This document shows positions 1 through 57,269 of a DNA stretch of 57,269 bases, piece after piece; position 1 is the first letter of the stretch, and every line of letters starts with the position of its first letter. The DNA lies in contig JACQVX010000187.1 in assembly GCA_016209495.1 (NCBI GenBank), forward strand, positions 1 to 57,269. The letters run 5' to 3'. A program made the translations under genes and the position numbers. Under the pieces are notes generated by a model. That model searched no databases. It worked only from the letters and a program-made list of their open reading frames with translations, and was not told where the DNA came from. This DNA comes from Planctomycetota bacterium. GTDB taxonomy: Bacteria; Planctomycetota; JACQVX01.

Positions 1-432
1 AGGCTGCGGCGCGGGCCGCGGCGGGGGCGCCGGGGGCGCCGGGGGCGGCGGAGGCGGCGCGGCCACGGGACGGTGGGAGGGCTGCGGCGGAGGCGCCTTG
101 GGGCGCGCCGCCGGCGCGTCGGGGCTCGCGGTGCCGCCCACGGGCTCACCCTCCACCTGCGCAATCTCGGGCATCTCGGGCCAGTTGACCTTGGGGATGT
201 CGTCCGCCGGGGCGTCCGTGGTGTGGATCTGGGCACCCAGGGCCACGAGGCCAGCCAGGCGGCTCTTCACGATATTCACTGCCCGGAAGGAGAGACCGTC
301 CAGCAGGATCAGGGGGGCGTTCTCCAGGATGTGGGACGCGGTCTCCTGGTCGATGCCGAAGGACTGGGCCAGCTCGTCTTGCAGGGCCTCATGCTGCGTC
401 GCATCGACCTTGGTGAGGATGAGTTTGAACAT
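1..432 (-). CDS. hypothetical protein, N-terminal part only (gene runs off the left edge); Pro/Ala-rich region
   Basis: ATG at 432-430 (minus strand) opens a frame with no stop down to position 1 (MFKLILTKVDATQHEALQDELAQSFGIDQETASHILENAPLILLDGLSF...PPPPPPAPPAPPPRP). It shows strong G/C third-position bias. It is absent from the supplied track because it is edge-truncated. It is divergent from cdaA. Confidence 0.5.
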   Translation of the reverse strand, partial: MFKLILTKVDATQHEALQDELAQSFGIDQETASHILENAPLILLDGLSFRAVNIVKSRLAGLVALGAQIHTTDAPADDIPKVNWPEMPEIAQVEGEPVGGTASPDAPAARPKAPPPQPSHRPVAAPPPPPPAPPAPPPRPAPQP

Positions 433-596
433 AGGTGCCCGACCTGTGGCGCCATCCCATCCCCGTCTCGGCGGCCCGCGACCCCTGCGGCGGGGGCGAC
501 CCTCCATCGCACGGATCCGTGTTACTCGTGGAGGCCAGCGAGCTTATAGGCAGACCCCCTTGTGGTGTCAAGACGATTCTGCTTTACTGCCGTACC

Positions 597-1388
597 TTGA
601 ACCTGGCGCTTGACCTGCTTCAGGCCTACTGGCGCGCCGCCGCGCAGGTGGCCATCCTCTACGGCGTGGTTTACGGCGTGCTCCGTTTCCTCAAGGGTAC
701 GCATGGAGAGGGGATCCTCAGGGGACTGGCCTTCCTCGCCCTGGTGGGATTCACCGTGCTCCTCGTCATCGCCCGCTGGGCCGGACTGGACCAGATCAAT
801 TTCCTGCTCACCGCCTTTCTCCAGACCTCGGTGTTCGCCCTCATCATCATCTTCCAGCCCGAGTTGCGGCGAGGCCTGGTCCGGATCAGCCAGACCCCTT
901 TCCTCAAGTTCATGTTCAAGGGCGAGACCGACCCCATCGGTGAGGTCGTGGACGCCGCGGCCCGCATGGCGCGGAACAAGGTGGGGGCCATCGTCGCCAT
1001 CGAGCGCGAGGACGGCCTCAAGGACTACATCGAACGGGGCACCTCCATCGACGCGGTGGTCTCGCAGAAGCTCCTCGAGTCCATCTTCTTCCCCGGGTCG
1101 CCGCTGCACGACGGGGCCATCGTCATCCGGGAGAACCGGGTGGCCGCCGCCGGCTGCCTCTTCCCGCTGACGGAGAACGTGGCGGCCATCAGGAACCTCG
1201 GCACCCGCCACCGGGCGGGCATCGGCCTGAGCGAGCAAGGGGACGCCATCGTCGTCATAGTGAGCGAGGAGACGGGGACCATCAGCCTCGCCCTCGGGGG
1301 GCAGCTCACGCGGAACCTCGACAAGGAATCCCTCGACCGGAGGCTCCGCGAGCTGTACGCCAACGCGTCCGACCGTGAGTCCGCCTGA
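597..1388 (+). CDS. cdaA: diadenylate cyclase CdaA (c-di-AMP synthase), membrane-anchored
   Basis: Frame 435..1388 encodes three N-terminal TM helices followed by a DAC domain with the DGA and RHR signatures (PLHDGAIVIRENRVAAAGCLFPLT; GTRHRAGIGLSEQGDAIVVIVSEETGTISLA). I set the start at the in-frame TTG 597 just before TM1; GTG 435 is the longest alternative. The stop overlaps the next ATG by 1 nt. Confidence 0.85.
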   Translation: MNLALDLLQAYWRAAAQVAILYGVVYGVLRFLKGTHGEGILRGLAFLALVGFTVLLVIARWAGLDQINFLLTAFLQTSVFALIIIFQPELRRGLVRISQTPFLKFMFKGETDPIGEVVDAAARMARNKVGAIVAIEREDGLKDYIERGTSIDAVVSQKLLESIFFPGSPLHDGAIVIRENRVAAAGCLFPLTENVAAIRNLGTRHRAGIGLSEQGDAIVVIVSEETGTISLALGGQLTRNLDKESLDRRLRELYANASDRESA

Positions 1389-2416
1389 TGGCCCCGGCCG
1401 GTCGCACCGGAGAGGGTCCCGATCCGGCGGGGCTTCCGCGGCGGGCCTTCGACTTCATCTTCGGGAATCTCCGCGACAAGGTCTTCGCCCTGCTGGCGGC
1501 GTTCACCATCTACGTCTACGTCTCCCAGGAGACCTCCACCAGCTCGGGCGTCCTGCAAGTCCCCGTGGAGGTGGTTCCCCCGGCGGGGGTCATGTACACC
1601 ATCTTGAAGCCCGGACCCCAGGTACGGCTCGAGCTGGTGGGGCCTGCCCGGGAGATGGACCGGGTCCTGGCCGCGGCGCGCCAGGTGGTGCGGGTGAAGC
1701 TGGAGGTGGCCGGTACCGGCGAGAGGGAGGTCCCGCTGGCGAGCTCCGATTTCCGTCTCGACCCGGGCAACACGCCCGTGAGCGCTGGCATCTCCGTCCG
1801 TTACCGGCCGGGGTACGAGAGCATCCTCGTCCTGCTCCAGGAGGCGCAGGAGGGCTGGCTCCCCGTGGACGTGGTCCACGACGGGGACCTGGCCGAGGGG
1901 ACGCGCGTCCGCTCCATGGGCTCGCAGCCCTCCCACGTCCGGCTACGCGCCCCCAGGGACTTTTTCCGCAACCCGGGCCGTGTCCCCACGGTCCTGATAC
2001 CGCTCGCCCGCCGCGGGGCCGGGGACTACACCGTGCCCGTGGCCCTGGATCGGACCCCCGGCGGGAGGGCGGTGCAGCTCGATGGGGCGGACGAGGTGAT
2101 GGTCCACCTCGCCATCGAACCGGTGCCCGCGCGGCGCGCCCTCACCGGCGTCCCCGTCTACCTGCTGCAGCGCCCCGACCTCCCCTATCGCTTCCGGCTC
2201 AGCGTGGAGACCACCTGCGACGTGGTCGTGGAGGGGCCCCAGCTCCTGGTCGCCGGTGTGGACGCGGCGCGCCTGAAGGCCCTGGTGGACCCGGAGCGGG
2301 AGTGGGGCCCGGAGCCGGTCCCCCAGGACCTGAGCCCGTTCCACGTCGAGGGCCTGCCCGCGGGGGTGCAGTGGGTCGAGGCCTCGGAGGTGTCGGTGAA
2401 GGCGGAGCCCAGATGA
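1388..2416 (+). CDS. cdaR: CdaR / YbbR-domain regulator of CdaA
   Basis: ATG 1388 overlaps the cdaA stop. There is a single N-terminal TM (KVFALLAAFTIYVYV) followed by repeated beta-rich modules. Its position between cdaA and glmM matches the conserved cdaA-cdaR-glmM operon. Confidence 0.7.
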   Translation: MAPAGRTGEGPDPAGLPRRAFDFIFGNLRDKVFALLAAFTIYVYVSQETSTSSGVLQVPVEVVPPAGVMYTILKPGPQVRLELVGPAREMDRVLAAARQVVRVKLEVAGTGEREVPLASSDFRLDPGNTPVSAGISVRYRPGYESILVLLQEAQEGWLPVDVVHDGDLAEGTRVRSMGSQPSHVRLRAPRDFFRNPGRVPTVLIPLARRGAGDYTVPVALDRTPGGRAVQLDGADEVMVHLAIEPVPARRALTGVPVYLLQRPDLPYRFRLSVETTCDVVVEGPQLLVAGVDAARLKALVDPEREWGPEPVPQDLSPFHVEGLPAGVQWVEASEVSVKAEPR

Positions 2417-3822
2417 GCGAGGAACCTGCAAGCGAGCAGGCGAGGCACGGCGAGCCCCAGCAGGTCTTCGGGACCGACGGGGTTCGCGGTCGCGCCGGGG
2501 AGGGAGACCTGGCGCCTGGCAGGCTCCTCGCCCTGGCCCGTGCCGTCGGGGCCCAGCTCCAGGGGGCCTGCGCGACGGGACGACCCAGGGTCCTGCTGGC
2601 GCGTGACTCTCGCGTGACGAGCGACGGGATCGCGGCCCTCCTGGCGGCGGGCCTCATGGCCCAGGGGGTGGACGCGGAGGACGCGGGGATACTGCCTACC
2701 CCCGGGCTCTGCCGCGCCACCGCCCGGCTCGGGTACGCCCTGGGGCTCGTGGTGAGCGCCTCCCACAACCCGGCCGAGGACAACGGGGTCAAGCTCGTGG
2801 GGCCCGACGGGCGGAAGGCCCCGGACGCCTTCGAGCGCGAGGTGGAGAGGCGGCTGGCCCGCGGCGATCCGGGGGCCCCCGGCGCGCCGCTCGCCTGGGG
2901 GGCCCTGCGCCGAGTGGACCTGAGGGAGGCCTACCTGGGCGAGCTGGCGGGCGCGGCCGGGGCCGGGGCCCTGGCGGGGATGCGGGTGGTGCTGGACGCG
3001 GCCCACGGGGCCACGGGTCCCTGCGCCGCGGAGGCCTTCCGGCGCGCGGGGGCCCGGGTCGTGGCCCTGAACGAGGACCCGGATGGGGCGCGGATCAACG
3101 ACGGGTGCGGGGCCCTGCACCCGGAGTCCCTGTGCGAGCGGGCCCGGCTGGAGAGGGCCGACCTGGGCTGCGCCTTCGACGGCGACGGGGACCGGGCCAT
3201 CCTCGCGGACTCCGAGGGGCATCTCCTGGACGGCGACCACGTCCTGGCCATCCTGGCTCGAGCCCTGCGTGCCCGTGGCCGACTCACGGGCGACACGGTG
3301 GTGGGGACGGTCATGGCGAACGTGGGCCTGGAGGTCTCCCTGCGCGAGCTGGGGGTGCGGCTCCAGCGCACCCCGGTCGGGGATCGGCACGTGGCCGACG
3401 CCATGGCGGCCGGGGGCTACGCCCTGGGGGGCGAGCAGTCCGGCCACATCATCCTCTCGGACGGGGACCGGTCGCCCCTCACGGGGGACGGGCTACGCAC
3501 GGCCCTGACCATGGCGGCCCTGGTCCGCGCCGAGGGGAAGGACCTTCGCGAGCTGGCCCGCTGCCTCCGGAAGTATCCCCAGACGCTCGTCAACGTGCGC
3601 GTGGGCAAGCGCCCCCCCCTGGAGGAGGTCCCGGAGGTGCGGGCCGCGGCGCGGAGGGCCCGGGCGGTCCTGGGGTCCGAGGGGAGGCTGGTGCTGCGCT
3701 ACAGCGGCACAGAGCCCCTGGCCCGGGTCATGGTGGAGGGCCCGGACATGGCCCAGGTGGAGGGCCTGGCGCGGGAGGTGGCCAGGGCCATCCGGTGCGC
3801 CCTGGGCGACGGGGAGGCCTGA
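2413..3822 (+). CDS. glmM: phosphoglucosamine mutase
   Basis: ATG 2413 overlaps the cdaR stop (ATGA). Motifs present: FGTDGVRG, the phosphoserine loop SASHNPAEDNGVKL, DGDGDR and GGEQSGH. The upstream 346 codons of track ORF 1375..3822 are a shadow over cdaR. Confidence 0.9.
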   Translation: MSEEPASEQARHGEPQQVFGTDGVRGRAGEGDLAPGRLLALARAVGAQLQGACATGRPRVLLARDSRVTSDGIAALLAAGLMAQGVDAEDAGILPTPGLCRATARLGYALGLVVSASHNPAEDNGVKLVGPDGRKAPDAFEREVERRLARGDPGAPGAPLAWGALRRVDLREAYLGELAGAAGAGALAGMRVVLDAAHGATGPCAAEAFRRAGARVVALNEDPDGARINDGCGALHPESLCERARLERADLGCAFDGDGDRAILADSEGHLLDGDHVLAILARALRARGRLTGDTVVGTVMANVGLEVSLRELGVRLQRTPVGDRHVADAMAAGGYALGGEQSGHIILSDGDRSPLTGDGLRTALTMAALVRAEGKDLRELARCLRKYPQTLVNVRVGKRPPLEEVPEVRAAARRARAVLGSEGRLVLRYSGTEPLARVMVEGPDMAQVEGLAREVARAIRCALGDGEA

Positions 3823-3827
3823 GCTCG

Positions 3828-4454
3828 GTGTGGACCCTGGCGCGGGTGGGTCAGGCCTTCTGGCTCGCCCTCCCCGTCACCCTGGCGGGCGTGGTCCACA
3901 TGGCGGTGGTGAGGCTGGACCTCCTCCCCACCCTCCGGGCGCCCCTGGACGGCGGCCGGACCTGGGGGAAGCATCGCGTCCTGGGCGACCACAAGACCTG
4001 GCGGGGGCTGTTCGTCATGGTGGCGGCCCCCGCGGCTCTGGGCCTGGCCCAGGGCCTCCTCGCGGGTGGGTGGGCGGCCCGCCACGGGCTCGAATGCCTG
4101 GACATGGAGGCCCTGGGTCGACGACTGGGGGCGACGGGGGCGGGGGCCGGCGTGGGACTGGCCTACCTGGCGCTGAACGGCGTCCTGGGGCTAGGCTACG
4201 CCCTGGGCGAGCTGCCCAACTCGCTGGTCAAGCGCCGCCTGGGGGTCGAGCCGGGACGCCGCGGGTCCGGGGTCGCGGGGACGGCCCTCTTCCTGGTGGA
4301 CCAGGCCGACAGCGTGGTGGCCGCCCTGGGCCTGGCGTGGCTCTGCGTCGGGCTCCCGTGGGAGGTGGCCCTGGTCGGGGTCGTCTGCCTCACCGGATTG
4401 CACCTTGCCATGAACGTCGGGCTCTACGCCGCGGGGCTGAGGCGCGAGTTGTGA
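3828..4454 (+). CDS. CDP-archaeol synthase (CarS/DUF46) family membrane protein
   Basis: In-frame GTG at 3828 in track frame 3105..4454 gives a polytopic membrane protein of about 208 aa. It carries PLDGGRTWGKHRVLGDHKTWRG, GELPNSLVKRRLG and LVDQADSV, which match my memory of the CarS cytidylyltransferase signature blocks (G-D-x-K-T-x-R-G; K-R-R; D-Q-x-D). Confidence 0.7.
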   Translation: MWTLARVGQAFWLALPVTLAGVVHMAVVRLDLLPTLRAPLDGGRTWGKHRVLGDHKTWRGLFVMVAAPAALGLAQGLLAGGWAARHGLECLDMEALGRRLGATGAGAGVGLAYLALNGVLGLGYALGELPNSLVKRRLGVEPGRRGSGVAGTALFLVDQADSVVAALGLAWLCVGLPWEVALVGVVCLTGLHLAMNVGLYAAGLRREL

Positions 4455-7144
4455 AGTCCGAGGGGCGTCTGGTCGGGCCGTCGGAGGCACCGGCGGCGGA
4501 GGAGGCGCCCCTCCGGCTCGGGGGCAAGGGGGCGGGCCTGTCGGCCTTGACCCGCGCCGGCCTGCCGGTCCCGCCCTGGTTCGTCCTCACCACGGCGGTG
4601 GGGGAGTCGGTCCTCGCTCCCCTGGGGTCCGAGCTGGGGCGGCTCCTCGAGGGCCGGGACCTGTCGGACCCGGCGGCGGCCCAGGAGGCAGCCGGTCGCA
4701 TCCGCGAGGAGGTGCGCGCGCGCGGACTCGCCGCCGCGGACCGGGAGGCCCTCTACGCGCGCTACGACGCCGAGTTCCCCGGTGGCGCACCGGTGGCCGT
4801 GCGCTCCTCGGTCGTGGGGGAGGACTCGCAGAGCGACTCCCACGCGGGCCAGATGGATACCTACCTCCACGTGGGCCGCGCGGATCTGGAGGGCCGGGTC
4901 CTGGATTGCCTGGCCTCGGCCTGGTCGGCGCGCGCCCTGGCCTACCGGAAGAACCGCGGCCGCGACCCCCGCCGGGCCGTCCCCGCCGTCGTGATCCAGC
5001 GCATGGTGGAGAGCCGGGCCTCGGGCGTCCTGTTCACCCTCAACCCCGCCAGCGGGGATCGCTCCGAGCTCGTGATCTCCGCGGGCCTGGGTCTGGGGGA
5101 GGGGGTGGTGTCGGACCGGGTCGAGGCCGACACCTGGTTCGTGGCCCGCTCGGGCGCCTTGCGCTCCCGGCAGCTCCGCGCCAAGCGCTCCCGGGTGACC
5201 TCGGACCCCGGGGGCGGAACCACCCTGGAGACGGTGGGGGAGGAGGAGGCCCAGCGGCCCGCCCTGGGGGAAGAGGAACTGGGCCGGGTCGTGGACCTGG
5301 GTCTGCGGGTGGAGGCGCTCCTGGGGGTGCCGGTGGACGTGGAGTGGGCCCTGGACCGGGAGGGCACGCTCTTCCTCCTCCAGGCTCGTCCCATCACGGG
5401 GCTGGGCGAGGGCCGGGACCAGGTCTTCGACAACGCCAACATCGTGGAGAGCTTCCCCGGCCCCTCGTCGCCGCTCACCTACTCCTTCGCCCGCGGCGCC
5501 TACGAACAGACCTTCCGCCAGGCCTCGCGCATATTCGGTGTCCCCGAGGAGATCCTGGACCGCCACCACGCGGTCCACGCCAACCTCCTGGGCCTGGTCC
5601 ACGGGCGCATCTACTACAACATAGGGAACTGGTACGGGCTCTTCCGCTTCGTACCGGGCTTCGAGGGCAGCCTGCCAGCATGGGAGAAGGCCCTGGGCCT
5701 GGCCCGCCACGGGGCCCGTCAGGGCGCCCCGGGCCGGGGGAAGGCGGGGCGCTGGGCTGTCCTCGCGCTCCAGGCGCGGGTCTGGTGGCGGATCCTCGCC
5801 CTGTTCCTCGGCCTTCCGCGCCGGGTGCGTGGGTTCCACGCCCTCATGGAGGCCGAGCGGGCCGCCTGCGACGAGGGTGCCCTGGGGACCCTGGACGCGG
5901 AGTCCATCCTGGAGGCCCACGAGGCGCGTTCGCGGCGGCTCCTTCCCGCCTTCTCGGTCTCCGTGGTCAACGACGCCTTCCTGCAGCAGCTCCACGAGGC
6001 CATGACGCGTGTCCTCTCCCGCTGGGGTGTGCCGGGGCCGGAGGCGCTGCGGAACGACCTCCTCGTCGGCGTCGCCGGCATGGAGAGCGTGGCCCCGGTG
6101 CGCTCGCTCCTCGGGCTGGCCGAGCGGATACGCCGCGACGGCGCGCTGGAGGCCCTCTTCCGGGGGGACGCGGCCCCTCTCGAGGTGTGGCGTGCGATCC
6201 ATGCGGAGCCCTCGCACGCGGGCTTCCGGGAGGCCCTGGCGGCCCACCTCGCCCGCTACGGGGACCGCACCGTGCACGAGCTGAAGCTGGAGACGCCCTC
6301 CATCGAGGAGGACCCCGCGGTCCTGGTGGGGGCCCTGCGCAGCTACCTGGAGGGCGGTATCCGGGTGGAGGACCTGGAGGCGCGGGAGGGGGAGGTCCGG
6401 GCCGAGGCCGAGCGGCGGCTGGGGCTGGCCCTGGCGGGCCGGCCGTTCAGGGCCCTGGCCGCGCGGCTCCTCCTCGGCCGGCTGCGGCGCTCCGTGGCGG
6501 CCCGGGAGAACCTGCGGCTGGAGCGCAGCCGGGCCTTCGGGCTGACCCGGCGCACCTATCGGGAGCTCGGGGCGAGACTGGTCCGCGCGGGCCTCCTGCG
6601 GAGGCCGGAGGACGTCTTCTGGCTCACGGTCGAGGAGGTCGCCCTCGCGGTCCGGTCCAGCTCGGTGACCTCCGACCTGGGGGCCCTGGTGGGGCTGCGC
6701 CGGGAGGAGTACCGCGGGTACGCCGAGGGCGCCCCCCCCTCGCGGGTCGTGTTCCGCGGGCCTTCACGGTGGGCCGCCTCCCCGGAGCCCGCCGCCGGGG
6801 CCGCCCTCGGGGAGGTGGGCGAGGTCGGCGTCCTTCGCGGCATCGGCTGCTCCCGTGGCGTGGTGCGGGCCCGCTCCAGGGTCATCCTGGACCCCACCCG
6901 CGGGGAGGTGGTGCGCGGGGAGATCCTCGTGGCCCCCATGACCGACCCCGGGTGGGTCTTCCTGATGGTGGCCGCCTCGGGCCTGGTGGTGGAGCGCGGC
7001 AGTCCCCTCTCCCACACCGCCATCATCGGTCGCGAGCTGGGCATCCCCACGGTGGTGGCGGTGCAGGACGCCACGCGCCGCATCGGCGACGGCCGTATGG
7101 TGGAGCTGGACGGCGAGCGAGGCCTGGTGCGCCTCCTGGACTGA
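4451..7144 (+). CDS. PEP-utilising dikinase, rifampin-phosphotransferase-like architecture (PPDK_N ATP-grasp + central domain + C-terminal swivel His domain)
   Basis: GTG 4451 overlaps the upstream stop (GTGA). The N-terminus has [23 protein letters not shown] and [20 protein letters not shown]. The C-terminus has [12 protein letters not shown]...[22 protein letters not shown] (catalytic His). No PEP/pyruvate TIM-barrel follows the His domain. Confidence 0.8.
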
Positions 7145-7187
7145 CGGGGACAGGACCGCTATGCTCCCGCCTCCCGGAGGAGGCCCC

Positions 7188-9122
7188 ATGTCCCAGCGCT
7201 TCGCGCCGCCCGATTCCTTCCGCGCCGGGTCGCACCTGTCGTCCCAGGAGGAGTACCTGGCGCGATACCGCCGATCGGTGGAGGACCCGGAGGGTTTCTG
7301 GGCCGACGAGGCGCGGCGAGTGCGCTGGTTCCGCCCCTGGTCGCGCGTCCTGGAGTGGGACTTCCAGCGGCCCACCATCCGCTGGTTCGAGGGCGCCACC
7401 ACCAACGCGGCCTACAACTGCCTGGATCGCCACCTGGAGGCCGGCCATGGCGAGCGCACGGCCATCGTCTGGGAGGGCGACGACCCGGCCGAGGTCCGGC
7501 GGCTGAGTTACCGGGAGCTGCACGCGGAGGTCTGTCGCTTCGCGGGCGCCCTGCGCGGGCAAGGGGTGGGGAAGGGGGACCGGGTCTGCATCTACCTCCC
7601 CATGGTCCCGGAGCTGGCCGTGGCCATGCTGGCCTCGGCCCGCATCGGCGCCGTCCACAACGTGGTCTTCGCGGGTTTCAGCGCCGACTCCCTCCGGGAA
7701 CGCATACTCGACTCCCGGTGCCGGCTGGTGGTCACGGCGGACGAGGGGCTGCGCGGGGGGCGCTCCATCCCCCTGAAGGCCACCGTGGACCGGGCCCTGG
7801 AGGGTGTGGAGTGCGTGGAGCGGGTCATCGTCCTCCGGCGCACGGGCACGCCGGTGGGCTGGGTGGAGGGCCGAGACCTGGGCTGGCAGGACGCGGTGGC
7901 GGACGCGCCGGGCGTCTGTCCCTGGGAGGAGGTAGAGGCCGAGCACCCCCTCTTCATCCTCTACACCTCCGGGTCCACGGGAAGACCCAAGGGGGTCCTC
8001 CATACCACCGGGGGCTACCTGGTCTACACCTCCCTCACCCACGAGCTGGTCTTCGACTATCACCCGGGCGACGTCTACTGGTGCACCGCCGACATCGGCT
8101 GGGTCACCGGGCACTCCTACATCGTCTACGGCCCCCTGGCCAACGGGGCCACCACCGTGATGTTCGAGGGGGTCCCCCACCACCCGGACTGGGGTCGGTT
8201 GTGGGACGTGGTGGACCGGCATGGGGTGAACACCTTCTACACCGCCCCGACGGCCATCCGGGCGCTGATGCGGCAAGGCGAGGGGCCGGTGCAGGCCCGG
8301 GACCTGGGGAGCCTACGCCTCCTGGGGACGGTGGGCGAACCCATCAACCCGGAGGCCTGGCTCTGGTATCACCGGGTGGTGGGCCGCGGGCGCTGCCCCA
8401 TCGTGGACACCTGGTGGCAGACCGAGACGGGGGGCATCCTCATCACCCCCCTCCCGGGGGTGACGGAGACCAAGCCGGGGAGCGCCACGCGCCCCTTCTT
8501 CGGGGTGCAGCCCGTCCTCGTGGACGACGCGGGACGCGTGCTGGAGGGGGGCGGGGTGTCGGGGAACCTCTGCCTTCGGTTCCCCTGGCCGGGGATGATG
8601 CGCACGGTCCACGGGGACCACGATCGATTCCGCGAGACCTACTTCACTCGCTTCCCCGGTCTCTACTTCACCGGCGACGGCTGTCGCCGGGACGAGGACG
8701 GCTACTACTGGATCACCGGCCGGGTGGACGACGTGATGAACGTCGCGGGGCACCGCATCGGGACGGCCGAGGTGGAGAGCGCCCTGGTGGGCCATCGCTC
8801 CGTGGCGGAGGCGGCGGTGGTGGGGATGCCCCACGAGATCAAGGGGCAGGGCATCTATGCCTTCGTGATCCTGAAGGCGGGCTTCGAGGCCTCCGAGGAG
8901 CTGCGGGGGGCCCTGCTCCACCAGGTGCGCGACACCCTGAGCCCCATCGCCGTGCCCGACAGGCTGCAGTTCGTCCCGGGACTGCCCAAGACCCGCAGCG
9001 GGAAGATCATGAGGCGCATCCTGCGGCGCATCGCCGCCGGCGAGACCGCCGACCTGGGCGACACCACCACCCTGGCGGACCCGGCGGTCGTGGCTCAGGT
9101 CCTGGAAGGCCGGATTGCTTAG
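7188..9122 (+). CDS. acs: acetyl-CoA synthetase
   Basis: [62 protein letters not shown]. Full length is about 644 aa. ATG 7188 is preferred over ATG 7161. Confidence 0.95.
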
Positions 9123-9147
9123 GCGTCCGTGATTGTCTTGCGGCGAC

Positions 9148-10506
9148 CTAGGCGCGCCGGCCCCCCGAGCGATGGGCCTTGCGCGCCGCGGCCACCAGCT
9201 CGGCTGCCTCCACCCGGGGCGGGGCGGCGTCCAGGTCCACTCCGAAGCGGTCCTCCCGCAGGAACTCGGTGGCGTCGTTCACGGTCCGGACCAGGCGCTC
9301 CGCCGTGGCCGCCAGGCCCTCTACCTTGCGCCGGCCCCGGAAGGAGGCCAGGACCCCGGCCGCGATGCCCAGATAGGCCCGGACGTAGTCCCGGCGCGCC
9401 CGCCCCACCCGGGCCACCGCGCGCCTCCGATGCGTGCCCTGGATGCCGCGTCGGTCCAGGTCCTTGGGGCGCGTGAGGGCCGTGCGCTCGGTCCGGCGGT
9501 CCAGGCCTGGCGCGGTCGGCAGCTCGACGTCCCGCAGGACGCCGCGAGCGTCCACGCGCACGAGGGCGGTCCCCGAGTTGAGGAGGGCCTCCCGCAGGTC
9601 CAGGTAGATCTGTTCCGGGCCCAGGCGATACCTCCGCGAGACCTCCTGTACGAAGTCCAGCCCGACGAAGTCCTCCTCCGCGATGTCCTCCACCCAGGGT
9701 TCGCCGGGGGCCCCGTGGCGCGGGAAGACCTCCTCCCTCCGGGCCAGGAGGTCCTGGACCACGCGCTCCACCACCTCCAGGTGGATGCGTACGACCTCCG
9801 CGGAGGATTCCTTGAAGAGCTCCGGCCTCTCCCGCTTGATGTGGCCGTGGCGCTCCTCGAAGCGGCCGACCAGATACATGGAGAGCTCCATCCAGAGGCG
9901 CCAGGGCGGCGTCTCCGGTCGGCGCCGCGCGAGGTGGAACGCGTATTCCTCCCGTAGCTCCGGGTAGCGCCGGAAGCAGCGTTCCCGCAGGTTCGGGGTG
10001 TCGTCCTGGTTCGAGAGGCTGCAAAGCTCCTCGACCATCCGGCGGTGGGCGTCCAGGGCCTCGGCCACGGTGGGCTGGCAGCGCTCGGGCCGGTGCACCC
10101 CGGCGCCGTCCACGTGGAGCATGAGGGTCCTGGTCGCGCCGCCCCGGGGGATCGGTTCGACGAGCCCATCGCGGATCAGGCGACGGAACCCGACGCCCGA
10201 GGTGCGCGGGACGGCCTCCGGGACCTGGGCCACCTTCAGCCCCGGGTCATAGGCCGCGGCCAGCGCCAGGTAGGTCCGGAGCGCCCCCTCGTCCAGGGCG
10301 TGGACCCATCGGTCCAGGAAGGCGGGGGAGAGGTGCACGGCCCCATCGCAGGCGGCCTCCGGATGGCGCTGCCCCGGTGGGCTTCGCCGCTCGGGCCATC
10401 CGAAGGGGCGGCCCTCGACGGCAGGGGCGGCGGGAACCGCGCGGGGACCGAGGCTGGGCTTGACCACCACGACCGCATCATACGGGCCCGCGCTCGACCC
10501 TATCAA
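9148..10506 (-). CDS. hypothetical protein (452 aa), last gene of the polysaccharide-export operon
   Basis: Long ORF with consistent GC3 bias, starting 18 nt downstream of the Wza-like gene on the same strand. No motif I can assign. The N-terminal ~130 aa could be a winged-helix-like region (LRTYLALAAA...GFRRLIRDGLVEP), but that is weak. Confidence 0.6.
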   Translation of the reverse strand: MIGSSAGPYDAVVVVKPSLGPRAVPAAPAVEGRPFGWPERRSPPGQRHPEAACDGAVHLSPAFLDRWVHALDEGALRTYLALAAAYDPGLKVAQVPEAVPRTSGVGFRRLIRDGLVEPIPRGGATRTLMLHVDGAGVHRPERCQPTVAEALDAHRRMVEELCSLSNQDDTPNLRERCFRRYPELREEYAFHLARRRPETPPWRLWMELSMYLVGRFEERHGHIKRERPELFKESSAEVVRIHLEVVERVVQDLLARREEVFPRHGAPGEPWVEDIAEEDFVGLDFVQEVSRRYRLGPEQIYLDLREALLNSGTALVRVDARGVLRDVELPTAPGLDRRTERTALTRPKDLDRRGIQGTHRRRAVARVGRARRDYVRAYLGIAAGVLASFRGRRKVEGLAATAERLVRTVNDATEFLREDRFGVDLDAAPPRVEAAELVAAARKAHRSGGRRA

Positions 10507-10524
10507 GCGGGTAGGAGGCGAGAG

Positions 10525-11172
10525 CTAGCGAGAGCGACGGCCGAGGCACTGGGCCAGGACGCGACCCCAGTCCGTGATGGGGTGCGAGGGGACGTAGACG
10601 ACGTCCCCCGGTTCCAGGGGCAGGTCCGGGGCCTCGCCCCGGAGGATGCGGTGCAGGTCGACGCGCAGGGCCTCCGGCCGCTCGCCGTCCAGGCCACGCA
10701 GGACGCGCAGGTCCGATCGGTAGGCGGTGTGGGGGACCAGGTCCCCCGCGCGGGCCAGGAGGGCCAGGAGGGTGTCCGCCTCGTGCCAGGGATAGTCGCC
10801 GGGACGGGCCACCTCGCCGAGGGCGCGCACCCGAAGACTGGCCGGCCGCTCGAGGGTCACCGTCACCTGGGGGCGTCGCAGGTACTCCTCCAGGAGCCGC
10901 TGGAGGAGCTTCCGGGTCTCCGGGATCGTGAGGCCGGCCACCTTCAGGTCCCCCACCAGCGGGTAGCTGATGCGGCCGTCGGGGCGCACGACGAGGTCGC
11001 GGAGGAGTTCCTCCTCGCGCCACACGGAGACCTGGATGCGGTCGCCCGGGCCCAGGACCACGGGCGTGACGGGGCGATCGGCGGGGGCGTCCCAGTCGGT
11101 CACGGCCTCGGGGGTCGCGCAGCTGGCGACGAGGCCGAGGAGGAAGGCGGGCCAGGACGCGAGGCGTCTCAC
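10525..11172 (-). CDS. polysaccharide export outer-membrane lipoprotein (Wza-like; Poly_export + SLBB)
   Basis: Lipobox LLGLVASC. VLGPGDRIQVSVW..VRPDGRISYPLVGDLKVAGLT is typical of the Poly_export domain. The C-terminal LEPGDVVYVP is SLBB-like. The start overlaps the upstream stop (4 nt). Confidence 0.8.
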   Translation of the reverse strand: MRRLASWPAFLLGLVASCATPEAVTDWDAPADRPVTPVVLGPGDRIQVSVWREEELLRDLVVRPDGRISYPLVGDLKVAGLTIPETRKLLQRLLEEYLRRPQVTVTLERPASLRVRALGEVARPGDYPWHEADTLLALLARAGDLVPHTAYRSDLRVLRGLDGERPEALRVDLHRILRGEAPDLPLEPGDVVYVPSHPITDWGRVLAQCLGRRSR

Positions 11173-13154
11173 GGACCACCGCCGATGGGGATCCCCGCGC
11201 CGCCGCCGCGCAGGGCCAGGCCAAGGAGGTGCGCCCCCGATTCCGCCAGCCGCACGGCCGCCTCCTCCAGGGATCGAGAGGGGGTGCGGTCGTGGACCCC
11301 CAGGAGGACCAGGCCCCCGGCGCCCCCCGCGAGGCGCGCCGCATCACCCGTGGACAGGACGGAGGGGCCGTCCAGGATCACGAGGTCGAAGACCTCCTCG
11401 AGCCTGCGGAGGGCATCGACCATGCGCTGGGATCCCAGGAGCCGCGAGCTGTGCTCCATCGCGGCCCCGGCGGTGAGGAGGTGCACGCCCTCGACCGCGG
11501 TGGACCGCACCACCTCGCGCAGCGTGGCTGCCCCGGTGAGGAATTCCGTGAGGCCTCGCGGGCGGACGGGGCCCCGCAGGAGCCGCTCCAGCGGCCTGGC
11601 ATCGCCCGCGCGGTCGCGCAGGTCGGCGCTCACCAGGAGGGTGCGGCGTCCGCGCAGCGCGGCCACCAGGGCCAGGTGGAGCGCCGCCGTGGTACGGCCC
11701 TCGCCGGGGAGGGCGCTCGCCAGGAGCACCGAGCGGCGGCCGCGGGCAACCAGGGCCTCCTCGATGGCCGCCGCCAGGGGCCGCCATGCGGTCAGGGCCT
11801 CGGCGGGAACCGGGAATCGGCCGGCCCGCGGGACCCTCCCCAGGACGTCCAGCCCCGTGAGGGCCGAGGCCTCGCCTGCCTCCATGAGCGGCCCCCGCCT
11901 CGTCCGCCGCCACGTCACCGCCGCCGCCAGGATGCCTCCCAGGACGGCACCGCCGAGGAGGGAGGGGCCGAGGGGGGGTGTCAGCCCCCGCGCCCCCCGG
12001 GGCTCGCGGGCCCACTCCAGCGCGCCTTCCACGGGCTCCTCCGCGGGCGACAGCCTTGCCAGGGTCGAGCGGACGGCCGCGACCTCGGCCTCCCGCTCGG
12101 CCCGCTCCGCCTCCAGGGCCTCCCCCTCGGCGTGGAGCCGGGGCATCTCCCCCAGGCGTTCCTCCAGGGACTGCCGGGCGTGGCGATAGGCCGCGGTCCG
12201 GGCCCGATGGGCCACGACCTCGGCCTGCAGCCCCGCGCGGCGCACCAGGAGGTCCTGTCGCACGGGGTTCTCTCGCCAGCTCATGTCGGCGGCCTCGGTT
12301 CGCCCTTGCCCCGCCTCCGCCAGGAGGTCCTGGAGCGCGCGCAGTCGCTCCCGCTGGGTCCGGACCAGGGGGTAGTTCTCGGTGTAGCGCGAGAGGAGGC
12401 CCAGGAGCTCCACCTCCAGGCGGGCTGCCTCCTCCTGGCGGGGGTCGTGCGCCAGGGTCCGGACCGCCACCTCGCGGGGCTGGCTCTCCCACTCGGCGTT
12501 CAGCCGGACGATGGCCGCCTCGGCGGCCGCTGCGTCGAACGAGGCCTGCCGCTCGCGTGCCTCGATCTCCGCGTGGCGTCCCAGGAGGTCGGCCGTGACC
12601 TGCCCCAGGTCCGGGATCCGGTGCCGCTCACGCCATGCAGCCAGGGCCTCCCTCGCCTCCGCCGCTCGTGCCTCCACCTCCTTCCGCCGGGCGGAAACCT
12701 CGTCGCGCCGCCGTGAGAGGGCCTCCCCGCGCCACCGGAGGTCCCGGCCCTGGAGGATCTCCAGCCAGGCCTGGAGGACATCCACGCAGCGGACCGCATC
12801 GGTGTCCCGGGCGCGCAGGATCACCGAATCGCCGCCTCCGGGGAGGGCCTCGACCCGGCCGGCGAGGGGGACGGCGGAGTCCGGAGACAGGGCCTCGGCG
12901 ACCTCGGGGTCCAGGGCCTGCCGCGGGTCCAGGAACGGGGGAGGCGCCATCCCCGCGCGCGCTCGCACCTCGCCCTCGGCCTCGTAGCCCAGGGGGAGCA
13001 TCGCGAGGGCGCCTCCGAGCAGCGTCGAGGTCGCGACCACGGCCAGCGCCAGGGGGGCGTGGCGCGCCATGCGCGTGGGGTGAGGGCCGGGGGGCGGCGA
13101 CCGGGTCGCGAGGGGCAAGGGCGGGGCCGTGTCCGCCTGCGAGGGGGTGCCCAC
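11169..13154 (-). CDS. polysaccharide co-polymerase / Wzc-like protein with degenerate C-terminal BY-kinase (P-loop) domain
   Basis: N-terminal TM, long coiled-coil periplasmic region, second TM (LLGGAVLGGILAAAV), then a P-loop domain: SALPGEGRTTAAL (Walker A with Arg where Lys is expected), LLVSADLRD and LVILDGPSV. The GTG 13154 start is uncertain; ATG 13070 is the alternative. Confidence 0.75.
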   Translation of the reverse strand: MGTPSQADTAPPLPLATRSPPPGPHPTRMARHAPLALAVVATSTLLGGALAMLPLGYEAEGEVRARAGMAPPPFLDPRQALDPEVAEALSPDSAVPLAGRVEALPGGGDSVILRARDTDAVRCVDVLQAWLEILQGRDLRWRGEALSRRRDEVSARRKEVEARAAEAREALAAWRERHRIPDLGQVTADLLGRHAEIEARERQASFDAAAAEAAIVRLNAEWESQPREVAVRTLAHDPRQEEAARLEVELLGLLSRYTENYPLVRTQRERLRALQDLLAEAGQGRTEAADMSWRENPVRQDLLVRRAGLQAEVVAHRARTAAYRHARQSLEERLGEMPRLHAEGEALEAERAEREAEVAAVRSTLARLSPAEEPVEGALEWAREPRGARGLTPPLGPSLLGGAVLGGILAAAVTWRRTRRGPLMEAGEASALTGLDVLGRVPRAGRFPVPAEALTAWRPLAAAIEEALVARGRRSVLLASALPGEGRTTAALHLALVAALRGRRTLLVSADLRDRAGDARPLERLLRGPVRPRGLTEFLTGAATLREVVRSTAVEGVHLLTAGAAMEHSSRLLGSQRMVDALRRLEEVFDLVILDGPSVLSTGDAARLAGGAGGLVLLGVHDRTPSRSLEEAAVRLAESGAHLLGLALRGGGAGIPIGGGP

Positions 13155-13170
13155 GACCAGGGCCCTTGCC

Positions 13171-13671
13171 TCAGACCAAGGATTCGAGGGGACGCGCCAC
13201 CCGTTCGGTCGATCTCGCCAAGAGGCCGGCGAGCCTCGCGCGGAGGCGGGCGCCCGGGCCCCGACGGGGTGGAAGCCCGCGGAGCCTGGCGGCGGCCCAC
13301 AGCGCGCTCGAGCCGAGGATCGCGAGGAGGGGCCGGGGGGGGAGGGAAGGGACCCGCCCTACCACCGCGCCCGCGGGGAAGGCCGGATCGGCGGACAGTC
13401 GAGCGTCGCCCCGGGTCCAGACCTGGCGACGGGTGGCCCGGAGCACGCGGTGCAGCGTCCAGGTGCAACCCCTGGCGAGCACGACCACCTCGCCTGCCCG
13501 CGGGCGGTGGGTCCCCAGGGGCTCGACCCGGATCCGCCTGCCGTCGGCCACGGTGGGAACCATGCTGTCGCCCCGCACCCTGACCTCCACGGGCGTGCCG
13601 GCGCGGACGATCTCGTCCAGGGCGAGCCGTGCACGCAGGGCCGCGCGCCGGGGGCAGGGGGGGCGGCTCAA
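13171..13671 (-). CDS. S24/S26-type serine peptidase-like protein
   Basis: VRGDSMVPTVADG...AGEVVVL matches the GDSM(x)P nucleophile motif of LexA/signal-peptidase-like folds. TTG 13671 overlaps the upstream TGA. The longer track ORF to 13764 would overlap the upstream gene by about 100 nt. Confidence 0.55.
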   Translation of the reverse strand: MSRPPCPRRAALRARLALDEIVRAGTPVEVRVRGDSMVPTVADGRRIRVEPLGTHRPRAGEVVVLARGCTWTLHRVLRATRRQVWTRGDARLSADPAFPAGAVVGRVPSLPPRPLLAILGSSALWAAARLRGLPPRRGPGARLRARLAGLLARSTERVARPLESLV

Positions 13672-14519
13672 TCCCCCTCTCCTTCCACGTTGTCGATGAG
13701 GGTCTTCACGTCGCCGGTGAGGGCGTTGACCATGCGCAGGTTGGCCACCAGCTCCTGCAGCCACGTGGTCTCCTTGTGCGCGGCGAAGATGTAGTCCCCG
13801 TCCTGGACGGGGATGTTCTCGTCGAACTCCGCGTTCTCCAGGAAGTTCCTGAGGCTGGAGATGATGATGAGGTTCCGGTCGCCACGGCCTCGGCGGATGG
13901 TGGCGATCTGCTCCCAGTCAGAGCCGCCTTGGAAGACGCCGAAGGCCACATCGAAGAGCAGGTCGTTGCCGCGCAGCGGCACGACGGAGGTGGACCCGGC
14001 GCCGCCGGTGCTGATCTGGAAGGGGGCCGTGGCGGTGATGCCTATGACCGTGGCCCGCCCGGCCTCCACCGTGGGCTTGAACTCCGTCCCCTTCAGGTTC
14101 ACCACCACGGTGGGAGTCACGTAGTAGCGCCGCAGGCGCTCCACCACATCCTGTTTGAACTCGGCAATGGACCGCCCCGCGGCGGGCACCTCGCCGGCCA
14201 TGGGGAGGTCCACGGGTCCATCCGGGCGTATGCTCACCACCCAGCTCGCCGCCTTGTCGTCCACGACGGAGACCTCCAGCAGGTCCCCGGGCTTCAGGAA
14301 GTAGACCCGGTCCTCCCGGTCCCGCTTGAGGCTGCGGAGGACCTTCATGTACTCCGTCGCGTAGATGGCGATGGCCCTCCGCGGCTCCCTGAGGCTGCCG
14401 TCCTTGTTGATGTACTTGACGACCGCCGTGTGCGGGGTGGTCAGGCTCGTCCGGCAGCCGACGGCCGCGACGGGGACCGTGAGGGCGACGAGACCGAGGG
14501 CGGCGAGGCGGAGTCCCAT
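13668..14519 (-). CDS. polysaccharide export lipoprotein, second Wza-like paralog
   Basis: Lipobox VAAVGC. LKPGDLLEVSVV..IRPDGPVDLPMAGEVPAAGRSIAEFKQDV is Poly_export-like. VQDGDYIFA is SLBB-like. Confidence 0.7.
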   Translation of the reverse strand: MGLRLAALGLVALTVPVAAVGCRTSLTTPHTAVVKYINKDGSLREPRRAIAIYATEYMKVLRSLKRDREDRVYFLKPGDLLEVSVVDDKAASWVVSIRPDGPVDLPMAGEVPAAGRSIAEFKQDVVERLRRYYVTPTVVVNLKGTEFKPTVEAGRATVIGITATAPFQISTGGAGSTSVVPLRGNDLLFDVAFGVFQGGSDWEQIATIRRGRGDRNLIIISSLRNFLENAEFDENIPVQDGDYIFAAHKETTWLQELVANLRMVNALTGDVKTLIDNVEGEGD

Positions 14520-14593
14520 GGGGCTGACCTTCCTGCAGGGTTTATCGTCCCCACGGCCACCACCCCTTTAGCTCGACGGAGGGACCTCCCGGT

Positions 14594-14872
14594 TCAGGAC
14601 GTGGACTTCTGCCCCATGGCGTTCAGGGCCCGGGCGAGCCTGGACTGATCGCGCGCCACCTTGTTGGGGTGCAGGACCCCCTTCCTGCCCGCCTTCTGGA
14701 GCTTCTTCATGGCCCACCGGGCGTCGTCGCGCGCCTGCTGGGCGTTGCCGAACTCGATGGCCCGCTCCACCCGGCGGACCCAGGTGCGGACGGCGCTCTT
14801 GACGACGCGGTTGGCCGCCTTGTGCTTGACGCTCTGGCGCAGGGACTTCTTGGCGGCATGGGTGGTAGGCAT
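14594..14872 (-). CDS. rpsT: 30S ribosomal protein S20
   Basis: 92-aa basic protein MPTTHAAKKSLRQSVKHKAANRVVKSAVRT..., the characteristic S20 N-terminus. Confidence 0.9.
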   Translation of the reverse strand: MPTTHAAKKSLRQSVKHKAANRVVKSAVRTWVRRVERAIEFGNAQQARDDARWAMKKLQKAGRKGVLHPNKVARDQSRLARALNAMGQKSTS

Positions 14873-14895
14873 GGTTCGATTCTCCTAGGGATCCG

Positions 14896-16248
14896 CTACT
14901 TGCCGGACAACTCCTCGACCTTCTTGGCCACGTCGCGGAACTTGATATCCACCTCGTAGACCCGATTGAACTCTTCCAGGGCCTTCGCGCGGTCGCCCCG
15001 GGCCTCGTGGACCAGGCCGATCTCGAACGTGATGTCCTTCATCCGGCCGCCCATGCCCGTCTGGCCATCTCGGGCGGACTCGAGCTGTTTCAGGGCCGCG
15101 TCGAAGTTCCCCTTGGCCTTGAAGCACTGGGCCATGGCGACGCGGGCCTCCATGCCGTGCCGTGGGTCCCGGATGGCCTCCTGGAACTCGGCGATGGCGT
15201 CGTCGTACTGGCGGGCCCTCATCAGGAAACTCCCGTACCTGAACCGGATGTTCAGGTCCGTGGGATACTGGTCCGTGCGACGCCGGAAATCCTCGACCCC
15301 GAACTTCACCCACGCCGCGAGGGCCTCCTTCGCCTTCACCTGGTCGCCGGCCTTCTGGGCCTGCTTGGCGACGTTCTCGTAGTGCTTGAGCTTGACGTCC
15401 CCTAGCGAGTCGCTGGCGAAGTGGTCGTCGGGGGATACTTCCAGGGCCTTCTGATAGGCCGCCCCCGCGTTCTTGAGGTCGCCTCGCTTTTCGTAGACAT
15501 CCCCCAGATTGCGATAGAGCTTCGAGTTTCCGGGGGCCGCCTCGACGGCCTTCCTGGCGGCTTCGATGGCCCGATCAAAATCCTCGTCCGTCCGGAGGAT
15601 GTGCTGCTTGGCCTCGAGCTCCGAGGCCTTCTCCTTGTCCTTGATGACGTCCCGGTAGCTCCCCTCCCCCTCCGCATGGGCCTTGGTGATCTGGCTGGTG
15701 GCGCCGGCGGCCGCCAGGTCGCGGACGGCCTTGGCGGCCTCCGCGTCGGTGGGATTGACCTGACGGACCCGCTCGTAATAGTAGGACGCCTTTTTCAGGT
15801 CCCCGGTGGCCTGGTAGAGCCGTCCCAGGAAGCGGAGGGCGGTGAGGTGGTTCTTCTTCACCTGGAGCAGCCACTCGAACGTGGCGATGGCGCCCTCGTT
15901 GTAGCCCTCGCGGAAGAGCGCGCCTCCCAGCTTGGTCAGGGCCAGGGCATTGGCCGGGTCATGGACGAGGAACTGCTCCGCGGCGATGGCGCACTCCTCG
16001 TTCTTCTTGATCGCGCCGAACAGGAGGAGCTTGAAGAGGGGGCCGAGACCCTTCACGTACGCCATGGGGCCCCCGATGGCGGTCCCGTTCTCCTGGGCAT
16101 CCTTGATGACCGTCTCCCGGATTTGCTTGCGCGCCTCGACGTCGTTGGGGTCCAGCTGGAGGACTTGCTGGAAGAGGTCCACCGCGTAGTCGTAGTTGCG
16201 CTTCCGGAGCGCGTCCAGCGCCTTCTCGTGCAGCTTCTGGGTCTTCAT
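14896..16248 (-). CDS. TPR-repeat protein
   Basis: Repeated 34-aa TPR-like units (e.g. YDYAVDLFQQVLQLDPN, AIATFEWLLQVKKNH, AGAAYQKALEVSPDD, AIAEFQEAIRDPRH). ATG 16248 (MKTQKLHEKAL) is preferred over the 15-codon extension. Confidence 0.8.
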   Translation of the reverse strand: MKTQKLHEKALDALRKRNYDYAVDLFQQVLQLDPNDVEARKQIRETVIKDAQENGTAIGGPMAYVKGLGPLFKLLLFGAIKKNEECAIAAEQFLVHDPANALALTKLGGALFREGYNEGAIATFEWLLQVKKNHLTALRFLGRLYQATGDLKKASYYYERVRQVNPTDAEAAKAVRDLAAAGATSQITKAHAEGEGSYRDVIKDKEKASELEAKQHILRTDEDFDRAIEAARKAVEAAPGNSKLYRNLGDVYEKRGDLKNAGAAYQKALEVSPDDHFASDSLGDVKLKHYENVAKQAQKAGDQVKAKEALAAWVKFGVEDFRRRTDQYPTDLNIRFRYGSFLMRARQYDDAIAEFQEAIRDPRHGMEARVAMAQCFKAKGNFDAALKQLESARDGQTGMGGRMKDITFEIGLVHEARGDRAKALEEFNRVYEVDIKFRDVAKKVEELSGK

Positions 16249-16406
16249 GCGATCGCGGGGGGACCTCGCGTGGCGGAAGGATAGTCCTGCCATTGCCGGT
16301 AGTCAACGCCTCCGCGTCCGGAGGGGGCGGACGACGCGAGGGCCAAAGGTCCCAGGCGGAACCCTGAGGCGTGGCCGGCCCACGCACTGGAACGACCAGG
16401 ACCCCA

Positions 16407-16415
16407 TGCTAGAAT
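16407..16415 (+). promoter_or_regulatory. candidate extended -10 promoter element (TGcTAGAAT) for def
   Basis: TGCTAGAAT lies in a locally AT-richer patch of the 187-nt divergent intergenic region. A GGAGG Shine-Dalgarno at 16425-16429 sits 6 nt before the def ATG 16436. Motif match only. Confidence 0.35.
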
Positions 16416-16435
16416 CCCGGGATTGGAGGGCGCGG

Positions 16436-16966
16436 ATGGAGATCGTGAAGTACCCGGACCCGGTGCTTCGCCGACGGGCGGAGGAGGTGGCGGTCATCGA
16501 TGAGGACCTGCGGGCGCGGGTCCAGGAGATGTTCCGGACCCTGTACGAGGCTCGCGGTCTGGGGCTGGCTGCCCCCCAGGTGGGGTGGGGCGTGCGCCTC
16601 TTCGTCGTCGGGATGACGGGGCAACCCGCTGGCGAGCGAGTCTTCGTCAACCCGGAGGTCGTAGAGGCCGAGGGGGAGGAGGAGGACGAGGAGGGCTGCC
16701 TCTCCTTCCCGGACATCCGGGCCCGCATCCTGCGGGCCTCCCGTGTGAAGGTAGTGGCCACGGGTCTGGATGGACGCGACTTCGAGGTGGAGGCCACCGG
16801 ATACGAGGCCCGATGCTACCAGCACGAGATGGACCACCTGGACGGCATCCTCTTCACGACGCGCATGCCGCCTGCGGAGCGCTCGCGCCACGGGGCGAGG
16901 ATCAAGACCATGGAAGAGGAGTATCGCGAGCGCGTCCGCGTGCGCGGAAGCGCGCAGCCCGCCTGA
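16436..16966 (+). CDS. def: peptide deformylase
   Basis: GLAAPQVG, EGCLSFP and HEMDHLDG, the three PDF motifs. ATG 16436 is preceded by GGAGG. Confidence 0.9.
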   Translation: MEIVKYPDPVLRRRAEEVAVIDEDLRARVQEMFRTLYEARGLGLAAPQVGWGVRLFVVGMTGQPAGERVFVNPEVVEAEGEEEDEEGCLSFPDIRARILRASRVKVVATGLDGRDFEVEATGYEARCYQHEMDHLDGILFTTRMPPAERSRHGARIKTMEEEYRERVRVRGSAQPA

Positions 16967-16972
16967 TCCTCC

Positions 16973-17941
16973 TTGAAGATTCACCGCGGGATCGATGGCC
17001 TGGCCCCCGGACAGTTCCGATCCCCCGTGCTCACCCTGGGGGTCTTCGACGGCGTCCATCGCGGTCATCAGCAAACCCTCCGCGCCGCCGTGACCTGGGC
17101 CCGGGAGCGTGGCGGGGAGGCCGTGGTGCTCACCTTCGACCGTCACCCCCTGGGCGTGATCCGTGGGTCGGAGCCGCCTACCATCTGCACCCTGGAGCAC
17201 CGGCTGGTGCTCATCGGCGACCTGGGCGTGGACCACTGCGTGGTCCTGCGCTTCGACGCCGCGTTGGCGGCCGTGGAGCCGGAGGACTTCGTGGAGAGGG
17301 TCTACGTGCGCGCCCTGGGCGCCCGGGGCGTGGTCATGGGCTTCGACAGCCGGTTCGGTCACAAGGGGCGCGGCGACGCGGCGCTCCTGGAGTCCCTGGG
17401 CAGGCGGGACGGTTTCGAGGTGCGCGTGGCGCGGCCGATCCAGGCGGAGGGCGGGGTGGTCTCCAGCACCGTGGTCCGGCGGGCCATCGTGCAGGGGGAC
17501 CTCGCCCGGGCCGCCTCGATGCTCGGGCGGTCCGTGGAACTCTACGGGGAGGTGGTGACGGGTGACCGCCGAGGTCGGCTGCTGGGGTTCCCCACGGCGA
17601 ATCTCGACCTGGGCCACGAGGCCCGGCCCCCCCGGGGCGTCTACGCCGCGACCGTGGGCCTGGACCAGGGGGAGTACGGGGCCGTGGTAAACATCGGGCG
17701 GCGTCCTACCTTCGAGCGGCAGGACGGGTCGGGCGCCATGCCCCCGGAAGACCTCGTGGAGGTGCACGTCCTGGACTTCGACGGGGACCTCTACGGGAGG
17801 AGCCTCCGGGTGCGATTCCTGGAGCGCCTCCGGGACGAGCGTCGCTTCGAGGGGCCCGAGGCCCTCGTGGCGCAGATCCGCCTCGACGTGGCCACCTTCC
17901 GTGTCCGGCACGGCGGCCGTCTGGCCGGAAAACCGGATTGA
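16973..17941 (+). CDS. ribF: bifunctional riboflavin kinase / FAD synthetase
   Basis: LTLGVFDGVHRGHQ at the N-terminus (FAD synthetase). The C-terminal riboflavin kinase part has GFPTANL and VHVLDFDGDLYG...RDERRF. TTG start. Confidence 0.9.
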   Translation: MKIHRGIDGLAPGQFRSPVLTLGVFDGVHRGHQQTLRAAVTWARERGGEAVVLTFDRHPLGVIRGSEPPTICTLEHRLVLIGDLGVDHCVVLRFDAALAAVEPEDFVERVYVRALGARGVVMGFDSRFGHKGRGDAALLESLGRRDGFEVRVARPIQAEGGVVSSTVVRRAIVQGDLARAASMLGRSVELYGEVVTGDRRGRLLGFPTANLDLGHEARPPRGVYAATVGLDQGEYGAVVNIGRRPTFERQDGSGAMPPEDLVEVHVLDFDGDLYGRSLRVRFLERLRDERRFEGPEALVAQIRLDVATFRVRHGGRLAGKPD

Positions 17942-17987
17942 CGGCCATGGAGGCCGGGCTACGATGGGACCCCTCCAGCCGGGACCT

Positions 17988-18063
17988 GCTCAGGTAGCTC
18001 AGTTGGTAGAGCAGGGGACTGAAAATCCCCGTGTCGCCGGTTCAACTCCGGCCCTGAGCACCA
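17988..18063 (+). tRNA. tRNA-Phe (anticodon GAA)
   Basis: GCTCAGGTAGCTCAGTTGGTAGAGCAGGGGACTGAAAATCCCCGTGTCGCCGGTTCAACTCCGGCCCTGAGCACCA. The 7-bp acceptor stem is GCTCAGG/CCTGAGC and the anticodon loop is CT-GAA-AA. It has the T-loop GGTTCAACTCC and an encoded CCA. Confidence 0.9.
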
Positions 18064-18075
18064 GACGACGGACGA

Positions 18076-18113
18076 CCTCCGGGGCGACGACCACGGAGGC
18101 CGTTGTGTCTGTT
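18076..18113 (+). terminator. possible intrinsic terminator after tRNA-Phe
   Basis: CCTCCG (18076-18081) pairs with CGGAGG (18094-18099), followed by a T-rich GTTGTGTCTGTT. The 12-nt loop is large, so this is weak. Confidence 0.2.
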
Positions 18114-18138
18114 GCCGCATTCGTGAGAGGCGACCCCC

Positions 18139-19749
18139 TTGCGACCCCCCCTTGCCGCCGCCCTGGCCGCATCGGTCCTCGCCCTGGCCGGCGGCGAGGC
18201 GGCGGGGCCGCCCGTATTCAGCCACCGTCGCCATTTCCAGGCCACCGGCGACGAGGGCTGCGCCCCTTGCCACGGCGCGGCGAGCCGGGGAGAGGGTCTG
18301 GGGGCGCTGACACGCCGGGCCGTGGCATCCTGCGCGGGTTGCCACGACGGGCGGACCGCCCTCCCGGTGGAGGTCCGCTCGGAGGCGCGGCGGGTGGAGG
18401 ACCCATTCCCCGGATTCCTCCACCACGACCACAGGGCCCACGACTGCGGCCGATGCCACACCCTGGACGGCGCCAGGGACCGCCATGGCGGCCCGGGCTC
18501 CCTGGCCTCCGCCTGCGGGACCTGCCATGCGGAGCACCCGGTGAGGCAGTACCCGGACGGGGCGCGGCGGTGCGGCGCCTGCCACAACTCCCGGTTCCTC
18601 CAGACCGGCGACACGGAGGGGCGGGTCTTCCTCCACACGGAGCACCTCTTCGCGCGGGGCGCCGCCACCGCCGCCGAGTGCGCCGCATGCCACGCCACCG
18701 CCGCCGAATCGGACACGGCGGGGTCCTCGCTGGCGCCCCTGGACGAAACCTCCTGCCACCGCTGCCACCGGGCCGAGGCGGGGGCCGCGGTCCAGGGGCC
18801 ATGGCCCGCCGACCCGCGTCCCTTCCACGCCCCCGATCGGACCTCCCGGTTGCCTGGATTCAGCCACCGGCAGCACCTCCGGACCCCGGGGGGCTGCCTG
18901 GCCTGCCACGTCCCCGGCGAGGACAGGCACTACGTCTACGCCCCTGCGGGCATGCCCCTCTACGCGGGCTGCGGGGGCTGCCACGCCGGATGGCTCTCGG
19001 AGGTGGACGAGCATGGGCTCGGGGGCCGCGCCTGCTCGGTCTGTCATGGTCCCGATGGCGTGATCCCCCCGACCGTGAGCCTGGGACGGGTCGCCGTGGC
19101 CGGCTCCTCCTTCGGCACCGTGGCCCACCCCTTCGACCCGGAGGCCCACTCCCTGGGCCGGCCGTGCGAGCGGTGCCACCGGAGGCCTCCCGCCTCCACC
19201 CCGTCCCGCATCCGGAACGAGCGGTTCCGGCACGACGCGCACCTCCCGGCCGCCCTCCCGCCGGACCATGGAGACGAGGCCTGCCTGGGATGCCACCGGG
19301 CAGCCGCCTCGTCGGACGCGCCCGTAGACGAGCACGGGGCGCTCCTCGCGACCTGCAAGGCCTGCCACCCGGCGGGGGAGACGCCGCCGGTCCACCGCAC
19401 GGTGGCCCGCGCCGTCGCAGCCGTGGCCTTCTCCCACGTGGACCACCGAGGGCGGCCCTGTTCGGCCTGCCACGTCCTGGACGTGGCGCGCGGGCCCGCC
19501 TACGCGCCCGGCGTCCTGGATTGCGGGGGCTGCCACCTGGGCCACGCCGCGGTGGACCTGGGTCGCAGGCGCGCCTGCATGCGCTGTCATTCGGGGCGCG
19601 ACCTATACGGGGCGAGGGAGCCGCAGCCCGCGGTGGAACTCGATCTCCCCGCCACGGTCCACGACCTTTCGGGCGAGTGCCTCCCCTGCCACGGGCCTCC
19701 CGTCCCCGCGGAGGTCCCGGTCGTGACCCGATCGGGGGCGGGGCCGTGA
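18139..19749 (+). CDS. periplasmic multiheme c-type cytochrome (17 CxxCH motifs, c7/c3-like repeats)
   Basis: Signal peptide MRPPLAAALAASVLALAGGEAAG. I count 17 CxxCH motifs in the translation. They are interleaved with F-x-H-x-x-H motifs (FSHRRH, FLHHDH, FLHTEH, FSHRQH, FRHDAH, FSHVDH) as in polymerised c7-type domains. TTG start. Confidence 0.85.
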   Translation: MRPPLAAALAASVLALAGGEAAGPPVFSHRRHFQATGDEGCAPCHGAASRGEGLGALTRRAVASCAGCHDGRTALPVEVRSEARRVEDPFPGFLHHDHRAHDCGRCHTLDGARDRHGGPGSLASACGTCHAEHPVRQYPDGARRCGACHNSRFLQTGDTEGRVFLHTEHLFARGAATAAECAACHATAAESDTAGSSLAPLDETSCHRCHRAEAGAAVQGPWPADPRPFHAPDRTSRLPGFSHRQHLRTPGGCLACHVPGEDRHYVYAPAGMPLYAGCGGCHAGWLSEVDEHGLGGRACSVCHGPDGVIPPTVSLGRVAVAGSSFGTVAHPFDPEAHSLGRPCERCHRRPPASTPSRIRNERFRHDAHLPAALPPDHGDEACLGCHRAAASSDAPVDEHGALLATCKACHPAGETPPVHRTVARAVAAVAFSHVDHRGRPCSACHVLDVARGPAYAPGVLDCGGCHLGHAAVDLGRRRACMRCHSGRDLYGAREPQPAVELDLPATVHDLSGECLPCHGPPVPAEVPVVTRSGAGP

Positions 19750-19771
19750 GCACCCGACCCGGGGGAGGGCC

Positions 19772-20773
19772 GTGAGGACCCTGGCCTGGTTCGCCGCCAC
19801 CCTTGTCGCCGGCGTGGCCCTGGTCTACGCCTTCGAGCACCTCGGCGTGGCAAGGAGCCTGGAGCTCCGTCCCTGGCGTATCTGGGGCGCCGCGGCGGCC
19901 GGCCTCGTCCTCCTCTCGCCGGTGGCGCTCTACAGCCTGCGCAAGCGCAGCACCTACTTCCTCTACCTTCATTTCCGACGCATGGCGGACTTCGACGCCC
20001 GGGTGGCGGCCGTCCGCTCCGGGGTCATGGACCTGCAGCGGGAGGTCTATAACCGGGTCCATACCCGTCACCGGCCGATCCGCCGGCTGGCTCGCGGGGT
20101 CCTCCGGGCCCACGGGCTGGGCCGGTACTTCCGCGTGGTGGTGGAGGCGAAGCCCACGGGAGAGCCCGGCGGCGGGACGGTGCCCGAGGTCCGGCTGGTG
20201 AAGCGCGACCCCATGGGGCCGCTGTCCCTCTGGCTGAAGATGCACGTCTGGCTCGGTCTCCTGGCCTTCGTCGTCATCGTCCTGCACACCGGGCTCGAGG
20301 TGCACGGCGTCCTGGCCGGGGCGGCCCTGGTCCTCTTCGCCCTGGTGACGCTCACCGGGCTGGGGGGGGCGCTCCTGTTCCGGCTCCTGCCCCCGCGCCT
20401 CACCCCCCTGGAGGGGGAGTTGCTTCCGGACGAGATGCGCCGCAAGGGGGAGATGCTCGACGCCCGCATGGCGGAGGTCTGGCATGAGGCGCCCCAGGAG
20501 GTCCGGGAGGCCGCGGGCGGACGTCTGGCCGTCCTCTCCACCCGGGAGGCCTCGCGGCGCTCGGAGGCGCTCTGGTCGCTCCGCGGCGAGGTGGAGGCTG
20601 CCGCCCGGGCCCTGGGCGTCATGCTCGTGCAGCGCGCGCGCCTGGACGCCCGGTACCGCCTGGAGCGGCGCCACGAGGTCCTGCTGCACGGGTGGCTCGC
20701 CGTGCATGTCCCCCTGGCGGCGGCCATGGCGGTGGCCGTGGCGGCCCATGCGATCTCGTTCTGGTACTATTGA
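19772..20773 (+). CDS. integral membrane protein, candidate di-heme b-type electron carrier
   Basis: About five TM helices. Two helices each carry a His pair spaced exactly 14 residues apart (MHVWLGLLAFVVIVLH and VHVPLAAAMAVAVAAH). It lies 22 nt after the cytochrome gene and 3 nt before the next gene. Confidence 0.7.
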   Translation: MRTLAWFAATLVAGVALVYAFEHLGVARSLELRPWRIWGAAAAGLVLLSPVALYSLRKRSTYFLYLHFRRMADFDARVAAVRSGVMDLQREVYNRVHTRHRPIRRLARGVLRAHGLGRYFRVVVEAKPTGEPGGGTVPEVRLVKRDPMGPLSLWLKMHVWLGLLAFVVIVLHTGLEVHGVLAGAALVLFALVTLTGLGGALLFRLLPPRLTPLEGELLPDEMRRKGEMLDARMAEVWHEAPQEVREAAGGRLAVLSTREASRRSEALWSLRGEVEAAARALGVMLVQRARLDARYRLERRHEVLLHGWLAVHVPLAAAMAVAVAAHAISFWYY

Positions 20774-20776
20774 GCC

Positions 20777-22189
20777 ATGGCCCAGGCCGTGGCTGACCTC
20801 GTCTCCCGCCTCAAGGCCGTCCCCGTCCTGGGGGACCTCACCCCCGAGGGCTTCGAGGGGCTGGCCGCCCAGTGCACCGTGCGGGACGTGGCCGAGGGGG
20901 AAATCGTGTTCCGGGAGGGCGACTACGGCTTCGAGTTCTACGTCGTCCTCGAGGGCGCCGTCCGGGTGGTGAAGACCACCGCCACCGGCGGCGACGAGGT
21001 CCTGGCGACGATCCAGGCGGACGGGTTCTTCGGGGAGATGGGCCCCATGGTGGGCCAGCCCCGGAGCGCCACGGTCGTCGCGGGGCGTGCGAGCGTCCTC
21101 CTGGAGGTGGACCACGACGGCTTCAGCGCCCTGGTGGAGAAGGTCCCCTCCTTCAAGCGCACCATGGACGAGGCCTACCTGGACCGCGCCCTGGCCTCCT
21201 ACCTCCAGGTGATCCCCCTGTTCCGGGGCGTTCCCGCCGAGCGCCTCAAGGCCCTGGCCGCCGAGGCGCGGCTGGTGAGCTTCCAGAAGGACGCGGCGGT
21301 GATCCGGGAAGGCGAGGCGGGGGACGCCTTCTACCTGATCCGGCGCGGCTTCGTGAAGGTCACGCGGGCGATGGGCGGCGTGGCCAAGGTCCTGGCCTAC
21401 CTGCGGGAAAACGGGTGGTTCGGAGAGATGGCCCTCATCGACCGCACCCCTCGCACCGCGACCGTCACGGCCCTGGGCCCCCTGGAGGTGGTCCGCATCG
21501 GCCGGGACGCCTTCGAGGGGCTCTGCGCCGGGCACCCGGAGGTGCGGCGGACCATCGAGGCGTCCATGGCGGAGCGGCGGGCCGGGGAGCAGGACCTGGA
21601 TCAGGAGGGGCGCGACGAGAAGTACGCCGTGCTGGTGGAGAAGGGGCTCATCCAGGTCAACGAGGTCCTGGCCATCGACCTGGACACATGCACGCGCTGC
21701 GGGAATTGCGAGACGAACTGCGCCATCACCCACGACGGTTACTCCAGGCTGGTCCGCAAGGGGTTTCGCGTGAAGGACACCCTCTTCCCCGCCTCCTGCT
21801 ACATGTGCCCCGACCCGGAGTGCATGAAGGGGTGCCGCTTCGGCGTCCTGGCCAGGGAACGAGACGGCTCGGTCTACTTCCGGGACCACTGCACCGGCTG
21901 CCAGGCCTGCGTGAAGGCCTGCCCCTACGGGGTCATCACCATGGCGGAGCGCGCCGCGGGAGAGGGTGGCCCGCCCCGCCACCCGGTGATCGGCCTCCTC
22001 CAGGAGGCGGCCCGGGGACTCTTCGGATGGGGCGCGGGGCCCGCGGCCGTCGAGGAGGGCGAGAAGCCCCGGCGCATGGCGGTCAAGTGCGACATGTGCA
22101 AGGGCCTGGGCATGACCGCCTGTCTCTCCAATTGTCCCACGGGGTCCATCATGCGGGTCAGCCCCCAGTCGCTGCTCGACAGGCTCTAG
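20777..22189 (+). CDS. fusion of two cyclic-nucleotide-binding domains with a four-cluster [4Fe-4S] ferredoxin domain (NrfC/DmsB-like)
   Basis: Two cNMP motifs are present (FGEMGPMVGQPRSATVVA and FGEMALIDRTPRTATVTA). They are followed by CTRCGNCETNC, CYMCPDPECMKGC, CTGCQACVKACP and CDMCKG..ACLSNCP. There is no signal or Tat motif at the N-terminus. Confidence 0.85.
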   Translation: MAQAVADLVSRLKAVPVLGDLTPEGFEGLAAQCTVRDVAEGEIVFREGDYGFEFYVVLEGAVRVVKTTATGGDEVLATIQADGFFGEMGPMVGQPRSATVVAGRASVLLEVDHDGFSALVEKVPSFKRTMDEAYLDRALASYLQVIPLFRGVPAERLKALAAEARLVSFQKDAAVIREGEAGDAFYLIRRGFVKVTRAMGGVAKVLAYLRENGWFGEMALIDRTPRTATVTALGPLEVVRIGRDAFEGLCAGHPEVRRTIEASMAERRAGEQDLDQEGRDEKYAVLVEKGLIQVNEVLAIDLDTCTRCGNCETNCAITHDGYSRLVRKGFRVKDTLFPASCYMCPDPECMKGCRFGVLARERDGSVYFRDHCTGCQACVKACPYGVITMAERAAGEGGPPRHPVIGLLQEAARGLFGWGAGPAAVEEGEKPRRMAVKCDMCKGLGMTACLSNCPTGSIMRVSPQSLLDRL

Positions 22190-22204
22190 CATGAGTCACC
22201 GGCC

Positions 22205-24061
22205 ATGACCCGCTTCGAGTTCTCCGTCCGCGCCAAGGGTCGCCCCCGCCCGGTGGAGGTGGAGGGACCGCGCGTCCGCATCGGCCGTGTGCAGGTGGAC
22301 AACGAGGTGGTGGCCGACGAGGAGACCGTGGACGCCCACCACGCGGAGCTCCGCTCGCGGGACGGGGGCTTCGTCATCGCCGACCGGGCGAGCGCCGTGG
22401 GCACCCTGGTCAACGGCCGGCCCGTGGACGGGGAGCACCCCCTGGCCGATGGGGACGTGGTCCACCTGGGGGCCTACCGCATGGCCGTGCGGCTGGCCCC
22501 GGACGGGGTCTTCCGCGCGGAACTGGAGCCGGACCCTCCCCTCTCTCTGCGCAAGCTGGCGCGGGAGCAAGGCCCCCGGCGGAGGACCGGGGGACGGCCG
22601 CCCCTGCGCTGGATCCTGGGGGGGGCGGCCCTGTGCGCGGCGGTGCTCGCCCTGGCGGCGGTCCCCCTGGCGGGGTGGCACGCGGCCTTCCTTCCGGCCC
22701 CCATCTCGCCGGCGCACCGCGACGGCCCCGGGGCCCCATCGGGCTGCGGGGCCTGCCACACGCCCTTCGGCGGGGGCTTCGCCGAGGGCTGCATGGCGTG
22801 CCACGGCCAGGTCCTGGCGGGGGGGCCCCACGGGGCGGCCGCCTTCCCGGCGGCGGGGGCCAACGAGTGCAGCGGATGCCACGCGGAGCACGAGCGCATC
22901 GAGGGCGGCCTCCTGGGGGCTGGGACCCTGCCCGGGACCTGCCGAGGCGCGGGCTGCCACGAGGAGGCGCACCCGGCGCCGCGGCCCGTGGCCACGGCCC
23001 TCGTCCCCGTGCCAGGGAACCGCCCCCCCTTCTCCCACGCGGACCACGCCCGGGGCCCGAGCGCCCCCGGCTGCGCCGGGTGCCACGCCCCGGGTCCTGC
23101 GGCAGGGGGAGACTGGCGGGACCACCGACCGATGGACTACGAGGGTTGCGTCCGCTGCCACGACTCCTGGGCCGTCGCCGATCACGGCTTCCCGAGGTAC
23201 TGCGGCGACTGCCACGCCCGGCCAGCGGAGCCGGAACTGACGCGGGTCCGGCGCGAGGTGGCGGTGCCCGCCGCCTTCGCCTTCGGAGGCTTCCGCCACG
23301 ACCTCCCGGTGGGGGCCTGCGGGGGCTGCCACCTCCGCCCGGACGTGGAACTGGAGAGCCGCTTCCGTGGGACCCCGTTTCGCCACGCGACCCACCTGGT
23401 GGCGGGGCCCCGCGGGGTGGGGGCCGGGGGGACCGCCGAGTGCGCCTCATGCCACGGGGAGGTGGCCCGCTCGACCGAGCTGCCCTCGCGGGCCTCGCCG
23501 GGGGCCGAGGCCCCCATGACCTGGGACCCGTCGAGTTGCAAGGGTTGCCACCTCGAGTCCCCCCACATCACCCGCTTCGACGTGGTGGCTCGCCCCTCGG
23601 TTCGATTCGGCCACGACGGGCACGCAGGGGCGGGCCTGGACTGCGCCGCCTGCCATGCCCCGGGCGAGGAACCCGACCGGCCGACCCTCCTCGCCGGCGT
23701 GGCCGACTGCACCGCCTGTCACGCGGGCCATGCCCGCACGCCGCGTCTGGAGGCCTGCGCCCGTTGCCACGCTGGGGCGGATCTCTACGCCCGCGGTGTC
23801 CCGGTGCGGAGGTTGGAGGTCCCGGAGGGCTTCGACCACGCCACCTGGGACCACCGGCGCTCCCCCTGCGAGGCCTGTCACCCGGGGGCCTCCGCCGCGA
23901 CCACCATCGAGGACGTCCCGACGGCGAGGGCCGACTCGGAGGCCTGTACCGGCTGCCACGAACCGGCCCACCTCGCCGGCCCCTGTCTGGACTGCCACGC
24001 CTACCATGAGGCGGCGACCGGGGCCGGCGTCTCCGCCCCTCGGGAGCCCGGGGGCCACTGA
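22205..24061 (+). CDS. FHA-like domain / single TM / multiheme c-type cytochrome fusion (15 CxxCH + 1 CxxxxCH)
   Basis: The N-terminal ~100 aa look FHA-like (VRIGR...HHAEL...FVIADRASAVGTLVNGRPV...GDVVHLG). The TM is WILGGAALCAAVLALAAVPLAGW. Then I count 15 CxxCH motifs plus CRGAGCH, with FSHADH/FRHATH/FGHDGH-type motifs. Confidence 0.85.
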   Translation: MTRFEFSVRAKGRPRPVEVEGPRVRIGRVQVDNEVVADEETVDAHHAELRSRDGGFVIADRASAVGTLVNGRPVDGEHPLADGDVVHLGAYRMAVRLAPDGVFRAELEPDPPLSLRKLAREQGPRRRTGGRPPLRWILGGAALCAAVLALAAVPLAGWHAAFLPAPISPAHRDGPGAPSGCGACHTPFGGGFAEGCMACHGQVLAGGPHGAAAFPAAGANECSGCHAEHERIEGGLLGAGTLPGTCRGAGCHEEAHPAPRPVATALVPVPGNRPPFSHADHARGPSAPGCAGCHAPGPAAGGDWRDHRPMDYEGCVRCHDSWAVADHGFPRYCGDCHARPAEPELTRVRREVAVPAAFAFGGFRHDLPVGACGGCHLRPDVELESRFRGTPFRHATHLVAGPRGVGAGGTAECASCHGEVARSTELPSRASPGAEAPMTWDPSSCKGCHLESPHITRFDVVARPSVRFGHDGHAGAGLDCAACHAPGEEPDRPTLLAGVADCTACHAGHARTPRLEACARCHAGADLYARGVPVRRLEVPEGFDHATWDHRRSPCEACHPGASAATTIEDVPTARADSEACTGCHEPAHLAGPCLDCHAYHEAATGAGVSAPREPGGH

Positions 24062-24137
24062 GGGAGGGCCGCACATCGCCGTGAGGGTGGCCGCGGCCGG
24101 GGGCGCGGCCGTGGTCGCGTGCGCGGCCGCTGGGGCC

Positions 24138-26120
24138 TCAGCGCGGGCCCAGCAGGCCCCCCAGGACGCGGACCAGCTCCGCCGGGTCCACCGGCTTCGC
24201 CAGGTAGCCGGCCGCGCCGCGGCGAGGGGCCTCCAGGGCCAGGAACGGGTCGTGGAACTGGGTCATGAGCACCACGGCCACCGAGGGGTGCCGCGAGCGG
24301 ACCCGGCCGAGCAGGTCCAGGCCGCCCATGTCGGGCATCCGGATGTCCGCCAGGACCACCCCGTAGGGGCGCTCCCCCAGGGCTCGGAGGGCCTCGGCCC
24401 CCGAGGCCACGGCGCGCACCTCGCAGCCCAGCTCCGGGACGCCGCCCAGCATCCGGACCAGAAGGGACCGGACCTCCGCGTCGTCGTCCACCACCAGGAC
24501 GGAGCGCTCCTCGTCCGCCGGGCGGGGGCGGAGCATGCCGAGGAGGGTGCCCTGGACCGCCTCCACGGCGAAGGGCTTGAAGTGCACCGGGCGGCCGGTG
24601 GCCTCGAGGGACCGCACCACCTGCTCGTCCGCCACCCGGCCGGTGATGAAGACCACCCGCCGCGCCGCCTCGGGCCGTTCCCGCTCCAGCCTGCGGTAGA
24701 GGTCGTGGCCGCTCCCGTCCGGGAGGGCCACGTCCACGATCAGGGCGTCGAAGGCGCTCGAGTCCAGCGCGGACAGGGCGGCGGCCACCCCCGGGACCGC
24801 GTGGGCGGCGCAGCCCCACTCCTTCAGGTAGCGGACCATGAGCTCCCGGATATCCGCCTCGTCCTCCACCACCAGGACCCGGTGGCCGGCCAGGACCCCC
24901 GCCTCCTCGGGGCGTCCCACCGGTTCCGGCGCCTCCCGCAGGGGAAGCTCCAGCACGAAGAGGGTCCCCCCGCCGGGCCGCCGTTCGGCCCAGATCCGCC
25001 CCCCGTGGTCCTCGAGGATCCGGCGGCAGATAGGGAGCCCCAGCCCGGTCCCCTTCCCCGGGGGCTTGGTGGTGTAGAAGGGCTCGAAGACGCGCTCCAG
25101 GGCGTCCTCCGGGATGCCGCAGCCCGAGTCCTCCACCTCGACCCGCAGGCCGACCCCGGGGGAGCGTCGGGTCCGTACCGCGACGCGTCGCCTCGGCTGG
25201 CCGTCCACCGCGTCGGCCGCGTTCTTCACCAGGTTGACCAGCACCTGCTGCATCTGGAAGGGGTCCAGGGCGGTGGCGGGCAGGTCCGGTTCCAGGTCGC
25301 GCACCAGCTCCAGGCCGTAGCCCGCCAGGAGCTGTTCCTGCTCGTCCAGGGTCCGCTCCACCAGGGCGTTGATCCGGGTGGGGACCGGGGCGGGGGTGCG
25401 CTTGCGGGTGAAGAGGAGCAGCTCCTGCACCACCCGCTGGGCGCGGGAGGCCGCCCCGTGGATCCGTCCCAGGTCGCGGCGCATGGCCTCGTCCTCCACC
25501 GTGGCCATGGCCAGGTCCGCGTACCCCAGGATCACCGTGAGGGGGTTGTTCAGCTCGTGGGCGATGCCCGCCACCACGTTCCCCAGGGTGGCCAGCTTCT
25601 CCATCTTGACCAGCTCCCCCTGGGCCGCTCGCAGTTCGCGGACCGTGCCCTCCAGCTCCCGGGAGAGGGACTGGGCCCGCTCCTTCTCCTCCCGCTCGCC
25701 TCGCAGGAGCCCCTCGTACTTGGCGTGCATCCGGGCCTCGGCGGTCAGGTCCCGGAGGTGAACCAGGGCCCCCGCCGGGGCGCCCGAACCGTCGAAGAGC
25801 GGCAGGGCGCGGCTCACGAGGGAGACGGGGTTGCCCTCCCGATCGCTCCCGGAGACCTCCCGCAGCTCCACCGCACGGTCCGAGGGGGCGGCGCGCGAGC
25901 GCAGCTCCTCCTCGGCCCAGCGGTCGAGGACCAGGACCTCCCGGGCGCGGGGGCGCGCCAGGAGCTCCGGACCCGTGGCCCGCGAGAGGGGCAGCAGGGC
26001 CCGGTTGTGGGCCACGATGCGAAGCTCCCGGTCCACGATGTAGACCGGGTCCGAGACGGCCTCCAGGAGCCCCGGGTTGTCCAGGAAAGGTTGCAAGGAG
26101 TGGTGGCCGCGGGCCGGCAT
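24138..26120 (-). CDS. hybrid sensor histidine kinase (PAS - HisKA - HATPase - REC - REC)
   Basis: H-box GIAHELNNPLT, and the HATPase N/G boxes (LVNLVKNAADA, DSGCGIP, GKGTGLGL). Two receiver domains are present (VLVVEDEADIRE...DVALPDGSG and VLVVDDDAEVR...DIRMPDMGG). The ATG overlaps the upstream TGA by 1 nt. Confidence 0.9.
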   Translation of the reverse strand: MPARGHHSLQPFLDNPGLLEAVSDPVYIVDRELRIVAHNRALLPLSRATGPELLARPRAREVLVLDRWAEEELRSRAAPSDRAVELREVSGSDREGNPVSLVSRALPLFDGSGAPAGALVHLRDLTAEARMHAKYEGLLRGEREEKERAQSLSRELEGTVRELRAAQGELVKMEKLATLGNVVAGIAHELNNPLTVILGYADLAMATVEDEAMRRDLGRIHGAASRAQRVVQELLLFTRKRTPAPVPTRINALVERTLDEQEQLLAGYGLELVRDLEPDLPATALDPFQMQQVLVNLVKNAADAVDGQPRRRVAVRTRRSPGVGLRVEVEDSGCGIPEDALERVFEPFYTTKPPGKGTGLGLPICRRILEDHGGRIWAERRPGGGTLFVLELPLREAPEPVGRPEEAGVLAGHRVLVVEDEADIRELMVRYLKEWGCAAHAVPGVAAALSALDSSAFDALIVDVALPDGSGHDLYRRLERERPEAARRVVFITGRVADEQVVRSLEATGRPVHFKPFAVEAVQGTLLGMLRPRPADEERSVLVVDDDAEVRSLLVRMLGGVPELGCEVRAVASGAEALRALGERPYGVVLADIRMPDMGGLDLLGRVRSRHPSVAVVLMTQFHDPFLALEAPRRGAAGYLAKPVDPAELVRVLGGLLGPR

Positions 26121-26602
26121 CAGCGCTCGTCATCCAGGAAGGCGAAGTACTCGGTCTCGAACTCGCGGAAGGCCATGGGCTGGCCGCAGCGAGGGCAGGG
26201 GGCTTCGGGGGCCACCCCCCGACGAAGCTCCTCCCGGTGGGCCTCCACATGGATGAGCACCCCCTCCCGCGCGCGGCATGGGGCGCAGGCGTAGGGGCCG
26301 TAGAAGGAGGCGATGCGTCCCCGGGGGATGAAGTTGGAGATCTGGTTGGCCTGTTCGACGATGATCTGCGGGCAATCCAGGAAGTCCAGGTCCACCGACG
26401 GCGGAACCGCCCGGAAGGTGTTGATCCAGACACGGATCCCCGCCGAGTTGATGCGCGTGACCCCCGCCAGGTGGACGCGCACCCGCCCCCCGAGCGCCCC
26501 CAGGCCCTCCGCCAGGAGGGTGTCCTCGTCGATGGGGCCGCTCAGGTAGAGGTCCACGCCGTCGGGTCCATCCCGGCGCTCGACGCGGAGCGCCTCGTTC
26601 AT
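26120..26602 (-). CDS. STAS-like domain protein with C-terminal CxxC..CxxC zinc-ribbon
   Basis: ATG 26602 overlaps the stop of the upstream sensor gene (ATGA). LYLSGPIDEDT...VRVHLAGVTRINSAGIRVWIN resembles anti-sigma-antagonist/STAS topology. The C-terminus has CAPC...CPRC. The remainder of track ORF 26120..27178 is a shadow. Confidence 0.6.
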   Translation of the reverse strand: MNEALRVERRDGPDGVDLYLSGPIDEDTLLAEGLGALGGRVRVHLAGVTRINSAGIRVWINTFRAVPPSVDLDFLDCPQIIVEQANQISNFIPRGRIASFYGPYACAPCRAREGVLIHVEAHREELRRGVAPEAPCPRCGQPMAFREFETEYFAFLDDER

Positions 26603-29600
26603 GCGAGGCCCCCGTGGCGCAAGTGGAATGCGGTGGGCTGCCGGCGGTAGTCTCGCAGGCTGAGGCTGGCGTCCAGGACCGCGAGCACCTCGGTCGAGGC
26701 CCCGGGCTCCACGTCGATGGCCAGCACCGAGGCGGCCTGGTAGACGCGGTGGAGCCCCAGCCCGGCCCCCCCAGCCTTTTCCTCGAGCTCGGCCTTCCCG
26801 CGGGACAAGGTCCTCCCAAGATAGTCCAGCACCGTCTCGGGGCGCAAGCTGCCGAAGGGGTCGCGCACGTCCACCAGGATGCGCCCCGGCGCCACGGCGC
26901 ACCGGAGACGCGCGGCCTCGCCCGGTTCCAGGTGCACGGCCTCCCGGCGGTCCAGGTGGGCGTGGCGCGGCGCGCCGGCCGGGTCGACCGGGGCGTTGAA
27001 GACCGCGTTGGTGATGAGCTCGTCGGCCACCGTCTGGACCTGGGAGCGCAGGAACTCGTCCACCCCCGCGGCCAGGAGGAACTCGTCCAGCCCCTGCACC
27101 GCCCCGGCGCGCTCGCGGCTGCCCCGGATCTCCGCCTCGTGGAGTCGCTCGCCGCCCGGGAGCCACGGTCCCCACCACCCGCGGACGGGCCCCAGGCAGG
27201 CCTGGAGGGTGGCCCGCAGGTCCTGGAGGGCCAGCGAGGAGGGAAGGAACGTGGCGTGGGTCGAGGAGGCCGCGCGAAGGGCGTCCAGGTGGCCCGCCAG
27301 GCTGCCCTGGGCCACCAGGACCCGGAGCGAGGCGCTCGCCGCTCGGGCCGCCTCTCCGAGGACCTCCTCCCGATCGGCGATGACCGCGTGGAACGCGCCG
27401 GTGTCCAGGAGGCGGGGGACCTCGCGGGCCTCGACCTCCTCGGACCGCAGCGCCAGCCCATCCAGGTAGAGCCTACCCGCGCCCAGGAGCCCCCCCACGT
27501 CCCCCACCACCAGCGCCCGCCGTTCCGGCATCTCGCGCACCTTCCCGACCACCACCGTCACGTCGTCCTGGGGCGGCGCCCCCCGGGCGTGCGCGGCCGC
27601 CTCCCCCACCAGGCCCTCCAGTATGGGGAGCGCCCCTTCCCGGGCGCGGCGCCGCACCGCCTCCACCAGGCGTCGTTTTCCGAAGGGCTCGCCGTCCGGA
27701 CCCGGGCGCTCCGGGACGCCGTCCGAGTACCATACCACCACGTCCCCGGGGGCGAGCGAGACCTCCTGCTCGCGGTAGTGCGCCTCCGGCCCCTCGCCCA
27801 GCCGCACGCCCCGGGCACGCAGGAACTCCACCTCGCCCCCCTGGGCGCGCAGGAGCACCGGGAAGCAATGCCCCGCGTTCGCGTAGCGCAGGGCCCCGGT
27901 GTGGAGGTCCAGGGTCGAGGCGAAGAAGGTCATGCAGAGCCGGCGGTCGGCCAGCTCGGCGATGACCCGGTTGAGGCGCTCCAGGAGGGAGGCGGGGGAG
28001 AGGAGGTCCCTCGGGGGCGTCCCCGCCGTCTGGACTAGGTCCTGCAGCTCGCCCAGGGTGCGCACGAAGCTGTCCGCCGCCGCGGCGATGAGGGCCGAGG
28101 GGACGCCGTGGCCGGTCACGTCCCCGATGAGGACCGCGAGCCTCTCCCGCCGGGGGTCCATCAGGTAGCCGTACCAGTCCCCGCCCACCTCCGTGGCCGC
28201 GGCGAAGTGGCCCGCCAGGTCCATGACGCGCGTGCTGGGGTGCGAGCGGGGGAGCAGGGTGCGTTGCACCGCCTCCGCGGTCCGGAGTTCGGCCTGCATG
28301 CGCGTCTTCTCGATCATCTCCCCCAGGAGCCGGATGTTCTCCACCGCCACGGCGCAGGCCCCGGCGATGATCTCGGCGAACTCCCGGTCCGTCCGGCCGA
28401 AGGGGAGGCCGTCCTCCCGCTCGTGGCACGCCAGGACCCCGAGGACGCACCCCTCGTAGACGAAGGGCACGCAGAGGATGCGCCGCGCGTCCTCGAACAG
28501 GACCTCCATTCGGCCCTGGCCCCCCTCGGCCGGGACCGGTTCCTCGAGCCCCTCCGCCGCGCGATAGCCCGCGGGGCTGGGGGCATTGAGCAGGACCGAG
28601 CGGGTGCGCCCGGCGACGAAGCCCACGACGCCCTCGCCCTGCGAGAGCGGCTCGTCCCCGGGCTCCTCGCCCTCGGGCCAGCCCAAGGCCGCCACGACCC
28701 GGAGGACGCCGCCTTCCAGCACCCCGAAGGCCAGGCGACGCACGCGCAGCACCTCGTGCACGGACCGGAGGGCGCGCGCCGCCAGGGGTTCCAGCTCCAG
28801 CATGGAGCCCAGCTCCCGCGCCGTCTCGTGGATGGCCTCCACCTCGCGGTCGCGCGCCAGGAGGGCGCCCCCCATCCGATTGAAGGAGCCCGCCAGGACC
28901 GCCATCTCTCCGCCGCCCCCCTCGGGGAGCCGGTGGCGCAAGTTCCCGACGGCGAACTCCCGGGTCGCCTCCACCAGCCGGTAGACGGGCCGCACGATGC
29001 GCGCCGCCAGGAGGAGTCCCGCGGCCACGGCCGCCAGGACCGTGGCGACGCCCAGGGCCAGCGTGACCCACGCCATCTTGCGCGCCGCGTGATAGGCGTC
29101 GTCCTCCGGCTCCACCACCAGCACGCCCCAGTCCACGAGCGGGTCCCGGACGCGCGCGTATCCCACCAGGAGCCGCTCGCCCCCGGGGCCCGTCACGCCG
29201 GTCGTCCCCGGGATGCGTTCCTCCCGGAGCTGCCGGCGCAGCCCCTCATCGGCCCAGGGCAGGGGTTCCCGGGCCATGGCCCTCTCCTGGTCCGGGTGGG
29301 CGAGAAGGCGCCCCTCGGCGTCCAGGAGCGCGGCGTAGCCCCGGCGGCGGAACCCCGCCGAGCCCAGCGCGCCCATGAGGGGGGCCAGGTCCAGGGCCGC
29401 CGCCAGGACTGCGCCCTCGCCCAGCGGGCGCGCGTAGGGCAGGAGCAGTCTCTCCAGGCGAGGACAGGCCTGTACCTCGCCCAGGCGCTCCCCGCCGCCC
29501 GCCAGGACCTCGCGCGCGGGGACGGCCTCCAGGAAGCGGGCCAGTTCCTCCGGGGAGGGCCCGTCCTCGCCCTGGCGCACGCCCACGGCCACGACGCGCC

Positions 29601-29913
29601 CCTCTCCCTCCAGGACGGCCAGGGCCAGGAGCTCCGGGTACTGGCCCAGCAGGAACTCCACGTAGCGCTCGAGGGCGGCGGGCTCCATCCCGACGAGGTC
29701 CCGGTCGTAGGTGCTGGCCGCCAGCTCGGAACGGGCGCGGCCCAGGAACGAGGACACCACCTCTTCCTGGTGCTTGGCCCGGTCCGTGTGGCCCTCCTGC
29801 ACGCTGGCCTGCAGCTCCTCCTTGTTGATGTCTATGAGGGCATACCCCGCCGTGGCCAGCGGGACGACGCCGATGACGAGGGTGAGGCCGATGAGCTGGT
29901 AGATGAGCCTCAT
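26599..29913 (-). CDS. membrane sensor: periplasmic (Cache-like) domain - HAMP - GAF - PP2C/SpoIIE phosphatase - pseudo-receiver-like linker - RsbW/SpoIIAB-like HATPase domain
   Basis: ATG 29913 (MRLIYQLIGLTLVIGVVPLA, TM1), a ~300-aa periplasmic part, TM2, then HAMP (VYRLVEATREFAVGNLRHRL). The PP2C region has GGDWYGYL, LIGDVTGHGVPSA, YANAGH, WYSDGV and DDVTVVV. The C-terminal ADELITNAVFNA...GGAGLGL is anti-sigma-kinase-like. Only the last 1104 codons of track ORF 26599..35163 are real. Confidence 0.85.
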   Translation of the reverse strand: MRLIYQLIGLTLVIGVVPLATAGYALIDINKEELQASVQEGHTDRAKHQEEVVSSFLGRARSELAASTYDRDLVGMEPAALERYVEFLLGQYPELLALAVLEGEGRVVAVGVRQGEDGPSPEELARFLEAVPAREVLAGGGERLGEVQACPRLERLLLPYARPLGEGAVLAAALDLAPLMGALGSAGFRRRGYAALLDAEGRLLAHPDQERAMAREPLPWADEGLRRQLREERIPGTTGVTGPGGERLLVGYARVRDPLVDWGVLVVEPEDDAYHAARKMAWVTLALGVATVLAAVAAGLLLAARIVRPVYRLVEATREFAVGNLRHRLPEGGGGEMAVLAGSFNRMGGALLARDREVEAIHETARELGSMLELEPLAARALRSVHEVLRVRRLAFGVLEGGVLRVVAALGWPEGEEPGDEPLSQGEGVVGFVAGRTRSVLLNAPSPAGYRAAEGLEEPVPAEGGQGRMEVLFEDARRILCVPFVYEGCVLGVLACHEREDGLPFGRTDREFAEIIAGACAVAVENIRLLGEMIEKTRMQAELRTAEAVQRTLLPRSHPSTRVMDLAGHFAAATEVGGDWYGYLMDPRRERLAVLIGDVTGHGVPSALIAAAADSFVRTLGELQDLVQTAGTPPRDLLSPASLLERLNRVIAELADRRLCMTFFASTLDLHTGALRYANAGHCFPVLLRAQGGEVEFLRARGVRLGEGPEAHYREQEVSLAPGDVVVWYSDGVPERPGPDGEPFGKRRLVEAVRRRAREGALPILEGLVGEAAAHARGAPPQDDVTVVVGKVREMPERRALVVGDVGGLLGAGRLYLDGLALRSEEVEAREVPRLLDTGAFHAVIADREEVLGEAARAASASLRVLVAQGSLAGHLDALRAASSTHATFLPSSLALQDLRATLQACLGPVRGWWGPWLPGGERLHEAEIRGSRERAGAVQGLDEFLLAAGVDEFLRSQVQTVADELITNAVFNAPVDPAGAPRHAHLDRREAVHLEPGEAARLRCAVAPGRILVDVRDPFGSLRPETVLDYLGRTLSRGKAELEEKAGGAGLGLHRVYQAASVLAIDVEPGASTEVLAVLDASLSLRDYRRQPTAFHLRHGGLA

Positions 29914-29999
29914 TCGTGGCGCCCAGTCTCCGCCCCGCGCCCCCGCCAGGCAAGTCCCCGAAAACCGGATTTCCTTTGACCCATCCCGCCAGCCTATGG

Positions 30000-30020
30000 T
30001 CACATGTGAGTCACAGGTGA
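30000..30020. promoter_or_regulatory. two adjacent TCACAnGTGA palindromic boxes in the divergent intergenic region (candidate operator)
   Basis: TCACATGTGA (a perfect 10-bp palindrome, 30000-30009), then G, then TCACAGGTGA (30011-30020). They sit in the 162-nt region between the PP2C sensor gene and the Kelch/HYR lipoprotein gene. Confidence 0.3.
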
Positions 30021-30075
30021 AAGCGTGGCGGCCTTTGGGGGGACAGGGGGCGGCCGCGCTGGAAGAGGGGGGCCG

Positions 30076-33000
30076 GTGCGTCTTCCGGGACGCTGGCATG
30101 CCTTCGGGCTCTGCCTCACCGCGCTGCTCGTGTCGAGCTGCGCCGGAGGGGGAGTGTCGGGTCCCCCTGGCACCCTCACCATCACCCTGGTCGATGCCCC
30201 CTCGCTCCTCCCGCACCTGGCCGAGGTGCGCGTGGGTATCGCGCGACTGGAGATCGTCGCGGCCGTGGAGGGAGGGGACCTGGTGCTGCCCCTCCTGGAT
30301 CGGCCCACGGACCCGCTCGTCTACGACCTCCTCGCCCTCCAGGGCGGTGTCACGGCCCAGGTGCTCCAGACGGAGCTGCCCGCCGCGACGTATCGGGAGC
30401 TGAGGCTCCATCTCGCGGGAGACCAGGCGCGCGTCACACTGGTCCAGGGCGACGGGGTGCGGGTCTTCAGCCCCTCCGACGGCAGCCTGATCCTGACGGC
30501 GTCCGCCCTGTCCGCCATCGTGCTCCCCTTCCAGGAGCCGGTGGTCGTGCTGCCCGGGCGGCTGACCGAACTGGTGCTGGACTTCGACGTGAGCGCCTCC
30601 CTCCGGGCCGTCCCCACGGACTACGCGAGCATCGCGGAGGTCCGGGCCCTGGAGCTGGGACCCGAGCTGCGCGTCTCCAACGTCCAGACCACCGCCAGCC
30701 TTCGGGGGACCGTCCTTTCCGACGCCGGGACACCCGGCAGCGCCATCGACGACACCGGGCTGGACGACGTGCACCTCACCGTGGCCACCGAGGGGGCGGA
30801 GGTGGCCCATACCGCTACCGCCCCAGGCGGTGGCTATCTCCTGGCCGGCCTCCCCGCGGGGGATTACCACCTGAGACTGGAGAGGCAGGGGCACCGGACC
30901 ACCTTCGCCTCGGTGTCCCTGGCGGCGGGCGAGTCGCGCCTGGACCTCGTCATGCCCCTCGCCTCGGGGTCCGACCCCGGGACCTGGACCCTGACGGCGT
31001 CGGCCGGCGCCCCTGCCGCCCGGGCCTTCCACACCACCGTGTGGACCGGGGGCCAGGCGCTGAGCTGGGGCGGCCAGACCGCCATGGGCGTCACCGCGAC
31101 GGGGGCCCGCTACGACCCGGCCACCGACGGCTGGACGCCCACCTCGACGGCGGGCGCGCCCGCGGCGCGCAGCTTTCACACGGCGGTCTGGACGGGCTCC
31201 CGCATGGTGGTCTGGGGAGGCCGGGACGCCGCCGGGACGATGGTGGGGAGCGGGGCCCGCTACGACCCGGCGACGGACGCGTGGACACCCACCGCCCTCA
31301 GCGGTGCGACCCTCCCGCGGGCCTTCCACACGGCGGTGTGGACCGGGACCCGGATGGTGGTCTGGGGTGGCATCGATTCGACCGGCCAGCACTCGTCGGC
31401 CGGCGGGGTCTACGACCCGCTCCAGGACACCTGGACCCCTGCGGCGTCGGCCGGCGCCCCGGGCTCGCGGCAGGAGCACACCGCCGTGTGGGCCGCGGGT
31501 CGCATGGTGGTCTGGGGCGGGCGCAACGGCGGCACGCTCCACGGCAGCGGCGGGGTCTACGACCCGGTCGCGGACCTCTGGTCGCCCACGTCCGCGGCGG
31601 GCGCGCCGAGCCCGCGCTTCCTCCACGCGGCGGTGGCCGCCGGCCGCGTCATGGTGGTATGGGGCGGGCGAGAGGCCGGCGGCCAGGCCACCGATTCGGG
31701 GGCCGTCTACGACCCGGACCTGGACACCTGGGTCCCGACCGCCGCCGCGGGCGCCCCTCCGGGCCGCATGCGCCACGCGGCCGTGTGGACCGGCGTCGAG
31801 GTGCTGTTCTGGGGTGGCCAGCGTGGCGTCTACCTCCTGGGGTCGGGCGGCCGCTACGAGCCCGGGACCTCCACCTGGGGAACGATGAACGAGGACGGGG
31901 GGCCGTCGGGTCGAATCCAGCACACGCTCACATGGACTGGCCGGGAGGCCCTGGTCTGGGGTGGACGGACCGGGGCCGGCCTGATGGGAGACGGGGCACG
32001 ATACGACCCGCACGGCACCCTCCCACCCCCGGAGCCTCAGGGACCTCCGCAGAACGGGAGCATCCGCATCGACCTGACGGACCCCTCGCCCATCATCCGG
32101 GACACGACCCCCCCTGCGATCCAGGCCCCGCCGGACCTCCTGGTGGAGTGCGCCGGCCGCGGAGGCCAGGCCGTGTACCTGGGCAGGGCGACGGTCATGG
32201 ATGACGTGGACCCGACGCCCTCCCTGGTGAACGACGCCCCGGCCCTCTTCACCATGGGCGTGACGGTCGTGACCTGGACGACCTGGGATGCCGCCGGCAA
32301 CCTGGCCACCGCCTCCCAGCGGGTCACGCTCCAGGACACGACGCCGCCGGCCCTGGCGGCGCCGCCGGACCTGGTGGTGGAGTGCGCGGGCCCTGCGAGC
32401 CACGCCGTGGCGATCGGCCAGGCCACCGCCACGGACCTCTGCGATCCGGCCCCGGCGGTCTCGAGCGACGCCCCGGCCCTCTTCCCCATGGGCGTGACGG
32501 TCGTCACCTGGACCGCCACGGACGGCGCGGGGAACCGAGCCACCGCCTCCCAGCGGGTCACGCTCCAGGACACGACGCCGCCGGCCCTGGCGGCGCCGCC
32601 GGACCTGGTGGTGGAGTGCGCGGGCCCTGCGAGCCACGCCGTGGCGATCGGCCAGGCCACGGCCACGGACCTCTGCGATCCGGCCCCGGCGGTCTCCAAC
32701 GATGCGCCGGGCTACTTCCCCCACGGGACCACCAGCGTCCGGTGGACGGCCCTCGACGCCAGCGGCAACCTGGCGGTGGCGCTGCAGCGTGTGACCTTGC
32801 TGGATCGCACCGCCCCGGTGGTGAGCGTCGAGTGGGAGCGACTGGGGCTGACCGGCGACCGCAGGGGCGACCGCGCCACCTTCCGCGTCCATGTCACGGC
32901 CCGGGATGCCTGCGACCCGGCTCCGGCCGTGCAGGCGCTCCTGGCCATCCCGGAGATGCCAGAGGGCACGACGGTGCACGTGAGGACAGAGGAGGCAGAC

Positions 33001-33453
33001 GACGGAGCGCTGGAGGAAACCCTGCGTTTCTGGCCCGGACGCGCGAAGATCGACCTGGAGGGCGCGGACGCCGCGGCCGTCCGGGCCCGGCTGGACACGG
33101 TCCTCGCGGCCGGCGGCGTGGCCGTGTCGGACGGCCAGACCATCGAGGTGCGCCTCAATCGCCATCCACACGACTGGAGGCGCTTCCAGTGGCTGGAGGG
33201 TTCGGTCTACCGCGTGGAGGGCATGGACAACGTCCGGCTGATGGTCTCGGCGACGGACGCCTCCGGCAATCGCGCCACGGCCGAGGCGGAGACCGCCCTC
33301 GAGCCCCGTGCCCACGGTGGCGGCGGTGACGACGACGGGGAAGGGGAGGATGACGAGGACGCCCACGACCACGCCCACGACCACGACGACGCCCACGACC
33401 ACGACGACGCCCACGACCACGCCCACGCCCACGCCCACGCCCACGACGACTAG
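30076..33453 (+). CDS. large lipoprotein: DUF4382-like N-domain, carboxypeptidase-regulatory-like domain, Kelch-type beta-propeller repeats, three HYR-like modules, C-terminal His/Asp-rich tail
   Basis: GTG 30076 gives (M)RLPGRWHAFGLCLTALLVSSC, a lipobox. There are seven or so repeats of the type FHTAVWTG.RMVVWGG....G.RYDP..D.W.P (about 30980-32010). Three DTTPPA..APPDL.VECAG... modules follow (about 32100-32810). The tail is DAHDHAHDHDDAHDHDDAHDHAHAHAHAHDD. Confidence 0.8.
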   Translation: MRLPGRWHAFGLCLTALLVSSCAGGGVSGPPGTLTITLVDAPSLLPHLAEVRVGIARLEIVAAVEGGDLVLPLLDRPTDPLVYDLLALQGGVTAQVLQTELPAATYRELRLHLAGDQARVTLVQGDGVRVFSPSDGSLILTASALSAIVLPFQEPVVVLPGRLTELVLDFDVSASLRAVPTDYASIAEVRALELGPELRVSNVQTTASLRGTVLSDAGTPGSAIDDTGLDDVHLTVATEGAEVAHTATAPGGGYLLAGLPAGDYHLRLERQGHRTTFASVSLAAGESRLDLVMPLASGSDPGTWTLTASAGAPAARAFHTTVWTGGQALSWGGQTAMGVTATGARYDPATDGWTPTSTAGAPAARSFHTAVWTGSRMVVWGGRDAAGTMVGSGARYDPATDAWTPTALSGATLPRAFHTAVWTGTRMVVWGGIDSTGQHSSAGGVYDPLQDTWTPAASAGAPGSRQEHTAVWAAGRMVVWGGRNGGTLHGSGGVYDPVADLWSPTSAAGAPSPRFLHAAVAAGRVMVVWGGREAGGQATDSGAVYDPDLDTWVPTAAAGAPPGRMRHAAVWTGVEVLFWGGQRGVYLLGSGGRYEPGTSTWGTMNEDGGPSGRIQHTLTWTGREALVWGGRTGAGLMGDGARYDPHGTLPPPEPQGPPQNGSIRIDLTDPSPIIRDTTPPAIQAPPDLLVECAGRGGQAVYLGRATVMDDVDPTPSLVNDAPALFTMGVTVVTWTTWDAAGNLATASQRVTLQDTTPPALAAPPDLVVECAGPASHAVAIGQATATDLCDPAPAVSSDAPALFPMGVTVVTWTATDGAGNRATASQRVTLQDTTPPALAAPPDLVVECAGPASHAVAIGQATATDLCDPAPAVSNDAPGYFPHGTTSVRWTALDASGNLAVALQRVTLLDRTAPVVSVEWERLGLTGDRRGDRATFRVHVTARDACDPAPAVQALLAIPEMPEGTTVHVRTEEADDGALEETLRFWPGRAKIDLEGADAAAVRARLDTVLAAGGVAVSDGQTIEVRLNRHPHDWRRFQWLEGSVYRVEGMDNVRLMVSATDASGNRATAEAETALEPRAHGGGGDDDGEGEDDEDAHDHAHDHDDAHDHDDAHDHAHAHAHAHDD
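32305..32696 (+). repeat. intragenic direct repeat: 158-nt blocks 32305-32462 and 32539-32696 (234-nt period), 1 mismatch
   Basis: Manual alignment: both copies read GCCACCGCCTCCCAGCGGGTCACGCTCCAGGACACGACGCCGCCGGCCCTGGCGGCGCCGCCGGACCTGGTGGTGGAGTGCGCGGGCCCTGCGAGCCACGCCGTGGCGATCGGCCAGGCCAC[C/G]GCCACGGACCTCTGCGATCCGGCCCCGGCGGTCTC. This is HYR modules 2 and 3. Confidence 0.85.
33319..33450 (+). repeat. coding low-complexity / microsatellite-like tract (GAC/CAC/GCC units) encoding the Asp/His tail
   Basis: GCCCACGACCACGACGAC occurs twice and GCCCAC occurs four times consecutively, among other units, immediately before the TAG stop at 33451. Confidence 0.8.
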
Positions 33454-33464
33454 GGGTGTAGCAG

Positions 33465-35048
33465 TTATCCTTGCACGGCGACCTGGGCCCCCGGGGCGCT
33501 GCGCACCCACCGCTCGACCTCCGCCAGGAATCGCCGCAGGAGGTCCTCCACGCCCGCCTCCGTCGAGAGCCCCTCCCGGTACTCGAAGACGACCTCCGCG
33601 CCCCGGTCGTCGGTGGTGAGGACGACGCCCACTCCAGGCTGTCGCTGGATAGAGCCCCGGATCCACGCGCGTTCCACCGCGAGGCCCTCGGGCCAGGCCA
33701 GCCCTGGAGGGACCCGGATGGTGCTGACCAGGAGCGAGAAGAAGAACGAGCGCGGATCCAGGTCGAAGCGCCGCAGGGCGCGCCGGAAGAGCCAGGGCGG
33801 GAGCACGGCGCTCAGGACCCCCAGGTTCACGGGCGTCTCCACCGCCTCCTCCAGGGTCCTGCCCTCCCGCACGCGATCCCGGATGAGGTCGGGGAGCGCG
33901 GGGGAGCGCACCTCGGCGGGGGTGAACTCGGCGCGTACCACCCCCACGTAATTCCCTGCCGAGGGGCCCAGGCCCAGTAGCGGCCGGAGGTCGGTAGGCA
34001 GGAGGAGCCGGAACGGGCGGTCGTCCAGGGATCGCGCGCGACGCCAGGCATCCGAGGCCACGAGGACCGAGGCGAGGACCAGGTCGTTGCGGCTCGACCC
34101 ACGCCCGTGGGCCGCCGCCCGCAGGGCCTCCCAGGCCTCGGGTCCCAGGCTGGCCTGCCGGTGCCGCGTGAGGCCGGGCCTCGCGTCCTCGCGCTCGAGG
34201 ACCGAGGCGTTCCTCACCCCCACCTTGTCCATGGGCCGGAGGTGGCGGCGGACCATGGCCAGGAGCCAGCGGCCGCCCCGGGGCGCGAGGAGCCGCCGGA
34301 ACCGCGGCTGAGGCGGCGGGCCTCCCGCGGCCGGTCCCGCCACCGCGTAGCCGGCGAGCAGCCGCTCGAGAAGGACCCACTGGCCGGTCCCGTCCGCGGC
34401 GCTGTGGTGCACGCTCATGACGAGCCTCCAGCCCCCGCCGGGCCGTGGGCCCACCCGGAGCCGGAAGGGCGGCCGGCGCGCGAGCCGGAACGGGGCGTCC
34501 AGGGCCTCGGCCTCGGTGCGCTCGTCCTCCGCCCCGTGCCAATCCACCAGGGCCTCGGGCCGGAAGGTGCCCCGACTCGTCACGGCCCGCATCACCCCCA
34601 GGGGGGCCTCCCAGACCAGGCTCCGCGCCACGGGCAGATCCTCCATGAGGCGCGCCACTGCCCGCAGCAGGGCGGGGCGGTCGGGGGGAGAGAGCAGGTC
34701 CAGGAAGAGGTGGCTGTTGACCCGCATCCCCGGGTAGTCGTGGGCGACGAAGAACCGGTCCAGGCCGTTCGGCGGCGCGGCTCCACCACCCGGACAGGCC
34801 CACAGGGCCCAGGCGGCGAGGCCCGCCGCCCAGGGGCCGCCGCCCCAGCCCAGGGGCCAGAGCCCCAGGTGGGCCAGGGCCGTGGCGGCCAGGGCGGGGC
34901 GGGACGGAGGCGACAGCAGGAACAGGGCGCCGAGCGCCGCGGCGGCGGTCGCGGCCCCTGGGGGGAGCGCCTCCGGGACCGCCCAGGGGACCGCGAGGAG
35001 GGAGGCGGCCGCCAGGGCGGCGGCTGTGCGTACGCGGAGCACCCTCAC
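33465..35048 (-). CDS. membrane-anchored condensation-domain (HHxxxDG) acyltransferase, PapA/WS-DGAT-like
   Basis: GTG 35048 overlaps the upstream TGA (GTGA). The N-terminus is hydrophobic (about 3 TM). The active-site-like motif VHHSAADGTG sits in a ~430-aa soluble domain. The upstream part of track ORF 33465..35669 is a shadow. Confidence 0.65.
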   Translation of the reverse strand: MRVLRVRTAAALAAASLLAVPWAVPEALPPGAATAAAALGALFLLSPPSRPALAATALAHLGLWPLGWGGGPWAAGLAAWALWACPGGGAAPPNGLDRFFVAHDYPGMRVNSHLFLDLLSPPDRPALLRAVARLMEDLPVARSLVWEAPLGVMRAVTSRGTFRPEALVDWHGAEDERTEAEALDAPFRLARRPPFRLRVGPRPGGGWRLVMSVHHSAADGTGQWVLLERLLAGYAVAGPAAGGPPPQPRFRRLLAPRGGRWLLAMVRRHLRPMDKVGVRNASVLEREDARPGLTRHRQASLGPEAWEALRAAAHGRGSSRNDLVLASVLVASDAWRRARSLDDRPFRLLLPTDLRPLLGLGPSAGNYVGVVRAEFTPAEVRSPALPDLIRDRVREGRTLEEAVETPVNLGVLSAVLPPWLFRRALRRFDLDPRSFFFSLLVSTIRVPPGLAWPEGLAVERAWIRGSIQRQPGVGVVLTTDDRGAEVVFEYREGLSTEAGVEDLLRRFLAEVERWVRSAPGAQVAVQG

Positions 35049-35986
35049 GGCAGGGCGACCCCGCGCTCCAGCGCGAGGGCCACCACCCAGCCCACCTGGG
35101 CCAGGGCCGCGTGGGCCTCGGCCCAGGGCCGCAGCTTCGCACGCCCCGGGGCTGGCGCGGCAACCAGGCGCAAGGACGCCCAGACAGGCAGGCAGGCCGC
35201 GGTCCCGAGGAGGAGGGGCAGACCCCAACCCAGGCCGGCCCCCCGTGCGACCCATGCCCCCAGGGAGGCGGAGCCCAGGGCGAAGACCGCGCAGAGGAGG
35301 GCGGCGGCGCGCCAGCCCAGGGCCCTGGAGTAGGTCGGGTAGGCGGTCTCCGCCTCCGGGAGCCGCAGCTTGCGGGAGGTCTCCCAGGCGGCCGCCTGGA
35401 GCCAGAAGGCCACCAGCAGGGCCCAGGTGCCCTCCGGCGGCCGCGCCACGTGGAGGTCCCCCAGGGCCACCGAGGCGGCGTAGGCCGCGATGACCAGGGC
35501 GAGGGGGTTGTGCGTGACGAAGGTCGCGAGCAGGCTCCGGGCGATGGCGGGGCAGAAGAACCAGCGGCCCGAGAGCCACACGAGGCCGAGGGCCGTGGCG
35601 AAGGCGGCCCCCGGGAGGGGCCAGCCCAGGCGCAGGTTCAGGAGCAGGGCGGCGAGCGAGGCCACCCACCAGAGGAGCTGGAGGTCCAGGGGGGTCACAC
35701 GCCCCTCCACGAGCGGCCGCCCCCGGAAGGCCGGGTCGCCCGCGGTCGCCAGGCGCAGGTCCGTCTCCAGGTCCTTCAATTCATCCTGAACGCGCAGGAG
35801 CAGGGCCAGGAGGATCACCGTGGCCGATCCGGGGAGCGACCGCCAGCCCAGCAGGACCGGGCCTTCCCATGCCAGGGCCTGGACGGCCAGATAGACCGCC
35901 AGGAAGTGGACCACCCCCATGGGGACCGTGAGCCGGAGGGGGAAGGTCTCGTCCAGGTAGACCGCCAGCCTCCGGATCCAGCTCAC
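35045..35986 (-). CDS. polytopic membrane protein, UbiA-prenyltransferase-like candidate
   Basis: GTG 35986 overlaps the MMPL stop (GTGA). It has about 9 TM helices in 313 aa. An Asp-rich motif QDELKDLETD follows TM2. The assignment rests on topology plus one motif, so it is tentative. Confidence 0.5.
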   Translation of the reverse strand: MSWIRRLAVYLDETFPLRLTVPMGVVHFLAVYLAVQALAWEGPVLLGWRSLPGSATVILLALLLRVQDELKDLETDLRLATAGDPAFRGRPLVEGRVTPLDLQLLWWVASLAALLLNLRLGWPLPGAAFATALGLVWLSGRWFFCPAIARSLLATFVTHNPLALVIAAYAASVALGDLHVARPPEGTWALLVAFWLQAAAWETSRKLRLPEAETAYPTYSRALGWRAAALLCAVFALGSASLGAWVARGAGLGWGLPLLLGTAACLPVWASLRLVAAPAPGRAKLRPWAEAHAALAQVGWVVALALERGVALP

Positions 35987-38286
35987 GGGCTCCCCTCGCG
36001 AGGGCCCACGGGCGGACGCCAGGCCGCCAGGAGCACCGGGGTGAGGAAGACGTCGGCGAAGATGGCGACGAAGAGGGTCAGGCCGGCGACCAGGCCCAGG
36101 AAGGCCGTCCCCTGGAACCGCGAGAGGCAGAGGATCAGGAACCCGAAGGCGACCGAGGTGGAGGTGACGAACATGGGGAGCCCCGTCTCCCGGAGCACGG
36201 CCAGGGAGGCCTCCCGGTGGGCCGCCTCCACCCCTCGCCCACGCAGCTCCAGGTAGCGCCCACGGAATCGCGCCAGGAACTGGATCGTGTCGTCGTCGGC
36301 GATGACCAGGACCATGGAGAAGACCAGCACCGTGGAAGGGCGTAGCGGGATGCCCGCCAGGCCCATGAGGGCCAGGAGCACGGCCACCGGGGCCAGGTTG
36401 GGCACCAGGCCGACGACCGCCAGCCGCGCGCTCCGGAGGACGAGCCCGAAGACCAGGAGGGTCACGAGGACCGCCGCCCCCAGGCTCCGGGCCAGCCCCG
36501 CGGTGAGGAGGGTGGTGACCCGATCCGCGATGGCCAGCACCCCGGTGACGTGGGCCCGGTACCCCGGGGGCGCCTCCGCGCGCACCCAGGCCTCCAGGTC
36601 CGCCACCAGGGCGCGCACCTGGTACGAGGGCATGTCCGGGAGGTGGGCCAGGGCCGCCGCCCGCGTCCGGTCGAAGGAGAGGACGTCCCGGAGCAGCCTC
36701 CCGTCGTCGATGAACTCCAGCTCCTGGGCCGCCGCCTCGCGGCTGGGCGGGAGCCCCCCGTCCGCCTCCGCCTGGACCGGACCCGCCAGGAGACGGTGGG
36801 CCTTCCGCAGGAAGCTGGCGGGGCTCTGGGCATTCCGCACCCCGGGCAGGGTCTCCAGCCGGGCCTCGGCCCGGTCCAGGAAGCGCAGGGCCTCCGGGGC
36901 CAGGGCGTCGGCGCCGCTCGAGCCGGGCTCCAGGTAGATGGCCAGGGGCACGACGCCCCCGTGCACCTCCTCGGCGTAGCGCAGCCTCTGGACCAGCGGG
37001 GAGTCGGGCCAGAGGTCGTCGAAGACATAGTGCAGGGTGCGCACCCGGCTCCCCGCCGCCAGGGAGAGCCCCACCACCGTCGCGGCGACCACGGCCACCC
37101 GGGCGGGGCGCAGGGTCACCTGCCGTTCCACCCAGCCCAGGAAGCGGCTCAGGGCGCCGAGGAGCGCGGGGGGCCTCCCCGCGGGGGCGGGGGCCGCTTC
37201 CGGGCCCAGGGAGAGGGCCAGGGGGAGGACGCTCATGTTGGCGGCCCAGGTGAGCAGCATCCCGGCCGCGGTCACCATGCCGAACTCGAAGATGGCCACG
37301 ATGTTCACCAGGCCCATGGTGACGAACCCCGCGGCGATGGTGAGCTCCGTGAGAAGGCAGGGCACGGCGCTCTCGGCGCAGGCGGCGGCCAGGGCCTCGA
37401 GTCGGGTACGGCCCGCGGCGTGGCGGCGGTGGAAGTCGTTGACCACGTGCACCGTGTCGGAGACGGAGATGATGAGGACCACGATGGGGCTGAAGGAGCT
37501 GAGGACCGCGACGGGCACCCCCACCGCGCCCATGAGACCCAGGGTCCAGACCACGGAGGCCACGATGGTCAGCGTGGCCGCCGCCACGGTGCGGGCGCTG
37601 CGATAGGCCGCCACCAGGATGGCCAGGACCCCCAGCAGGGCCAGCGGGAGGAGCACCGCCGCGTCCTTGTTGACCATCACGATGTAGTCGGCCCGGATGA
37701 CCGGGATGCCCGTGAGGACCAGCCGCCCCCAGTCCCCCCGGCGCTCGTCGAGGAGGGCCGTGGCCGCCCGGTGGAACTCGGCGCGGTCCTCGGGCCGGGA
37801 CCCCTCGCGCACCTGCAGGCCCACCTCCACCGCCGCCACCGGGCGGTCGGGGTGGGCGAGCCGGTGGGCGAAGAGGGGGTCCTCGCGGGCCCTGCGCACA
37901 CGGGCCTCGAGAGCCTCCCCGCTCCGCTCCCCCGGGGGGAAGAGGGGCTCCAGGGAGATGCCCGTCTCGTCCCCCACCACGTCGTCCACCGAGAGCGGGC
38001 CGCGCACGTCCGCCACCCTGGGCAACCGGCGCAGCCCCTCCTCCAGGAGGCGCAGCCTCTCCAGCCCCTCCGGGGTCCAGAGGTCCGCCGCCTCCACCAG
38101 GACCACGGCCCGGGCGTCCTCGTAGGGGAAGGCGGCCCGGTAGCGGTCGCAGACCTCCCGGGCCGGGTCCCGCACGGGGAACATGTGCTCGATGGACGCG
38201 TCGGTGCGAAGACGCGAGACCCCCGCCAGCGACAGGCCACACGCGACGGCCAGGACGGCTGTCGCGAGGGCCCTCCGGCGGAGCAT
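35983..38286 (-). CDS. MMPL / RND-superfamily exporter (COG1033-type, 2 x 6 TM with two periplasmic loops)
   Basis: ATG 38286 (MLRRRALATAVLAVACGLSLAG). There are two homologous halves, each a large loop followed by a TM bundle (…LLPLALLGVLAILVAAYRS…SVSDTVHVVNDF… and …VLVTLLVFGLVLRS…VIADDDTIQFLARF…). Confidence 0.85.
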   Translation of the reverse strand: MLRRRALATAVLAVACGLSLAGVSRLRTDASIEHMFPVRDPAREVCDRYRAAFPYEDARAVVLVEAADLWTPEGLERLRLLEEGLRRLPRVADVRGPLSVDDVVGDETGISLEPLFPPGERSGEALEARVRRAREDPLFAHRLAHPDRPVAAVEVGLQVREGSRPEDRAEFHRAATALLDERRGDWGRLVLTGIPVIRADYIVMVNKDAAVLLPLALLGVLAILVAAYRSARTVAAATLTIVASVVWTLGLMGAVGVPVAVLSSFSPIVVLIISVSDTVHVVNDFHRRHAAGRTRLEALAAACAESAVPCLLTELTIAAGFVTMGLVNIVAIFEFGMVTAAGMLLTWAANMSVLPLALSLGPEAAPAPAGRPPALLGALSRFLGWVERQVTLRPARVAVVAATVVGLSLAAGSRVRTLHYVFDDLWPDSPLVQRLRYAEEVHGGVVPLAIYLEPGSSGADALAPEALRFLDRAEARLETLPGVRNAQSPASFLRKAHRLLAGPVQAEADGGLPPSREAAAQELEFIDDGRLLRDVLSFDRTRAAALAHLPDMPSYQVRALVADLEAWVRAEAPPGYRAHVTGVLAIADRVTTLLTAGLARSLGAAVLVTLLVFGLVLRSARLAVVGLVPNLAPVAVLLALMGLAGIPLRPSTVLVFSMVLVIADDDTIQFLARFRGRYLELRGRGVEAAHREASLAVLRETGLPMFVTSTSVAFGFLILCLSRFQGTAFLGLVAGLTLFVAIFADVFLTPVLLAAWRPPVGPREGSP

Positions 38287-38309
38287 GGCCCCGAAGAGGG
38301 CCTCCAGGC

Positions 38310-39632
38310 TCAAGACCCCGCCCCGCGCGGGGACACCACCACCGGCGTCCCGTGGACCGGCGTCGTGATAATGCCCTTGCGCCGCGCCCGGAGGGTGGGG
38401 GTCCCCGCCAGGCGCAGGTCCACTCGTGCGAGGACCGTGGCCAGGATCACCTGCATCTCGTAGACGGCGAAGGGGGCCCCGACGCAGAGCCGTCCCCCGC
38501 CCCCGAAGGGATAGAACGCCGAGGCCGTGGGCCTGGGCCCCAGGAACCGCTCGGGCCGGAAGCGGAGCGGGTCCGGGTGGACCCGCGGGTCCCGGTGGGT
38601 GAGCCAGGGGCTGGGGCAGACGTGGGTCCCGGCGGGGACCTCCAGGCCGTCCAGGGCCGCCGGGGCCGCCAGCCAGCGCAGGGCGATGGGGATGGGCGGG
38701 TGGAGCCGCAGGGTCTCCTGCACCACCGCCTCCAGGTAGCGCAACGACGCGACTCGCCCCGGGTCGAAGGGCCCCTCCCCCAGCTCCTCCCGGATGCGCC
38801 CCAGGACCCCCGGCGTGCGGAGGACCCGCAGGAAGGCCCAGGCCAGGGCCGCGGTGGTGGTCTCGTGGCCCGCCCCCAGGAGGGTCATGAGCTCGTCCCG
38901 CAGGCCTTCTTCCCCCCAGGTCCCCAGGGCGCCCTCCTCCGCCACCAGGCGGGCAAGGATGTCCTCCCTCCCCTGGGGCGCGCGGTGGGCCTCCCGGATG
39001 GCCTCCACGAGCAGGGTGTGGAAACGCGCGCGCGCTGCGAGGAAGCCGCCCCAGGGGCTCCACGGGCCCAGGTCCCTCCGGAGCGCCCCGACGAAGGGCA
39101 GGACGGCCCCGGCACGCCCGGTCATGCGTTCCACCAGCTCGCGCGCGCGCGCCAGGCGGCCCGGCTCCCGCTCCCCGAAGATGGCCCGGAGGATCACCTC
39201 CAGCGTCACCTCGTGCATGGCCGCCTCCAGGGGAAAGGCCCGGCCGCGCGGCCAGCGCCCCACCTCCTGCAGGCTGAGGTCCCGGATCAGCTCCCCGTAG
39301 GCCCGCATCCGCTCGCCGCGGAAGGGGCCCAGGAGCGGCCTCCGGTGGGCCCTGTGGGCCTCGCCGTCCAGGACGAACAGGGAGTGCTCCCCCAGGAAGG
39401 GCCGGAATCCCTGGTTGGCCTGGCCCGAGAGGAAGACCTCCGGTGGACCCCGGAAGACCGCCTGCACATCCGCCGGGTCCGAGACGATGAGGAAGGTGCG
39501 GCCCCCCACGAAGCGCAGGGTGAAGCGCCGGCCGTGGCGCCGGGCGCATTCGTCCAGGAAGGGGCCCGGCCGGCGGATCCAGGCCAGGGTCTGGAGCAGG
39601 GGCGGGAGCCGGGGGCCGGGGGGCAGTGCCAT
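38310..39632 (-). CDS. cytochrome P450
   Basis: Heme-binding loop FGGGGRLCVGAPFA, ExxR (ETLRLHP), I-helix-like LLGAGHETT, and N-terminal LPPGPRLPP. ATG 39632 is preferred over the upstream extension, which would overlap the divergent gene. Confidence 0.9.
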   Translation of the reverse strand: MALPPGPRLPPLLQTLAWIRRPGPFLDECARRHGRRFTLRFVGGRTFLIVSDPADVQAVFRGPPEVFLSGQANQGFRPFLGEHSLFVLDGEAHRAHRRPLLGPFRGERMRAYGELIRDLSLQEVGRWPRGRAFPLEAAMHEVTLEVILRAIFGEREPGRLARARELVERMTGRAGAVLPFVGALRRDLGPWSPWGGFLAARARFHTLLVEAIREAHRAPQGREDILARLVAEEGALGTWGEEGLRDELMTLLGAGHETTTAALAWAFLRVLRTPGVLGRIREELGEGPFDPGRVASLRYLEAVVQETLRLHPPIPIALRWLAAPAALDGLEVPAGTHVCPSPWLTHRDPRVHPDPLRFRPERFLGPRPTASAFYPFGGGGRLCVGAPFAVYEMQVILATVLARVDLRLAGTPTLRARRKGIITTPVHGTPVVVSPRGAGS

Positions 39633-39671
39633 GGGGAGTGACCGGAGTATACTGCCGCGTCCGGAGGGCAC

Positions 39672-40760
39672 GTGCAAACCTCCCCCATCGGCCCCGCGCG
39701 TCTACCGGAGTTCATCGACCTCGCCCGCCGCCTCTGCCGCGACGACCCGCGCCGGGTCCCTCCGCTCAGGCAGGTCCTGGAGGTCGAGCTGGGCGGCGGC
39801 GGGGCCTTCGCCCGCCGAGGCACGCTCCAGGCCTTCCTCTGCGAGGAGGGAGGCCGCCTCCTGGGCCGGGTGGCGGCCCTGATCCACCCCCGCCTCCTGG
39901 ACGTCGGCGGCGCCCCGGTGGGCCAGGTGGGGTACTTCGAGTGCGCCGACGACGAGGCGGCGGCCGGCTCCCTACTCGGGGCCGCCATGGGGTGGCTCCG
40001 CGCTCGCGGGTGCCGCGCGGCCTGGGGCCCCATGAACGGGGGGGCCCACCGCGCCCACCGCCTCATGACCCGGGGCCACGAGGGGGCACCCTTCCTCTTC
40101 GAGCCGCGCAACCCGCCGTACTACCCGCGGCTCTTCGAGGCCCACGGCTTCCGGCCCCTGCACCGCTGGTCCTCCTTCGAGCTGGACCGGGCCTCGGTGC
40201 GCCCCGTCCTGGGGGTCCTGGCGCGCGGGGCCCGCGGGGCCGAGGCCCGGGGGCTCTGCATCGACGCCCTGGACCCGCGGCGTGGAGGGGAGGTCATCGC
40301 CCGGCTCCACCGCATCCTGGACCGGGTCTGGGCGGGCCACGTGGGATACGTCCCCCTGGAGGCCGACGAGTTCGCCGAGGTCTTCGCCGGGGTCCTGGCC
40401 CTCATGACCGAACGGAACATCGGCGTGGTGGTGGACGCCGAGGGCCGCGACCTGGGCTGCGGCTTCACCTACCCCGACCGCGCCGCCGAGGCGCGGGCCC
40501 TGGACGGGGACGCCGCCGGCTGGGCCGCCGTGGCGGCGGGGCCGAGGCCGCGTCGGGTCGTCTACCATACGGTGGCCTTCCTCCCCGAGGCCCGCCGGAC
40601 CCAGGCCCCGTTCCTCCTCATGGAGCGCGGACTGCGCTACATGGTGGAGGACGGCTACGAGGAGTTCCTGGTGGCCCTGGTGACCGAGGAGCTGGGGCTC
40701 TTCCACCGGGTCGCCCAGCCCACGCGGGACTACGTCCTCTACGAGCGCGAGCTGACTTGA
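39672..40760 (+). CDS. GNAT-fold acyltransferase-like protein (putative)
   Basis: 362-aa ORF with good GC3 bias, divergent from the P450 gene (39-nt spacer). The segment VGYFECADDEAAAGSLLGAAMGWLRARGCRAAWGPMNG resembles the N-terminal half of large GNAT-type proteins. This is a weak assignment. Confidence 0.45.
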   Translation: MQTSPIGPARLPEFIDLARRLCRDDPRRVPPLRQVLEVELGGGGAFARRGTLQAFLCEEGGRLLGRVAALIHPRLLDVGGAPVGQVGYFECADDEAAAGSLLGAAMGWLRARGCRAAWGPMNGGAHRAHRLMTRGHEGAPFLFEPRNPPYYPRLFEAHGFRPLHRWSSFELDRASVRPVLGVLARGARGAEARGLCIDALDPRRGGEVIARLHRILDRVWAGHVGYVPLEADEFAEVFAGVLALMTERNIGVVVDAEGRDLGCGFTYPDRAAEARALDGDAAGWAAVAAGPRPRRVVYHTVAFLPEARRTQAPFLLMERGLRYMVEDGYEEFLVALVTEELGLFHRVAQPTRDYVLYERELT

Positions 40761-40866
40761 GGAGTCGCCGGACAATCACTGCGTGAAACACCGAGGCCGA
40801 TCGAGGCGGCCTAGGAGTCGTGAAAGAATCACTGCGTGAAACACCGAGGCCGAGCGAGGCGGCCTA
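40761..40866. repeat. tandem direct repeat, 2 x 53 nt (46/53 identical), each unit containing a AGGCCG..CGGCCT hairpin
   Basis: Unit A (40761-40813): GGAGTCGCCGGACAATCACTGCGTGAAACACCGAGGCCGATCGAGGCGGCCTA. Unit B (40814-40866): GGAGTCGTGAAAGAATCACTGCGTGAAACACCGAGGCCGAGCGAGGCGGCCTA. The repeat lies between convergent genes. The last 3 nt of unit B are the stop codon of the minus-strand gene. Confidence 0.85.
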
Positions 40867-42741
40867 GTCCGCCGCGCCTAGGATCCCGTGGTATCGCGCG
40901 GTCCAGTAGGCTGCCAGGTATCCCAGGGGCGCCACCTCCACCAGGGGCTGGTTCGCGCCGCCCCGGATCTTGCGGGGGTGTTCCTGCCAGACGAAGCGGT
41001 GGCGCTCGCGGCGGTCCAGGCCGAAGTGCCCCACGGCGTGGTTCCCGCCCCTGCCGAAGCGGTCGATCCAGGGGCTGGGCACCACGTAGGGCAGCGCCGA
41101 GTTGTCGATGACCACCGGGTGCCGGTCGTCGGGGTAGGTCGCCAGGGCCAGGCGCACCGACGCGGCCGCGCCGGGCCAGGGCCTCGCGCCCCAGCCGGCC
41201 TGGATGGCGTCGGCCCAGGCGTTCCCCTCCGAGGCCACGTCGCCCTGCACCCGGTCCAGCATCCGGCCGTAGGCCGAGCGCAGGGCTGGGTCCGTCTCCA
41301 GGTGGCAGGAGGTCGCCAGGGCCAGGAGGCTCAGGTTGAGGCCCACGTAGGAACGCATCTGGTGGGCCAGGTCCACAAGGCCCGCCGGGTGGAGGTGCGC
41401 CCCGTAGGTCGTGACGAGGCCGCGCAGCGTGCGCGCCGGGTCGGGGAGCCCCACCAGGTCCAGGACGTCCGCCAGGAGCCGGAGGTCCGCCAGGACCGCA
41501 TCCCGCTCGGCCTGGCGCGTGGGGTCGTTGAGCCAGGCCACCAGGCGCAGGGCCACGTCCCCCAGCCAGCGGGAGAGGCCCTGGGCCAGGGGCCCGGCCA
41601 GGGCCCGCACGGCCGCGTGCTGCCCCCGGGCCTGGAGCCAGAAGTCCAGGAGCTGCGCCAGGACGTCCGCCAGCCCCGCCAGGGCGGCGCGGACCGCCGG
41701 GAGGTTCCGGCCCCGCACGGCGTCCTCGAAGAGGGTGAGGTTGCGCTCCGCGTGGCCCAGGAGGTCCTTCGACCCCAGGAGGACGTGCCGCCGGTAGGCG
41801 GCGATGGCGGGGTCCGACGTGACGTGCTCCGCCACGGTGAAGAACATGAGGGCGCGCAGGGCCTCGCCGCCCCGCACCGGCGGCCCGCGCAGGGTGAGCA
41901 GGCGCTGGGCCAGGGCGGGCGAGTAGGGGACGGACCGGGCCAGGACGTTCAGGGGGAAGTCGTCCACCGTCGCCCAGGCCTGCGGGGTGATCTCGTCGGC
42001 GAAGAGGTTGTCCGGGTCCAGGTCGAAGTGGTGGAAGGGCGCCCCGGCGAAGGACCCGCGCAGGGCGAGGTCGTTCATCATGAGGTTGTAGGCGATGGCC
42101 CGGGCGTCCTCCCTCAGGGCCGCGCGGAGGGCCGGGTCCGCGATGACCTCCCAGGCCAGGCCGACGCCGTAGAACCAGCCGCTGTACTGGTCGCGGGAGA
42201 GGTCGCCCGTCTCGTAGTTCCATCGGGCGTAGGGCCCCTGGCCCGGCAGGCCGCCGGAGAGGAACCGCGGCTCGCCGAAGCCCCTGGTGATGAGCCCCGG
42301 GACGCCGGTGATGGCGTGCAGGTGGTGCAGGGCCCAGAGTGCGCGCTCCATGGCGGCGAGGGCGTCCGGGTCCCCGGTGGCGCGCCACCGCAGGGCCTCT
42401 ACCCCGGCCCAGGTCCCGGTCCAGATGGCCGCGTCCCCGTAGCCGTCGTAGCCCGCCACGCCGCCCGTGGCGTCCAGGCGAAGGTCCAGGACGAGGCCGT
42501 CGGGGGCATGATGGGCGGCCATGGCCTCCTCGAACCGGCGGGCCCGCTCGGCCAGGGGTCCCCGGGGCGGGACCGTGCCCGCGCCCGTGGAGGCCGCCGT
42601 CGTGGCCGCGGTGGCGGGGGCCTTGGCCGGGGCCGCGCCCGCCCCGCGGCGGCGGTCGAGCCCGGCGAGACGCTCGGCGGGACCGCACGCCGCGAGGAGG
42701 AAGAGGAGGGATGCCGAGGCATGGAGTCCACGCGAGGCCAT
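40864..42741 (-). CDS. hypothetical lipoprotein (625 aa)
   Basis: ATG 42741 gives MASRGLHASASLLFLLAACG (lipobox), then an Ala/Thr-rich linker and a large, mostly helical-looking domain. I recognise no family. The upstream 164 codons of the track ORF are a shadow. Confidence 0.65.
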   Translation of the reverse strand: MASRGLHASASLLFLLAACGPAERLAGLDRRRGAGAAPAKAPATAATTAASTGAGTVPPRGPLAERARRFEEAMAAHHAPDGLVLDLRLDATGGVAGYDGYGDAAIWTGTWAGVEALRWRATGDPDALAAMERALWALHHLHAITGVPGLITRGFGEPRFLSGGLPGQGPYARWNYETGDLSRDQYSGWFYGVGLAWEVIADPALRAALREDARAIAYNLMMNDLALRGSFAGAPFHHFDLDPDNLFADEITPQAWATVDDFPLNVLARSVPYSPALAQRLLTLRGPPVRGGEALRALMFFTVAEHVTSDPAIAAYRRHVLLGSKDLLGHAERNLTLFEDAVRGRNLPAVRAALAGLADVLAQLLDFWLQARGQHAAVRALAGPLAQGLSRWLGDVALRLVAWLNDPTRQAERDAVLADLRLLADVLDLVGLPDPARTLRGLVTTYGAHLHPAGLVDLAHQMRSYVGLNLSLLALATSCHLETDPALRSAYGRMLDRVQGDVASEGNAWADAIQAGWGARPWPGAAASVRLALATYPDDRHPVVIDNSALPYVVPSPWIDRFGRGGNHAVGHFGLDRRERHRFVWQEHPRKIRGGANQPLVEVAPLGYLAAYWTARYHGILGAAD

Positions 42742-42849
42742 GGAGGCCCTCCTTGGACCCGACTCCCTCGGGGGGGGGAATCCTACGAGCCCGGGGGGGG
42801 AGAGTCCAGTGGACGGGATCGGTGGCGACATCGTTTCGCCCATGCGAAC

Positions 42850-43281
42850 ATGCAGCCCGCCATGGCGCTCGTGACCACTGTGCTCTTCGCCTGCGTCCAC
42901 AACGCGGGACGTTCCCAGATGGCCGCCGCGTTCTTCAACGCCCTCGCCGACCCCGCGCGGGCCCGGGCCATCTCCGCGGGCACCGAGCCGGGGCAGCGCG
43001 TCCATCCGGAGGTCGTCGAGGTGATGCGCGAGGTCGGGATCGACCTCGAGCGCGCGCGGACCCGGAGGCTCACCTCCGACCTGGCATCGCGGGTGCAACT
43101 CCTCATCACAATGGGGTGTGGGGAGGCGTGCCCGACCGTGAGCGGCCTCCCGCGCGAGGACTGGTCGCTCCCCGATCCGAAGGGTCTGCCGCTGCCACGA
43201 GTCCGTGCGATCCGCGATGGGATCCGCGAGCACGTGCTCCGGCTGATCGACGCGAGGGACTGGGGTTGTGGGTTCCCTTGA
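42850..43281 (+). CDS. arsC: arsenate reductase, LMW-PTP (thioredoxin-coupled) type
   Basis: VLFACVHNAGRSQMA is the CX5R(S) P-loop of the LMW phosphatase/ArsC family. GCGEACP is typical of the ArsC subgroup. Only the last ~143 codons of track ORF 40888..43281 are real. ATG 42862 is an alternative start. Confidence 0.8.
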   Translation: MQPAMALVTTVLFACVHNAGRSQMAAAFFNALADPARARAISAGTEPGQRVHPEVVEVMREVGIDLERARTRRLTSDLASRVQLLITMGCGEACPTVSGLPREDWSLPDPKGLPLPRVRAIRDGIREHVLRLIDARDWGCGFP

Positions 43282-43307
43282 CGCCGAGTCGCCGCTAGGA
43301 TCCGGCC

Positions 43308-43529
43308 ATGCGTGGGTTCCGCCTCCTGGCCACGGCCCTGCTCCTGGCGAGCGTCACCGGTTGCACGTCCAGCGGCGAGCGGGAGCGCGTGGGACAGCCC
43401 TCGCGGCTGGAGGGACGCTACACCTGCCGCGTCCACCCGGAGGTGCGCCAGTCCGCCCCGGGAGATTGCCCCGTGTGCGGGGAGCCCCTGGAGCGGGACG
43501 GCGCCGGGTACGGTCGTCACGGGCGCTGA
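43308..43529 (+). CDS. small lipoprotein with heavy-metal-binding (YxCPMHP...CPxCG-like) domain
   Basis: Lipobox LLLASVTGC. YTCRVHPEVRQSAPGDCPVCGEPL resembles the Y-x-C-P-M-H-P-x5-P-G-x-C-P-x-C-G-M-x-L metal-binding motif seen on CusB/CopA-type proteins. Confidence 0.6.
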   Translation: MRGFRLLATALLLASVTGCTSSGERERVGQPSRLEGRYTCRVHPEVRQSAPGDCPVCGEPLERDGAGYGRHGR

Positions 43530-43545
43530 GGAAGGCGTCCCGGAC

Positions 43546-43722
43546 GTGGACCCGGGGCTCCGGGTCCGGGCGAAGCTCCGCTGGTGGCGATCCCTGAGAC
43601 CCCGGCGCGAGGTCCGGCGGGGCCTCGTCCTGGCGCTCTGGGCCTCGGCCACCGCGCTCCTGGCCCTGGAGCTGTCGGTCGCCGCGCTGCGGCTGACCGG
43701 TCTTTCCGGAGGCGCGGGGTGA
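43546..43722 (+). CDS. possible small membrane protein (58 aa)
   Basis: GTG 43546 opens a GC3-biased frame with one TM (GLVLALWASATALLALELSVAAL). Its TGA overlaps the GTG of the next gene (GTGA). There is no homology evidence. Confidence 0.3.
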   Translation: MDPGLRVRAKLRWWRSLRPRREVRRGLVLALWASATALLALELSVAALRLTGLSGGAG

Positions 43723-44378
43723 ACGGACCGAGGGATGACCAGGGCGCCCTGGCGGTCCGCCGTGTCCTCGACGAGCCGGGGGGCGCGCGCGTCCGCGGCC
43801 GGATCGGCGAATGGGCCTTCGCGGCCCGCAGCCTGTTGCCCATACCCTTCGTCGCCCTGGGCCTGGCCCTGGCGGACCCCACTCCGGCCGTATTCCTGGC
43901 CGGGTCCGGCCTCGCCGCCCTGGGGGCCGCCCTGCGCCTGGCGGCCCTGCGCCACTCGGGCCCCAAGACCCGCTCCACGGGCAAGGTGCGGGCGGATGGC
44001 CTGGCCGTGGGTGGGCCCTACGCCCACCTGCGCAATCCCCTCTACGCCGGGAACCTGCTCTGCGTCCTCGGGCTCCTCGTGGCCACGGGCTCCGCGTGGT
44101 TGGCCGCCCTGGGCCCCCCGGCCTTCTTCCTCGTCTACGGACCCATCGTGGCCACGGAGGAGCGATACCTGGGCGAGCGGTTCGGCGAGCCGTACCGCGA
44201 GTTCATGGCCCACGTCCCCCGCTGGCTCCCGCGCCGCACCCCGTGGGTCCGGCGCGCAGCCTCCCACGCCCTCCTGGAGGTCCTCCCCGGAGAGGCCAGC
44301 TCCCTCCTCGCCCTGGAGCTGATCCTCGGCCTCCTGGGGGCGCAGGCCCTGGGCTGGGTCCCGGTCCTCGGCGGTTGA
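43719..44378 (+). CDS. isoprenylcysteine carboxyl methyltransferase (ICMT/PEMT) family membrane methyltransferase
   Basis: GLAVGGPYAHLRNPLYAGNLL...TEERYLGERFGEPYREF is the family's SAM-binding C-terminal signature. The start is set at GTG 43719. Confidence 0.75.
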   Translation: MNGPRDDQGALAVRRVLDEPGGARVRGRIGEWAFAARSLLPIPFVALGLALADPTPAVFLAGSGLAALGAALRLAALRHSGPKTRSTGKVRADGLAVGGPYAHLRNPLYAGNLLCVLGLLVATGSAWLAALGPPAFFLVYGPIVATEERYLGERFGEPYREFMAHVPRWLPRRTPWVRRAASHALLEVLPGEASSLLALELILGLLGAQALGWVPVLGG

Positions 44379-44391
44379 GGCCCGAATCGGA

Positions 44392-44418
44392 TTGACCCCA
44401 CGCCCCCCCGAGCATAAT
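44392..44418 (+). promoter_or_regulatory. possible sigma70-like promoter (TTGACC ... CATAAT)
   Basis: TTGACC at 44392-44397 and CATAAT at 44413-44418. The spacer is only 15 nt, which is short. If this is real, the RimK-like gene starts at TTG 44431 rather than TTG 44392. Confidence 0.2.
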
Positions 44419-45900
44419 CTTCCGCCCCCGTTGAACGCGATCATCGTCGTCAACAACCCACACCGCTGGTCCCTGGAGATCTCGGGGGCCGAGGTGGTGG
44501 CGGCCCGCTCCTACCTCACCGACTCGGCCTATAGCGAGAGGCGCGGCTGCCGGGTCTACAACCTGTGCCGCAACTACCACTATCAGAGCCTGGGCTACTA
44601 CGTCTCGCTCCTCGCCGAGGCCCGCGGGCAGAAGCCCCTGCCCACCATCTCCACGGTGCAGGACCTGAAGGGCGTCGCCATGGCCCGCGTGGTATCGGAC
44701 GAGCTGCAGGAGCTGATCCAGCGAAGCCTGGCCCCCCTCGTCTCCGACGCGTTCGTCCTCTCGGTCTACTTCGGAAGGAACGTGGCCCGCCGATATGACC
44801 GCCTGAGCGCCCAGCTCTTCAAGATGTTCCCCGCCCCGCTGCTCAGGGCCTATTTCGCCCGGGAGGACGGGAGCTGGGAGATGCACAACATCGAGTCCAT
44901 CCCGGCCAGCGAGGTCCTGGAGGAGCACCGGGACTTCATCGCCGAGGCCGCCCGGGACCACCTGGCCCGCGGGCACACCCCGCCCCGCCGCAGGCCGGCC
45001 CGCTACGACCTCGCCCTGCTCTACAACCACGAGGAGCGCGAGCCCCCATCCGACGCCAAGGCCGTCCAGCGCTTCCTCCGCGCCGCCGAGAAGGTGGGGA
45101 TGTCGGCCGAGGTCATCGAGAGGGAGGACTACGGCCGCCTGGCGGAATTCGATGCCCTCTTCATCCGGGAGACCACCGGGGTCAACCACCACACCTACCG
45201 CTTCGCCCGCCGCGCCGCGGCGGAGGGGCTGGTCGTCATCGACGACCCGGTGTCGATCCTGCGCTGCTGCAACAAGGTCTACCTGGCGGAGCTGCTGGAG
45301 CACCAGCGCATCCCCACCCCGCGCACCGTCATCGTCCACCGGGACAACGTGGACCTCATCCAGGGGAAGCTGGGCCTGCCCTGCATCCTCAAGCAGCCCG
45401 ACTCCTACTTCTCCAAGGGGGTGGTCAAGGTCGAGCGCCCGGCCGAGCTGGAGGAGGAGGTCCGGCGCCTCCTGGAGCGATCGGAGCTGGTCATTGCCCA
45501 GGAGTTCGTCCCCACCGAGTTCGACTGGCGGATCGGCGTCCTGGACCGGCAGCCCCTGTTCGCCTGCAAGTACTTCATGGCCCACGAGCACTGGCAGATC
45601 GTCAAGCGAGACGGCGCCGAGATCACCTCCTTCGGCCGCGCGGAATCGGTCCCGGTCGAGTTCGCCCCCTCCCACGTCATGAAGATGGCCCTGCGCGCGG
45701 CCAACCTCATCGGCGAAGGCTTCTACGGCGTGGACGTCAAGGAGCAGGGTGAGCGCTGCTGCGTCATCGAGGTGAACGACAACCCCACCGTGGAGGCGGG
45801 CATCGAGGACTCGGTGCGCAAGGAGGAGCTCTACCTCACGGTCATGCGGGTCCTCCTCTCCCGCATCGAGAGGCTGAAGGACAGGGGTGCCGGCCGCTGA
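44392..45900 (+). CDS. RimK-like ATP-grasp ligase with N-terminal RLAN domain
   Basis: The N-terminal VYNLCRNYHYQSLGYYVSLLAEARGQKPLPTISTVQDL is RLAN-type. The C-terminal ATP-grasp has LPCILKQPDSYFSKGVVKV, VIAQEFVPTEFDWRIGVL and YGVDVKE...CVIEVNDNP. The start is TTG 44392 or TTG 44431. Confidence 0.85.
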   Translation: MTPRPPEHNLPPPLNAIIVVNNPHRWSLEISGAEVVAARSYLTDSAYSERRGCRVYNLCRNYHYQSLGYYVSLLAEARGQKPLPTISTVQDLKGVAMARVVSDELQELIQRSLAPLVSDAFVLSVYFGRNVARRYDRLSAQLFKMFPAPLLRAYFAREDGSWEMHNIESIPASEVLEEHRDFIAEAARDHLARGHTPPRRRPARYDLALLYNHEEREPPSDAKAVQRFLRAAEKVGMSAEVIEREDYGRLAEFDALFIRETTGVNHHTYRFARRAAAEGLVVIDDPVSILRCCNKVYLAELLEHQRIPTPRTVIVHRDNVDLIQGKLGLPCILKQPDSYFSKGVVKVERPAELEEEVRRLLERSELVIAQEFVPTEFDWRIGVLDRQPLFACKYFMAHEHWQIVKRDGAEITSFGRAESVPVEFAPSHVMKMALRAANLIGEGFYGVDVKEQGERCCVIEVNDNPTVEAGIEDSVRKEELYLTVMRVLLSRIERLKDRGAGR

Positions 45901-47155
45901 CCCTCCCGAGGGGGAGTGGCCCCTGGGTCTCTTCCAGGGCTTCGGCATCGAGCTGGAATACATGCTCGTCCGGAGCGAGTCCCTGGACGTGTTCCCCGCC
46001 GCCGATCGGCTCCTGGAGGCCGCGGCGGGGCGGCCGGCCTCGGATGTGGAGATGGGGGACGCCGAGTGGTCCAACGAGCTGGCCCTCCACGTCGTCGAGT
46101 TCAAGACCGCGGGCCCGGCCCCGGCGCTCGCGCCCCTGCCGGGGCTCTTCCAGGAGCAGGTCCGCCACGCCAATGCCCTCCTGGCCCCCCTGGGGGGCCG
46201 GCTCATGCCCACGGGGATGCACCCGTGGATGGACCCGCTCCGCGAGACGCGCCTCTGGCCCGACGCCTGCGGCCCCATCTACAGCGCCTTCGACCGCCTC
46301 TTCGGCTGCTCCGGACACGGTTGGTCCAACGTCCAGAGCATGCACATCAACCTCCCCTTCCACGACGACCGGGAGTTCGGACGCCTCCACGCGGCCATCC
46401 GGCTCCTCCTGCCCCTGCTCCCCGCCCTGGCCGCCAGTTCGCCCCTGGTGGAGGGGCACGGGACCGGGAGCCTGGACAGCCGGCTCACCTTCTATGGCGG
46501 CAACTGTGCGCGGGTCCCTTCCATCACCGGCCGGGTCGTGCCCGAGGGGGTGTGGACCCGGCGTGACTACGAGGAGGGGCTGCTCGGGGGCATCTACCGC
46601 GACCTGGCCCCCCTGGACCCGGAGGGGGTGCTCCGCCACGAGTGGGTGAACGCCCGGGGCGCCATCGCCCGCTTCGATCGGGGGGCCATCGAGATCCGGG
46701 TCCTGGACGTGCAGGAGTGCCCCCTGGCGGACCTGGCGGTGGCGCACCTCATCGTGGAGGTCCTCCGTGCCCTCGTGGAGGAGCGCTGGCTGGACCTGGA
46801 GGCCCAGCGGGCGTGGGAGGTGGACCCCCTGGCGCGGATCTACCGGACCGTGGTGCGCGACGCCGAGCGCGCCCGGGTGGAGGACCCGCGCTACCTGGAG
46901 GCCATGGGCCTGGAGGGCGCGCGTCCCGTCTCGGCCGGAGAGGTCTGGGCCTCCCTGGCGGAGCGGACGGCCCCTGCGGGTCGTGCCGCGGACCCGGCCA
47001 TGGGGCGCGCCCTGCGGCGGATCCTGGAGCGGGGCTGCCTCTCGAGGCGGATCCTGGAGGCCCTGGGACCATCGAGCCCGCCCGAACGCCAGCGGGAAGT
47101 CTACGAGGACCTCTGCGACTGCCTGGCCGTCGGGCGGCTCTTTGAAGCCCCCTAG
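45887..47155 (+). CDS. carboxylate-amine ligase, glutamate-cysteine ligase family 2 (GCS2/YbdK-like)
   Basis: FGIELEYMLV, ELALHVVEFKT, SMHINLPF and AASSPLVEG are typical GCS2 blocks. GTG 45887 overlaps the upstream gene by 14 nt. Confidence 0.85.
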   Translation: MPAADPPEGEWPLGLFQGFGIELEYMLVRSESLDVFPAADRLLEAAAGRPASDVEMGDAEWSNELALHVVEFKTAGPAPALAPLPGLFQEQVRHANALLAPLGGRLMPTGMHPWMDPLRETRLWPDACGPIYSAFDRLFGCSGHGWSNVQSMHINLPFHDDREFGRLHAAIRLLLPLLPALAASSPLVEGHGTGSLDSRLTFYGGNCARVPSITGRVVPEGVWTRRDYEEGLLGGIYRDLAPLDPEGVLRHEWVNARGAIARFDRGAIEIRVLDVQECPLADLAVAHLIVEVLRALVEERWLDLEAQRAWEVDPLARIYRTVVRDAERARVEDPRYLEAMGLEGARPVSAGEVWASLAERTAPAGRAADPAMGRALRRILERGCLSRRILEALGPSSPPERQREVYEDLCDCLAVGRLFEAP

Positions 47156-47876
47156 CGGGGTCGTCCTCTCCTGCGAGCACGGGGGCCACCGCGTCCCCGC
47201 GCGGGTCTCGCACCTCTTCGCGGGCCTGGCCTCCCGGCTCGAGAGCCACCGGGGCCACGACCCGGGCGCAGCGGACCTGACCCGCCGATTGGCCCGGGCC
47301 CTGGGGGCGCCGGCCTTCGTGGCGCGGGTCTCCCGGCTGGTGGTGGACCTGAACCGCTCGCCGGGCCTCCCCGCCCTGCGCGCGGGCCCCGCGCGGGGGA
47401 TCGTGGGAGCCGACCGGGAGCGCCTCCTGGACCGCCACTACTGGCCCTTCCGCCGGGCGGTGGAGGCCGCGCTCCGGGAGGCCCTGGCCCGCGGGGGCGG
47501 CCCCGTGCTCCACCTCTCCTGCCACAGCTTCACCCCGGTCCTGGACGGCCGCGAGCGGAGGGCCGACGTGGCCCTGCTCTACGACCCGCGCAGGCCCGGG
47601 GAGCGGGCCTTCGCCGACCTCTGGCTCGCCGGGCTGGCCCTGCGGCGACCGTTCCTCGTGCTGCGCCGGAACTACCCCTACCGCGGCGTCGCGGACGGCC
47701 ACACCACCTGGCTACGGAGGCGCCTCCCCCCCGGATGCTACCTGGGGCTGGAGCTGGAGGTGAACCAGCGCTTCCCCCTCGGTCCCCGCCCCGAGTGGCG
47801 CCGCCTCCAGGAGGACCTGGAGGCGAGCCTGCGCGAGGCCCTGGGCGGAGGCCTGGGACGTGACACGAGGGCGTGA
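47142..47876 (+). CDS. N-formylglutamate amidohydrolase (FGase) family protein
   Basis: VVLSCEHGGHRVP, VVDLNRS, LHLSCHSFTP and LGLELEVNQ are FGase-family blocks. The TTG 47142 start (14-nt overlap with the upstream gene) is uncertain. Confidence 0.75.
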   Translation: MKPPSGVVLSCEHGGHRVPARVSHLFAGLASRLESHRGHDPGAADLTRRLARALGAPAFVARVSRLVVDLNRSPGLPALRAGPARGIVGADRERLLDRHYWPFRRAVEAALREALARGGGPVLHLSCHSFTPVLDGRERRADVALLYDPRRPGERAFADLWLAGLALRRPFLVLRRNYPYRGVADGHTTWLRRRLPPGCYLGLELEVNQRFPLGPRPEWRRLQEDLEASLREALGGGLGRDTRA

Positions 47877-48020
47877 CCTGGGGCGGCAGGCCGCCGACCA
47901 CCGCGATCCGGAGGGCCTTCGGGGCCCCGCGGGCGCGCTCGGCGTCGCGGCGCATGACGGTGCGGTTCCCGCGTGCGCCGGTGGAGACGCCGCGCGGGCC
48001 CCACGCGCGTCCCCGGGGGC

Positions 48021-48090
48021 GCCGACCGGGACCGCCTCCCGGACCGCCACCACTGGCCCGTCCGCCGGGCGGTGGAGGCCGCGCCCCGGG
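48021..48090 (+). pseudogene. decayed 70-nt duplicate of an internal segment of the FGase gene (copy of 47409-47478)
   Basis: Manual alignment at a constant 612-nt offset gives 65/70 identical. The source encodes ADRERLLDRHYWPFRRAVEAALR and the copy reads ADRDRLPDRHHWPVRRAVEAAPR. All 5 differences are non-synonymous and 4 of 5 are T to C/G. Confidence 0.6.
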
Positions 48091-48097
48091 GCGCGCC

Positions 48098-48931
48098 TCA
48101 GGGCGCCTGGCGCCGGAGCCACGCGGCGGCCGAAGAGAGGGCCCGGGCCACCCCGAGTTCCGCCTCGATGGGGAGGAGCCCGGTCCCGCAGGCGCCGGTG
48201 AGCAGGGACCCGGCCAGGGCGCGAGCTACCCTCACCCCCGCGCCTTCCAGGGCGGAGACGAGCGCCTCGGCCGTCACCTCCGGGTCGAGGCCCGCGGCTG
48301 GCGGCCCCGTGGGGACGAGCCCCCAGGCCATGGCGCGCCCCTCGTCCAGGCGGCGAGTCAGCTCGCCGGCTGCCTCGCCCAGGAGCGAACCCAGGTAGCG
48401 GCCCGTGTCCACGGAGACCCAGTCCGCGGTGGATGCCAGGTATTCCGCCCACGGGGGGAGTGCACAGCAGTGCACCCCCACCGCCGCGGCGCCCGCGGCC
48501 CGCGCCGCCTCGATGGCGGGCTCCAGGTTCGCCGTGCCGCCCGGACCCAGGAGCGGCTCGTCCAGGAAGACCACCGGGAGCGCACCCGCCTCGGCGATTC
48601 GGCGCGCGCACCCGGCGGCCCTTCGGGCCGTCCGCGGGGGGTCCTCGCCCGCGGTGGCGGGGCCTGTCACCTGGACCTTGAGGACGCGCACCGCCCCGGC
48701 GCGCGCCGCCTCCAGGGCCGCGCCCCAGCCCGCCTCGCGGGAAGGGTCCAGGCCGTCCCTCCCGGCCTGGGCGCGCAGGTCCTCGTCCGGGTGCCGCCGC
48801 GGGAGCTGGGGTACGAAGGGCAGCTCCGGGTAGGCGGCCAGGACGTGGGCCATGGCGGGGCCCGGCTCCCGGTGGGGGAGGCTCCCCACCCCGGTCCAGG
48901 CGCTGGAGGCGAGTCCCGCGCGGGAACTCAC
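48098..48931 (-). CDS. cobalamin-independent methionine-synthase-like (MetE C-terminal-domain family) protein, short form
   Basis: GTG 48931 overlaps the dinG stop (GTGA). [33 protein letters not shown] and TGACGTG recall the ~300-aa MetE-like family. Assigned from memory of motifs only. Confidence 0.5.
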
Positions 48932-50913
48932 CCCACGGGTTCCTCCACCACCCGGCACCGGGGGAGGGAGTCCAGGAAGACCCGGCCATAGGGGCGCGTC
49001 CGCACCCGCGGGTCCAGGATGACCACCATGCCGCTGTCGGTGGCCTTGCGGATGAGCCGGCCGAAGGCCTGGCGGAGCCGGATGACGGCCTCCGGGAGCT
49101 GGTAGTCCCGGAAGGCGTTGCCGCCCGCGGCGCGCACCCGCTCCAGGCGCGCCTCCACCAGAGGCCGGTCGGGTACGGAGAAGGGGAGCCGCGTGATGAT
49201 GACGTTGCGCAGGGCGTCCCCCGGCACGTCCACGCCGGCCCAGAAGGAGCTGGTCCCCAGGAGGACGCTGGTCTCGTCCTCGCGGAAGGCCTCCAGGAGC
49301 AGGCCCCGCGGCAGCCCCTCGCCTTGCCGCAGGAGGCGGATCCCCCGGGCGGCGGCCCAGCCCTCCAGCTCGGCCTGCACGGCCCGTATCTGACGGTAGG
49401 AGGTGAACAGGACCAGGGCCCGGCCGCCGGTCCGGTCCAGGTAGCGCGGGAGGCGCTCCGCCAGGGCGTGGGTATAGGCCTCCTCGTCCGAGGGGTCTGG
49501 CATCCCCGGGACGAGGTGCAGCTCCGCCTGGCGCTCGTAGTCGAAGGGCGAGCCGAGCGACAGCGTGGTGGCCCGCTCCAGGCCCAGCCGTCGCTGGAGG
49601 AACTCGAAGCTCGCCTCCGGACCCACCGAGAGGGTGGCGCTGGTGAGGACCACCGACCCCACCTGGCCGAAGAGCCGCTCCCTCAGGAGGGGCCCCACCT
49701 CCGCCGGGGCGCCGCGCAGGACCACCCTGGTCTCGCGGCGCCGCCGGGCCTCGGCCTGCACCCACCAGACCATCCCCTCGCCCTCGTGGCCCACGAAGGC
49801 CCGGACCGCCGCGGCGGTCTCCAGGGTCCGTTCCGCCAGGGAGGCCAGCTCCACCTGCTCCAGGGGCCGGTCCTCGGCCGCGTCCCGGAGCAGGGCCAGC
49901 TCGCCGTGAAGCTCCACGAGCGGCCCCGAGAGCGGGTCGGGGAATGCCGCCGCCTCCCGCACCCGCCGGGCCTCGCCCCTGCCCGGGGCCTGCTCGAACC
50001 ACCGGAGGGCGCCATCGAGGAAGAGGTCCACGGCGGCGCGGGCCCTGTCGGCGCTGGCCATGGCGCCGGCCGCCCCCGGTATCCCCGACAGGCGGCCCTT
50101 GGCCGTGCGGGGCTGGTACAGGGTGTCCAGCAGCCAGCGCAAGGCGTCGGAGGAGACCTCCACCCCCAGGTACTCCGCCGCCACCTCCTCCGCCGTGTGG
50201 GCCTCGTCCAGGACGAGCCGCGTGTAGGGCGGCAGGACGCCGCCCCCGGCCTGGGTCCTGAGGGCGAGGTCGGTGAAGAGGAGGTGGTGGTTGGTGACCA
50301 CCAGGTTCGCGCGCTGGAGCCTGCGGCGGGCCCGCTGGTAGGGGCAGGGCTCGTAGGTCGGACACCGCCGGCCCAGGCAATTGGAGCGGTCGCTCTGGAC
50401 CGCCCCCCAGACCGGTCGCGCGGGTTGCCAGGGGAGGTCCGCCAGGGACCCGTCCTCGGACGCGGCGGCCCACCCGGCGAGGCGCTCCAGCTCCAGCCGC
50501 TCGGCCGGGTCATCGAACAGGGTGGCCTGGCGGGCACGCGCCACATCCAGCCTCCGGAGGCTGACGTAGTTGCCGCGCCCCTTGGCCAGGACCGCGCTGA
50601 ACTCCACCGGGAGGACGGCCCGCAGGAACGGGATGTCCTTCTCGACGAGTTGCTCCTGGAGGGCGATGGTGTGCGTGGAGATCACGACGGGCAGCCCCGA
50701 CGCGGCGGACCACTCGATGGCGGGGAGCAGGTAGGCGAAGGACTTCCCGACCCCGGTGCCGGCCTCCACCGCCAGGTGGTGGCCCTCCCGGAAGGCCTCG
50801 CGCACGGCCTCGGCCATGGCCACCTGCTGGGGCCTCCGGGAGTAGTCTCCCAGCCGGCGCGCCACGGGCCCGCCTTCCCCCAGGACCCACGCGGGGTCGG
50901 TGGCCTGGTTCAT
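48928..50913 (-). CDS. dinG: ATP-dependent DNA helicase, DinG/XPD family
   Basis: Walker [19 protein letters not shown] box ([11 protein letters not shown]), a Cys cluster ([14 protein letters not shown]), and C-terminal helicase motifs ([26 protein letters not shown]). Confidence 0.9.
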
Positions 50914-52001
50914 TCCCCTTGCGGCAAGCTCAGGGTGAAGCGGCTCCCGCGGCCCACCTCGCTCTCCACCTCCACGTTCCCCCCGTGGGCGGCCGCCACG
51001 GCCTGCACGATGGGGAGTCCGAGTCCCATGCCGCCCACCTCGCGGGTCATGGGATTGGCCGCCTGGGAGAAGGGGGCGAAGATCACGGGCCGCAGTCCCT
51101 CGGGGATGCCCTCGCCCTCGTCCTCCACCGCCAGCCGCAGCCTACCGCCCCCCAGCACGGCCCGGAGGGCCACGCGCCCGCGCTCGCGGCCGAAGGCCAC
51201 GGCGTTCCGGAGGAGTTGCACCAGCGCCGGCTGGAGCAGTTCCGGGTCCACCTCCGCCACCGCCCCCGGGGGGTCCACCGCCGCGTCCATGAGGACCCCG
51301 CGACGGGTGGCCAGGGTGCGGCATGCCTCGATGGCCGCCGCCACCATCTCGGAGACGGCGATGGGTCGTGGTTCGCTGCGGGTGTCGCCCGACAGCAGCC
51401 CCCGCAGGAGGAATATGTCCTCCACCGCGCGGGTGAGGCGCTCGACGGACTCCCGGCACATGGCCAGGCCCTCGTCCTCGGGCGCCCCCTCCCGCCCCAT
51501 CCCGGCCAGGGCCCCCTGGAGGACCGTGAGGGGGGTGCGCAGCTCATGGCCCACGATGGAGAGGAAGGCGTCCTTCTCCGAGTTCACCCTCTCCAGGGCG
51601 TGCACCCTGCGCAGGAGGTCCCTCCAGGCCAGGCCCCGGCGGACCGCCAGGGGGATGAGCCGCAGGTCCTCCACCGGCTTCAGGAGCATGTCGTTGGCCC
51701 CCAGGCGGAGGGCCTCCAGGGCCACGTCCACGCTCGCGAAGGCCGTGATGAGGATGACCGGGACCTCGGGCGAGCGGGCGCGGACCTCCCGGAGGACCTC
51801 CAGGCCGCTGGCCCCGGGCATGCGGACGTCGGTGAGGACCGCATCGACGGTCTCGCCGTCCAGGGCCTGGATGGCCTCGGTCCCGGTGGCCGCGAGCCTC
51901 ACCAGGAAGCCCTCGGATTCCAGGACAGAGCGGCACACCTCCCGGATGGCCGGTTCGTCGTCGGCTACCAGGACCCGCACCCTGCTGGTCGGATCGCCCA
52001 C
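50910..52001 (-). CDS. response-regulator / histidine-kinase hybrid (REC - HisKA - HATPase)
   Basis: [12 protein letters not shown]...[10 protein letters not shown] (receiver), H-box [12 protein letters not shown], and HATPase ([26 protein letters not shown]). The stop overlaps the dinG ATG. Confidence 0.85.
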
Positions 52002-52080
52002 GGGGCCCGATTCTAGGCCGCCCCGCGGGGGGCCACAAGACGGTGGCGACCCTCCCTACCCCTCGCTATCATCCGGGCCC

Positions 52081-52506
52081 ATGCTCGCCCGCTCGACGGC
52101 CGTGTGCCTGGGCCTGGCCCTGACCCTGACGGGGTCGGCGGGCTGCGCCGGCGACCCGCCCATCACCACCATCCCGGACGTCAGCGCCGAGAGGCGCTGG
52201 GTGGCCATCCCCCCCTCGGCCTGGGCGAGGGTGGAGGTCGAGCCCCACCGCGGCTACGTGGAGCACGAGTACCGCCAGCACCCCGAGGGCCTGGTGGAGA
52301 CCTACTGGGTCTACGACGAGAACATGGAGATCCTGGGCTTCTATACCGGCGGTGGGACCACCTTCCGATACGACGTCCGCGACCGGCCCGTCGCCCTGGG
52401 ACGCCACGACCCGGACGAGTCGGTGCGCATCATCTTCGACCCGGCCTCCGTGGGTCTGAAGACGGAGGTGCGCCACCTCCCGCTGGAGGGTGGACGCCCC
52501 CGGTGA
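52081..52506 (+). CDS. small lipoprotein, hypothetical
   Basis: ATG 52081 gives MLARSTAVCLGLALTLTGSAGC (lipobox). It has 141 aa. It is the only real part of track ORF 49324..52506. Confidence 0.6.
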   Translation: MLARSTAVCLGLALTLTGSAGCAGDPPITTIPDVSAERRWVAIPPSAWARVEVEPHRGYVEHEYRQHPEGLVETYWVYDENMEILGFYTGGGTTFRYDVRDRPVALGRHDPDESVRIIFDPASVGLKTEVRHLPLEGGRPR

Positions 52507-52520
52507 CGGGCCTGGGAGGG

Positions 52521-54038
52521 ATGCCCACCAGGCCCTGTCCCCAGACCGTCGCGGCCATCGACCTCGGCTCGAACAGCTTCAACCTCCTGGTCGCCAGCCT
52601 CGCCGGGGGCCAGATCCAGACCATCGATCGTCTGCGCGAGCGCATCGCGCTGGCCGCGGGCGTCGACGCGGACGGGAACCTGACGGAGGAGGTGCAGGGC
52701 CGCGCCCTCGGCTTCCTGGGGCGCGTCGCCCAGCGGGTCAAGGACCTCCCGGCGGCGGGCATCCGTGCCGTGGGCACGAACGCGCTCCGGGCCGCCCGCA
52801 ACGCCGGGGCCTTCCTCGAGCGCGCCGAGCGGGCCCTCGGCTATCCCATCGAGGTGGTCTCGGGACGCGAGGAGGCGCGGCTGGTCTACCTGGGCGTGGC
52901 CCACGGCCTCGAGCCGGACCCCGGGAGGCGGCTGGTACTGCACATCGGCGGGGGCAGCACCGAGTGCGTGATCGGCGAGCAACTCGAGCCCCTGGAGACC
53001 GATTGCCTGGAGATGGGCTGCGTCACGTGGAGCCGGAGGTTCTTCCCGGACGGCCGCATCACCGCCGGAGCCCTGCGCCGGGCCGAGATCGCCGCGGGCG
53101 TGGAATTGCAAACCATCGAGCGGCGCTACCGCGCCCTGGGCTGGACGAGATGCATCGGCTCGGCCGGGACCATCCGCGCCGTAGACGACGTGCTCCATGC
53201 GAACGGGTGGAGTCACGACGGCATCTCGGCGGAGGGATTGGCGCGGTTGAGGCGCGCCGTCGTCGAGGCGGGACAGGTGGACCGGCTCTCGTCCCTGCGC
53301 GGCCTCCCGGAGGACCGCCCGGACGTGCTGGCGGGAGGCCTCGCCATCCTCATCGCCGCCTTCGAACTCTGCGGGATCGACCGGATGCGCGTCTCGGCCG
53401 GGACCCTTCGGGAGGGGGTCATCCATGAACTCTGGGCCCGTCACCGGCAGGAGGACGTCCGCCACCGTACGGTCCGCGGCCTCGTGGAACGCTGGGGCAC
53501 CGACACCGCGCAGGCGACGCGCGTCGAGCGGACCGCCCTGACCCTGCTCGACCAGGCCGGTCCGGGGTGCTCCGCGGAAGGCGAGACGCCCCGGGTCTTC
53601 CTCTCCTGGGCCGCGAGGCTGCACGAGATCGGCCTCGGACTCTCCTACAGCGGCTACCACAAGCACGGGGCCTACATCGCGGCGAACGCCAACATGCCCG
53701 GCTTCTCGCGCCAGGACCAGGCGCTACTCGCGGCCCTGATCCGCACCCACCGCCGCAAGCTGGACCTGGAGGCCTTCGTGGGGCTCCCGCCCGCGTGGAT
53801 CGCGCTCGCCCCGCGCCTGTCGGTCCTCCTCCGGCTCGCGGTCCACCTCAACCGCAGCCGGAGTGCGCGCCAGCTCCCGCCCTCGTTCTCCCTGCGGGCG
53901 GCCTGGCCCCACCTCGAGCTCGGGCTGCCGCCGGGCTGGCTGGACGGCCACCCGCTCACGCGCGCCGACCTGGAGGAAGAGTCCGCCTTCCTCGGGGCCG
54001 TGGGTGTGGAGCTGCTCCTGGTGGAGGCGGGCCCCTAG
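52521..54038 (+). CDS. ppx: exopolyphosphatase / guanosine pentaphosphate phosphohydrolase (Ppx/GppA family)
   Basis: AAIDLGSNSFNLLV, RAVGTNALRAARN, VSGREEARLVYLGV and LHIGGGSTE, plus a C-terminal HD-like region (ARLHEIGLGLSYSGYHKHGAYI). ATG 52521. Confidence 0.9.
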   Translation: MPTRPCPQTVAAIDLGSNSFNLLVASLAGGQIQTIDRLRERIALAAGVDADGNLTEEVQGRALGFLGRVAQRVKDLPAAGIRAVGTNALRAARNAGAFLERAERALGYPIEVVSGREEARLVYLGVAHGLEPDPGRRLVLHIGGGSTECVIGEQLEPLETDCLEMGCVTWSRRFFPDGRITAGALRRAEIAAGVELQTIERRYRALGWTRCIGSAGTIRAVDDVLHANGWSHDGISAEGLARLRRAVVEAGQVDRLSSLRGLPEDRPDVLAGGLAILIAAFELCGIDRMRVSAGTLREGVIHELWARHRQEDVRHRTVRGLVERWGTDTAQATRVERTALTLLDQAGPGCSAEGETPRVFLSWAARLHEIGLGLSYSGYHKHGAYIAANANMPGFSRQDQALLAALIRTHRRKLDLEAFVGLPPAWIALAPRLSVLLRLAVHLNRSRSARQLPPSFSLRAAWPHLELGLPPGWLDGHPLTRADLEEESAFLGAVGVELLLVEAGP

Positions 54039-57000
54039 GTCGCCCGGCGCGCCCGCGAGCGGCGAAGCCGCCGCACCCCCAGCAAGGCCACGGCGAGGTA
54101 GAGCCCCGCCACGGCGAACCCGGCCGCGTCGGTGGCCTCGGGCGCCTCGAGCAGGGCCACCCTGGAGAGGGCCACCAGGGGCCTCACCACCCCCAGGCGG
54201 ACCGCCGTGCACAGGGTCGTGGAGCCGCGGATCCCCTCCGCCGCCGCGGGACCCACGCCGTAGTAGAGGTCCACCAGGGTCCGCCCCGCGGTGCTCTGGC
54301 AGAGGACGCGGTCGCGGAGGCGCCTGAGTGTGTTCAGCTCGTCCAGCCGGTCCGGACTGAGGTAATGGCGCCCGGTCCGGTCCTCCACCAGCAGGTCTGC
54401 CGGGCCCGTCGGCTCGGAGGCCAGGGCCGCGGTGGCGATGAAGCAGCCCTCGTGGCCCCTGGCCCGCAGGGCCGCCCCCAGGTCGGGGACCACCACCACG
54501 CGCAGGGACTCCATGGTGGAGTTGCCCGCGGCGTCGCTCACCCGCACCAGGGCGTCGTGGGACCCCACCTCCGAGGCCGAGGGGCGCCAAGTCAGCCTTC
54601 CGGACACGTCCAAGCCCATGCCCGCGGGGCCGCGGACCAGCTCGTGGCGTAGGGGCTGGCCCTCCAGGTCGATCGCCCGCACGTCCCAGCGGTAGGTCTC
54701 TCCCATGCGGACGACCCCGTCCGCCGGGTTCAGGACCTCGGGGGCGGCGTCCGCCCCGTCGGCGCGGTCCGCCTCCACCACGAAGGAGAGGGCGCTCACG
54801 CCCCCCCGGCCGTCGTCGGCCTGCACGCCCACCGGGTGCCGCCCCACCTGGTCCGCCGAGGGCGTCCAGAGGACGAGGCCGTCCCTGGGGTCCACGGTCA
54901 TGCCCGCGGGCCCTACCAGCAGCCGGTATGCAAGCCGGTCGCCGTCCTCGTCCTCGGCCCGGGCGTCCAGGCGATACTCCACCCCCACCCGCGCATTCCG
55001 GGGAGGGCGGACCTGGAACGCCGGTAGGTTGTGGCCCGCCACGGCCACCTTCACCACCACCTCGCGGGAGCGCAGCCCCTCGAGCCCGTCCTCGTGGACC
55101 GCCGCCACGGAGAGCCGGTACCTCCGTCCCGGGGCGAGGTCCAGGAGCTCGGCCTGGGCCTGATCGGCGCCCACCGTCTCGTAGCGCTCGTAGTCCGGGC
55201 TGCCGGTGCGCCCCGTGACGTAGACCCGGTAGCCCAGCACCCGCGGGTCGTCCAGGGGGCTCCAGGAGGCCACCACCCCGCCGTCCTCCCGCACCAGGGC
55301 GCCGAAGCCCTCCGGCGTCCCCGGGGCGGCGGGGTTGCGCACCGCCACGGTGCCGGGGGCCGAGGCGAAGACCGGGTAGTTGCGCCCGTCGTCGATCTTG
55401 GCGTAGACGCGCCAGTCGCCGCTCGGCAGGCCGGCCGGGTTCCAGCGGTAGGACCGCACGAAGTCCACGTCCAGACCCTGCGCGATGGGACTGCCGTCGC
55501 CCGGGCGATCGTCGTCGTCCCAGTAGAGGGAGACCCGGGTATCGCCGTGGTTGTCCGCGTCCACGGCGTCGAATCGCAGCTCCACCTCGCCCGTCACCGG
55601 GTCCAGCACCGGCGCGCGGAGGCTCACCGAGGGCTCCGCGTCGGGCTCGTAGCGCTCCAGCCAGTAGGTGCCCAGCTCCTCCGAGCCCTGCTCCAGGAGC
55701 ATCTCCCAGGTCCCGCCCACGGGCTCCTTCACGCTGACCCAGGCCTCGTGGATCTCCTCGTTGGTCCGGGCGTAGGTCCCGTGGGAGGGGTCGCAGTCCG
55801 CGAACCGCAGCACCCGCCCCGAGGGGTCGCGCAGGGCGAAGTCCGCCTTCAGGTCCCTGGCCCACTGCATCCGGAAAATGGTGTAGGGGAGCCCCGCGGG
55901 GACGTGGAATACCTTGGGGTCGGCGTCCGTCGCGGCCCGCGCGTCCATGAGGGCCACGGGCTTCACGGACCACTTCTCCCAGTCGATGAGGTCCTCGGCG
56001 TTCTTGGGCGGCTTCACCTCGAACTTCTCGATGTCCCGGATGTTCCCGCCCAGCCTCACCTGGCCGCCCCGGTCGATCCGGAGCACGAACTTCATCCAGA
56101 GGAACCTCAGCCCGGCGAGGATCTCGGTGTTGTCGACGTAGGCCGCCGTCCGGGCGAACTCGATCCCGCCGATGATCTTGATCCGCTTGGGGACGTAGAC
56201 GGCGCCCTGCAGGCTGCCCTGGAACTCCTGGGTGGTGGAGAGGCGCATGCGCCCGTCCATGTCCAGGACCTCGAAGAAATTGAGCTCGCCCTGGAGGTAG
56301 AGCCCGTAGGCGGGGTCGTAGATGAGCTTCGCCCCGGCCACCTTGAAGTAGTCGTTGATGATCTTGACCTTGCCCGCGGCCCCGATGCGACCCGTGACGT
56401 CGATGGCCACCATGACGTCGCCGGACATGAGGGCGTAGTTGCGGCTGCCCACCGGGACCTTCGGGCCCGCGGTGAACTCTACCATGGCGCGCAGGGTGAT
56501 GGCCGGCGGCCCGGGGGCCAGGTGGTCCAGCTCGCCGTAGATCTTCTGGATCAGTATGGGCGGGGCGGGATAGATGAGCTTGTTCAGGTAGTCCACGCCG
56601 AAGCCCACCTTGTTCAGGCTCCCGTGGCGGATGCCCACGGTCGCGATGAGCCCGATGCTGCGCGGGATCTTCAGGGTGGTGGAGCCCTCCCAGATGTCCT
56701 TGAACTGGTCGAATTCGATATAGGTGTTGCGCAGGGAGTAGCCCCCGGCCAGCGGCAGGGCCGGCATGGTGACGCGGGTGTGGATCTTGATCCCGTCGCC
56801 CCGGGTGATGGTGAGGCGGTTGATGTGCACCTTCACCTTGCCCAGGTTCTCAGGGAGGGTGATGTAGCCCCCCACGTCCACCCCGTCCTTGAGCACCTTC
56901 AGCCGGTTCCACTTGAAGTCCAGCCCCCCTAGCTTCCAGTCCAGAGGGTTCTTCTTCAGGCGGCGGCCGATGAGGTTCCCGTTCTCGATGACGTAGTCGC

Positions 57001-57269
57001 CGCCGTCCCAGAGGACGAACTGACGGTGCACCGGCTGCATGTAGATGCTCCCGGTGCCCACGAGGGTGACCGTGTCCGCCTTGGTATCGATGACGGCATC
57101 CCCGGTAACGTGGATGACCCCGTTGATGGTCACGTTGCCCGTGGCCCGCTTCGTGTGGCTGTCCACCGTCACGATCTGGTCGGCCTCGATGGTGACGCCC
57201 CCGGCCACGATGCGCATCCGCCCCACGCCGGTAGCGGGGGGAATGGGGGCCGGGGCGCTCGTGGGGGCG
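54035..57269 (-). CDS. very large surface/envelope protein (>1060 aa, 5' end probably outside the window): beta-helix-like N-region, FN3-like and Ig/cadherin-like modules, CFIATAA-type C-terminal anchor domain
   Basis: The frame stays open from GTG 57226 to the window edge (…APTSAPAPIPPATG upstream). There are FN3-like (…GFGALVREDGGVVASWSPLDDPRVLGYRVYV…) and two Ig-like modules (…YRLLVGPAGMTVDPRDGLVLWTP…; …HELVRGPAGMGLDVSGRLTWRP…). The C-terminus has GCFIATAA…LRRLRDRVL…LVDLYYGVGPAAA, then a TM (FAVAGLYLAVALLGV) and a basic tail RRLRRSRARR. Confidence 0.75.
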   Translation of the reverse strand, partial: APTSAPAPIPPATGVGRMRIVAGGVTIEADQIVTVDSHTKRATGNVTINGVIHVTGDAVIDTKADTVTLVGTGSIYMQPVHRQFVLWDGGDYVIENGNLIGRRLKKNPLDWKLGGLDFKWNRLKVLKDGVDVGGYITLPENLGKVKVHINRLTITRGDGIKIHTRVTMPALPLAGGYSLRNTYIEFDQFKDIWEGSTTLKIPRSIGLIATVGIRHGSLNKVGFGVDYLNKLIYPAPPILIQKIYGELDHLAPGPPAITLRAMVEFTAGPKVPVGSRNYALMSGDVMVAIDVTGRIGAAGKVKIINDYFKVAGAKLIYDPAYGLYLQGELNFFEVLDMDGRMRLSTTQEFQGSLQGAVYVPKRIKIIGGIEFARTAAYVDNTEILAGLRFLWMKFVLRIDRGGQVRLGGNIRDIEKFEVKPPKNAEDLIDWEKWSVKPVALMDARAATDADPKVFHVPAGLPYTIFRMQWARDLKADFALRDPSGRVLRFADCDPSHGTYARTNEEIHEAWVSVKEPVGGTWEMLLEQGSEELGTYWLERYEPDAEPSVSLRAPVLDPVTGEVELRFDAVDADNHGDTRVSLYWDDDDRPGDGSPIAQGLDVDFVRSYRWNPAGLPSGDWRVYAKIDDGRNYPVFASAPGTVAVRNPAAPGTPEGFGALVREDGGVVASWSPLDDPRVLGYRVYVTGRTGSPDYERYETVGADQAQAELLDLAPGRRYRLSVAAVHEDGLEGLRSREVVVKVAVAGHNLPAFQVRPPRNARVGVEYRLDARAEDEDGDRLAYRLLVGPAGMTVDPRDGLVLWTPSADQVGRHPVGVQADDGRGGVSALSFVVEADRADGADAAPEVLNPADGVVRMGETYRWDVRAIDLEGQPLRHELVRGPAGMGLDVSGRLTWRPSASEVGSHDALVRVSDAAGNSTMESLRVVVVPDLGAALRARGHEGCFIATAALASEPTGPADLLVEDRTGRHYLSPDRLDELNTLRRLRDRVLCQSTAGRTLVDLYYGVGPAAAEGIRGSTTLCTAVRLGVVRPLVALSRVALLEAPEATDAAGFAVAGLYLAVALLGVRRLRRSRARRAT

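What the first reader, a model, noticed from the sequence alone, without database searches (positions are those of the whole stretch)
18139..24061. Four-gene operon that looks like a signal-gated transmembrane multiheme electron conduit
Four co-directional genes have gaps of 22, 3 and 15 nt. (1) A secreted 17-heme c7/c3-like cytochrome. (2) A ~5-TM protein with two helices each carrying His-x13-His, the bis-His di-heme b geometry. (3) A signal-less protein fusing two cNMP-binding domains to a four-cluster NrfC/DmsB-type [4Fe-4S] module. (4) A cytoplasmic FHA-like domain joined by one TM to a 16-heme periplasmic cytochrome. Together these provide redox cofactors on the periplasmic side, within the membrane and on the cytoplasmic side. 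Two cytoplasmic regulatory input domains (cyclic nucleotide, FHA) are physically fused to redox subunits. Known quinol-linked modules (NrfCD, PsrBC, CbcL, ImcH, ActABC types) put the FeS subunit in the periplasm and carry no such sensory domains. I do not know of a characterised complex with this composition.
Basis: partly seen in the sequence, partly recalled or inferred. Interest (0 to 1): 0.82.

Follow-up and report, generated by a model that had tools for sequence, protein, structure and literature searches.

The report
Membrane-spanning FeS / heme-b / multiheme-c electron wire
These four genes encode a chain of iron-sulfur clusters and hemes that most likely carries electrons across the inner membrane; it belongs to a widespread gene-cluster family that has been noticed three times in the literature but never tested in the laboratory.

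Summary
Four co-directional genes (gaps of 22, 3 and 15 nt) encode:
- g1, a secreted 17-heme cytochrome c
- g2, a 5-TM protein with W-x3-H-x13-H on TM3 and TM5
- g3, a signal-less protein with two cNMP-binding domains and four [4Fe-4S] motifs
- g4, an FHA domain, one TM helix and a 16-heme cytochrome c

The g2-g3-g4 trio is strongly syntenic. In species-representative genomes, 60 of 71 loci have a g2-like gene right after g3, and 50 of 51 then have a multiheme cytochrome. The full four-gene order recurs in distant metagenome contigs.

The claim of no precedent is wrong. The membrane protein is the 'IMP' family of the PCC3/PCC4 clusters (He et al. 2017). The trio matches PtdF-PtdE-PtdG (Elbon et al. 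2024) and the FHA-nonaheme cluster of Ferrigenium (2026 preprint). All three reports are computational.

- **Supported:** a cytoplasm-to-periplasm redox wire. cNMP control is plausible because the phosphate-binding cassettes are invariant.
- **Not supported:** FHA as a phosphothreonine input, because its key Ser and Asn residues are lost.
- **New inference:** relatives carry two unrelated NAD(P)H flavoprotein modules, which points to NAD(P)H rather than quinol as the cytoplasmic partner.

Verdict: a new variant of a known but uncharacterised kind. Interest is moderate.

The parts
17988..18063 (+). tRNA-Phe (GAA) 76 nt upstream of g1. The only sigma-70-like site in the region (17938-17965) precedes it. 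It marks the upstream boundary, and read-through into the operon is possible.
18139..19749 (+). g1: secreted 536-aa cytochrome c with 17 CxxCH (c7/c3-like). It has 44 His and only 3 Met, so bis-His ligation is likely. It is a paralogue of the periplasmic part of g4.
18139..18204 (+). g1 N-terminal signal-like segment (MRPPLAAALAASVLALAGGEAA)
   Evidence: read directly from the sequence
19772..20773 (+). g2: 333-aa, 5-TM inner-membrane protein, the putative di-heme b subunit. It belongs to the IMP family of PCC3/PCC4 clusters and is PtdF-like.
20222..20290 (+). g2 TM3 with W154-x3-H158-x13-H172. H158 and H172 are invariant in the 88-sequence alignment.
20309..20386 (+). g2 TM4 with T195-G196-L-G-G199, the [ST]GxxG motif. 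G196 and G199 are invariant.
20687..20761 (+). g2 TM5 with W308-x3-H312-x13-H326. H312 is invariant and H326 is conserved in at least 90%.
20777..22189 (+). g3: 470-aa cytoplasmic protein with a tandem CNB and a four-cluster ferredoxin module (PtdE-like)
20864..21151 (+). g3 CNB-A, with phosphate-binding cassette F85-G-E...P-R-S-A
21218..21544 (+). g3 CNB-B, with phosphate-binding cassette F215-G-E...P-R-T-A
21659..22177 (+). g3 FeS module. Cys 305/308/311/315, 341/344/349/353, 372/375/378/382 and 438/441/449/453 make four [4Fe-4S] motifs. It is HycB/HydN/AegA-like.
22205..24061 (+). g4: 618-aa protein with an FHA-like domain, one TM helix and a 16-heme cytochrome c (PtdG/NHC-like)
22274..22471 (+). 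g4 cytoplasmic FHA-like domain. G-R and His are kept. The pThr-binding Ser is Asp and the Asn is Val.
22613..22669 (+). g4 single TM anchor (residues 137-155)
22745..23998 (+). g4 periplasmic heme domain with 15 CxxCH plus C246-x4-C251-H. It has 41 His and 5 Met.

Best explanation
The operon encodes one inner-membrane redox module. My proposed path is as follows.

1. g3 sits in the cytoplasm. It carries four [4Fe-4S] clusters behind a PKA-R-like tandem cNMP-binding unit.
2. g3 docks on the large Arg-rich cytoplasmic loops of g2.
3. g2 is a 5-TM protein that binds two b-type hemes between TM3 and TM5. H158/H312 lie near the cytoplasmic face and H172/H326 near the periplasmic face.
4. The outer b heme hands electrons to the membrane-anchored 16-heme cytochrome g4.
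5. g4 passes them to the soluble 17-heme cytochrome g1, which feeds a still unknown periplasmic or extracellular partner.

I judge the flow to run outward, from the NAD(P)H or ferredoxin pool to the periplasm, without obligatory use of quinone. That would make it a bacterial counterpart of NOX/FRE-type electron export. cNMP binding to g3 would switch a path that otherwise wastes reducing power and membrane potential. The FHA-like domain of g4 is most likely a docking or scaffold element, not a phosphothreonine reader.

**Shown here:** gene content, motifs, ligand invariance and synteny.
**Inferred:** heme b binding, physical assembly, direction of flow, the electron donor and cNMP gating.
For: **Motifs and domains**

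**g3**
- All 16 cluster Cys and both phosphate-binding cassettes are invariant in 18 homologues of 33-55% identity.
- The best solved relatives of the FeS part are cytoplasmic or electron-transfer four-cluster proteins: HycB4 (7qv7_B) and ArrB. NCBIfam gives partial matches to AegA and HydN.
- The N-terminal half of the model matches tandem-CNB PKA-R and PKG structures at E about 1e-25.

**g2**
- The family has 5415 cluster representatives at E<=1e-3.
- H158, H172 and H312 are invariant; W154, W308 and H326 are conserved in at least 90%; G196 and G199 are invariant (88 sequences).
- Of 60 syntenic homologues, 58 keep at least two H-x13-H.
- The only recurrent Pfam matches among the 88 members are sub-threshold: DUF4405 (36 members), Ferric_reduct (25) and Ni_hydr_CYTB (21).
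- Lys+Arg counts place loops 56-152 and 204-309 in the cytoplasm, and loop 173-184 and the C-terminus outside. The two His pairs therefore sit at matching membrane depths.

**Synteny**
- 60 of 71 genome loci have a g2-like gene directly after g3, and 50 of 51 of those then have a multiheme c.
- The window's order (multiheme, g2, g3, FHA-multiheme) recurs in L091, L094 and L104. It also recurs with inserted genes in L090 and L095-L098.
- A 52%-identical relative, L001, has g2-g3-FHA-cytochrome.

**NAD(P)H link**
- 70 of the 80 best genome homologues of g3 are about 800 aa. The one I scanned, Fontimonas thermophila P0065, carries an N-terminal Pyr_redox_2/3 flavoprotein domain, and the precomputed Pfam lists of the 800-aa hits agree.
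- The window-like clade instead encodes a non-homologous FHA + FAD_binding_6 + NAD_binding_1 + Fer2 reductase next to the module.
- So two unrelated NAD(P)H flavoproteins have been recruited to the same core.

**Thermodynamics (established principle)**
- Electron export from NAD(P)H (-320 mV) to bis-His c hemes is downhill and is helped by the membrane potential.
Against: - No cofactor binding, complex formation or activity has been measured for any member of the family.
- Foldseek found no solved structure similar to the g2 model (best E 0.34), although the model's pLDDT is 82.6. The PDB sequence search was also empty. The di-heme b assignment therefore rests on motifs and sub-threshold profile matches.
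- This window encodes no flavoprotein. tblastn with the FHA-FNR and 2xFHA proteins found nothing, and Pfam scans of the neighbouring genes showed none. The donor to g3 here is unknown.
- Two of the three weakly matched families (Ni_hydr_CYTB, DUF4405) are typically quinone-reactive, so a quinone site cannot be excluded.
- No terminal acceptor, porin or outer-membrane component is encoded nearby.
- Transcription as one unit is inferred only from the short gaps and the absence of internal signals.
Confidence: 0.55

Rival explanations
1. Quinone-linked module, as in the He et al. 2017 model and similar to CbcL or CymA. g2 is a quinone-reactive di-heme cytochrome b that exchanges electrons between the menaquinone/ubiquinone pool and the periplasmic multiheme cytochromes g4 and g1. 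In this reading g3 is an accessory or regulatory subunit, or a second branch, and not the main electron entry point.
For: - The sub-threshold Pfam matches include Ni_hydr_CYTB and DUF4405, which in my recollection are mostly quinone-reactive cytochromes b.
- He et al. proposed exactly this role for the IMP family (PMC5566968).
- PCC4 subgroup I lacks the Fe-S gene, according to that paper.
- The window itself encodes no NAD(P)H flavoprotein.
Against: - g3 is almost always adjacent to g2: 60 of 71 loci.
- It carries a full four-cluster wire whose 16 Cys are invariant.
- In most relatives it is fused to, or sits next to, an NAD(P)H flavoprotein of two unrelated types. That arrangement is hard to explain if quinol were the only partner.
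- No NrfD-, NarI- or cytochrome-b-type Pfam model reaches threshold on g2.
Confidence: 0.22
2. Inward electron import, working like the Tmc, Hmc or DsrMK complexes of sulfate reducers. Low-potential periplasmic electrons collected by the c3/c7-like cytochromes g1 and g4 cross the membrane through g2 to the FeS clusters of g3. They then reduce a cytoplasmic acceptor such as ferredoxin or NAD(P)+ via a flavoprotein.
For: - The cofactor layout (periplasmic multiheme c, membrane di-heme b, cytoplasmic FeS) is the same as in DsrMKJOP, Hmc and Tmc (PMC10861901).
- g1 and g4 look like bis-His c3/c7-type hemes, which are typically low-potential.
- g1 gives a weak NCBIfam match to HmcA, far below the cut-off.
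- Members occur in Fe(II) oxidisers, where an inward route has been hypothesised.
Against: - Moving electrons inward works against the membrane potential. Reaching FeS or NAD(P)+ at about -320 mV or lower needs a very low-potential periplasmic donor. No hydrogenase or formate dehydrogenase is encoded nearby.
- The cytoplasmic subunit is a ferredoxin-type protein. It is not an HdrD-like catalytic subunit with a CCG domain.
- Many hosts are aerobic heterotroph lineages such as Lysobacterales, Fontimonas and Oceanibacterium.
Confidence: 0.12
3. Transmembrane redox sensor, not a bulk conduit. The heme chain reports the periplasmic or extracellular redox state to cytoplasmic FeS, CNB and FHA domains, which then act on signalling partners.
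For: - Two signalling-type domains (CNB, FHA) are fused to the redox subunits.
- Sister loci carry extra canonical FHA proteins and have Ser/Thr kinase genes nearby.
- In L008, GAF-HD-cNMP and REC-HD genes lie next to the module.
- A hybrid histidine kinase is convergent with g4 in this window.
Against: - Thirty-three c hemes, two b hemes and four clusters is far more wiring than any known redox sensor uses.
- Fusion to NAD(P)H flavoproteins in most relatives points to substrate-level electron flow.
- No output domain (HTH, kinase or cyclase) is fused to any subunit.
Confidence: 0.07

Closest known systems
PCC4 gene cluster and the related 'MHC + IMP + redox protein' clusters of He et al. 2017 (Front Microbiol 8:1584, PMC5566968)
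   Same: - g2 has every feature used to define the IMP family: five TM helices, W-x3-H-x13-H on TM3 and TM5, and [ST]GxxG on TM4.
- An Fe-S (PF13247) gene lies next to the IMP gene.
- Multiheme cytochromes c are encoded in the same cluster.
- A role in moving electrons across the inner membrane was already proposed.
- The family is uncharacterised experimentally.
   Different: - The window has no porin and no 4-, 5- or 10-heme trio.
- It has 17- and 16-heme cytochromes instead.
- Gene order is IMP then FeS, not FeS then IMP.
- The published model links the IMP to the quinone pool. The flavoprotein fusions found here point to NAD(P)H.
ptdABCDEFG of marine Alphaproteobacteria (Elbon et al., bioRxiv 10.1101/2023.11.21.568154)
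   Same: - PtdE (cNMP-binding plus 4Fe-4S), PtdF ('ferric reductase-like' membrane protein) and PtdG (decaheme) correspond to g3, g2 and g4.
- The authors state that the function is completely unknown.
   Different: - The window has no PtdA (pentaheme), PtdB (porin), PtdC (FAD/NAD(P) oxidoreductase) or PtdD (tetraheme).
- g3 is only 33-39% identical to the proteobacterial homologues.
- The gene order and heme numbers differ.
FHA-nonaheme 'NHC' cluster of Ferrigenium straubiae (bioRxiv 10.64898/2026.01.22.701106, section 6.3.2)
   Same: - An FHA domain, one TM helix and a multiheme c sit next to a 5-TM protein and a [4Fe-4S] protein.
- None of the three has a signal peptide.
- The function is unknown.
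   Different: - Nine hemes against sixteen.
- That paper found 'no redox motifs' in the 5-TM protein. Here the four His are invariant across the family.
- The neighbourhood differs: nirK in Ferrigenium, and tRNA-Phe and a histidine kinase here.
DsrMKJOP, HmcABCDEF and TmcABCD transmembrane complexes of sulfate reducers (PMC10861901)
   Same: - It works like them in layout: a periplasmic or membrane-anchored cytochrome c, a membrane di-heme b with His/His ligation, and a cytoplasmic FeS subunit.
- HmcA is also a 16-heme cytochrome (my own knowledge).
   Different: - It is not a member of these families.
- Their cytoplasmic subunit is HdrD-like, with a CCG-motif non-cubane cluster that reduces DsrC trisulfide.
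- Their cytochrome b is NarI/HdrE-like and quinone-reactive.
- They have no cNMP or FHA domains.
Ferric-reductase-domain proteins: NOX, FRE, STEAP and MsrQ with Fre (my own knowledge; the Zhang et al. 2013 FRD definition as quoted in PMC5566968)
   Same: - Two b hemes held by His pairs on TM3 and TM5 with about 13-residue spacing.
- A cytoplasmic NAD(P)H flavoprotein acts as the donor.
- Electrons are exported across the membrane without quinone.
   Different: - Five TM helices, not six.
- Ferric_reduct scores 15.5 bits against a cut-off of 28.
- Foldseek finds no match to solved NOX or STEAP structures.
- An FeS wire and a cNMP switch are inserted between the flavin and the hemes.
- The acceptor is a multiheme cytochrome, not O2 or Fe(III).
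Geobacter inner-membrane cytochromes CbcL, CbcBA and ImcH (my own knowledge)
   Same: A di-heme b module combined with a periplasmic multiheme c at the inner membrane, feeding periplasmic cytochromes.
   Different: - Those are quinol oxidases with no cytoplasmic FeS subunit.
- They have no sensory domains.
- No significant sequence match was seen.

Membership tests
IMP family of PCC3/PCC4 clusters (He et al. 2017) | Five predicted TM helices | tested here: met
   Hydropathy gives five segments. The AF2 model has helices at 2-25, 34-57, 151-173, 180-205 and 273-332.
IMP family of PCC3/PCC4 clusters (He et al. 2017) | W-x3-H-x13-H on both TM3 and TM5 | tested here: met
   W154..H158..H172 and W308..H312..H326. 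These residues are invariant or conserved in at least 90% of 88 family members.
IMP family of PCC3/PCC4 clusters (He et al. 2017) | SGxxG motif on TM4 | tested here: met
   T195-G-L-G-G199. G196 and G199 are invariant. Ser is replaced by Thr.
PCC4 / ptdABCDEFG cluster | Fe-S (PF13247) protein with a cNMP-binding domain encoded next to the IMP gene | tested here: met
   g3 scores 38.4 bits on Fer4_11 against a cut-off of 26.2, and E 6e-43 on cNMP_binding. It lies 3 nt from g2.
PCC4 / ptdABCDEFG cluster | Membrane-associated multiheme cytochrome (decaheme PtdG) following the IMP and FeS genes | tested here: met
   g4 follows g3. It is homologous to the FHA-decaheme of L001 (36.6% identity, E 2e-52). 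It has 16 heme motifs, not 10.
PCC4 / ptdABCDEFG cluster | Porin plus penta- and tetraheme cytochromes (PtdA, PtdB, PtdD) in the cluster | tested here: not met
   The flanks are peptide deformylase/ribF-like ORFs and tRNA-Phe upstream, and a convergent hybrid kinase downstream. No porin or further cytochrome appears in the Pfam scans of neighbouring genes.
PCC4 / ptdABCDEFG cluster | [quoted passage not shown] | tested here: not met
   g3 has no Pyr_redox domain. There is no FNR-like or Pyr_redox gene in the window.
Ferric reductase domain (FRD: NOX/FRE/STEAP/MsrQ) | Match to PF01794 at its gathering threshold | tested here: not met
   15.5 bits against a cut-off of 28. Of 88 relatives, 25 match only below threshold, with a best E of 4e-4.
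Ferric reductase domain (FRD: NOX/FRE/STEAP/MsrQ) | Structural similarity to solved FRD proteins | tested here: not met
   Foldseek of the g2 model (pLDDT 82.6) against the PDB gave a best E of 0.34, with no NOX or STEAP hit.
Ferric reductase domain (FRD: NOX/FRE/STEAP/MsrQ) | Two His pairs on TM3 and TM5 able to ligate two stacked b hemes | tested here: met
   H158/H172 and H312/H326 sit at matching depths. Heme binding itself cannot be tested with these tools.
NrfC/DmsB/HycB-type four-cluster ferredoxin | Four Cys groups that bind four [4Fe-4S] clusters | tested here: met
   Sixteen Cys in four motifs, all invariant. PDB sequence hits are HycB4 (7qv7_B, E 2e-11, covering residues 292-465) and ArrB.
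NrfC/DmsB/HycB-type four-cluster ferredoxin | Periplasmic location through a Tat signal or a Tat partner, as in the NrfC, PsrB and DmsB branch | tested here: not met
   The N-terminus has no twin-arginine or hydrophobic segment, and it is fused to cytoplasmic-type CNB domains. In this respect it resembles the cytoplasmic HycB, HydN and AegA proteins.
Canonical phosphothreonine-binding FHA domain | Match to PF00498 above threshold | tested here: met
   47.4 bits against a cut-off of 20.7.
Canonical phosphothreonine-binding FHA domain | Conserved pThr-contact residues: G-R, S-x-x-H, and the Asn of SxNGT | tested here: not met
   In alignments to GarA, G-R and His are kept, but Ser is Asp and Asn is Val in g4. 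In 49 cytochrome-fused FHA domains the Ser is mostly Ala, Pro or Leu, and the Asn column is a gap in 41. The FHA domains of the neighbouring FNR and 2xFHA proteins in L090 keep these residues, except one Asn that is His.
Functional cNMP-binding domain (PKA-R, PKG or CAP type) | Phosphate-binding cassette G-E ... R-[ST/A]-A | tested here: met
   FGEMGPMVGQPRSA and FGEMALIDRTPRTA. G, E, R and A are invariant or nearly so in both domains across 18 homologues. There is a tandem-CNB fold match at E 1e-25. Ligand binding was not tested.
DsrMK / Tmc / Hmc transmembrane complexes | HdrD-like cytoplasmic subunit with a CCG motif and a NarI/HdrE-type cytochrome b | tested here: not met
   No CCG, HdrD or NarI-type family appears among the Pfam or NCBIfam matches of g3 or g2.

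The most novel reading that the evidence does not exclude
The g2 family is a structurally new class of 5-TM di-heme b proteins with no solved relative. Together with the cNMP-gated four-cluster protein, it would form a quinone-independent electron-export wire from NAD(P)H or ferredoxin to the periplasm. This would be a prokaryotic NOX-like system, switched by a second messenger. It is present in at least several hundred species-representative genomes, including many aerobic heterotrophs not known for extracellular electron transfer. In the window's clade it feeds an unusually long relay of 33 c-type hemes.
Probability: 0.35. Interest if true: 0.8.

Novelty: new variant of a known kind. Interest (0 to 1): 0.55.

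Why it matters
How electrons cross the inner membrane is the least understood step of extracellular electron transfer outside Shewanella and Geobacter.

This module family is widespread. The membrane subunit alone has about 5400 clusters at 50% identity.

The family occurs in Fe(II) oxidisers, nitrite oxidisers, bacteria of marine oxygen-deficient zones and ordinary aerobic heterotrophs. No member has been studied biochemically in the literature I could search.

If the NAD(P)H-linked, cNMP-gated reading is right, it would be:
- a route from the cytoplasm to the periplasm that bypasses quinone
- an example of second-messenger control acting directly on an electron-transfer protein

The analysis also gives concrete experimental handles: four His residues, 16 Cys residues, two phosphate-binding cassettes, and cultured hosts such as Fontimonas thermophila, Oceanibacterium hippocampi and Stagnimonas aquatica.

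Tried and rejected
- **PDB sequence search with the g2 profile:** no meaningful hit.
- **Foldseek of the g2 AF2 model against the PDB:** nothing below E 0.34. I therefore could not confirm, and do not claim, membership of the FRD or cytochrome b folds.
- **Word-indexed homologue searches:** g2 gave only 4 relatives and g4 only 2. The exhaustive profile search was needed to see the g2 family.
- **Metagenome scan with a g2 alignment:** The scan with a g3 alignment found no relative closer than the contig already known as L001 (= L092). The window's own lineage was not among the best 80 GTDB species-representative hits, where the best identity was 39%.
- **NAD(P)H flavoprotein, 2xFHA protein or extra cytochromes elsewhere in the window:** tblastn found none, and Pfam scans of 20 neighbouring ORFs showed none.
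- **Internal promoters or terminators:** none found. The consensus scan is weak evidence at 75% GC.
- **Canonical pThr-FHA signalling for g4:** considered and rejected on the residue evidence.
- **Periplasmic NrfC/PsrB-like placement of g3:** considered and rejected, because it has no Tat signal and is fused to CNB domains.
- **Follow-up literature:** searches for work on ptd or PCC4 found no experimental characterisation.
- **Source organism:** I did not determine its taxonomy.

Full report
**1. Observation**

The window is about 75% G+C, so long ORFs appear in every frame. Third-position GC of 0.90-0.95 singles out the four + frames as coding.

- g1 (536 aa) has 17 CxxCH, using all 34 of its Cys. 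Shuffling the protein gives a mean of 0.17 motifs and a maximum of 3.
- g4 (618 aa) has 15 CxxCH plus one CxxxxCH. It has a Pfam FHA domain at residues 24-89 and a single hydrophobic helix at 137-155.
- g2 (333 aa) has five hydrophobic helices, no Cys, and two W-x3-H-x13-H motifs.
- g3 (470 aa) has two cNMP_binding domains (E 6e-43) and 16 Cys in four [4Fe-4S]-type motifs. It has no signal sequence.

A tRNA-Phe lies 76 nt upstream. The only sigma-70-like site in the region lies in front of that tRNA. No terminator-like site lies inside the four genes. A hybrid histidine kinase converges on g4.

**2. The genes form a conserved module**

The g3 architecture is common: more than 1000 hits at E<=1e-10 among the candidates scored. 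It comes in two sizes.
- An approximately 470-aa form, like g3.
- An approximately 800-aa form. The one I scanned (Fontimonas thermophila P0065) has an N-terminal Pyr_redox_2/3 flavoprotein domain ahead of the CNB and FeS parts. The precomputed Pfam lists for the other 800-aa hits agree.

In the best 80 loci:
- 70 homologues are of the long form.
- 60 of the 71 loci with enough downstream DNA have a g2-like gene directly after g3.
- 50 of the 51 with room beyond that have a multiheme cytochrome next. This is usually a roughly 570-aa decaheme with an FHA-like N-terminus.

The hosts are mostly Gamma-, Alpha- and Betaproteobacteria and Nitrospinota.

The window's own lineage is distant from all of these. 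The best identity is 39% in genomes, with metagenome fragments at 61% and 52%.

The 52% relative (L001) has g2-like, g3-like and FHA-decaheme genes in the window's order, with an LCCL protein in place of g1. The 61% fragment (L089) is followed by an FHA protein.

More distant high-GC contigs reproduce the full four-gene order of multiheme, g2, g3 and FHA-multiheme. These are L091, L094 and L104. In L091 the upstream cytochrome is homologous to g1 (26% identity, E 3e-14). L090 and L095-L098 have the same set with two extra genes inserted.

**3. The membrane protein g2**

A profile search of 1.84 billion representatives found 5415 family members at E<=1e-3. In an 88-sequence alignment with about 25% mean identity:
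- H158, H172, H312, G196, G199, P207 and W308 are invariant.
- W154, H326 and P314 are conserved in at least 90%.
- 58 of 60 syntenic homologues keep at least two H-x13-H motifs.

No Pfam model reaches threshold. Across the 88 members the only recurrent matches are sub-threshold: DUF4405 (36), Ferric_reduct (25) and Ni_hydr_CYTB (21). The next family is matched by only 3 members. To my knowledge those three families share Pfam's two-heme cytochrome b clan.

Lys+Arg counts are 21 and 19 in loops 56-152 and 204-309. They are 0 in loop 173-184 and at the C-terminus. This places the two large loops in the cytoplasm. H158 and H312 then lie about six to seven residues in from the cytoplasmic face, and H172 and H326 lie at the periplasmic end. 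Two helices each carrying H-x13-H is the classic signature of two stacked bis-His b hemes, as in cytochrome b of the bc1 complex and in NOX (established knowledge).

Against this, the AF2 model (pLDDT 82.6) has no Foldseek match in the PDB (best E 0.34). The profile has no PDB sequence match either. I therefore call g2 a probable di-heme b protein of an unsolved fold, not a member of the FRD family.

**4. The cytoplasmic protein g3**

All 16 cluster Cys are invariant in 18 homologues. The best solved relatives of residues 292-465 are HycB4 of the hydrogen-dependent CO2 reductase and ArrB. NCBIfam gives partial matches to AegA, HydN, ArrB and DmsB. The protein has no Tat signal and is fused to CNB domains, so it is cytoplasmic like HycB, HydN and AegA, not periplasmic like NrfC or PsrB.

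Both phosphate-binding cassettes (FGEMGPMVGQPRSA and FGEMALIDRTPRTA) are canonical. Their G, E, R and A residues are invariant or nearly so. The modelled N-terminal half matches the tandem CNBs of PKA-R and PKG at E about 1e-25. Nucleotide binding is thus well supported by sequence. Which nucleotide binds, and what it does, is inference.

**5. The FHA domain of g4**

Pfam FHA is above threshold. However, alignment to GarA shows that the phosphate-binding Ser is Asp and the SxNGT Asn is Val. In 49 cytochrome-fused FHA domains:
- the Ser column is mostly Ala, Pro or Leu
- the Asn column is a gap in 41
- G-R and His are retained

In contrast, the FHA domains on the neighbouring flavoprotein and 2xFHA proteins of L090 keep the canonical residues, apart from one Asn that is His. 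I conclude that the g4 FHA domain is more likely a docking module than a phosphothreonine sensor. The wider clade may still use FHA-pThr interactions for assembly. Ser/Thr kinase genes lie next to L090 and L091, which may be coincidence.

**6. The electron partner and the direction of flow**

Two unrelated NAD(P)H flavoprotein modules accompany the core.
- Pyr_redox_2/3 is fused to g3 in the long form. That form makes up 70 of the 80 best genome hits by length. The domain was confirmed by Pfam for P0065 and appears in the precomputed lists for the others.
- In the window-like clade there is a separate FHA + FAD_binding_6 + NAD_binding_1 + Fer2 reductase.

Independent recruitment of two NAD(P)H flavoproteins argues that NAD(P)(H) is the cytoplasmic redox partner of the FeS wire.

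Export of electrons from NAD(P)H to bis-His c hemes is downhill and is aided by the membrane potential. Import toward FeS or NAD(P)+ is opposed by both. I therefore favour outward flow. That flow is wasteful, which makes an allosteric cNMP switch sensible.

This window itself encodes no flavoprotein, so its donor is unknown. It could be ferredoxin or a reductase encoded elsewhere. No terminal acceptor or outer-membrane component is nearby.

g1 and g4 have 44 and 41 His but only 3 and 5 Met. This fits bis-His, c3/c7-type hemes.

**7. Comparison with what is known**

- He et al. 2017 (PMC5566968) defined an inner-membrane protein family in their PCC3 and PCC4 clusters. They also found it in porin-less 'MHC + IMP + redox protein' clusters. 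The defining features are five TM helices, W-x3-H-x13-H on TM3 and TM5, and SGxxG on TM4. They noted an adjacent PF13247 Fe-S gene. They proposed a quinone-reactive di-heme b that moves electrons across the inner membrane. g2 meets all three motif criteria.
- Elbon et al. (bioRxiv 10.1101/2023.11.21.568154) named ptdABCDEFG. PtdE is a cNMP-binding plus 4Fe-4S protein. PtdF is a ferric-reductase-like membrane protein. PtdG is a decaheme. They called the function completely unknown.
- A 2026 preprint on Ferrigenium straubiae (10.64898/2026.01.22.701106) describes an FHA-TM-nonaheme cytochrome next to a 5-TM protein and a [4Fe-4S] protein. The function is again unknown. The authors report no redox motif in the 5-TM protein.
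- I found no experimental follow-up.
- Characterised complexes with the same three-compartment cofactor layout do exist: DsrMKJOP, Hmc and Tmc (PMC10861901). Their subunits belong to other families.

The window's operon lacks the porin, the 4- and 5-heme cytochromes and the flavoprotein of PCC4/Ptd. It has the IMP gene before the FeS gene. It carries 16- and 17-heme cytochromes. It is therefore a variant of that kind, not a plain member.

**8. Verdict**

- A transmembrane FeS, heme b and multiheme c module is very likely.
- cNMP control is plausible.
- FHA signalling through g4 is unlikely.
- The claim of no precedent is wrong at the level of comparative genomics.

New points from this analysis:
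- the NAD(P)H link, through two unrelated flavoprotein modules
- the invariance of the cNMP cassettes
- the degenerate state of the cytochrome-fused FHA domains
- the size of the g2 family and its lack of any solved structural relative
- a distinct clade with 15-17-heme cytochromes, to which this window belongs

Interest is moderate (0.55). The family is widespread, biologically relevant and untested, but it is not a new category.

Noticed in passing
window 17938-18063: tRNA-Phe (GAA) at 17988-18063, with the region's only sigma-70-like promoter match (TTGACG-16-TACGAT) just upstream. The cytochrome operon starts 76 nt after the tRNA, so read-through from the tRNA promoter is possible.
   Followed up: partly
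window 24138-26120 (-): Hybrid histidine kinase (PAS_4, HisKA, HATPase_c and two receiver domains), convergent with g4 and 76 nt from its stop codon. It could regulate the operon or be unrelated.
   Followed up: no
L090:3703-6609, L095:3272-6544, L097:4082-6928: Sister loci insert two genes between the 17-heme cytochrome and the g2-like gene. One is an FHA + FAD_binding_6 + NAD_binding_1 + Fer2 reductase. The other is a protein with two canonical FHA domains. Neither is present in this window.
   Followed up: yes
L090:1-101 and L091:7618-9858: Ser/Thr protein kinase (Pkinase) genes lie beside two of the window-like loci that also carry canonical FHA proteins. This may be a phospho-dependent assembly or control layer, or just chance in kinase-rich genomes.
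   Followed up: no
L008:3972-7932: Directly upstream of a Nitrospinota-type module sit a REC-HD protein and a GAF-HD-cNMP_binding protein. This suggests a local cyclic-nucleotide signalling link.
   Followed up: no
L007:13119-18400 (Fontimonas thermophila): Downstream of the trio lie three genes: a 677-aa HbpS-like lipoprotein, a 612-aa protein with no Pfam match that may be an outer-membrane barrel, and a cytochrome c of more than 1200 aa with LVIVD repeats. The same roughly 1270-aa decaheme recurs upstream of g3 in Burkholderiales and Usitatibacter loci, where the g2 gene was outside the fetched flank.
   Followed up: partly
window 18860-22192 (-) and 26599-35163 (-): Very long antisense ORFs of 1110 and 2854 aa overlap real genes. 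They are artefacts of the 75% G+C content. Codon-position GC identifies the true frames.
   Followed up: yes
window 30025-33453 (+): A 1142-aa protein with DUF4382, Kelch propeller and HYR domains. It has internal 150-nt and 234-nt tandem repeats and a C-terminal ACGCCC/ACGACC hexanucleotide repeat at 33359-33445.
   Followed up: no
window 435-1388 (+): A protein with a DisA-type diadenylate cyclase (DAC) domain, so the organism probably makes c-di-AMP. No adenylate or guanylate cyclase was seen among the ORFs scanned.
   Followed up: no
window 38310-39677 (-) and 44392-47155 (+): A cytochrome P450 gene, and a pair of RimK-like ATP-grasp (RLAN + RimK) and GCS2 glutamate-cysteine ligase genes. 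Both are unrelated to the finding.
   Followed up: no
L002:6995-7858 and L003:5971-7902: In the FHA-less clade of about 37% identity, a secreted 287-aa di-heme cytochrome c precedes the cNMP-FeS gene. It is duplicated in L003. The anchored cytochrome in this clade has only 5-6 hemes.
   Followed up: partly

Follow-up and report, generated by a model that had tools for sequence, protein, structure and literature searches.

Two gene clusters, both described in preprints as novel and of unknown function, are the closest known counterparts of the locus analysed here: ptd (bioRxiv 10.1101/2023.11.21.568154) and NHC (bioRxiv 10.64898/2026.01.22.701106). The products of ptdABCDEFG include an FAD/NAD(P) oxidoreductase (PtdC), a cNMP-binding 4Fe-4S protein (PtdE), a membrane protein resembling ferric reductases (PtdF) and the decahaem cytochrome PtdG, and the role proposed for them resembles extracellular electron transfer; the cluster was described from sequence alone, and no FHA domain is mentioned. 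NHC, from Ferrigenium straubiae, comprises three proteins, none with a signal peptide: a nonahaem cytochrome c that is associated with the membrane and has its FHA domain in the cytosol, a 5-TM protein and a cytoplasmic [4Fe-4S] protein. The NHC authors report no redox motif in the 5-TM protein and propose that electrons flow inward from Fe(II) oxidation.

The window analysed here is a stretch of 57,269 nucleotides (57 kb) from a planctomycetote genome, and contains an operon of four genes coding, in order, for a 17-haem cytochrome, a 5-TM protein, a cNMP-FeS protein and a cytochrome with an FHA domain (the FHA-cytochrome). Successive genes are separated by 22, 3 and 15 nt, and a terminator/promoter scan found no terminator-like site within the operon; the one promoter-like site that it returned lies upstream of tRNA-Phe, and the scan is uninformative for the operon. 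The flanking genes are tRNA-Phe and a convergent hybrid histidine kinase gene, the latter adjoined by a PP2C partner-switching set. Coordinates are listed in Table 1.

Table 1. Features of the four-gene operon and of its FHA-cytochrome (positions in the window).
Feature	Coordinates	Strand	Details
Sec-exported soluble 17-haem cytochrome (predicted)	18139..19749	+	first operon gene, 536 aa, 17 CxxCH
5-TM integral membrane protein, PtdF-like	19772..20773	+	333 aa, candidate di-haem b carrier
cNMP-FeS cytoplasmic subunit, PtdE-like	20777..22189	+	470 aa, two cNMP-binding domains and a ferredoxin domain
FHA-TM-16-haem cytochrome ORF	22205..24061	+	618 aa; last of four operon genes
FHA domain, degenerate pThr pocket (R28, D43, H46, V65)	22205..22534	+	residues 1-110, cytoplasmic (predicted)
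Single N-in signal-anchor TM helix (predicted)	22598..22687	+	residues 132-161, Arg-rich segment before
Periplasmic multihaem region, c7/c3-like units (predicted)	22745..23998	+	residues 181-598; 15 CxxCH and one CX4CH

By their descriptions, both Ptd (PtdE, PtdF and PtdG) and NHC are matched by the module in the window, and the link at the level of sequence runs only through the type B loci described below. With Ptd it shares a cNMP-binding 4Fe-4S protein, encoded immediately upstream of the FHA-cytochrome, and a multihaem cytochrome in the periplasm, with a multi-TM neighbour that may correspond to the ferric-reductase-like PtdF; the link to a flavoprotein is found in relatives; pentahaem PtdA, porin PtdB, flavoprotein PtdC and tetrahaem PtdD are, however, missing from the four-gene operon. 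With NHC it shares an N-terminal cytoplasmic FHA domain followed by one TM helix and periplasmic haems, and the 5-TM and 4Fe-4S neighbours, but the gene order is different and a second, 17-haem cytochrome is not described in NHC. The cytochromes carry 16 and 17 haem motifs in the window, as against ten in PtdG and nine in NHC.

The layout of the FHA-cytochrome, an FHA domain joined by a single TM helix to 15 CxxCH and one CX4CH motif, had been pointed out in an earlier sequence-only reading of this DNA. It is neither singular nor unreported: approximately 91 clusters (at 50% identity) share the FHA-TM-15-haem layout, and it appears already in the NHC preprint (10.64898/2026.01.22.701106). An exhaustive HMM search was needed to find these clusters, because word-indexed searches yielded either two true relatives only (with the single protein) or generic multihaem cytochromes, by which a 46-sequence profile was swamped. 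A scan with FHA-motif patterns of the GTDB species representatives, a set that the genome of the window lies outside, gave just two full-length relatives, the other matches being for the most part FHA proteins of no relation. Names in a cluster look-up of the family are limited to 'FHA domain-containing protein' and 'hypothetical protein'.

Metagenomic loci were fetched with a profile of the 5-TM membrane protein. The core triad of membrane protein, cNMP-FeS protein and multihaem cytochrome is linked in most of the 80 loci, as well as in 2 Thermoanaerobaculia genomes, and many of the fetched loci show cyt4 / cyt5 / MEMB / cyt10 / FES arrangements. In the loci that we call type B, to which NHC corresponds, a 10-CxxCH cytochrome bears a degenerate FHA domain; our own HMMs score 100–170 bits with the membrane proteins, 170–310 with the FeS proteins and 60–85 with the cytochromes of these 10-haem loci. 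The family spans several phyla, with members in Acidobacteriota (Thermoanaerobaculia), Planctomycetota and many metagenomes, and the literature adds the Ferrigenium lineage.

The 17-haem cytochrome starts with a signal-like sequence (MRPPLAAALAASVLALAGGEAAG) and scores 82.4 bits with Pfam Cytochrome_C7 and 163 bits with the family cytochrome HMM; it is a paralogue of the periplasmic part of the FHA-cytochrome, and a 17-haem gene occupies the corresponding position in loci L001, L102, L120, L123 and L125. The cNMP-FeS protein has no hydrophobic segment. It matches Pfam cNMP_binding in two stretches (145 bits) together with Fer4 families, and a profile search of the PDB finds the PKA/PKG regulatory domains and ArrB (6cz7_B, E 2.7e-19). 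Both of its phosphate-binding cassettes read FGE...PR[ST]A, and the 16 invariant Cys of its DmsB/ArrB/HycB-like ferredoxin domain fall into four groups, which we read as four putative [4Fe-4S] clusters, as compared with two in Ptd.

In the NADPH oxidase/ferric reductase domain (FRD), two stacked b haems are held by pairs of His on TM3 and TM5, about 13–14 residues apart, and carry across the membrane the electrons that an NAD(P)H flavoprotein supplies on the cytoplasmic side. The 5-TM protein, with TM segments at 3–22, 37–55, 151–173, 178–205 and 305–331, has such pairs (H-x13-H, 14 apart): TM3 bears H158 and H172, and TM5 bears H312 and H326. All four are invariant in homologue sets of 9, 55 and 80, the invariance of H158 being in part ascertainment because H158 is in the pattern used to fetch the loci; for NHC, in contrast, no redox motif was reported. 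A further likeness to FRD is the match to Ferric_reduct, which is sub-threshold (15.5 bits against a cutoff of 28), as is that to DUF4405; in 55 relatives the sub-threshold Pfam matches are to DUF4405 (23), Ferric_reduct (10) and Ni_hydr_CYTB (4). The differences are that five TM helices are predicted rather than six, that the flavoprotein is unfused with four FeS clusters between, and that the acceptor would be a multihaem cytochrome rather than O2 or Fe(III). Foldseek with the AF2 model (pLDDT 73) gave nothing below E = 0.27 against the PDB, and a profile search of PDB sequences gave chance matches only, so neither an FRD nor a cytochrome b561 structural assignment is made. Since no curated threshold is reached and there is no structural neighbour, it is the His pattern that makes this protein a candidate di-haem b-type transmembrane carrier. 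T211, which lies in the loop that follows TM4, was weighed as a candidate for a conserved pThr site and dropped, as only 34/80 sequences have Thr there.

Flavoproteins enter through the relatives. Pyr_redox-cNMP-Fer4 fusions are encoded in loci L004 and L005, an FHA-FNR-like protein in L001, and Pyr_redox proteins with FHA domains in L151 (three domains) and L097; in P0161 and L153 a single polypeptide has the order FHAxN-TM-6 haem-TM-Fer4-Pyr_redox. Because an NAD(P)H flavoprotein is, in relatives, either part of the same polypeptide as the FeS subunit or encoded next to it, outward flow that bypasses quinones is the most likely direction. The reading that we favour, and consider probable, is that the FHA-cytochrome is the anchored haem wire of a four-gene transmembrane module conducting electrons outward, with a pseudo-FHA domain that docks partners. 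Electrons from NAD(P)H, or from some other cytoplasmic donor of low potential, would enter the cytoplasmic subunit with its two cNMP-binding domains and four [4Fe-4S] clusters, pass to two b-type haems on the four invariant His of the 5-TM protein, and move on to the membrane-anchored 16-haem cytochrome, the soluble 17-haem cytochrome and finally acceptors that are periplasmic or extracellular. The pseudo-FHA domain would keep cytoplasmic partners at the conduit. These would be the FeS subunit, joined in other genomes by canonical FHA adaptors or by flavoproteins that carry an FHA tag. In the window it is cyclic nucleotides, acting through the FeS subunit, that would regulate the module; many relatives would have a further level of control in a neighbouring Ser/Thr kinase and canonical FHA proteins.

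A second reading, which we offer tentatively, is that of a split NOX-like, quinone-independent NAD(P)H:multihaem-cytochrome oxidoreductase with FHA-recruited input and gating by both kinase/FHA signalling and cyclic nucleotides. Electrons would then be exported from flavin through the four FeS clusters and two b haems to 15–33 c haems. The pseudo-FHA domain would serve as the docking site that recruits the cytoplasmic electron-input part to the conduit, canonical FHA adaptors and receptor-type Ser/Thr kinases would exert phospho-control, and cyclic nucleotides would act as a second gate.

The N-terminal domain proposed in the sequence-only reading both scores and folds as FHA. Pfam FHA (PF00498, cutoff 20.7) matches residues 24–89 along the whole profile (positions 1–67 of 67), at 47.4 bits for the complete protein and 51.0 bits for residues 1–132, and Yop-YscD_cpl (PF16697) is also above threshold (36.0–40.0 bits, cutoff 33.2). 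The AF2 model of residues 1–110 (pLDDT 91–95) is all-β, its 10 long strands and one short strand giving the 11-stranded β-sandwich of FHA domains. Foldseek returned 89 matches with E <= 1e-3, and all of the 50 listed are FHA-domain structures; the matches to the FHA domains of GarA, FhaA, Rv0020c and YscD have prob 1.00, target-normalised TM 0.70–0.82 and rmsd ~2.1 Å (E 6.4e-5 for YscD 4a0e). By sequence the domain is nearer to the actinobacterial FHA domains of GarA, FhaA and Rv1747 than to SctD.

The residues that had been called in the pThr pocket are correct. In a GarA alignment and with hmmalign, G27-R28 and H46 are retained, the Ser of SxxH is Asp43, and the Asn of NG is Val65, followed by Gly66; the signature is thus R-D-H-V, as against the canonical R-S-H-N. 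Across 91 relatives the pocket residues are seldom kept (Arg in 6/91, Ser in 10/91, Asn in at most 2/91), whereas the fold residues are (G27 90/91, H46 83/91, G66 91/91, T67 80/91, G71 87/91). The Ser position is occupied by Ala in 68 relatives, Ser in 10 and Asp in 2, and the Asn position by Thr (53), Ser (18), Ala (6), Leu (5), Val (4) and Ile (3); unlike most relatives, the window protein retains Arg28. Loss of binding residues with retention of the fold is the pattern expected under selection for the fold and not for pThr binding, and an Asp at the Ser position does not by itself prove that phosphopeptide binding is lost.

The FHA domains of SctD/YscD/MxiG/PrgH, which are single-pass inner-membrane proteins, have their pThr residues missing or misplaced and dock SctK independently of pThr (PMC3162421; bioRxiv 10.1101/2020.09.22.308627). 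The FHA-cytochrome has the same layout of a cytoplasmic N-terminal FHA domain, a single TM helix and a periplasmic domain, except that the periplasmic part is a cytochrome, and no T3SS families were found among the window genes scanned. By this analogy the cytochrome FHA is most likely a pseudo-FHA docking domain, an SctD/YscD-like platform that would work independently of phosphorylation.

Among the loci, the FHA domains at the N-termini of cytochromes are all degenerate (TAHT, VSHT, RAHT, RAHA, REHA, TTHT, TSHT, RSHT and, in the window, RDHV). Those of soluble partners in the same loci are mostly canonical: among accessory domains, counted as those outside the ORFs of cytochromes and FeS proteins, 22/32 have the signature RSHN, and contig-truncated cytochrome ORFs account for at least 5 of the other 10. 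This points to a clean division: soluble partners carry canonical FHA domains, the cytochrome a degenerate one. A canonical FHA partner is present in 6/8 loci with a cytochrome-borne FHA and in 1/17 without (Fisher p = 0.001). In other genomes the module has genes for Hanks kinases and for canonical R-S-H-N FHA proteins as neighbours, with Pkinase genes abutting it in at least 10/36 loci of 9 kb or more; in the 57-kb window there is no Ser/Thr kinase, second FHA domain or flavoprotein partner.

A working pThr reader, through which a Ser/Thr kinase would directly gate or localise the haem wire, is unlikely on these grounds, for all that the window protein keeps G27-R28 and H46 and that kinases and canonical FHA proteins adjoin the module elsewhere. 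The phosphate-contacting Ser and the peptide-contacting Asn are replaced, the binding residues are lost throughout the family where fold residues are kept, and the window itself encodes neither a kinase nor another FHA protein. Of the earlier proposal that phosphorylation signalling is linked to a haem wire, what stands is therefore the company that the module keeps in other genomes; the pocket (D43, V65) speaks against it, the co-encoded kinase that was looked to is not in the window, and the accompanying caveat that this divergent FHA may not bind pThr has become the better reading.

The FHA-cytochrome has only one hydrophobic segment (residues 133–165 by hydropathy, with a helix at 132–161 in AF2), preceded by an Arg-rich sequence (RKLAREQGPRRRTGGRPPLR). 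Charge is biased as the positive-inside rule predicts (K+R 3.07 before the helix versus 1.20 after; 77/89 relatives), and in the fusion proteins a TM helix stands on either side of the haem stretch, one cytoplasmic end carrying FHA and the other Fer4 and Pyr_redox. Because of these two observations an N-in, haems-out topology is supported. All haem motifs—15 CxxCH and a CRGAGCH at C246—lie past residue 180, and shuffled sequences contain a mean of 0.11 CxxCH (maximum 3). Pfam scores of this region include those for Cytochrome_C7 (59.9 bits, cutoff 24.8), Cytochrom_CIII (37.7, cutoff 22.9) and Mtrc-MtrF_II-IV_dom (33.9). Fifteen motifs and 13 further His are invariant in 46 relatives and one more His is nearly so, which is consistent with mostly bis-His ligation of the predicted haems. 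Motifs, profiles and conserved His all identify the region as a predicted multihaem cytochrome c of the c7/c3 type. The earlier account of a signal-less protein with one TM helix, a periplasmic remainder and this set of motifs is borne out, with one refinement: 15 sites are conserved in the family, among them C246, an ordinary CxxCH in relatives, and the sixteenth, C594, is an additional motif at the C-terminus, lacking in P0002 and P0003, the two closest relatives.

In the Hmc and Tmc complexes of Desulfovibrio and Cbc of Geobacter, a membrane cytochrome b joins periplasmic multihaem c to cytoplasmic FeS proteins, and HmcA has 16 haems. The operon shares this logic of low-potential c3/c7-type multihaem, candidate membrane b-type and cytoplasmic FeS subunits, but not homology at the family level: identity with HmcA, prompted by the 16 haems, was rejected at 18.8 bits for NCBIfam NF045713 against an equivalog cutoff of 400, and the 5-TM protein is unrelated to HmcC/E or TmcC in the searches done here. 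These complexes are not known to have cNMP-binding or FHA domains.

We regard as improbable the reading of the FHA-cytochrome as a quinol dehydrogenase or quinone reductase like CymA, NapC or NrfH, in which the single TM helix and the haem nearest the membrane would trade electrons with the quinone pool, with the membrane and FeS proteins as accessories. The general layout, an N-terminal TM helix and a periplasmic multihaem domain, is the same, and the authors of 10.64898/2026.01.22.701106 propose this for NHC. Against it, NapC/NirT/CymA/NrfH identity was rejected, Cytochrom_NNT being absent from a list of Pfam families that extends to E = 1 and NCBIfam NrfH giving no match at E <= 0.01; the first haem motif is ~20 residues beyond the helix; and the four-His membrane protein, the four-cluster ferredoxin and the NAD(P)H-flavoprotein fusions point to a path that leads through the membrane protein into the cytoplasm. 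The 5-TM protein itself might react with quinones.

Alternatively, the module could be a redox sensor, not a bulk electron conduit, in which the periplasmic haems report redox state through the membrane to the cytoplasmic FHA and cNMP-binding domains, and these control other targets. Signalling domains and adjacent kinases are indeed abundant in and around the module, and in the window the hybrid histidine kinase gene converges on the operon with the partner-switching set beside it. Nonetheless, a sensor needs far less than two proteins with 33 haems between them, a membrane protein of the di-haem type and four FeS clusters; fusions to flavoproteins that oxidise NAD(P)H speak for turnover, and we give this reading little credence.

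The N-terminus of the FHA-cytochrome cannot extend, since an in-frame TAG lies 18 nt 5' of the start codon at 22205. No in-frame downstream start gives a signal peptide, and the only candidate adjacent to the helix, GTG codon 147, sits within it. GC3 in codons 1–110 is 0.955, versus 0.845 and 0.464 in the two other frames, and therefore the FHA part is coding; alignments of relatives start at residue 1, and an identical protein is present in a second assembly (SRR12113390). An artefact, in the form of a wrongly called start or of an assembly chimera between an FHA gene and the gene of a Sec-exported cytochrome, has no observation in its favour and is refuted by these observations together with the ~91 independent cluster representatives of the same architecture.

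Multihaem conduits, which drive extracellular electron transfer as well as metal cycling and syntrophy, are usually seen as being under transcriptional control. The module family places on one electron conduit three post-translational control devices: domains that bind cNMP, FHA domains and, next to the module in relatives, Ser/Thr kinases. It is a widespread and barely described electron-transfer gene set, the descriptions found in searchable literature being preprints. To these are added here the four-His di-haem signature of the membrane subunit, four putative FeS clusters rather than two, the NAD(P)H flavoprotein fusions that suggest a donor, and the split between canonical and degenerate FHA domains. 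Were the NOX-like reading true, this would be the first respiratory-type conduit with assembly switched by Hanks-kinase/FHA signalling; if confirmed, the module would represent a new way of gating transmembrane electron flow.

The FHA-cytochrome, a protein with an FHA domain, a transmembrane (TM) helix and a 16-haem cytochrome region, is encoded in an operon of four plus-strand genes separated by gaps of 22, 3 and 15 nt. Its reading frame is closed by a TAG 18 nt upstream, and the ATG at 22205 is the first in-frame start. The possibility that translation begins further downstream, giving an ordinary exported cytochrome, does not hold: no downstream in-frame start yields a signal peptide, and the sole candidate near the helix is a GTG within the helix itself, at codon 147. 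The FHA-coding part is evidently translated, because its GC3 of 0.955 exceeds those of the other two frames (0.845 and 0.464; the window is ~75% G+C), and the identical protein is present in an independent assembly, SRR12113390.

Principal features of the window
Feature	Position	Strand	Remarks
Diadenylate cyclase (DAC domain) gene	435-1388	+	second messenger differs from the one the FeS subunit would sense
tRNA-Phe (GAA)	17988-18063	+	immediately precedes the 17-haem cytochrome gene
17-CxxCH cytochrome	18139-19749	+	signal-peptide-like N-terminus; Cytochrome_C7 82 bits
5-TM protein (membrane protein)	19772-20773	+	
FeS protein	20777-22189	+	two cNMP-binding (CNB) domains and a ferredoxin domain
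FHA-cytochrome	22205-24061	+	618 aa; FHA, TM and multihaem cytochrome
Hybrid histidine kinase	24138-26120	-	PAS-HisKA-HATPase and two receiver domains; convergent with the FHA-cytochrome gene, gap 76 nt
PP2C protein	26120-29913	-	1104 aa; dCache-HAMP-GAF-SpoIIE (PP2C)
Large protein (>1000 aa)	30025-33453	+	DUF4382, CarboxypepD_reg, Kelch propeller, HYR; domains typical of secreted/surface proteins
Large protein (>1000 aa)	54035-57226	-	fn3, He_PIG and Big_9 Ig-like repeats; domains typical of secreted/surface proteins

The Pfam FHA profile is matched over its full length at residues 24-89, with 47.4 bits for the whole protein and 51.0 bits for residues 1-132 (cutoff 20.7), and Yop-YscD_cpl scores 36-40 bits (cutoff 33.2); the remainder matches Cytochrome_C7 (59.9 bits), Cytochrom_CIII (37.7) and Mtrc-MtrF_II-IV_dom (33.9). 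All of the haem motifs—15 CxxCH and one CRGAGCH—lie past residue 180 (shuffled versions hold a mean of 0.11 CxxCH, maximum 3), and residues 133-165 form the only hydrophobic segment. An HmcA identity was rejected (NCBIfam score 18.8 bits, cutoff 400), and none of the four operon proteins is covered by an NCBIfam model. An AlphaFold2 model built with a 46-sequence alignment shows residues 1-110 as an all-β domain of ten long strands and one short (pLDDT 91-95), then a helix spanning 132-161 and, at medium confidence, the cytochrome region. A Foldseek search of the PDB with the FHA domain gave 89 matches at E ≤ 1e-3, and all 50 of those listed are FHA-domain structures; matches include GarA 6i2p (E 1.3e-7, target-normalised TM 0.76, rmsd 2.1 Å), FhaA 3oun (TM 0.82), Rv0020c, Rv1747 and YscD 4a0e (E 6.4e-5). 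The sequence-only reading, which had described an FHA-like N-terminus joined by one helix to these 16 haem motifs, is thus confirmed in layout and in fold.

That reading had also placed the FHA domain in the cytoplasm and the haems outside, and the evidence supports this predicted topology. The segment directly before the helix is RKLAREQGPRRRTGGRPPLR, and family-wide the mean number of K+R per 15 residues is 3.07 before the helix versus 1.20 after, with before exceeding after in 77 of 89 proteins. Natural fusions settle the topology independently of this charge bias: in the relatives P0161 (4xFHA-TM-6 haem motifs-TM-Fer4-Pyr_redox), L153 (1456-4095; 2xFHA-TM-6 haems-TM-Fer4-Pyr_redox) and L005 (7869-10196; FHA-TM-10 haems-TM-FHA, the second FHA canonical), two TM helices enclose the haem stretch and the cytoplasmic-type domains lie outside the helices. 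The joining, in P0161 and L153, of a periplasmic cytochrome loop to a flavin/FeS NAD(P)H oxidoreductase within a single polypeptide is unusual in itself.

An exhaustive HMM search over 1.84 billion cluster representatives recovered 168 proteins at E ≤ 1e-30. Among the 150 matches listed, ~91 have the complete layout: an FHA domain, a lone TM helix around residues 135-190 and then 13-16 haem motifs, the count being exactly 15 in most. The architecture, for which the sequence-only reading had proposed a search of domain-architecture databases, is therefore a family and not a singleton, and it is mentioned in a preprint as well. The closest relatives are only 26-33% identical to the window protein, and public names of cluster members are limited to 'FHA domain-containing protein [Planctomycetota bacterium]' or 'hypothetical protein'. 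Fifteen haem motifs and 13 further histidines are invariant in 46 relatives, with one more histidine nearly so, which is consistent with mostly bis-His, low-potential haems. Relatives have a standard CxxCH where the window protein has CX4CH, and its last motif, C594, is additional, being absent from the two closest relatives.

Canonical FHA domains carry GR, SxxH and NG motifs (PMC3162421). Aligned to GarA, the window domain has G27-R28 and H46, with D43 for Ser and V65 for Asn, just as had been cautioned from the sequence. Over the 91 full-layout relatives, the fold residues are kept: Gly at positions 27 (90/91), 66 (91/91) and 71 (87/91), Thr67 (80/91) and the structural His46 (83/91). The phosphate-binding Arg28 is replaced by Thr (48), Ser (26) or Ala (7) and kept in 6; the phosphate-binding Ser43 is Ala in 68, Ser in 10 and Asp in 2; and the peptide-contacting Asn65 is Thr in 53, Ser in 18, Ala in 6, Leu in 5, Val in 4 and Ile in 3. 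Because the fold-determining residues are retained while the three binding residues are lost family-wide, this pattern reads as the signature of a pseudo-FHA domain, and direct phosphothreonine (pThr) reading by the cytochrome-borne domain is unlikely. The nearest parallel is found in the single-pass type III secretion ring proteins SctD, YscD, MxiG and PrgH, whose cytoplasmic FHA domain likewise lacks the pThr residues, does not bind pThr and docks SctK without phosphorylation (PMC3162421; bioRxiv 10.1101/2020.09.22.308627). Relatives often have cysteines at positions 33 (64/91) and 47 (48/91) of this cytoplasmic domain, a pair that could be redox-sensitive or metal-binding; the window has N33 and A47.

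A metagenome scan with a membrane-protein profile gave 387 relatives, from which 80 loci were retrieved and annotated with local HMMs on six-frame ORFs. The first two relatives found keep the order membrane protein, cNMP-FeS, FHA-cytochrome, and in most loci long enough to judge the cNMP-FeS gene flanks the membrane protein, with a multihaem cytochrome after it. Two layouts are seen. Type A, which is window-like, reads (FHA-FHA) (17-haem cytochrome) membrane protein, FeS protein, (FHA-TM-15 haems) (L001, L003, L097, L102, L120, L123, L125 and L150). Type B reads FeS protein, often with an N-terminal Pyr_redox FAD/NAD(P)H fusion, membrane protein and 10-haem cytochrome with or without FHA (Thermoanaerobaculia L004, L005 and many others).

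FHA domains on soluble partners (FHA-FHA proteins, DUF4388-FHA, FHA-flavoproteins and the FeS subunit C-terminus) are mostly canonical, with the pThr-binding signature RSHN. Outside cytochrome and FeS ORFs, 22 of 32 accessory domains are RSHN, and at least five of the other ten belong to cytochrome ORFs cut short by contig ends; the domains of the FeS subunit are RSHN in 3/6, RSQN in 2/6 and RGHN in 1/6. In these loci, N-terminal FHA domains on cytochromes are degenerate without exception. In a comparison of 25 distinct loci whose sequence extends 1.5 kb or more upstream of the module, cytochromes with FHA go with a canonical FHA partner in six loci and lack one in two (the window is one of these two); for cytochromes without FHA the counts are one and 16 (Fisher's exact test, p = 0.001). 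Of 36 loci at least 9 kb long, 10 or more have a Hanks-type kinase directly beside the module (among them L102, L120 and L123; L150; L114; L163; L004; L161). In a Pfam scan of seven ORFs, the one from L097 proved to be a Pyr_redox-FHA flavoprotein and the other six Pkinase proteins; several of the six are receptor-like and carry FGE-sulfatase, TPR or PD40 domains. Kinases of ~1020-1045 aa with a C-terminal FGE-sulfatase-like domain lie immediately downstream of type A FHA-cytochrome genes (L102:8743-11805, L150:4956-8090 and equivalents), and such FGE-sulfatase-bearing kinases recur as receptor-kinase partners of the module. Phospho-signalling is, judged by gene content, a real theme of the module family, with the reader domains predicted to sit on partners and not on the cytochrome. 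The link first drawn between phosphorylation and a haem wire thus stands at the level of the module elsewhere; it probably does not extend to the degenerate cytochrome FHA itself, nor is it seen in the window, where a search of all 57 kb found no Pkinase, second FHA or flavoprotein partner.

The 17-CxxCH cytochrome is a paralogue of the periplasmic part of the FHA-cytochrome. The 5-TM protein has H158 and H172 on TM3 and H312 and H326 on TM5, 14 residues apart in each pair and invariant in sets of 9, 55 and 80 diverged homologues (22-36% identity; H158 belonged to the search pattern, the other three did not). Cytochrome b and the NOX/ferric-reductase domain hold two stacked b haems in this classical way, through an H-x13-H on each of two helices. 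Pfam matches are sub-threshold (E ≤ 0.01 in 55 members: DUF4405 23, Ferric_reduct 10, Ni_hydr_CYTB 4) and Foldseek found no structural neighbour in the PDB for the AlphaFold2 model (pLDDT 73, pTM 0.54), so we only infer that the protein binds haem b. The FeS protein likely forms a wire of four [4Fe-4S] clusters, given its 16 invariant cysteines in four groups (CxxCxxCxxxC, CxxCx4CxxxC, CxxCxxCxxxCP, CxxCxnCxxxCP) and its matches to ArrB 6cz7_B (E 2.7e-19) and the HycB and HydN ferredoxins. Its CNB domains match PKA/PKG regulatory domains, with phosphate-binding cassettes intact by reading (FGEMGPMVGQPRSAT, FGEMALIDRTPRTAT), and since it has neither a hydrophobic nor a twin-arginine leader it is presumed cytoplasmic. 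Electrons would pass from NAD(P)H through flavin, FeS and haem b to haem c, a path supported by recurrent flavoprotein links: Pyr_redox-cNMP-Fer4 fusions, an FHA-FAD_binding_6-NAD_binding_1-Fer2 protein (L001), a Pyr_redox_2 protein with three FHA domains (L151), a Pyr_redox protein with FHA (L097) and the single-chain fusions P0161 and L153.

Upstream of the operon lie ribF and the tRNA-Phe gene, the latter in the position that holds a canonical FHA-FHA gene in type A relatives; the adaptor gene may have been lost through rearrangement at the tRNA. The hybrid histidine kinase could be a putative regulator of the operon. Beside it, the PP2C protein ends in ~300 aa with no Pfam match and, by eye only, an RsbW/SpoIIAB-type look; the 160-aa ORF that follows also has no Pfam match and resembles, as read, a STAS-type antagonist whose C-terminus bears a CxxC...CxxC pair. 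The two probably form a partner-switching set.

Gene clusters of this kind appear in two preprints, both from sequence. The ptdABCDEFG cluster (PtdC flavoprotein, PtdE cNMP-binding 4Fe-4S protein, PtdF ferric-reductase-like TM protein, PtdG decahaem) was given as not described earlier and of unknown function, with likeness to porin-cytochrome complexes (bioRxiv 10.1101/2023.11.21.568154). In Ferrigenium, a nonahaem cytochrome with a cytosolic FHA domain adjoins 5-TM and 4Fe-4S proteins; its authors regarded FHA plus multihaem as unreported until then, saw the TM protein as devoid of redox motifs and proposed a CymA-like quinone link (bioRxiv 10.64898/2026.01.22.701106). A full-text search for 'FHA domain' with 'multiheme cytochrome' found no further paper. 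The window differs in its 16 haems, type A gene order, 17-haem partner and four predicted FeS clusters (two in PtdE), and in the absence in cis of porin, flavoprotein, adaptor and kinase. With two preprints found to describe such clusters, and given these differences, the window protein is a new, divergent variant of an architecture only just being noticed.

The FHA-TM-multihaem architecture and its membership of the module are near-certain. With moderate confidence, we judge it most likely that the FHA is a pseudo-FHA serving for docking, carried by the anchored haem wire of a transmembrane conduit that is cNMP-gated and probably quinone-bypassing, and for which we infer the direction of electron flow and the partner of the FHA domain. 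Of the original interpretation, the FHA fold, the topology and the phospho-theme of the module survive; pThr reading by the window domain (D43, V65, and family-wide loss) is unlikely. Signalling domains on a respiratory-type conduit make an unusual and testable pairing, but the FHA-multihaem architecture is populous in databases and already flagged in preprints.

Follow-up and report, generated by a model that had tools for sequence, protein, structure and literature searches.

In mycobacteria, PapA5 with MmpL7 and PapA1-2 with MmpL8 are the acyltransferase and transporter pairs of PDIM and sulfolipid, respectively. Phytol salvage in plants and cyanobacteria relies on a phytol kinase (VTE5), a phytyl-phosphate kinase (VTE6) and homogentisate phytyltransferase (VTE2). 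The archaeal glycerophospholipid pathway includes DGGGP synthase, CarS, archaetidylserine synthase and archaetidylserine decarboxylase (PMC9385802), and the C50-carotenoid operon of Corynebacterium glutamicum (crtE-cg0722-crtBIYeYfEb) encodes the UbiA-family lycopene elongase CrtEb and an MMPL-family transporter (PMC5401885). The operon described here is like and unlike each of these systems. It lies in a stretch of 57,269 nucleotides from a Planctomycetota bacterium (contig JACQVX010000187.1; hereafter the window), the DNA of which came from a groundwater metagenome. The relevant features are as follows.

3828..4454, plus strand: CarS-like (CDP-archaeol-synthase family) membrane protein (PF01864, E 1.9e-11)
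4451..7144, plus strand: Rph/PEP-synthase-like phosphotransferase, PPDK-like (PPDK_N, E 1.7e-58; PEP-utilizers, 1.6e-23)
33465..35048, minus strand: predicted membrane-anchored, stand-alone condensation-superfamily acyltransferase (AcT), PapA5/WS-DGAT-like, 527 aa, HHSAADG at residues 214-220
35045..35986, minus strand: intramembrane enzyme of 313 aa, a divergent member of the UbiA superfamily; its gene is the signature of the conserved set
35983..38286, minus strand: MMPL-domain RND transporter, HAE3 type, 767 aa (PF03176, E 3.9e-22; TIGR00921 HAE3, E 3.4e-55)
38310..39632, minus strand: cytochrome P450, first gene of the operon (PF00067, E 2.5e-58)
39633..39671, no strand: gap of 39 nt separating the divergent P450 and GNAT genes, read directly; likely a shared promoter region
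39672..40760, plus strand: N-acyltransferase of 362 aa with a tandem GNAT fold, transcribed away from the operon (GNAT, E 4.4e-5; AF2 pLDDT 93.6)

A GC3 frame plot revealed four consecutive coding stretches on the minus strand (38310-39632, 35983-38286, 35045-35986 and 33465-35048) and one on the plus strand (39672-40760). Between the TGA stop of the P450 gene and the exporter ATG at 38286 lie 23 nt that include a GGAGG, while GTGA start/stop overlaps join the exporter to the UbiA-like gene (35986-35983) and the latter to the AcT gene (35048-35045). By these sequence criteria the four genes constitute one translationally coupled operon. The P450 gene (ATG at 39632) and the GNAT gene (GTG at 39672) diverge from the 39 nt between them, and this region likely serves both the operon and the GNAT gene as promoter; the sole sigma-70-like match in 33000-41200 (GTGCCA-16-TATACT, plus strand, 39626-39653), which falls here, is a match to the consensus only. 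An earlier note on this DNA had reported the gene coordinates, the 23-nt gap, both overlaps and the divergent spacing, all of which agree with the coding-frame analysis and the junctions. Its claim of an operon is likewise upheld by the frame plot, the junctions and the recurrence of the gene partners, although it missed the CarS-like/PPDK-like pair at 3828-7144, which belongs to the same set.

The UbiA-like protein matches the Pfam UbiA model only weakly (E 0.018, under threshold) and the NF010118 "prenyltransferase" model with an E of 4.6e-26. Its AF2 model (pLDDT 93.8, pTM 0.91) contains about nine transmembrane helices, and the best Foldseek matches are DGGGP synthases (7bpu/6m31) and ApUbiA (4od4), with TM scores of 0.65-0.75. 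Since structure and profile searches agree, the weak Pfam assignment is confirmed, and the previous description of a nine-helix, Asp-motif UbiA-like protein is retained. The family (252 clusters at E<=1e-30) is invariant at D68-E-L-K-D72-x3-D76 and R90-P-x3-G95; the canonical second Asp-rich motif of UbiA prenyltransferases is absent and replaced by A-W-E202-x2-R-K-x-R...E213-T-x-Y. Distant members carry a fused membrane domain of about 250 aa (motif DTAAAxxGxRxG...KSxEGS), for which profile searches confirmed no identity. Despite the structural likeness to DGGGP synthases, sequence identity to these enzymes is just 12-14%, and only 3 of 17 UbiA-like members matched the DGGGP synthase model PRK12884, weakly.

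Neighbors within 10 kb were counted at 52 non-redundant loci containing the UbiA-like gene, spanning Planctomycetota, Myxococcota, Acidobacteriota, Gemmatimonadota, Pseudomonadota, Spirochaetota, Bdellovibrionota and Rokubacteria. The GNAT gene is the most faithful neighbor (37 of 52 loci, adjoining in 19), followed by a rifampicin-phosphotransferase-like PEP-utilizing (PPDK-like) gene in 33, PS decarboxylase (PSD) in 14, P450 in 13, an HAE3-type RND/MMPL gene in 12, CarS-like in 8, AcT in 6, and an archaetidylserine-synthase-like CDP-alcohol transferase (NF038087, 2.1e-27) and BtaA-like DUF3419 in 5 each. The earlier note had named synteny as a check; in other phyla, too, orthologues of all five genes stand next to the UbiA-like gene, so that the arrangement goes beyond chance. 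Judged by sequence, at least eight bacterial phyla carry this gene set, and the operon represents one local version of it. GNAT and PPDK-like proteins are the faithful partners, joined by the head-group enzymes PSD, CarS-like, archaetidylserine-synthase-like and DUF3419, whereas P450 and AcT are optional tailoring modules. The order P450-UbiA-AcT recurs in two loci (L024, L030), and UbiA-AcT-FA_hydroxylase with a P450 nearby in two others (L004, L055). An HMG-CoA reductase gene, a hint of isoprenoid metabolism, lies within the operon of L061 and also occurs in L057, and a LolA-like protein of the TP_0789 family accompanies the set in L008 and L028. PSD, CDP-alcohol transferase and DUF3419 genes are absent from the 57 kb of the window, and the gene tables, for those loci that have one, list no polyprenyl synthase, GGGP synthase or G1P dehydrogenase. 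The set resembles the archaeal pathway in its CarS-family protein (present in the window too), its CDP-alcohol transferase and its PS/AS decarboxylase, but its other, obligate-looking partners (Rph-like phosphotransferase, tandem GNAT and RND exporter) have no known archaeal counterparts. We found no literature on this UbiA-centered set; the one cultured carrier is Anaeromyxobacter oryzae Red232.

The divergent GNAT-like gene noted earlier is supported by a tandem GNAT fold, with 5kf1 (glucosamine N-acetyltransferase), 2wpw, 7q3a, MshD, Eis and the MprF C-domain as best Foldseek matches; its homologues fill at least 117 clusters, none bearing a name. The CarS-like gene starts with GTG at 3828 behind a GGAGG, and the PPDK-like gene overlaps its stop (GTGA), which makes the pair translationally coupled. 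The window CarS-like protein is 39% identical (tblastn) to that of L008, and the homologue in L028 matches NF003114, CDP-2,3-bis-(O-geranylgeranyl)-sn-glycerol synthase (1.4e-21). The PPDK-like protein combines a PPDK_N ATP-grasp domain with a PEP-utilizers swivel domain containing the catalytic-His motif LSHTAII, and its orthologues carry an Rph_4th substrate domain. It strongly resembles RIF phosphotransferase (2e-97) and the prodigiosin ligase PigC (4.6e-86), with NF004881 at 2.7e-192, but misses all equivalog cut-offs. Because its conserved partners are lipid enzymes, not antibiotic or pigment genes, its substrate may be a lipid hydroxyl or phosphate. The two genes adjoin or overlap in the window, L059, L033 and L024, and the PPDK-like protein is 48% identical to the L008 orthologue, which adjoins P450-UbiA. 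Although some 30 kb separate the pair from the operon, the two genes belong to the same conserved set, a link that in the window is predicted from synteny elsewhere. As in phytol salvage, a UbiA-family transferase has kinase-type enzymes as genetic partners (one or two PPDK-like phosphotransferases and/or a CarS-like protein beside the UbiA-like gene); the kinases of this set, however, are of the PEP-synthase/Rph type rather than VTE5/VTE6 homologues, and there is no aromatic acceptor pathway.

By hydropathy the exporter has about 12 hydrophobic segments, with two loops that are soluble, and it also matches the sterol-sensing domain (3.4e-8). Of the two affiliations that the earlier note had set against each other, neither proved best: the HAE3 profile scores highest (187 bits), followed by actII/MmpL (109 bits, 1.5e-31) and HpnN (99 bits, 1.3e-28), and the protein falls far short of the equivalog cut-offs for HpnN (99.5 vs 751.85; 71.5 vs 1100). 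Nevertheless, it shares superfamily and domain plan with the HpnN/HAE3 lipid exporters, and its expected role would be the same, namely to bring a hydrophobic lipid of isoprenoid type to the outer membrane. We propose it as a candidate lipid exporter. The 12 loci with an orthologue include L008 (50% identity), L001, L053 and L061. A UbiA-family enzyme and an MMPL-family transporter also share the C. glutamicum isoprenoid-lipid operon, but the window enzyme is from a different subfamily. No phytoene synthase, desaturase or hopanoid genes were found in the scanned parts of the window.

The P450 is a class E, "eukaryote-like" enzyme with AGHETT in the I-helix, ExxR and the Cys-ligand motif FGGGGRLCVG. 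Its best PDB sequence matches (CYP51, 6mi0, 5e-32; the carotene hydroxylase CYP97A3, 6j94; CYP170A1, 3dbg; CYP120, 2ve3) place it nearest to characterized enzymes of sterols, carotenoids and terpenes; no redox partner is encoded within the operon. Orthologues with 45-57% identity lie directly upstream of the UbiA-like gene, overlapping or abutting it, in 9 of the 52 loci. The AcT sequence by itself gives weak matches (PapA_C, 9.5e-5; Condensation, 2.3e-4; WS/DGAT, 1.3e-7). Its family profile, however, matches NRPS C domains (PvdL, 8e-10) and PapA5 (1q9j, 5.7e-9), and thereby confirms the condensation-type assignment made before; H214, H215, S216, D219 and G220 are invariant among 22 homologues. 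Three overlapping hydrophobic windows in residues 6-46 would fit one or two membrane segments at the N-terminus. Orthologues directly follow the UbiA-like gene in L004/L005, L024, L030 and L055, and in L063 a P450 orthologue directly precedes that of AcT. Three genomes in which AcT does not adjoin the UbiA-like gene contain the latter elsewhere (GCA_023954375.1, GCA_019636275.1, GCA_016197205.1).

At 75% GC, many long spurious open reading frames overlap the operon region, as would be expected if unrelated genes and false calls had come together by chance. Yet GC3 periodicity selects exactly the called frames, and each of the five proteins has homologues (45-57% identity) in which the catalytic motifs are kept. 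Together with the synteny, the frame analysis refutes this explanation, which we rejected as having practically no chance of being right. The earlier note had instead invoked the PapA/MmpL logic. In such a pathway AcT would attach (poly)ketide or fatty acyl chains to a core, and a coupled MmpL would export the product, as for PDIM and sulfolipid. The pairing of a stand-alone HHxxxDG acyltransferase with an MMPL-domain transporter in one operon does stand, the AcT profile matches PapA5, and FAAL-like genes occur in six related loci. The analogy is nevertheless loose: PKS, FAAL, FadD and acyl carrier protein genes are absent in or beside the operon, the FAAL of related loci is paired with an aminotransferase/dehydrogenase fusion rather than a PKS, the transporter resembles HAE3 rather than MmpL/HAE2, and AcT has N-terminal hydrophobic segments. 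Encoded in only 6 of 52 loci, AcT is thus an accessory rather than the organizing enzyme, and we regard this model as quite improbable.

The product could also be a secondary metabolite, with the UbiA-like enzyme cyclizing FPP or GGPP, the P450 oxidizing the scaffold, AcT (elsewhere a methyltransferase) capping a hydroxyl and the RND pump secreting the terpenoid. The abutting P450 genes and their characterized relatives point this way, as do four loci (L003, L007, L036, L046) with a P450-UbiA-methyltransferase trio and no kinase or GNAT gene nearby, and UbiA-type enzymes implicated in cyclization are mentioned in a preprint (bioRxiv 10.64898/2026.05.21.724671). We still consider this unlikely. 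In most loci the partners of the UbiA-like gene are GNAT, a kinase-like enzyme and enzymes for phospholipid head groups rather than P450; the phylogeny does not cleanly separate a P450-linked clade; and the trio genomes encode MMPL-PPDK-CarS elsewhere. Furthermore, in a comparison that covered transferases, the invariant RPxxxG that follows the first Asp motif matches the RPLxxG element of E. coli UbiA and DGGGP synthase. The trio in L003, L007 and L036 (prenyltransferase, hydroxylase and methyltransferase) also resembles the tailoring logic of ubiquinone biosynthesis, and some sources annotate homologues as 4-hydroxybenzoate polyprenyltransferase, as if the UbiA-like enzyme prenylated an aromatic ring for the P450 and methyl- or acyltransferases to decorate. 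That such a quinone-like cofactor is made seems very unlikely, given that the loci lack aromatic-precursor genes, that the best structural matches include a lipid synthase and not just aromatic prenyltransferases, and that PSD, CarS-like, CDP-alcohol transferase, DUF3419 and RND exporter genes recur without a known role in quinone synthesis. The 527-aa methyltransferase of the trio also appears unlike UbiE/UbiG, a judgment from its Pfam domains alone (MethyTransf_Reg/WHD_PKMT).

The reading we favor, with about an even chance of being correct, is that the operon encodes the synthesis, tailoring and export of a hydrophobic membrane lipid, most likely derived from isoprenoids, as a local variant of a conserved, uncharacterized UbiA-centered pathway. 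From the observed gene structure, families and folds, catalytic motifs and co-conservation we infer the following enzymatic steps. The DxxxDxxxD/Mg2+ site of the UbiA-like enzyme would ionize a lipid diphosphate, and the enzyme would then form the lipid core by transferring the group to an acceptor hydroxyl, like DGGGP synthase, its closest structural relative, or by cyclization. The CarS-like/PPDK-like pair may supply the donor or a phosphorylated attachment point for the head group, by converting a lipid alcohol to its phosphate and on to a CDP-lipid, or to a lipid diphosphate. The sterol/carotenoid-type P450 would hydroxylate the hydrocarbon part, AcT would esterify the new hydroxyl with a fatty acyl group, and the tandem GNAT would N-acylate a head-group amine, which in other loci may originate from archaetidylserine-synthase-like or BtaA-like enzymes and PS decarboxylase. 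Finally, the HAE3 pump would carry the finished lipid from the inner membrane towards the outer membrane. As first suggested in the earlier note, the likely product is an undescribed exported lipid.

At 75% G+C, mechanical ORF lists of the window are crowded with shadow ORFs. In a codon-position GC plot, the third-position signal moves to a new frame precisely at the boundaries set in the earlier note (39632 down to 33465), giving the same four minus-strand frames and the divergent gene:

38310-39632, minus strand: cytochrome P450, 440 aa
35983-38286, minus strand: MMPL transporter, 767 aa
35045-35986, minus strand: UbiA-like protein, 313 aa
33465-35048, minus strand: acyltransferase (AcT), 527 aa
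39672-40760, plus strand: tandem GNAT protein, 362 aa

The junctions also read as previously described. The P450 stop codon is followed by 23 nt containing GGAGG and then by the ATG of the transporter, GTGA start/stop overlaps occur at the transporter/UbiA-like and UbiA-like/AcT junctions, and 39 nt separate the ATG of the P450 from the GTG of the GNAT gene. The only sigma-70-like hexamer pair in this 8-kb stretch lies inside that 39-nt gap. The window sequence occurs in groundwater metagenome DNA only; there are no RNA runs with it.

The operon region lies between a convergent Kelch/HYR surface-protein gene and an unconserved lipoprotein-like ORF. The former (30010-33453, plus strand), convergent on the AcT gene, encodes a secreted-looking protein of 1147 aa with DUF4382, CarboxypepD_reg, Kelch beta-propeller and HYR domains. 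The lipoprotein-like ORF (40864-42700, minus strand, about 600 aa, within an 829-codon ORF at 40864-43353) contains the lipoprotein-like signal ...LLFLLAACG..., has no Pfam or NCBIfam match and lies between the GNAT gene and a PEMT/ICMT-family membrane methyltransferase gene (43530-44378, plus strand) 2.8 kb past GNAT. The latter protein matches PF04191 (9.3e-10) and, weakly, the lipid A phosphate methyltransferase LmtA and is a possible modifier of lipid head groups. Both genes were left out of the cluster because they lack counterparts in related loci (60 loci for the methyltransferase).

Several other genes in the window deserve mention. At 44323-47155 (plus strand), a gene for a RimK-like ATP-grasp protein with an RLAN N-domain precedes one of the GCS2 glutamate-cysteine-ligase family, and the two look like a small peptide-ligase pair. 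Just outside the lipid operon stands a signaling pair consisting of a large Cache-HAMP-GAF-SpoIIE (PP2C) phosphatase (26599-29868, minus strand) and an adjoining PAS hybrid histidine kinase with two receiver domains (24138-26129, minus strand). The stretch 18127-24061 (plus strand) contains two multiheme c-type cytochrome genes (18127-19749 and 22190-24061) separated by a gene for a cNMP-binding/4Fe-4S protein (20774-22189); the second cytochrome carries an N-terminal FHA domain, an unusual fusion. A DAC-domain c-di-AMP synthase gene (CdaA-like) followed by a YbbR-domain gene (CdaR-like) at 435-2416 (plus strand) forms the usual cdaA-cdaR pair.

The P450 matches PF00067 (198.4 bits, E 2.5e-58) with intact AGHETT and ExxR motifs and with the heme Cys-ligand motif FxxGxRxCxG present as FGGGGRLCVG. 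Among solved structures it is closest to CYP51, the carotene hydroxylase CYP97A3, CYP170A1 and CYP120, enzymes that all work on sterols, carotenoids or terpenoids. The transporter clears the PF03176 gathering score (79.1 versus 20.5 bits) over two MMPL stretches and contains a sterol-sensing-type segment. As to whether this protein is HpnN-like or MmpL-like, it is an HAE3-type transporter nearer the HpnN side than mycobacterial MmpL (HAE3 TIGR00921 187.4 bits, actII MMPL 109.5, HpnN about 99, all below curated cut-offs). It is not an HpnN equivalog (NF052374: 71.5 against 1100 bits; TIGR03480: 99.5 against 751.85 bits), nor is the operon a hopanoid HpnN locus. The divergent gene encodes two GNAT folds in one chain (AlphaFold pLDDT 93.6; Pfam Acetyltransf_1 24.2 bits, cut-off 20.7). 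Foldseek retrieved 5kf1 (E 6.5e-13) as well as 2wpw, 7q3a, MshD (1ozp) and Eis; the best structural matches comprise glucosamine N-acetyltransferase, the clavulanate tandem GNAT, MshD, Eis and the MprF C-domain.

By sequence, the UbiA-like assignment is the weakest among the operon proteins. The window protein misses the PF01040 gathering score (14.8 bits, cut-off 34.2, E 0.018), 10 of the 16 listed homologues have a precomputed PF01040 match, and the NCBIfam model NF010118 (prenyltransferase) matches with E 4.6e-26. A word-index search gave only 17 homologues, all from MAGs or metagenomes; an exhaustive profile search gave 252 clusters at E ≤ 1e-30 and 745 at E ≤ 1e-10. Since the family profile finds no sequence match among all PDB chains even at E ≤ 10, structure prediction was needed. 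The AF2 model from 17 homologues (pLDDT 93.8) contains about nine transmembrane helices and a central cavity. Foldseek aligned it with probability 1.00 to 7bpu, 6m31, 4od4, 4tq4, 8j8j and UBIAD1 (8djk) at TM-scores up to 0.75, with DGGGP synthase (7bpu, 6m31) and ApUbiA (4od4) as top matches. The 17-sequence alignment shows the first Asp-rich motif, (N/D)xxxDxxxD then RPxxxG, as invariant DELKDxxxD and RPxxxG (D68, D72, D76, R90 and G95 conserved, P nearly invariant), which is the canonical motif extended by an 'AGDP' loop. This family lacks the second Asp-rich motif, a DxxxD between TM6 and TM7; its place is taken by an invariant A-W-E202-x-x-R205-K206-x-R208 ... E213-T-x-Y216 (AWExxRKxR...ETxYxTYS). 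Although Pfam stays below threshold, the NF010118 match, the confident model and the recovered fold uphold the original assignment. This protein is a true member of the UbiA superfamily and represents a divergent new subfamily.

The second assignment at stake was that of a condensation-type acyltransferase. The HHxxxDG motif is kept as HHSxxDG, with H214, H215, S216, D219 and G220 invariant in 22 family sequences, and the family profile detects the PvdL C domain (8.3e-10), PapA5 (1q9j, 5.7e-9) and bacitracin synthase (6.1e-8) in the PDB, in agreement with this assignment. Alone, the window protein gives individually weak matches to PapA_C, Condensation and WS/DGAT models, all below curated cut-offs (PF00668 20.5 of 30.6 bits, PF16911 22.3 of 30, TIGR02946 30.9 of 309.95, NF006787 26.7 of 396). 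AcT is a true member of the condensation-domain superfamily and represents a divergent new subfamily, being neither a PapA5 nor a WS/DGAT equivalog. Residues 6-46 contain hydrophobic windows, a sign of an N-terminal membrane anchor.

We compared gene contexts in eight encoding contigs and 50 GTDB loci by tblastn with window proteins and partner proteins.

Partners within 10 kb of the UbiA-like gene in 52 non-redundant loci
Tandem GNAT: 37 of 52, adjoining the UbiA-like gene in 19
Rph/PEP-synthase-like phosphotransferase (PPDK-like): 33 of 52, often as two paralogues
PS decarboxylase (PSD): 14 of 52
Orthologous P450: 13 of 52, adjoining in 9
HAE3 MMPL: 12 of 52
CarS-like: 8 of 52
Acyltransferase: 6 of 52, adjoining in 5
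Small CDP-alcohol transferase: 5 of 52
DUF3419 (BtaA-like): 5 of 52
527-aa methyltransferase in the place of the acyltransferase: 4 of 52

These counts show that the genes are co-conserved; the operon is real and non-random. HMG-CoA reductase (loci L061 and L057) and a LolA-like TP_0789-family protein also recur. Carriers belong to Planctomycetota, Myxococcota, Acidobacteriota, Gemmatimonadota, Gamma- and Alphaproteobacteria, Spirochaetota, Bdellovibrionota and Rokubacteria; in more distant versions from Bacteroidota and Actinomycetota the UbiA-like gene is still paired with PPDK-like and MMPL genes. The P450, UbiA-like and acyltransferase genes behave as a module, with the order P450-UbiA-AcT in L024 and L030, UbiA-AcT-FA_hydroxylase with a P450 nearby in L004 and L055, and just P450-AcT in L063, whose P450 shares 53% identity with that of the window. 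Three genomes carry AcT away from UbiA, and each contains a UbiA-like gene elsewhere. The exact order P450-MMPL-UbiA-AcT with divergent GNAT has so far been found in the window only. The single cultured genome among the 50 GTDB hits is that of Anaeromyxobacter oryzae Red232 (L053; NZ_AP025591.1, 326063-346605), in which an intact UbiA-like ORF (9788-10771 of the locus, 327 aa) has a PPDK-like gene on either side and GNAT, MMPL, PSD and DUF3419 upstream.

Unsupervised clustering of stop-to-stop ORFs across the loci was largely defeated by shadow ORFs (70-75% GC), but two further partners still emerged: a FAAL-like adenylating enzyme (6 loci), followed by a fusion protein of roughly 960 aa in which a class-III aminotransferase is joined to a C-terminal Shikimate_DH/HemA-like NAD-domain (at least 9 loci). 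One or both occur near the UbiA-like gene in L010 (15441-19984), L027, L022, L030, L035, L050, L032, L013 and L056; the pair is absent from the window. Their pairing suggests conversion of a fatty acid via an aldehyde to an amine, which possibly feeds the tandem GNAT.

About 30 kb from the operon, and beyond the region first delimited, the window contains two more genes of the same conserved set:

3828-4454, plus strand: CarS-like protein, PF01864 E 1.9e-11
4451-7144, plus strand: PPDK_N/PEP-utilizers phosphotransferase, NF004881 2.7e-192, RPH 2e-97, PigC 4.6e-86

A GTGA overlap (4451-4454) couples the two translationally, and the phosphotransferase keeps the catalytic-His motif LSHTAII. The downstream gene (7161-9122), acetyl-CoA-synthetase-like with an ACAS_N domain, is the sole AMP-binding gene among the window genes scanned. 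CarS-like and PPDK-like genes also adjoin in L059, L033 and L024. In L028, a clean low-GC locus, the best scores are archaetidylserine synthase for the CDP-alcohol transferase (2.1e-27), CDP-2,3-bis-(O-geranylgeranyl)-sn-glycerol synthase for the CarS-like protein (1.4e-21) and PSD for the decarboxylase (6e-99).

Two distant family members, P0239 and P0250, carry, N-terminal to the UbiA-like part, a membrane domain without annotation (about 250 aa) that has the motif DTAAAxxGxRxG...KSxEGS. The same fusion (10001-11692) is found in L061 within the operon MMPL - HMG-CoA reductase - PPDK-like - DUF3419 - fusion - GNAT - PSD. This domain has no Pfam, NCBIfam or PDB match and no free-standing homologue in the loci; its motif looks like that of CTP-dependent prenol kinases, which we treat as a lead only.

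Which known pathway comes closest? The archaeal DGGGPS-CarS-ASS-ASD pathway works somewhat like the window set, but membership fails: the DGGGPS model PRK12884 is matched by only 3 of 17 UbiA-like members (best E 6.6e-5), the second motif is altered, and neither PcrB/GGGPS nor G1P dehydrogenase was seen in the gene tables of nine related loci (L001-L008 and L061). The PapA/MmpL logic of mycobacteria, which the earlier note had invoked, shares with the window only the pairing of a C-domain acyltransferase with an MMPL pump, as in PapA5/MmpL7. This analogy is not borne out, since the window genes scanned include no cognate PKS or FadD (FAAL) genes and the transporter scores best as HAE3, whereas mycobacterial MmpL proteins are of the HAE2 type. 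Other UbiA-containing neighborhoods have been described in the Lipocone paper (PMC12419801) and in a preprint on the ebo/thallusin operon eboA-F (bioRxiv 10.64898/2026.05.21.724671). The TatD-like, sugar-phosphate cyclase, xylose-isomerase-like and alkaline phosphatase genes of this thallusin/prenylated-cyclitol operon are absent from the loci and the window, and EboC is not among the NCBIfam matches of the 17 UbiA-like members. The window operon is neither this one nor the C50-carotenoid operon (PMC5401885). Full-text literature searches gave no description of a gene set centered on this UbiA-like protein. The enzymatic assignments of the earlier note stand, and its pathway analogy needs replacing. 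We rate the set as a putative lipid biosynthesis and export cluster that combines known superfamilies in an undescribed way.

How might these proteins act together? We regard folds, motifs and gene linkage as established and infer the enzymatic steps. The UbiA-like protein would ionize a lipid diphosphate at the DxxxDxxxD site and either transfer the ionized group to a hydroxyl acceptor, as DGGGPS does, or cyclize it. The PPDK-like and CarS-like proteins may phosphorylate and CDP-activate the resulting lipid alcohol, which would make possible serine attachment, decarboxylation and N-acylation by GNAT. Alternatively, these two proteins may convert a free alcohol to the diphosphate donor. Coupling of kinase to UbiA is favored because the UbiA-like gene has one or two PPDK paralogues beside it and because the membrane domain is fused to the UbiA-like domain in P0239, P0250 and L061. 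Judging from their distribution, DUF3419 and CarS/CDP-alcohol transferase look like alternative routes by which a lipid hydroxyl receives an amino-acid head group; PSD and GNAT would act after either. For the window operon we envisage a P450 that hydroxylates the hydrocarbon part, a membrane-anchored HHxxxDG enzyme that esterifies the new hydroxyl, and an HAE3 pump that exports the lipid.

A more specific reading, which we consider unlikely to be correct as it stands, is that the UbiA-like/Rph-like kinase/CarS-like/archaetidylserine-synthase-like/PSD/tandem-GNAT/HAE3 set constitutes a bacterial route to isoprenoid (ether-type) phospholipids without GGGP synthase or G1P dehydrogenase. A lipid alcohol or its phosphate would be activated by PEP-synthase-type phosphotransferases, receive its head group from archaeal-type enzymes, undergo N-acylation and be exported to the outer membrane. 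A P450-hydroxylated, O-acylated version would be encoded by the window operon.

Carriers include Planctomycetota, Myxococcota, Acidobacteriota, Gemmatimonadota, Pseudomonadota, Bdellovibrionota and Spirochaetota, phyla that are dominant in soil, groundwater and sediment, environments with many 'orphan' membrane lipids and biomarkers that still lack known producers or genes. If our inference is right, these carrier phyla share a widespread lipid pathway without a described product, and the large Rph/PEP-synthase-like family would gain a physiological role beyond antibiotic inactivation. Because cultured A. oryzae Red232 carries the intact UbiA-like gene with PPDK, GNAT, MMPL, PSD and DUF3419, the question is directly testable. 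That bacteria combine head-group enzymes of archaeal type with a core enzyme resembling DGGGPS is relevant to the debate on the 'lipid divide'. Were the GGGPS-independent reading true, 'archaeal-style' or hybrid lipids would be made by an unrecognized pathway in at least eight phyla of bacteria that are common in groundwater, soil and sediment.
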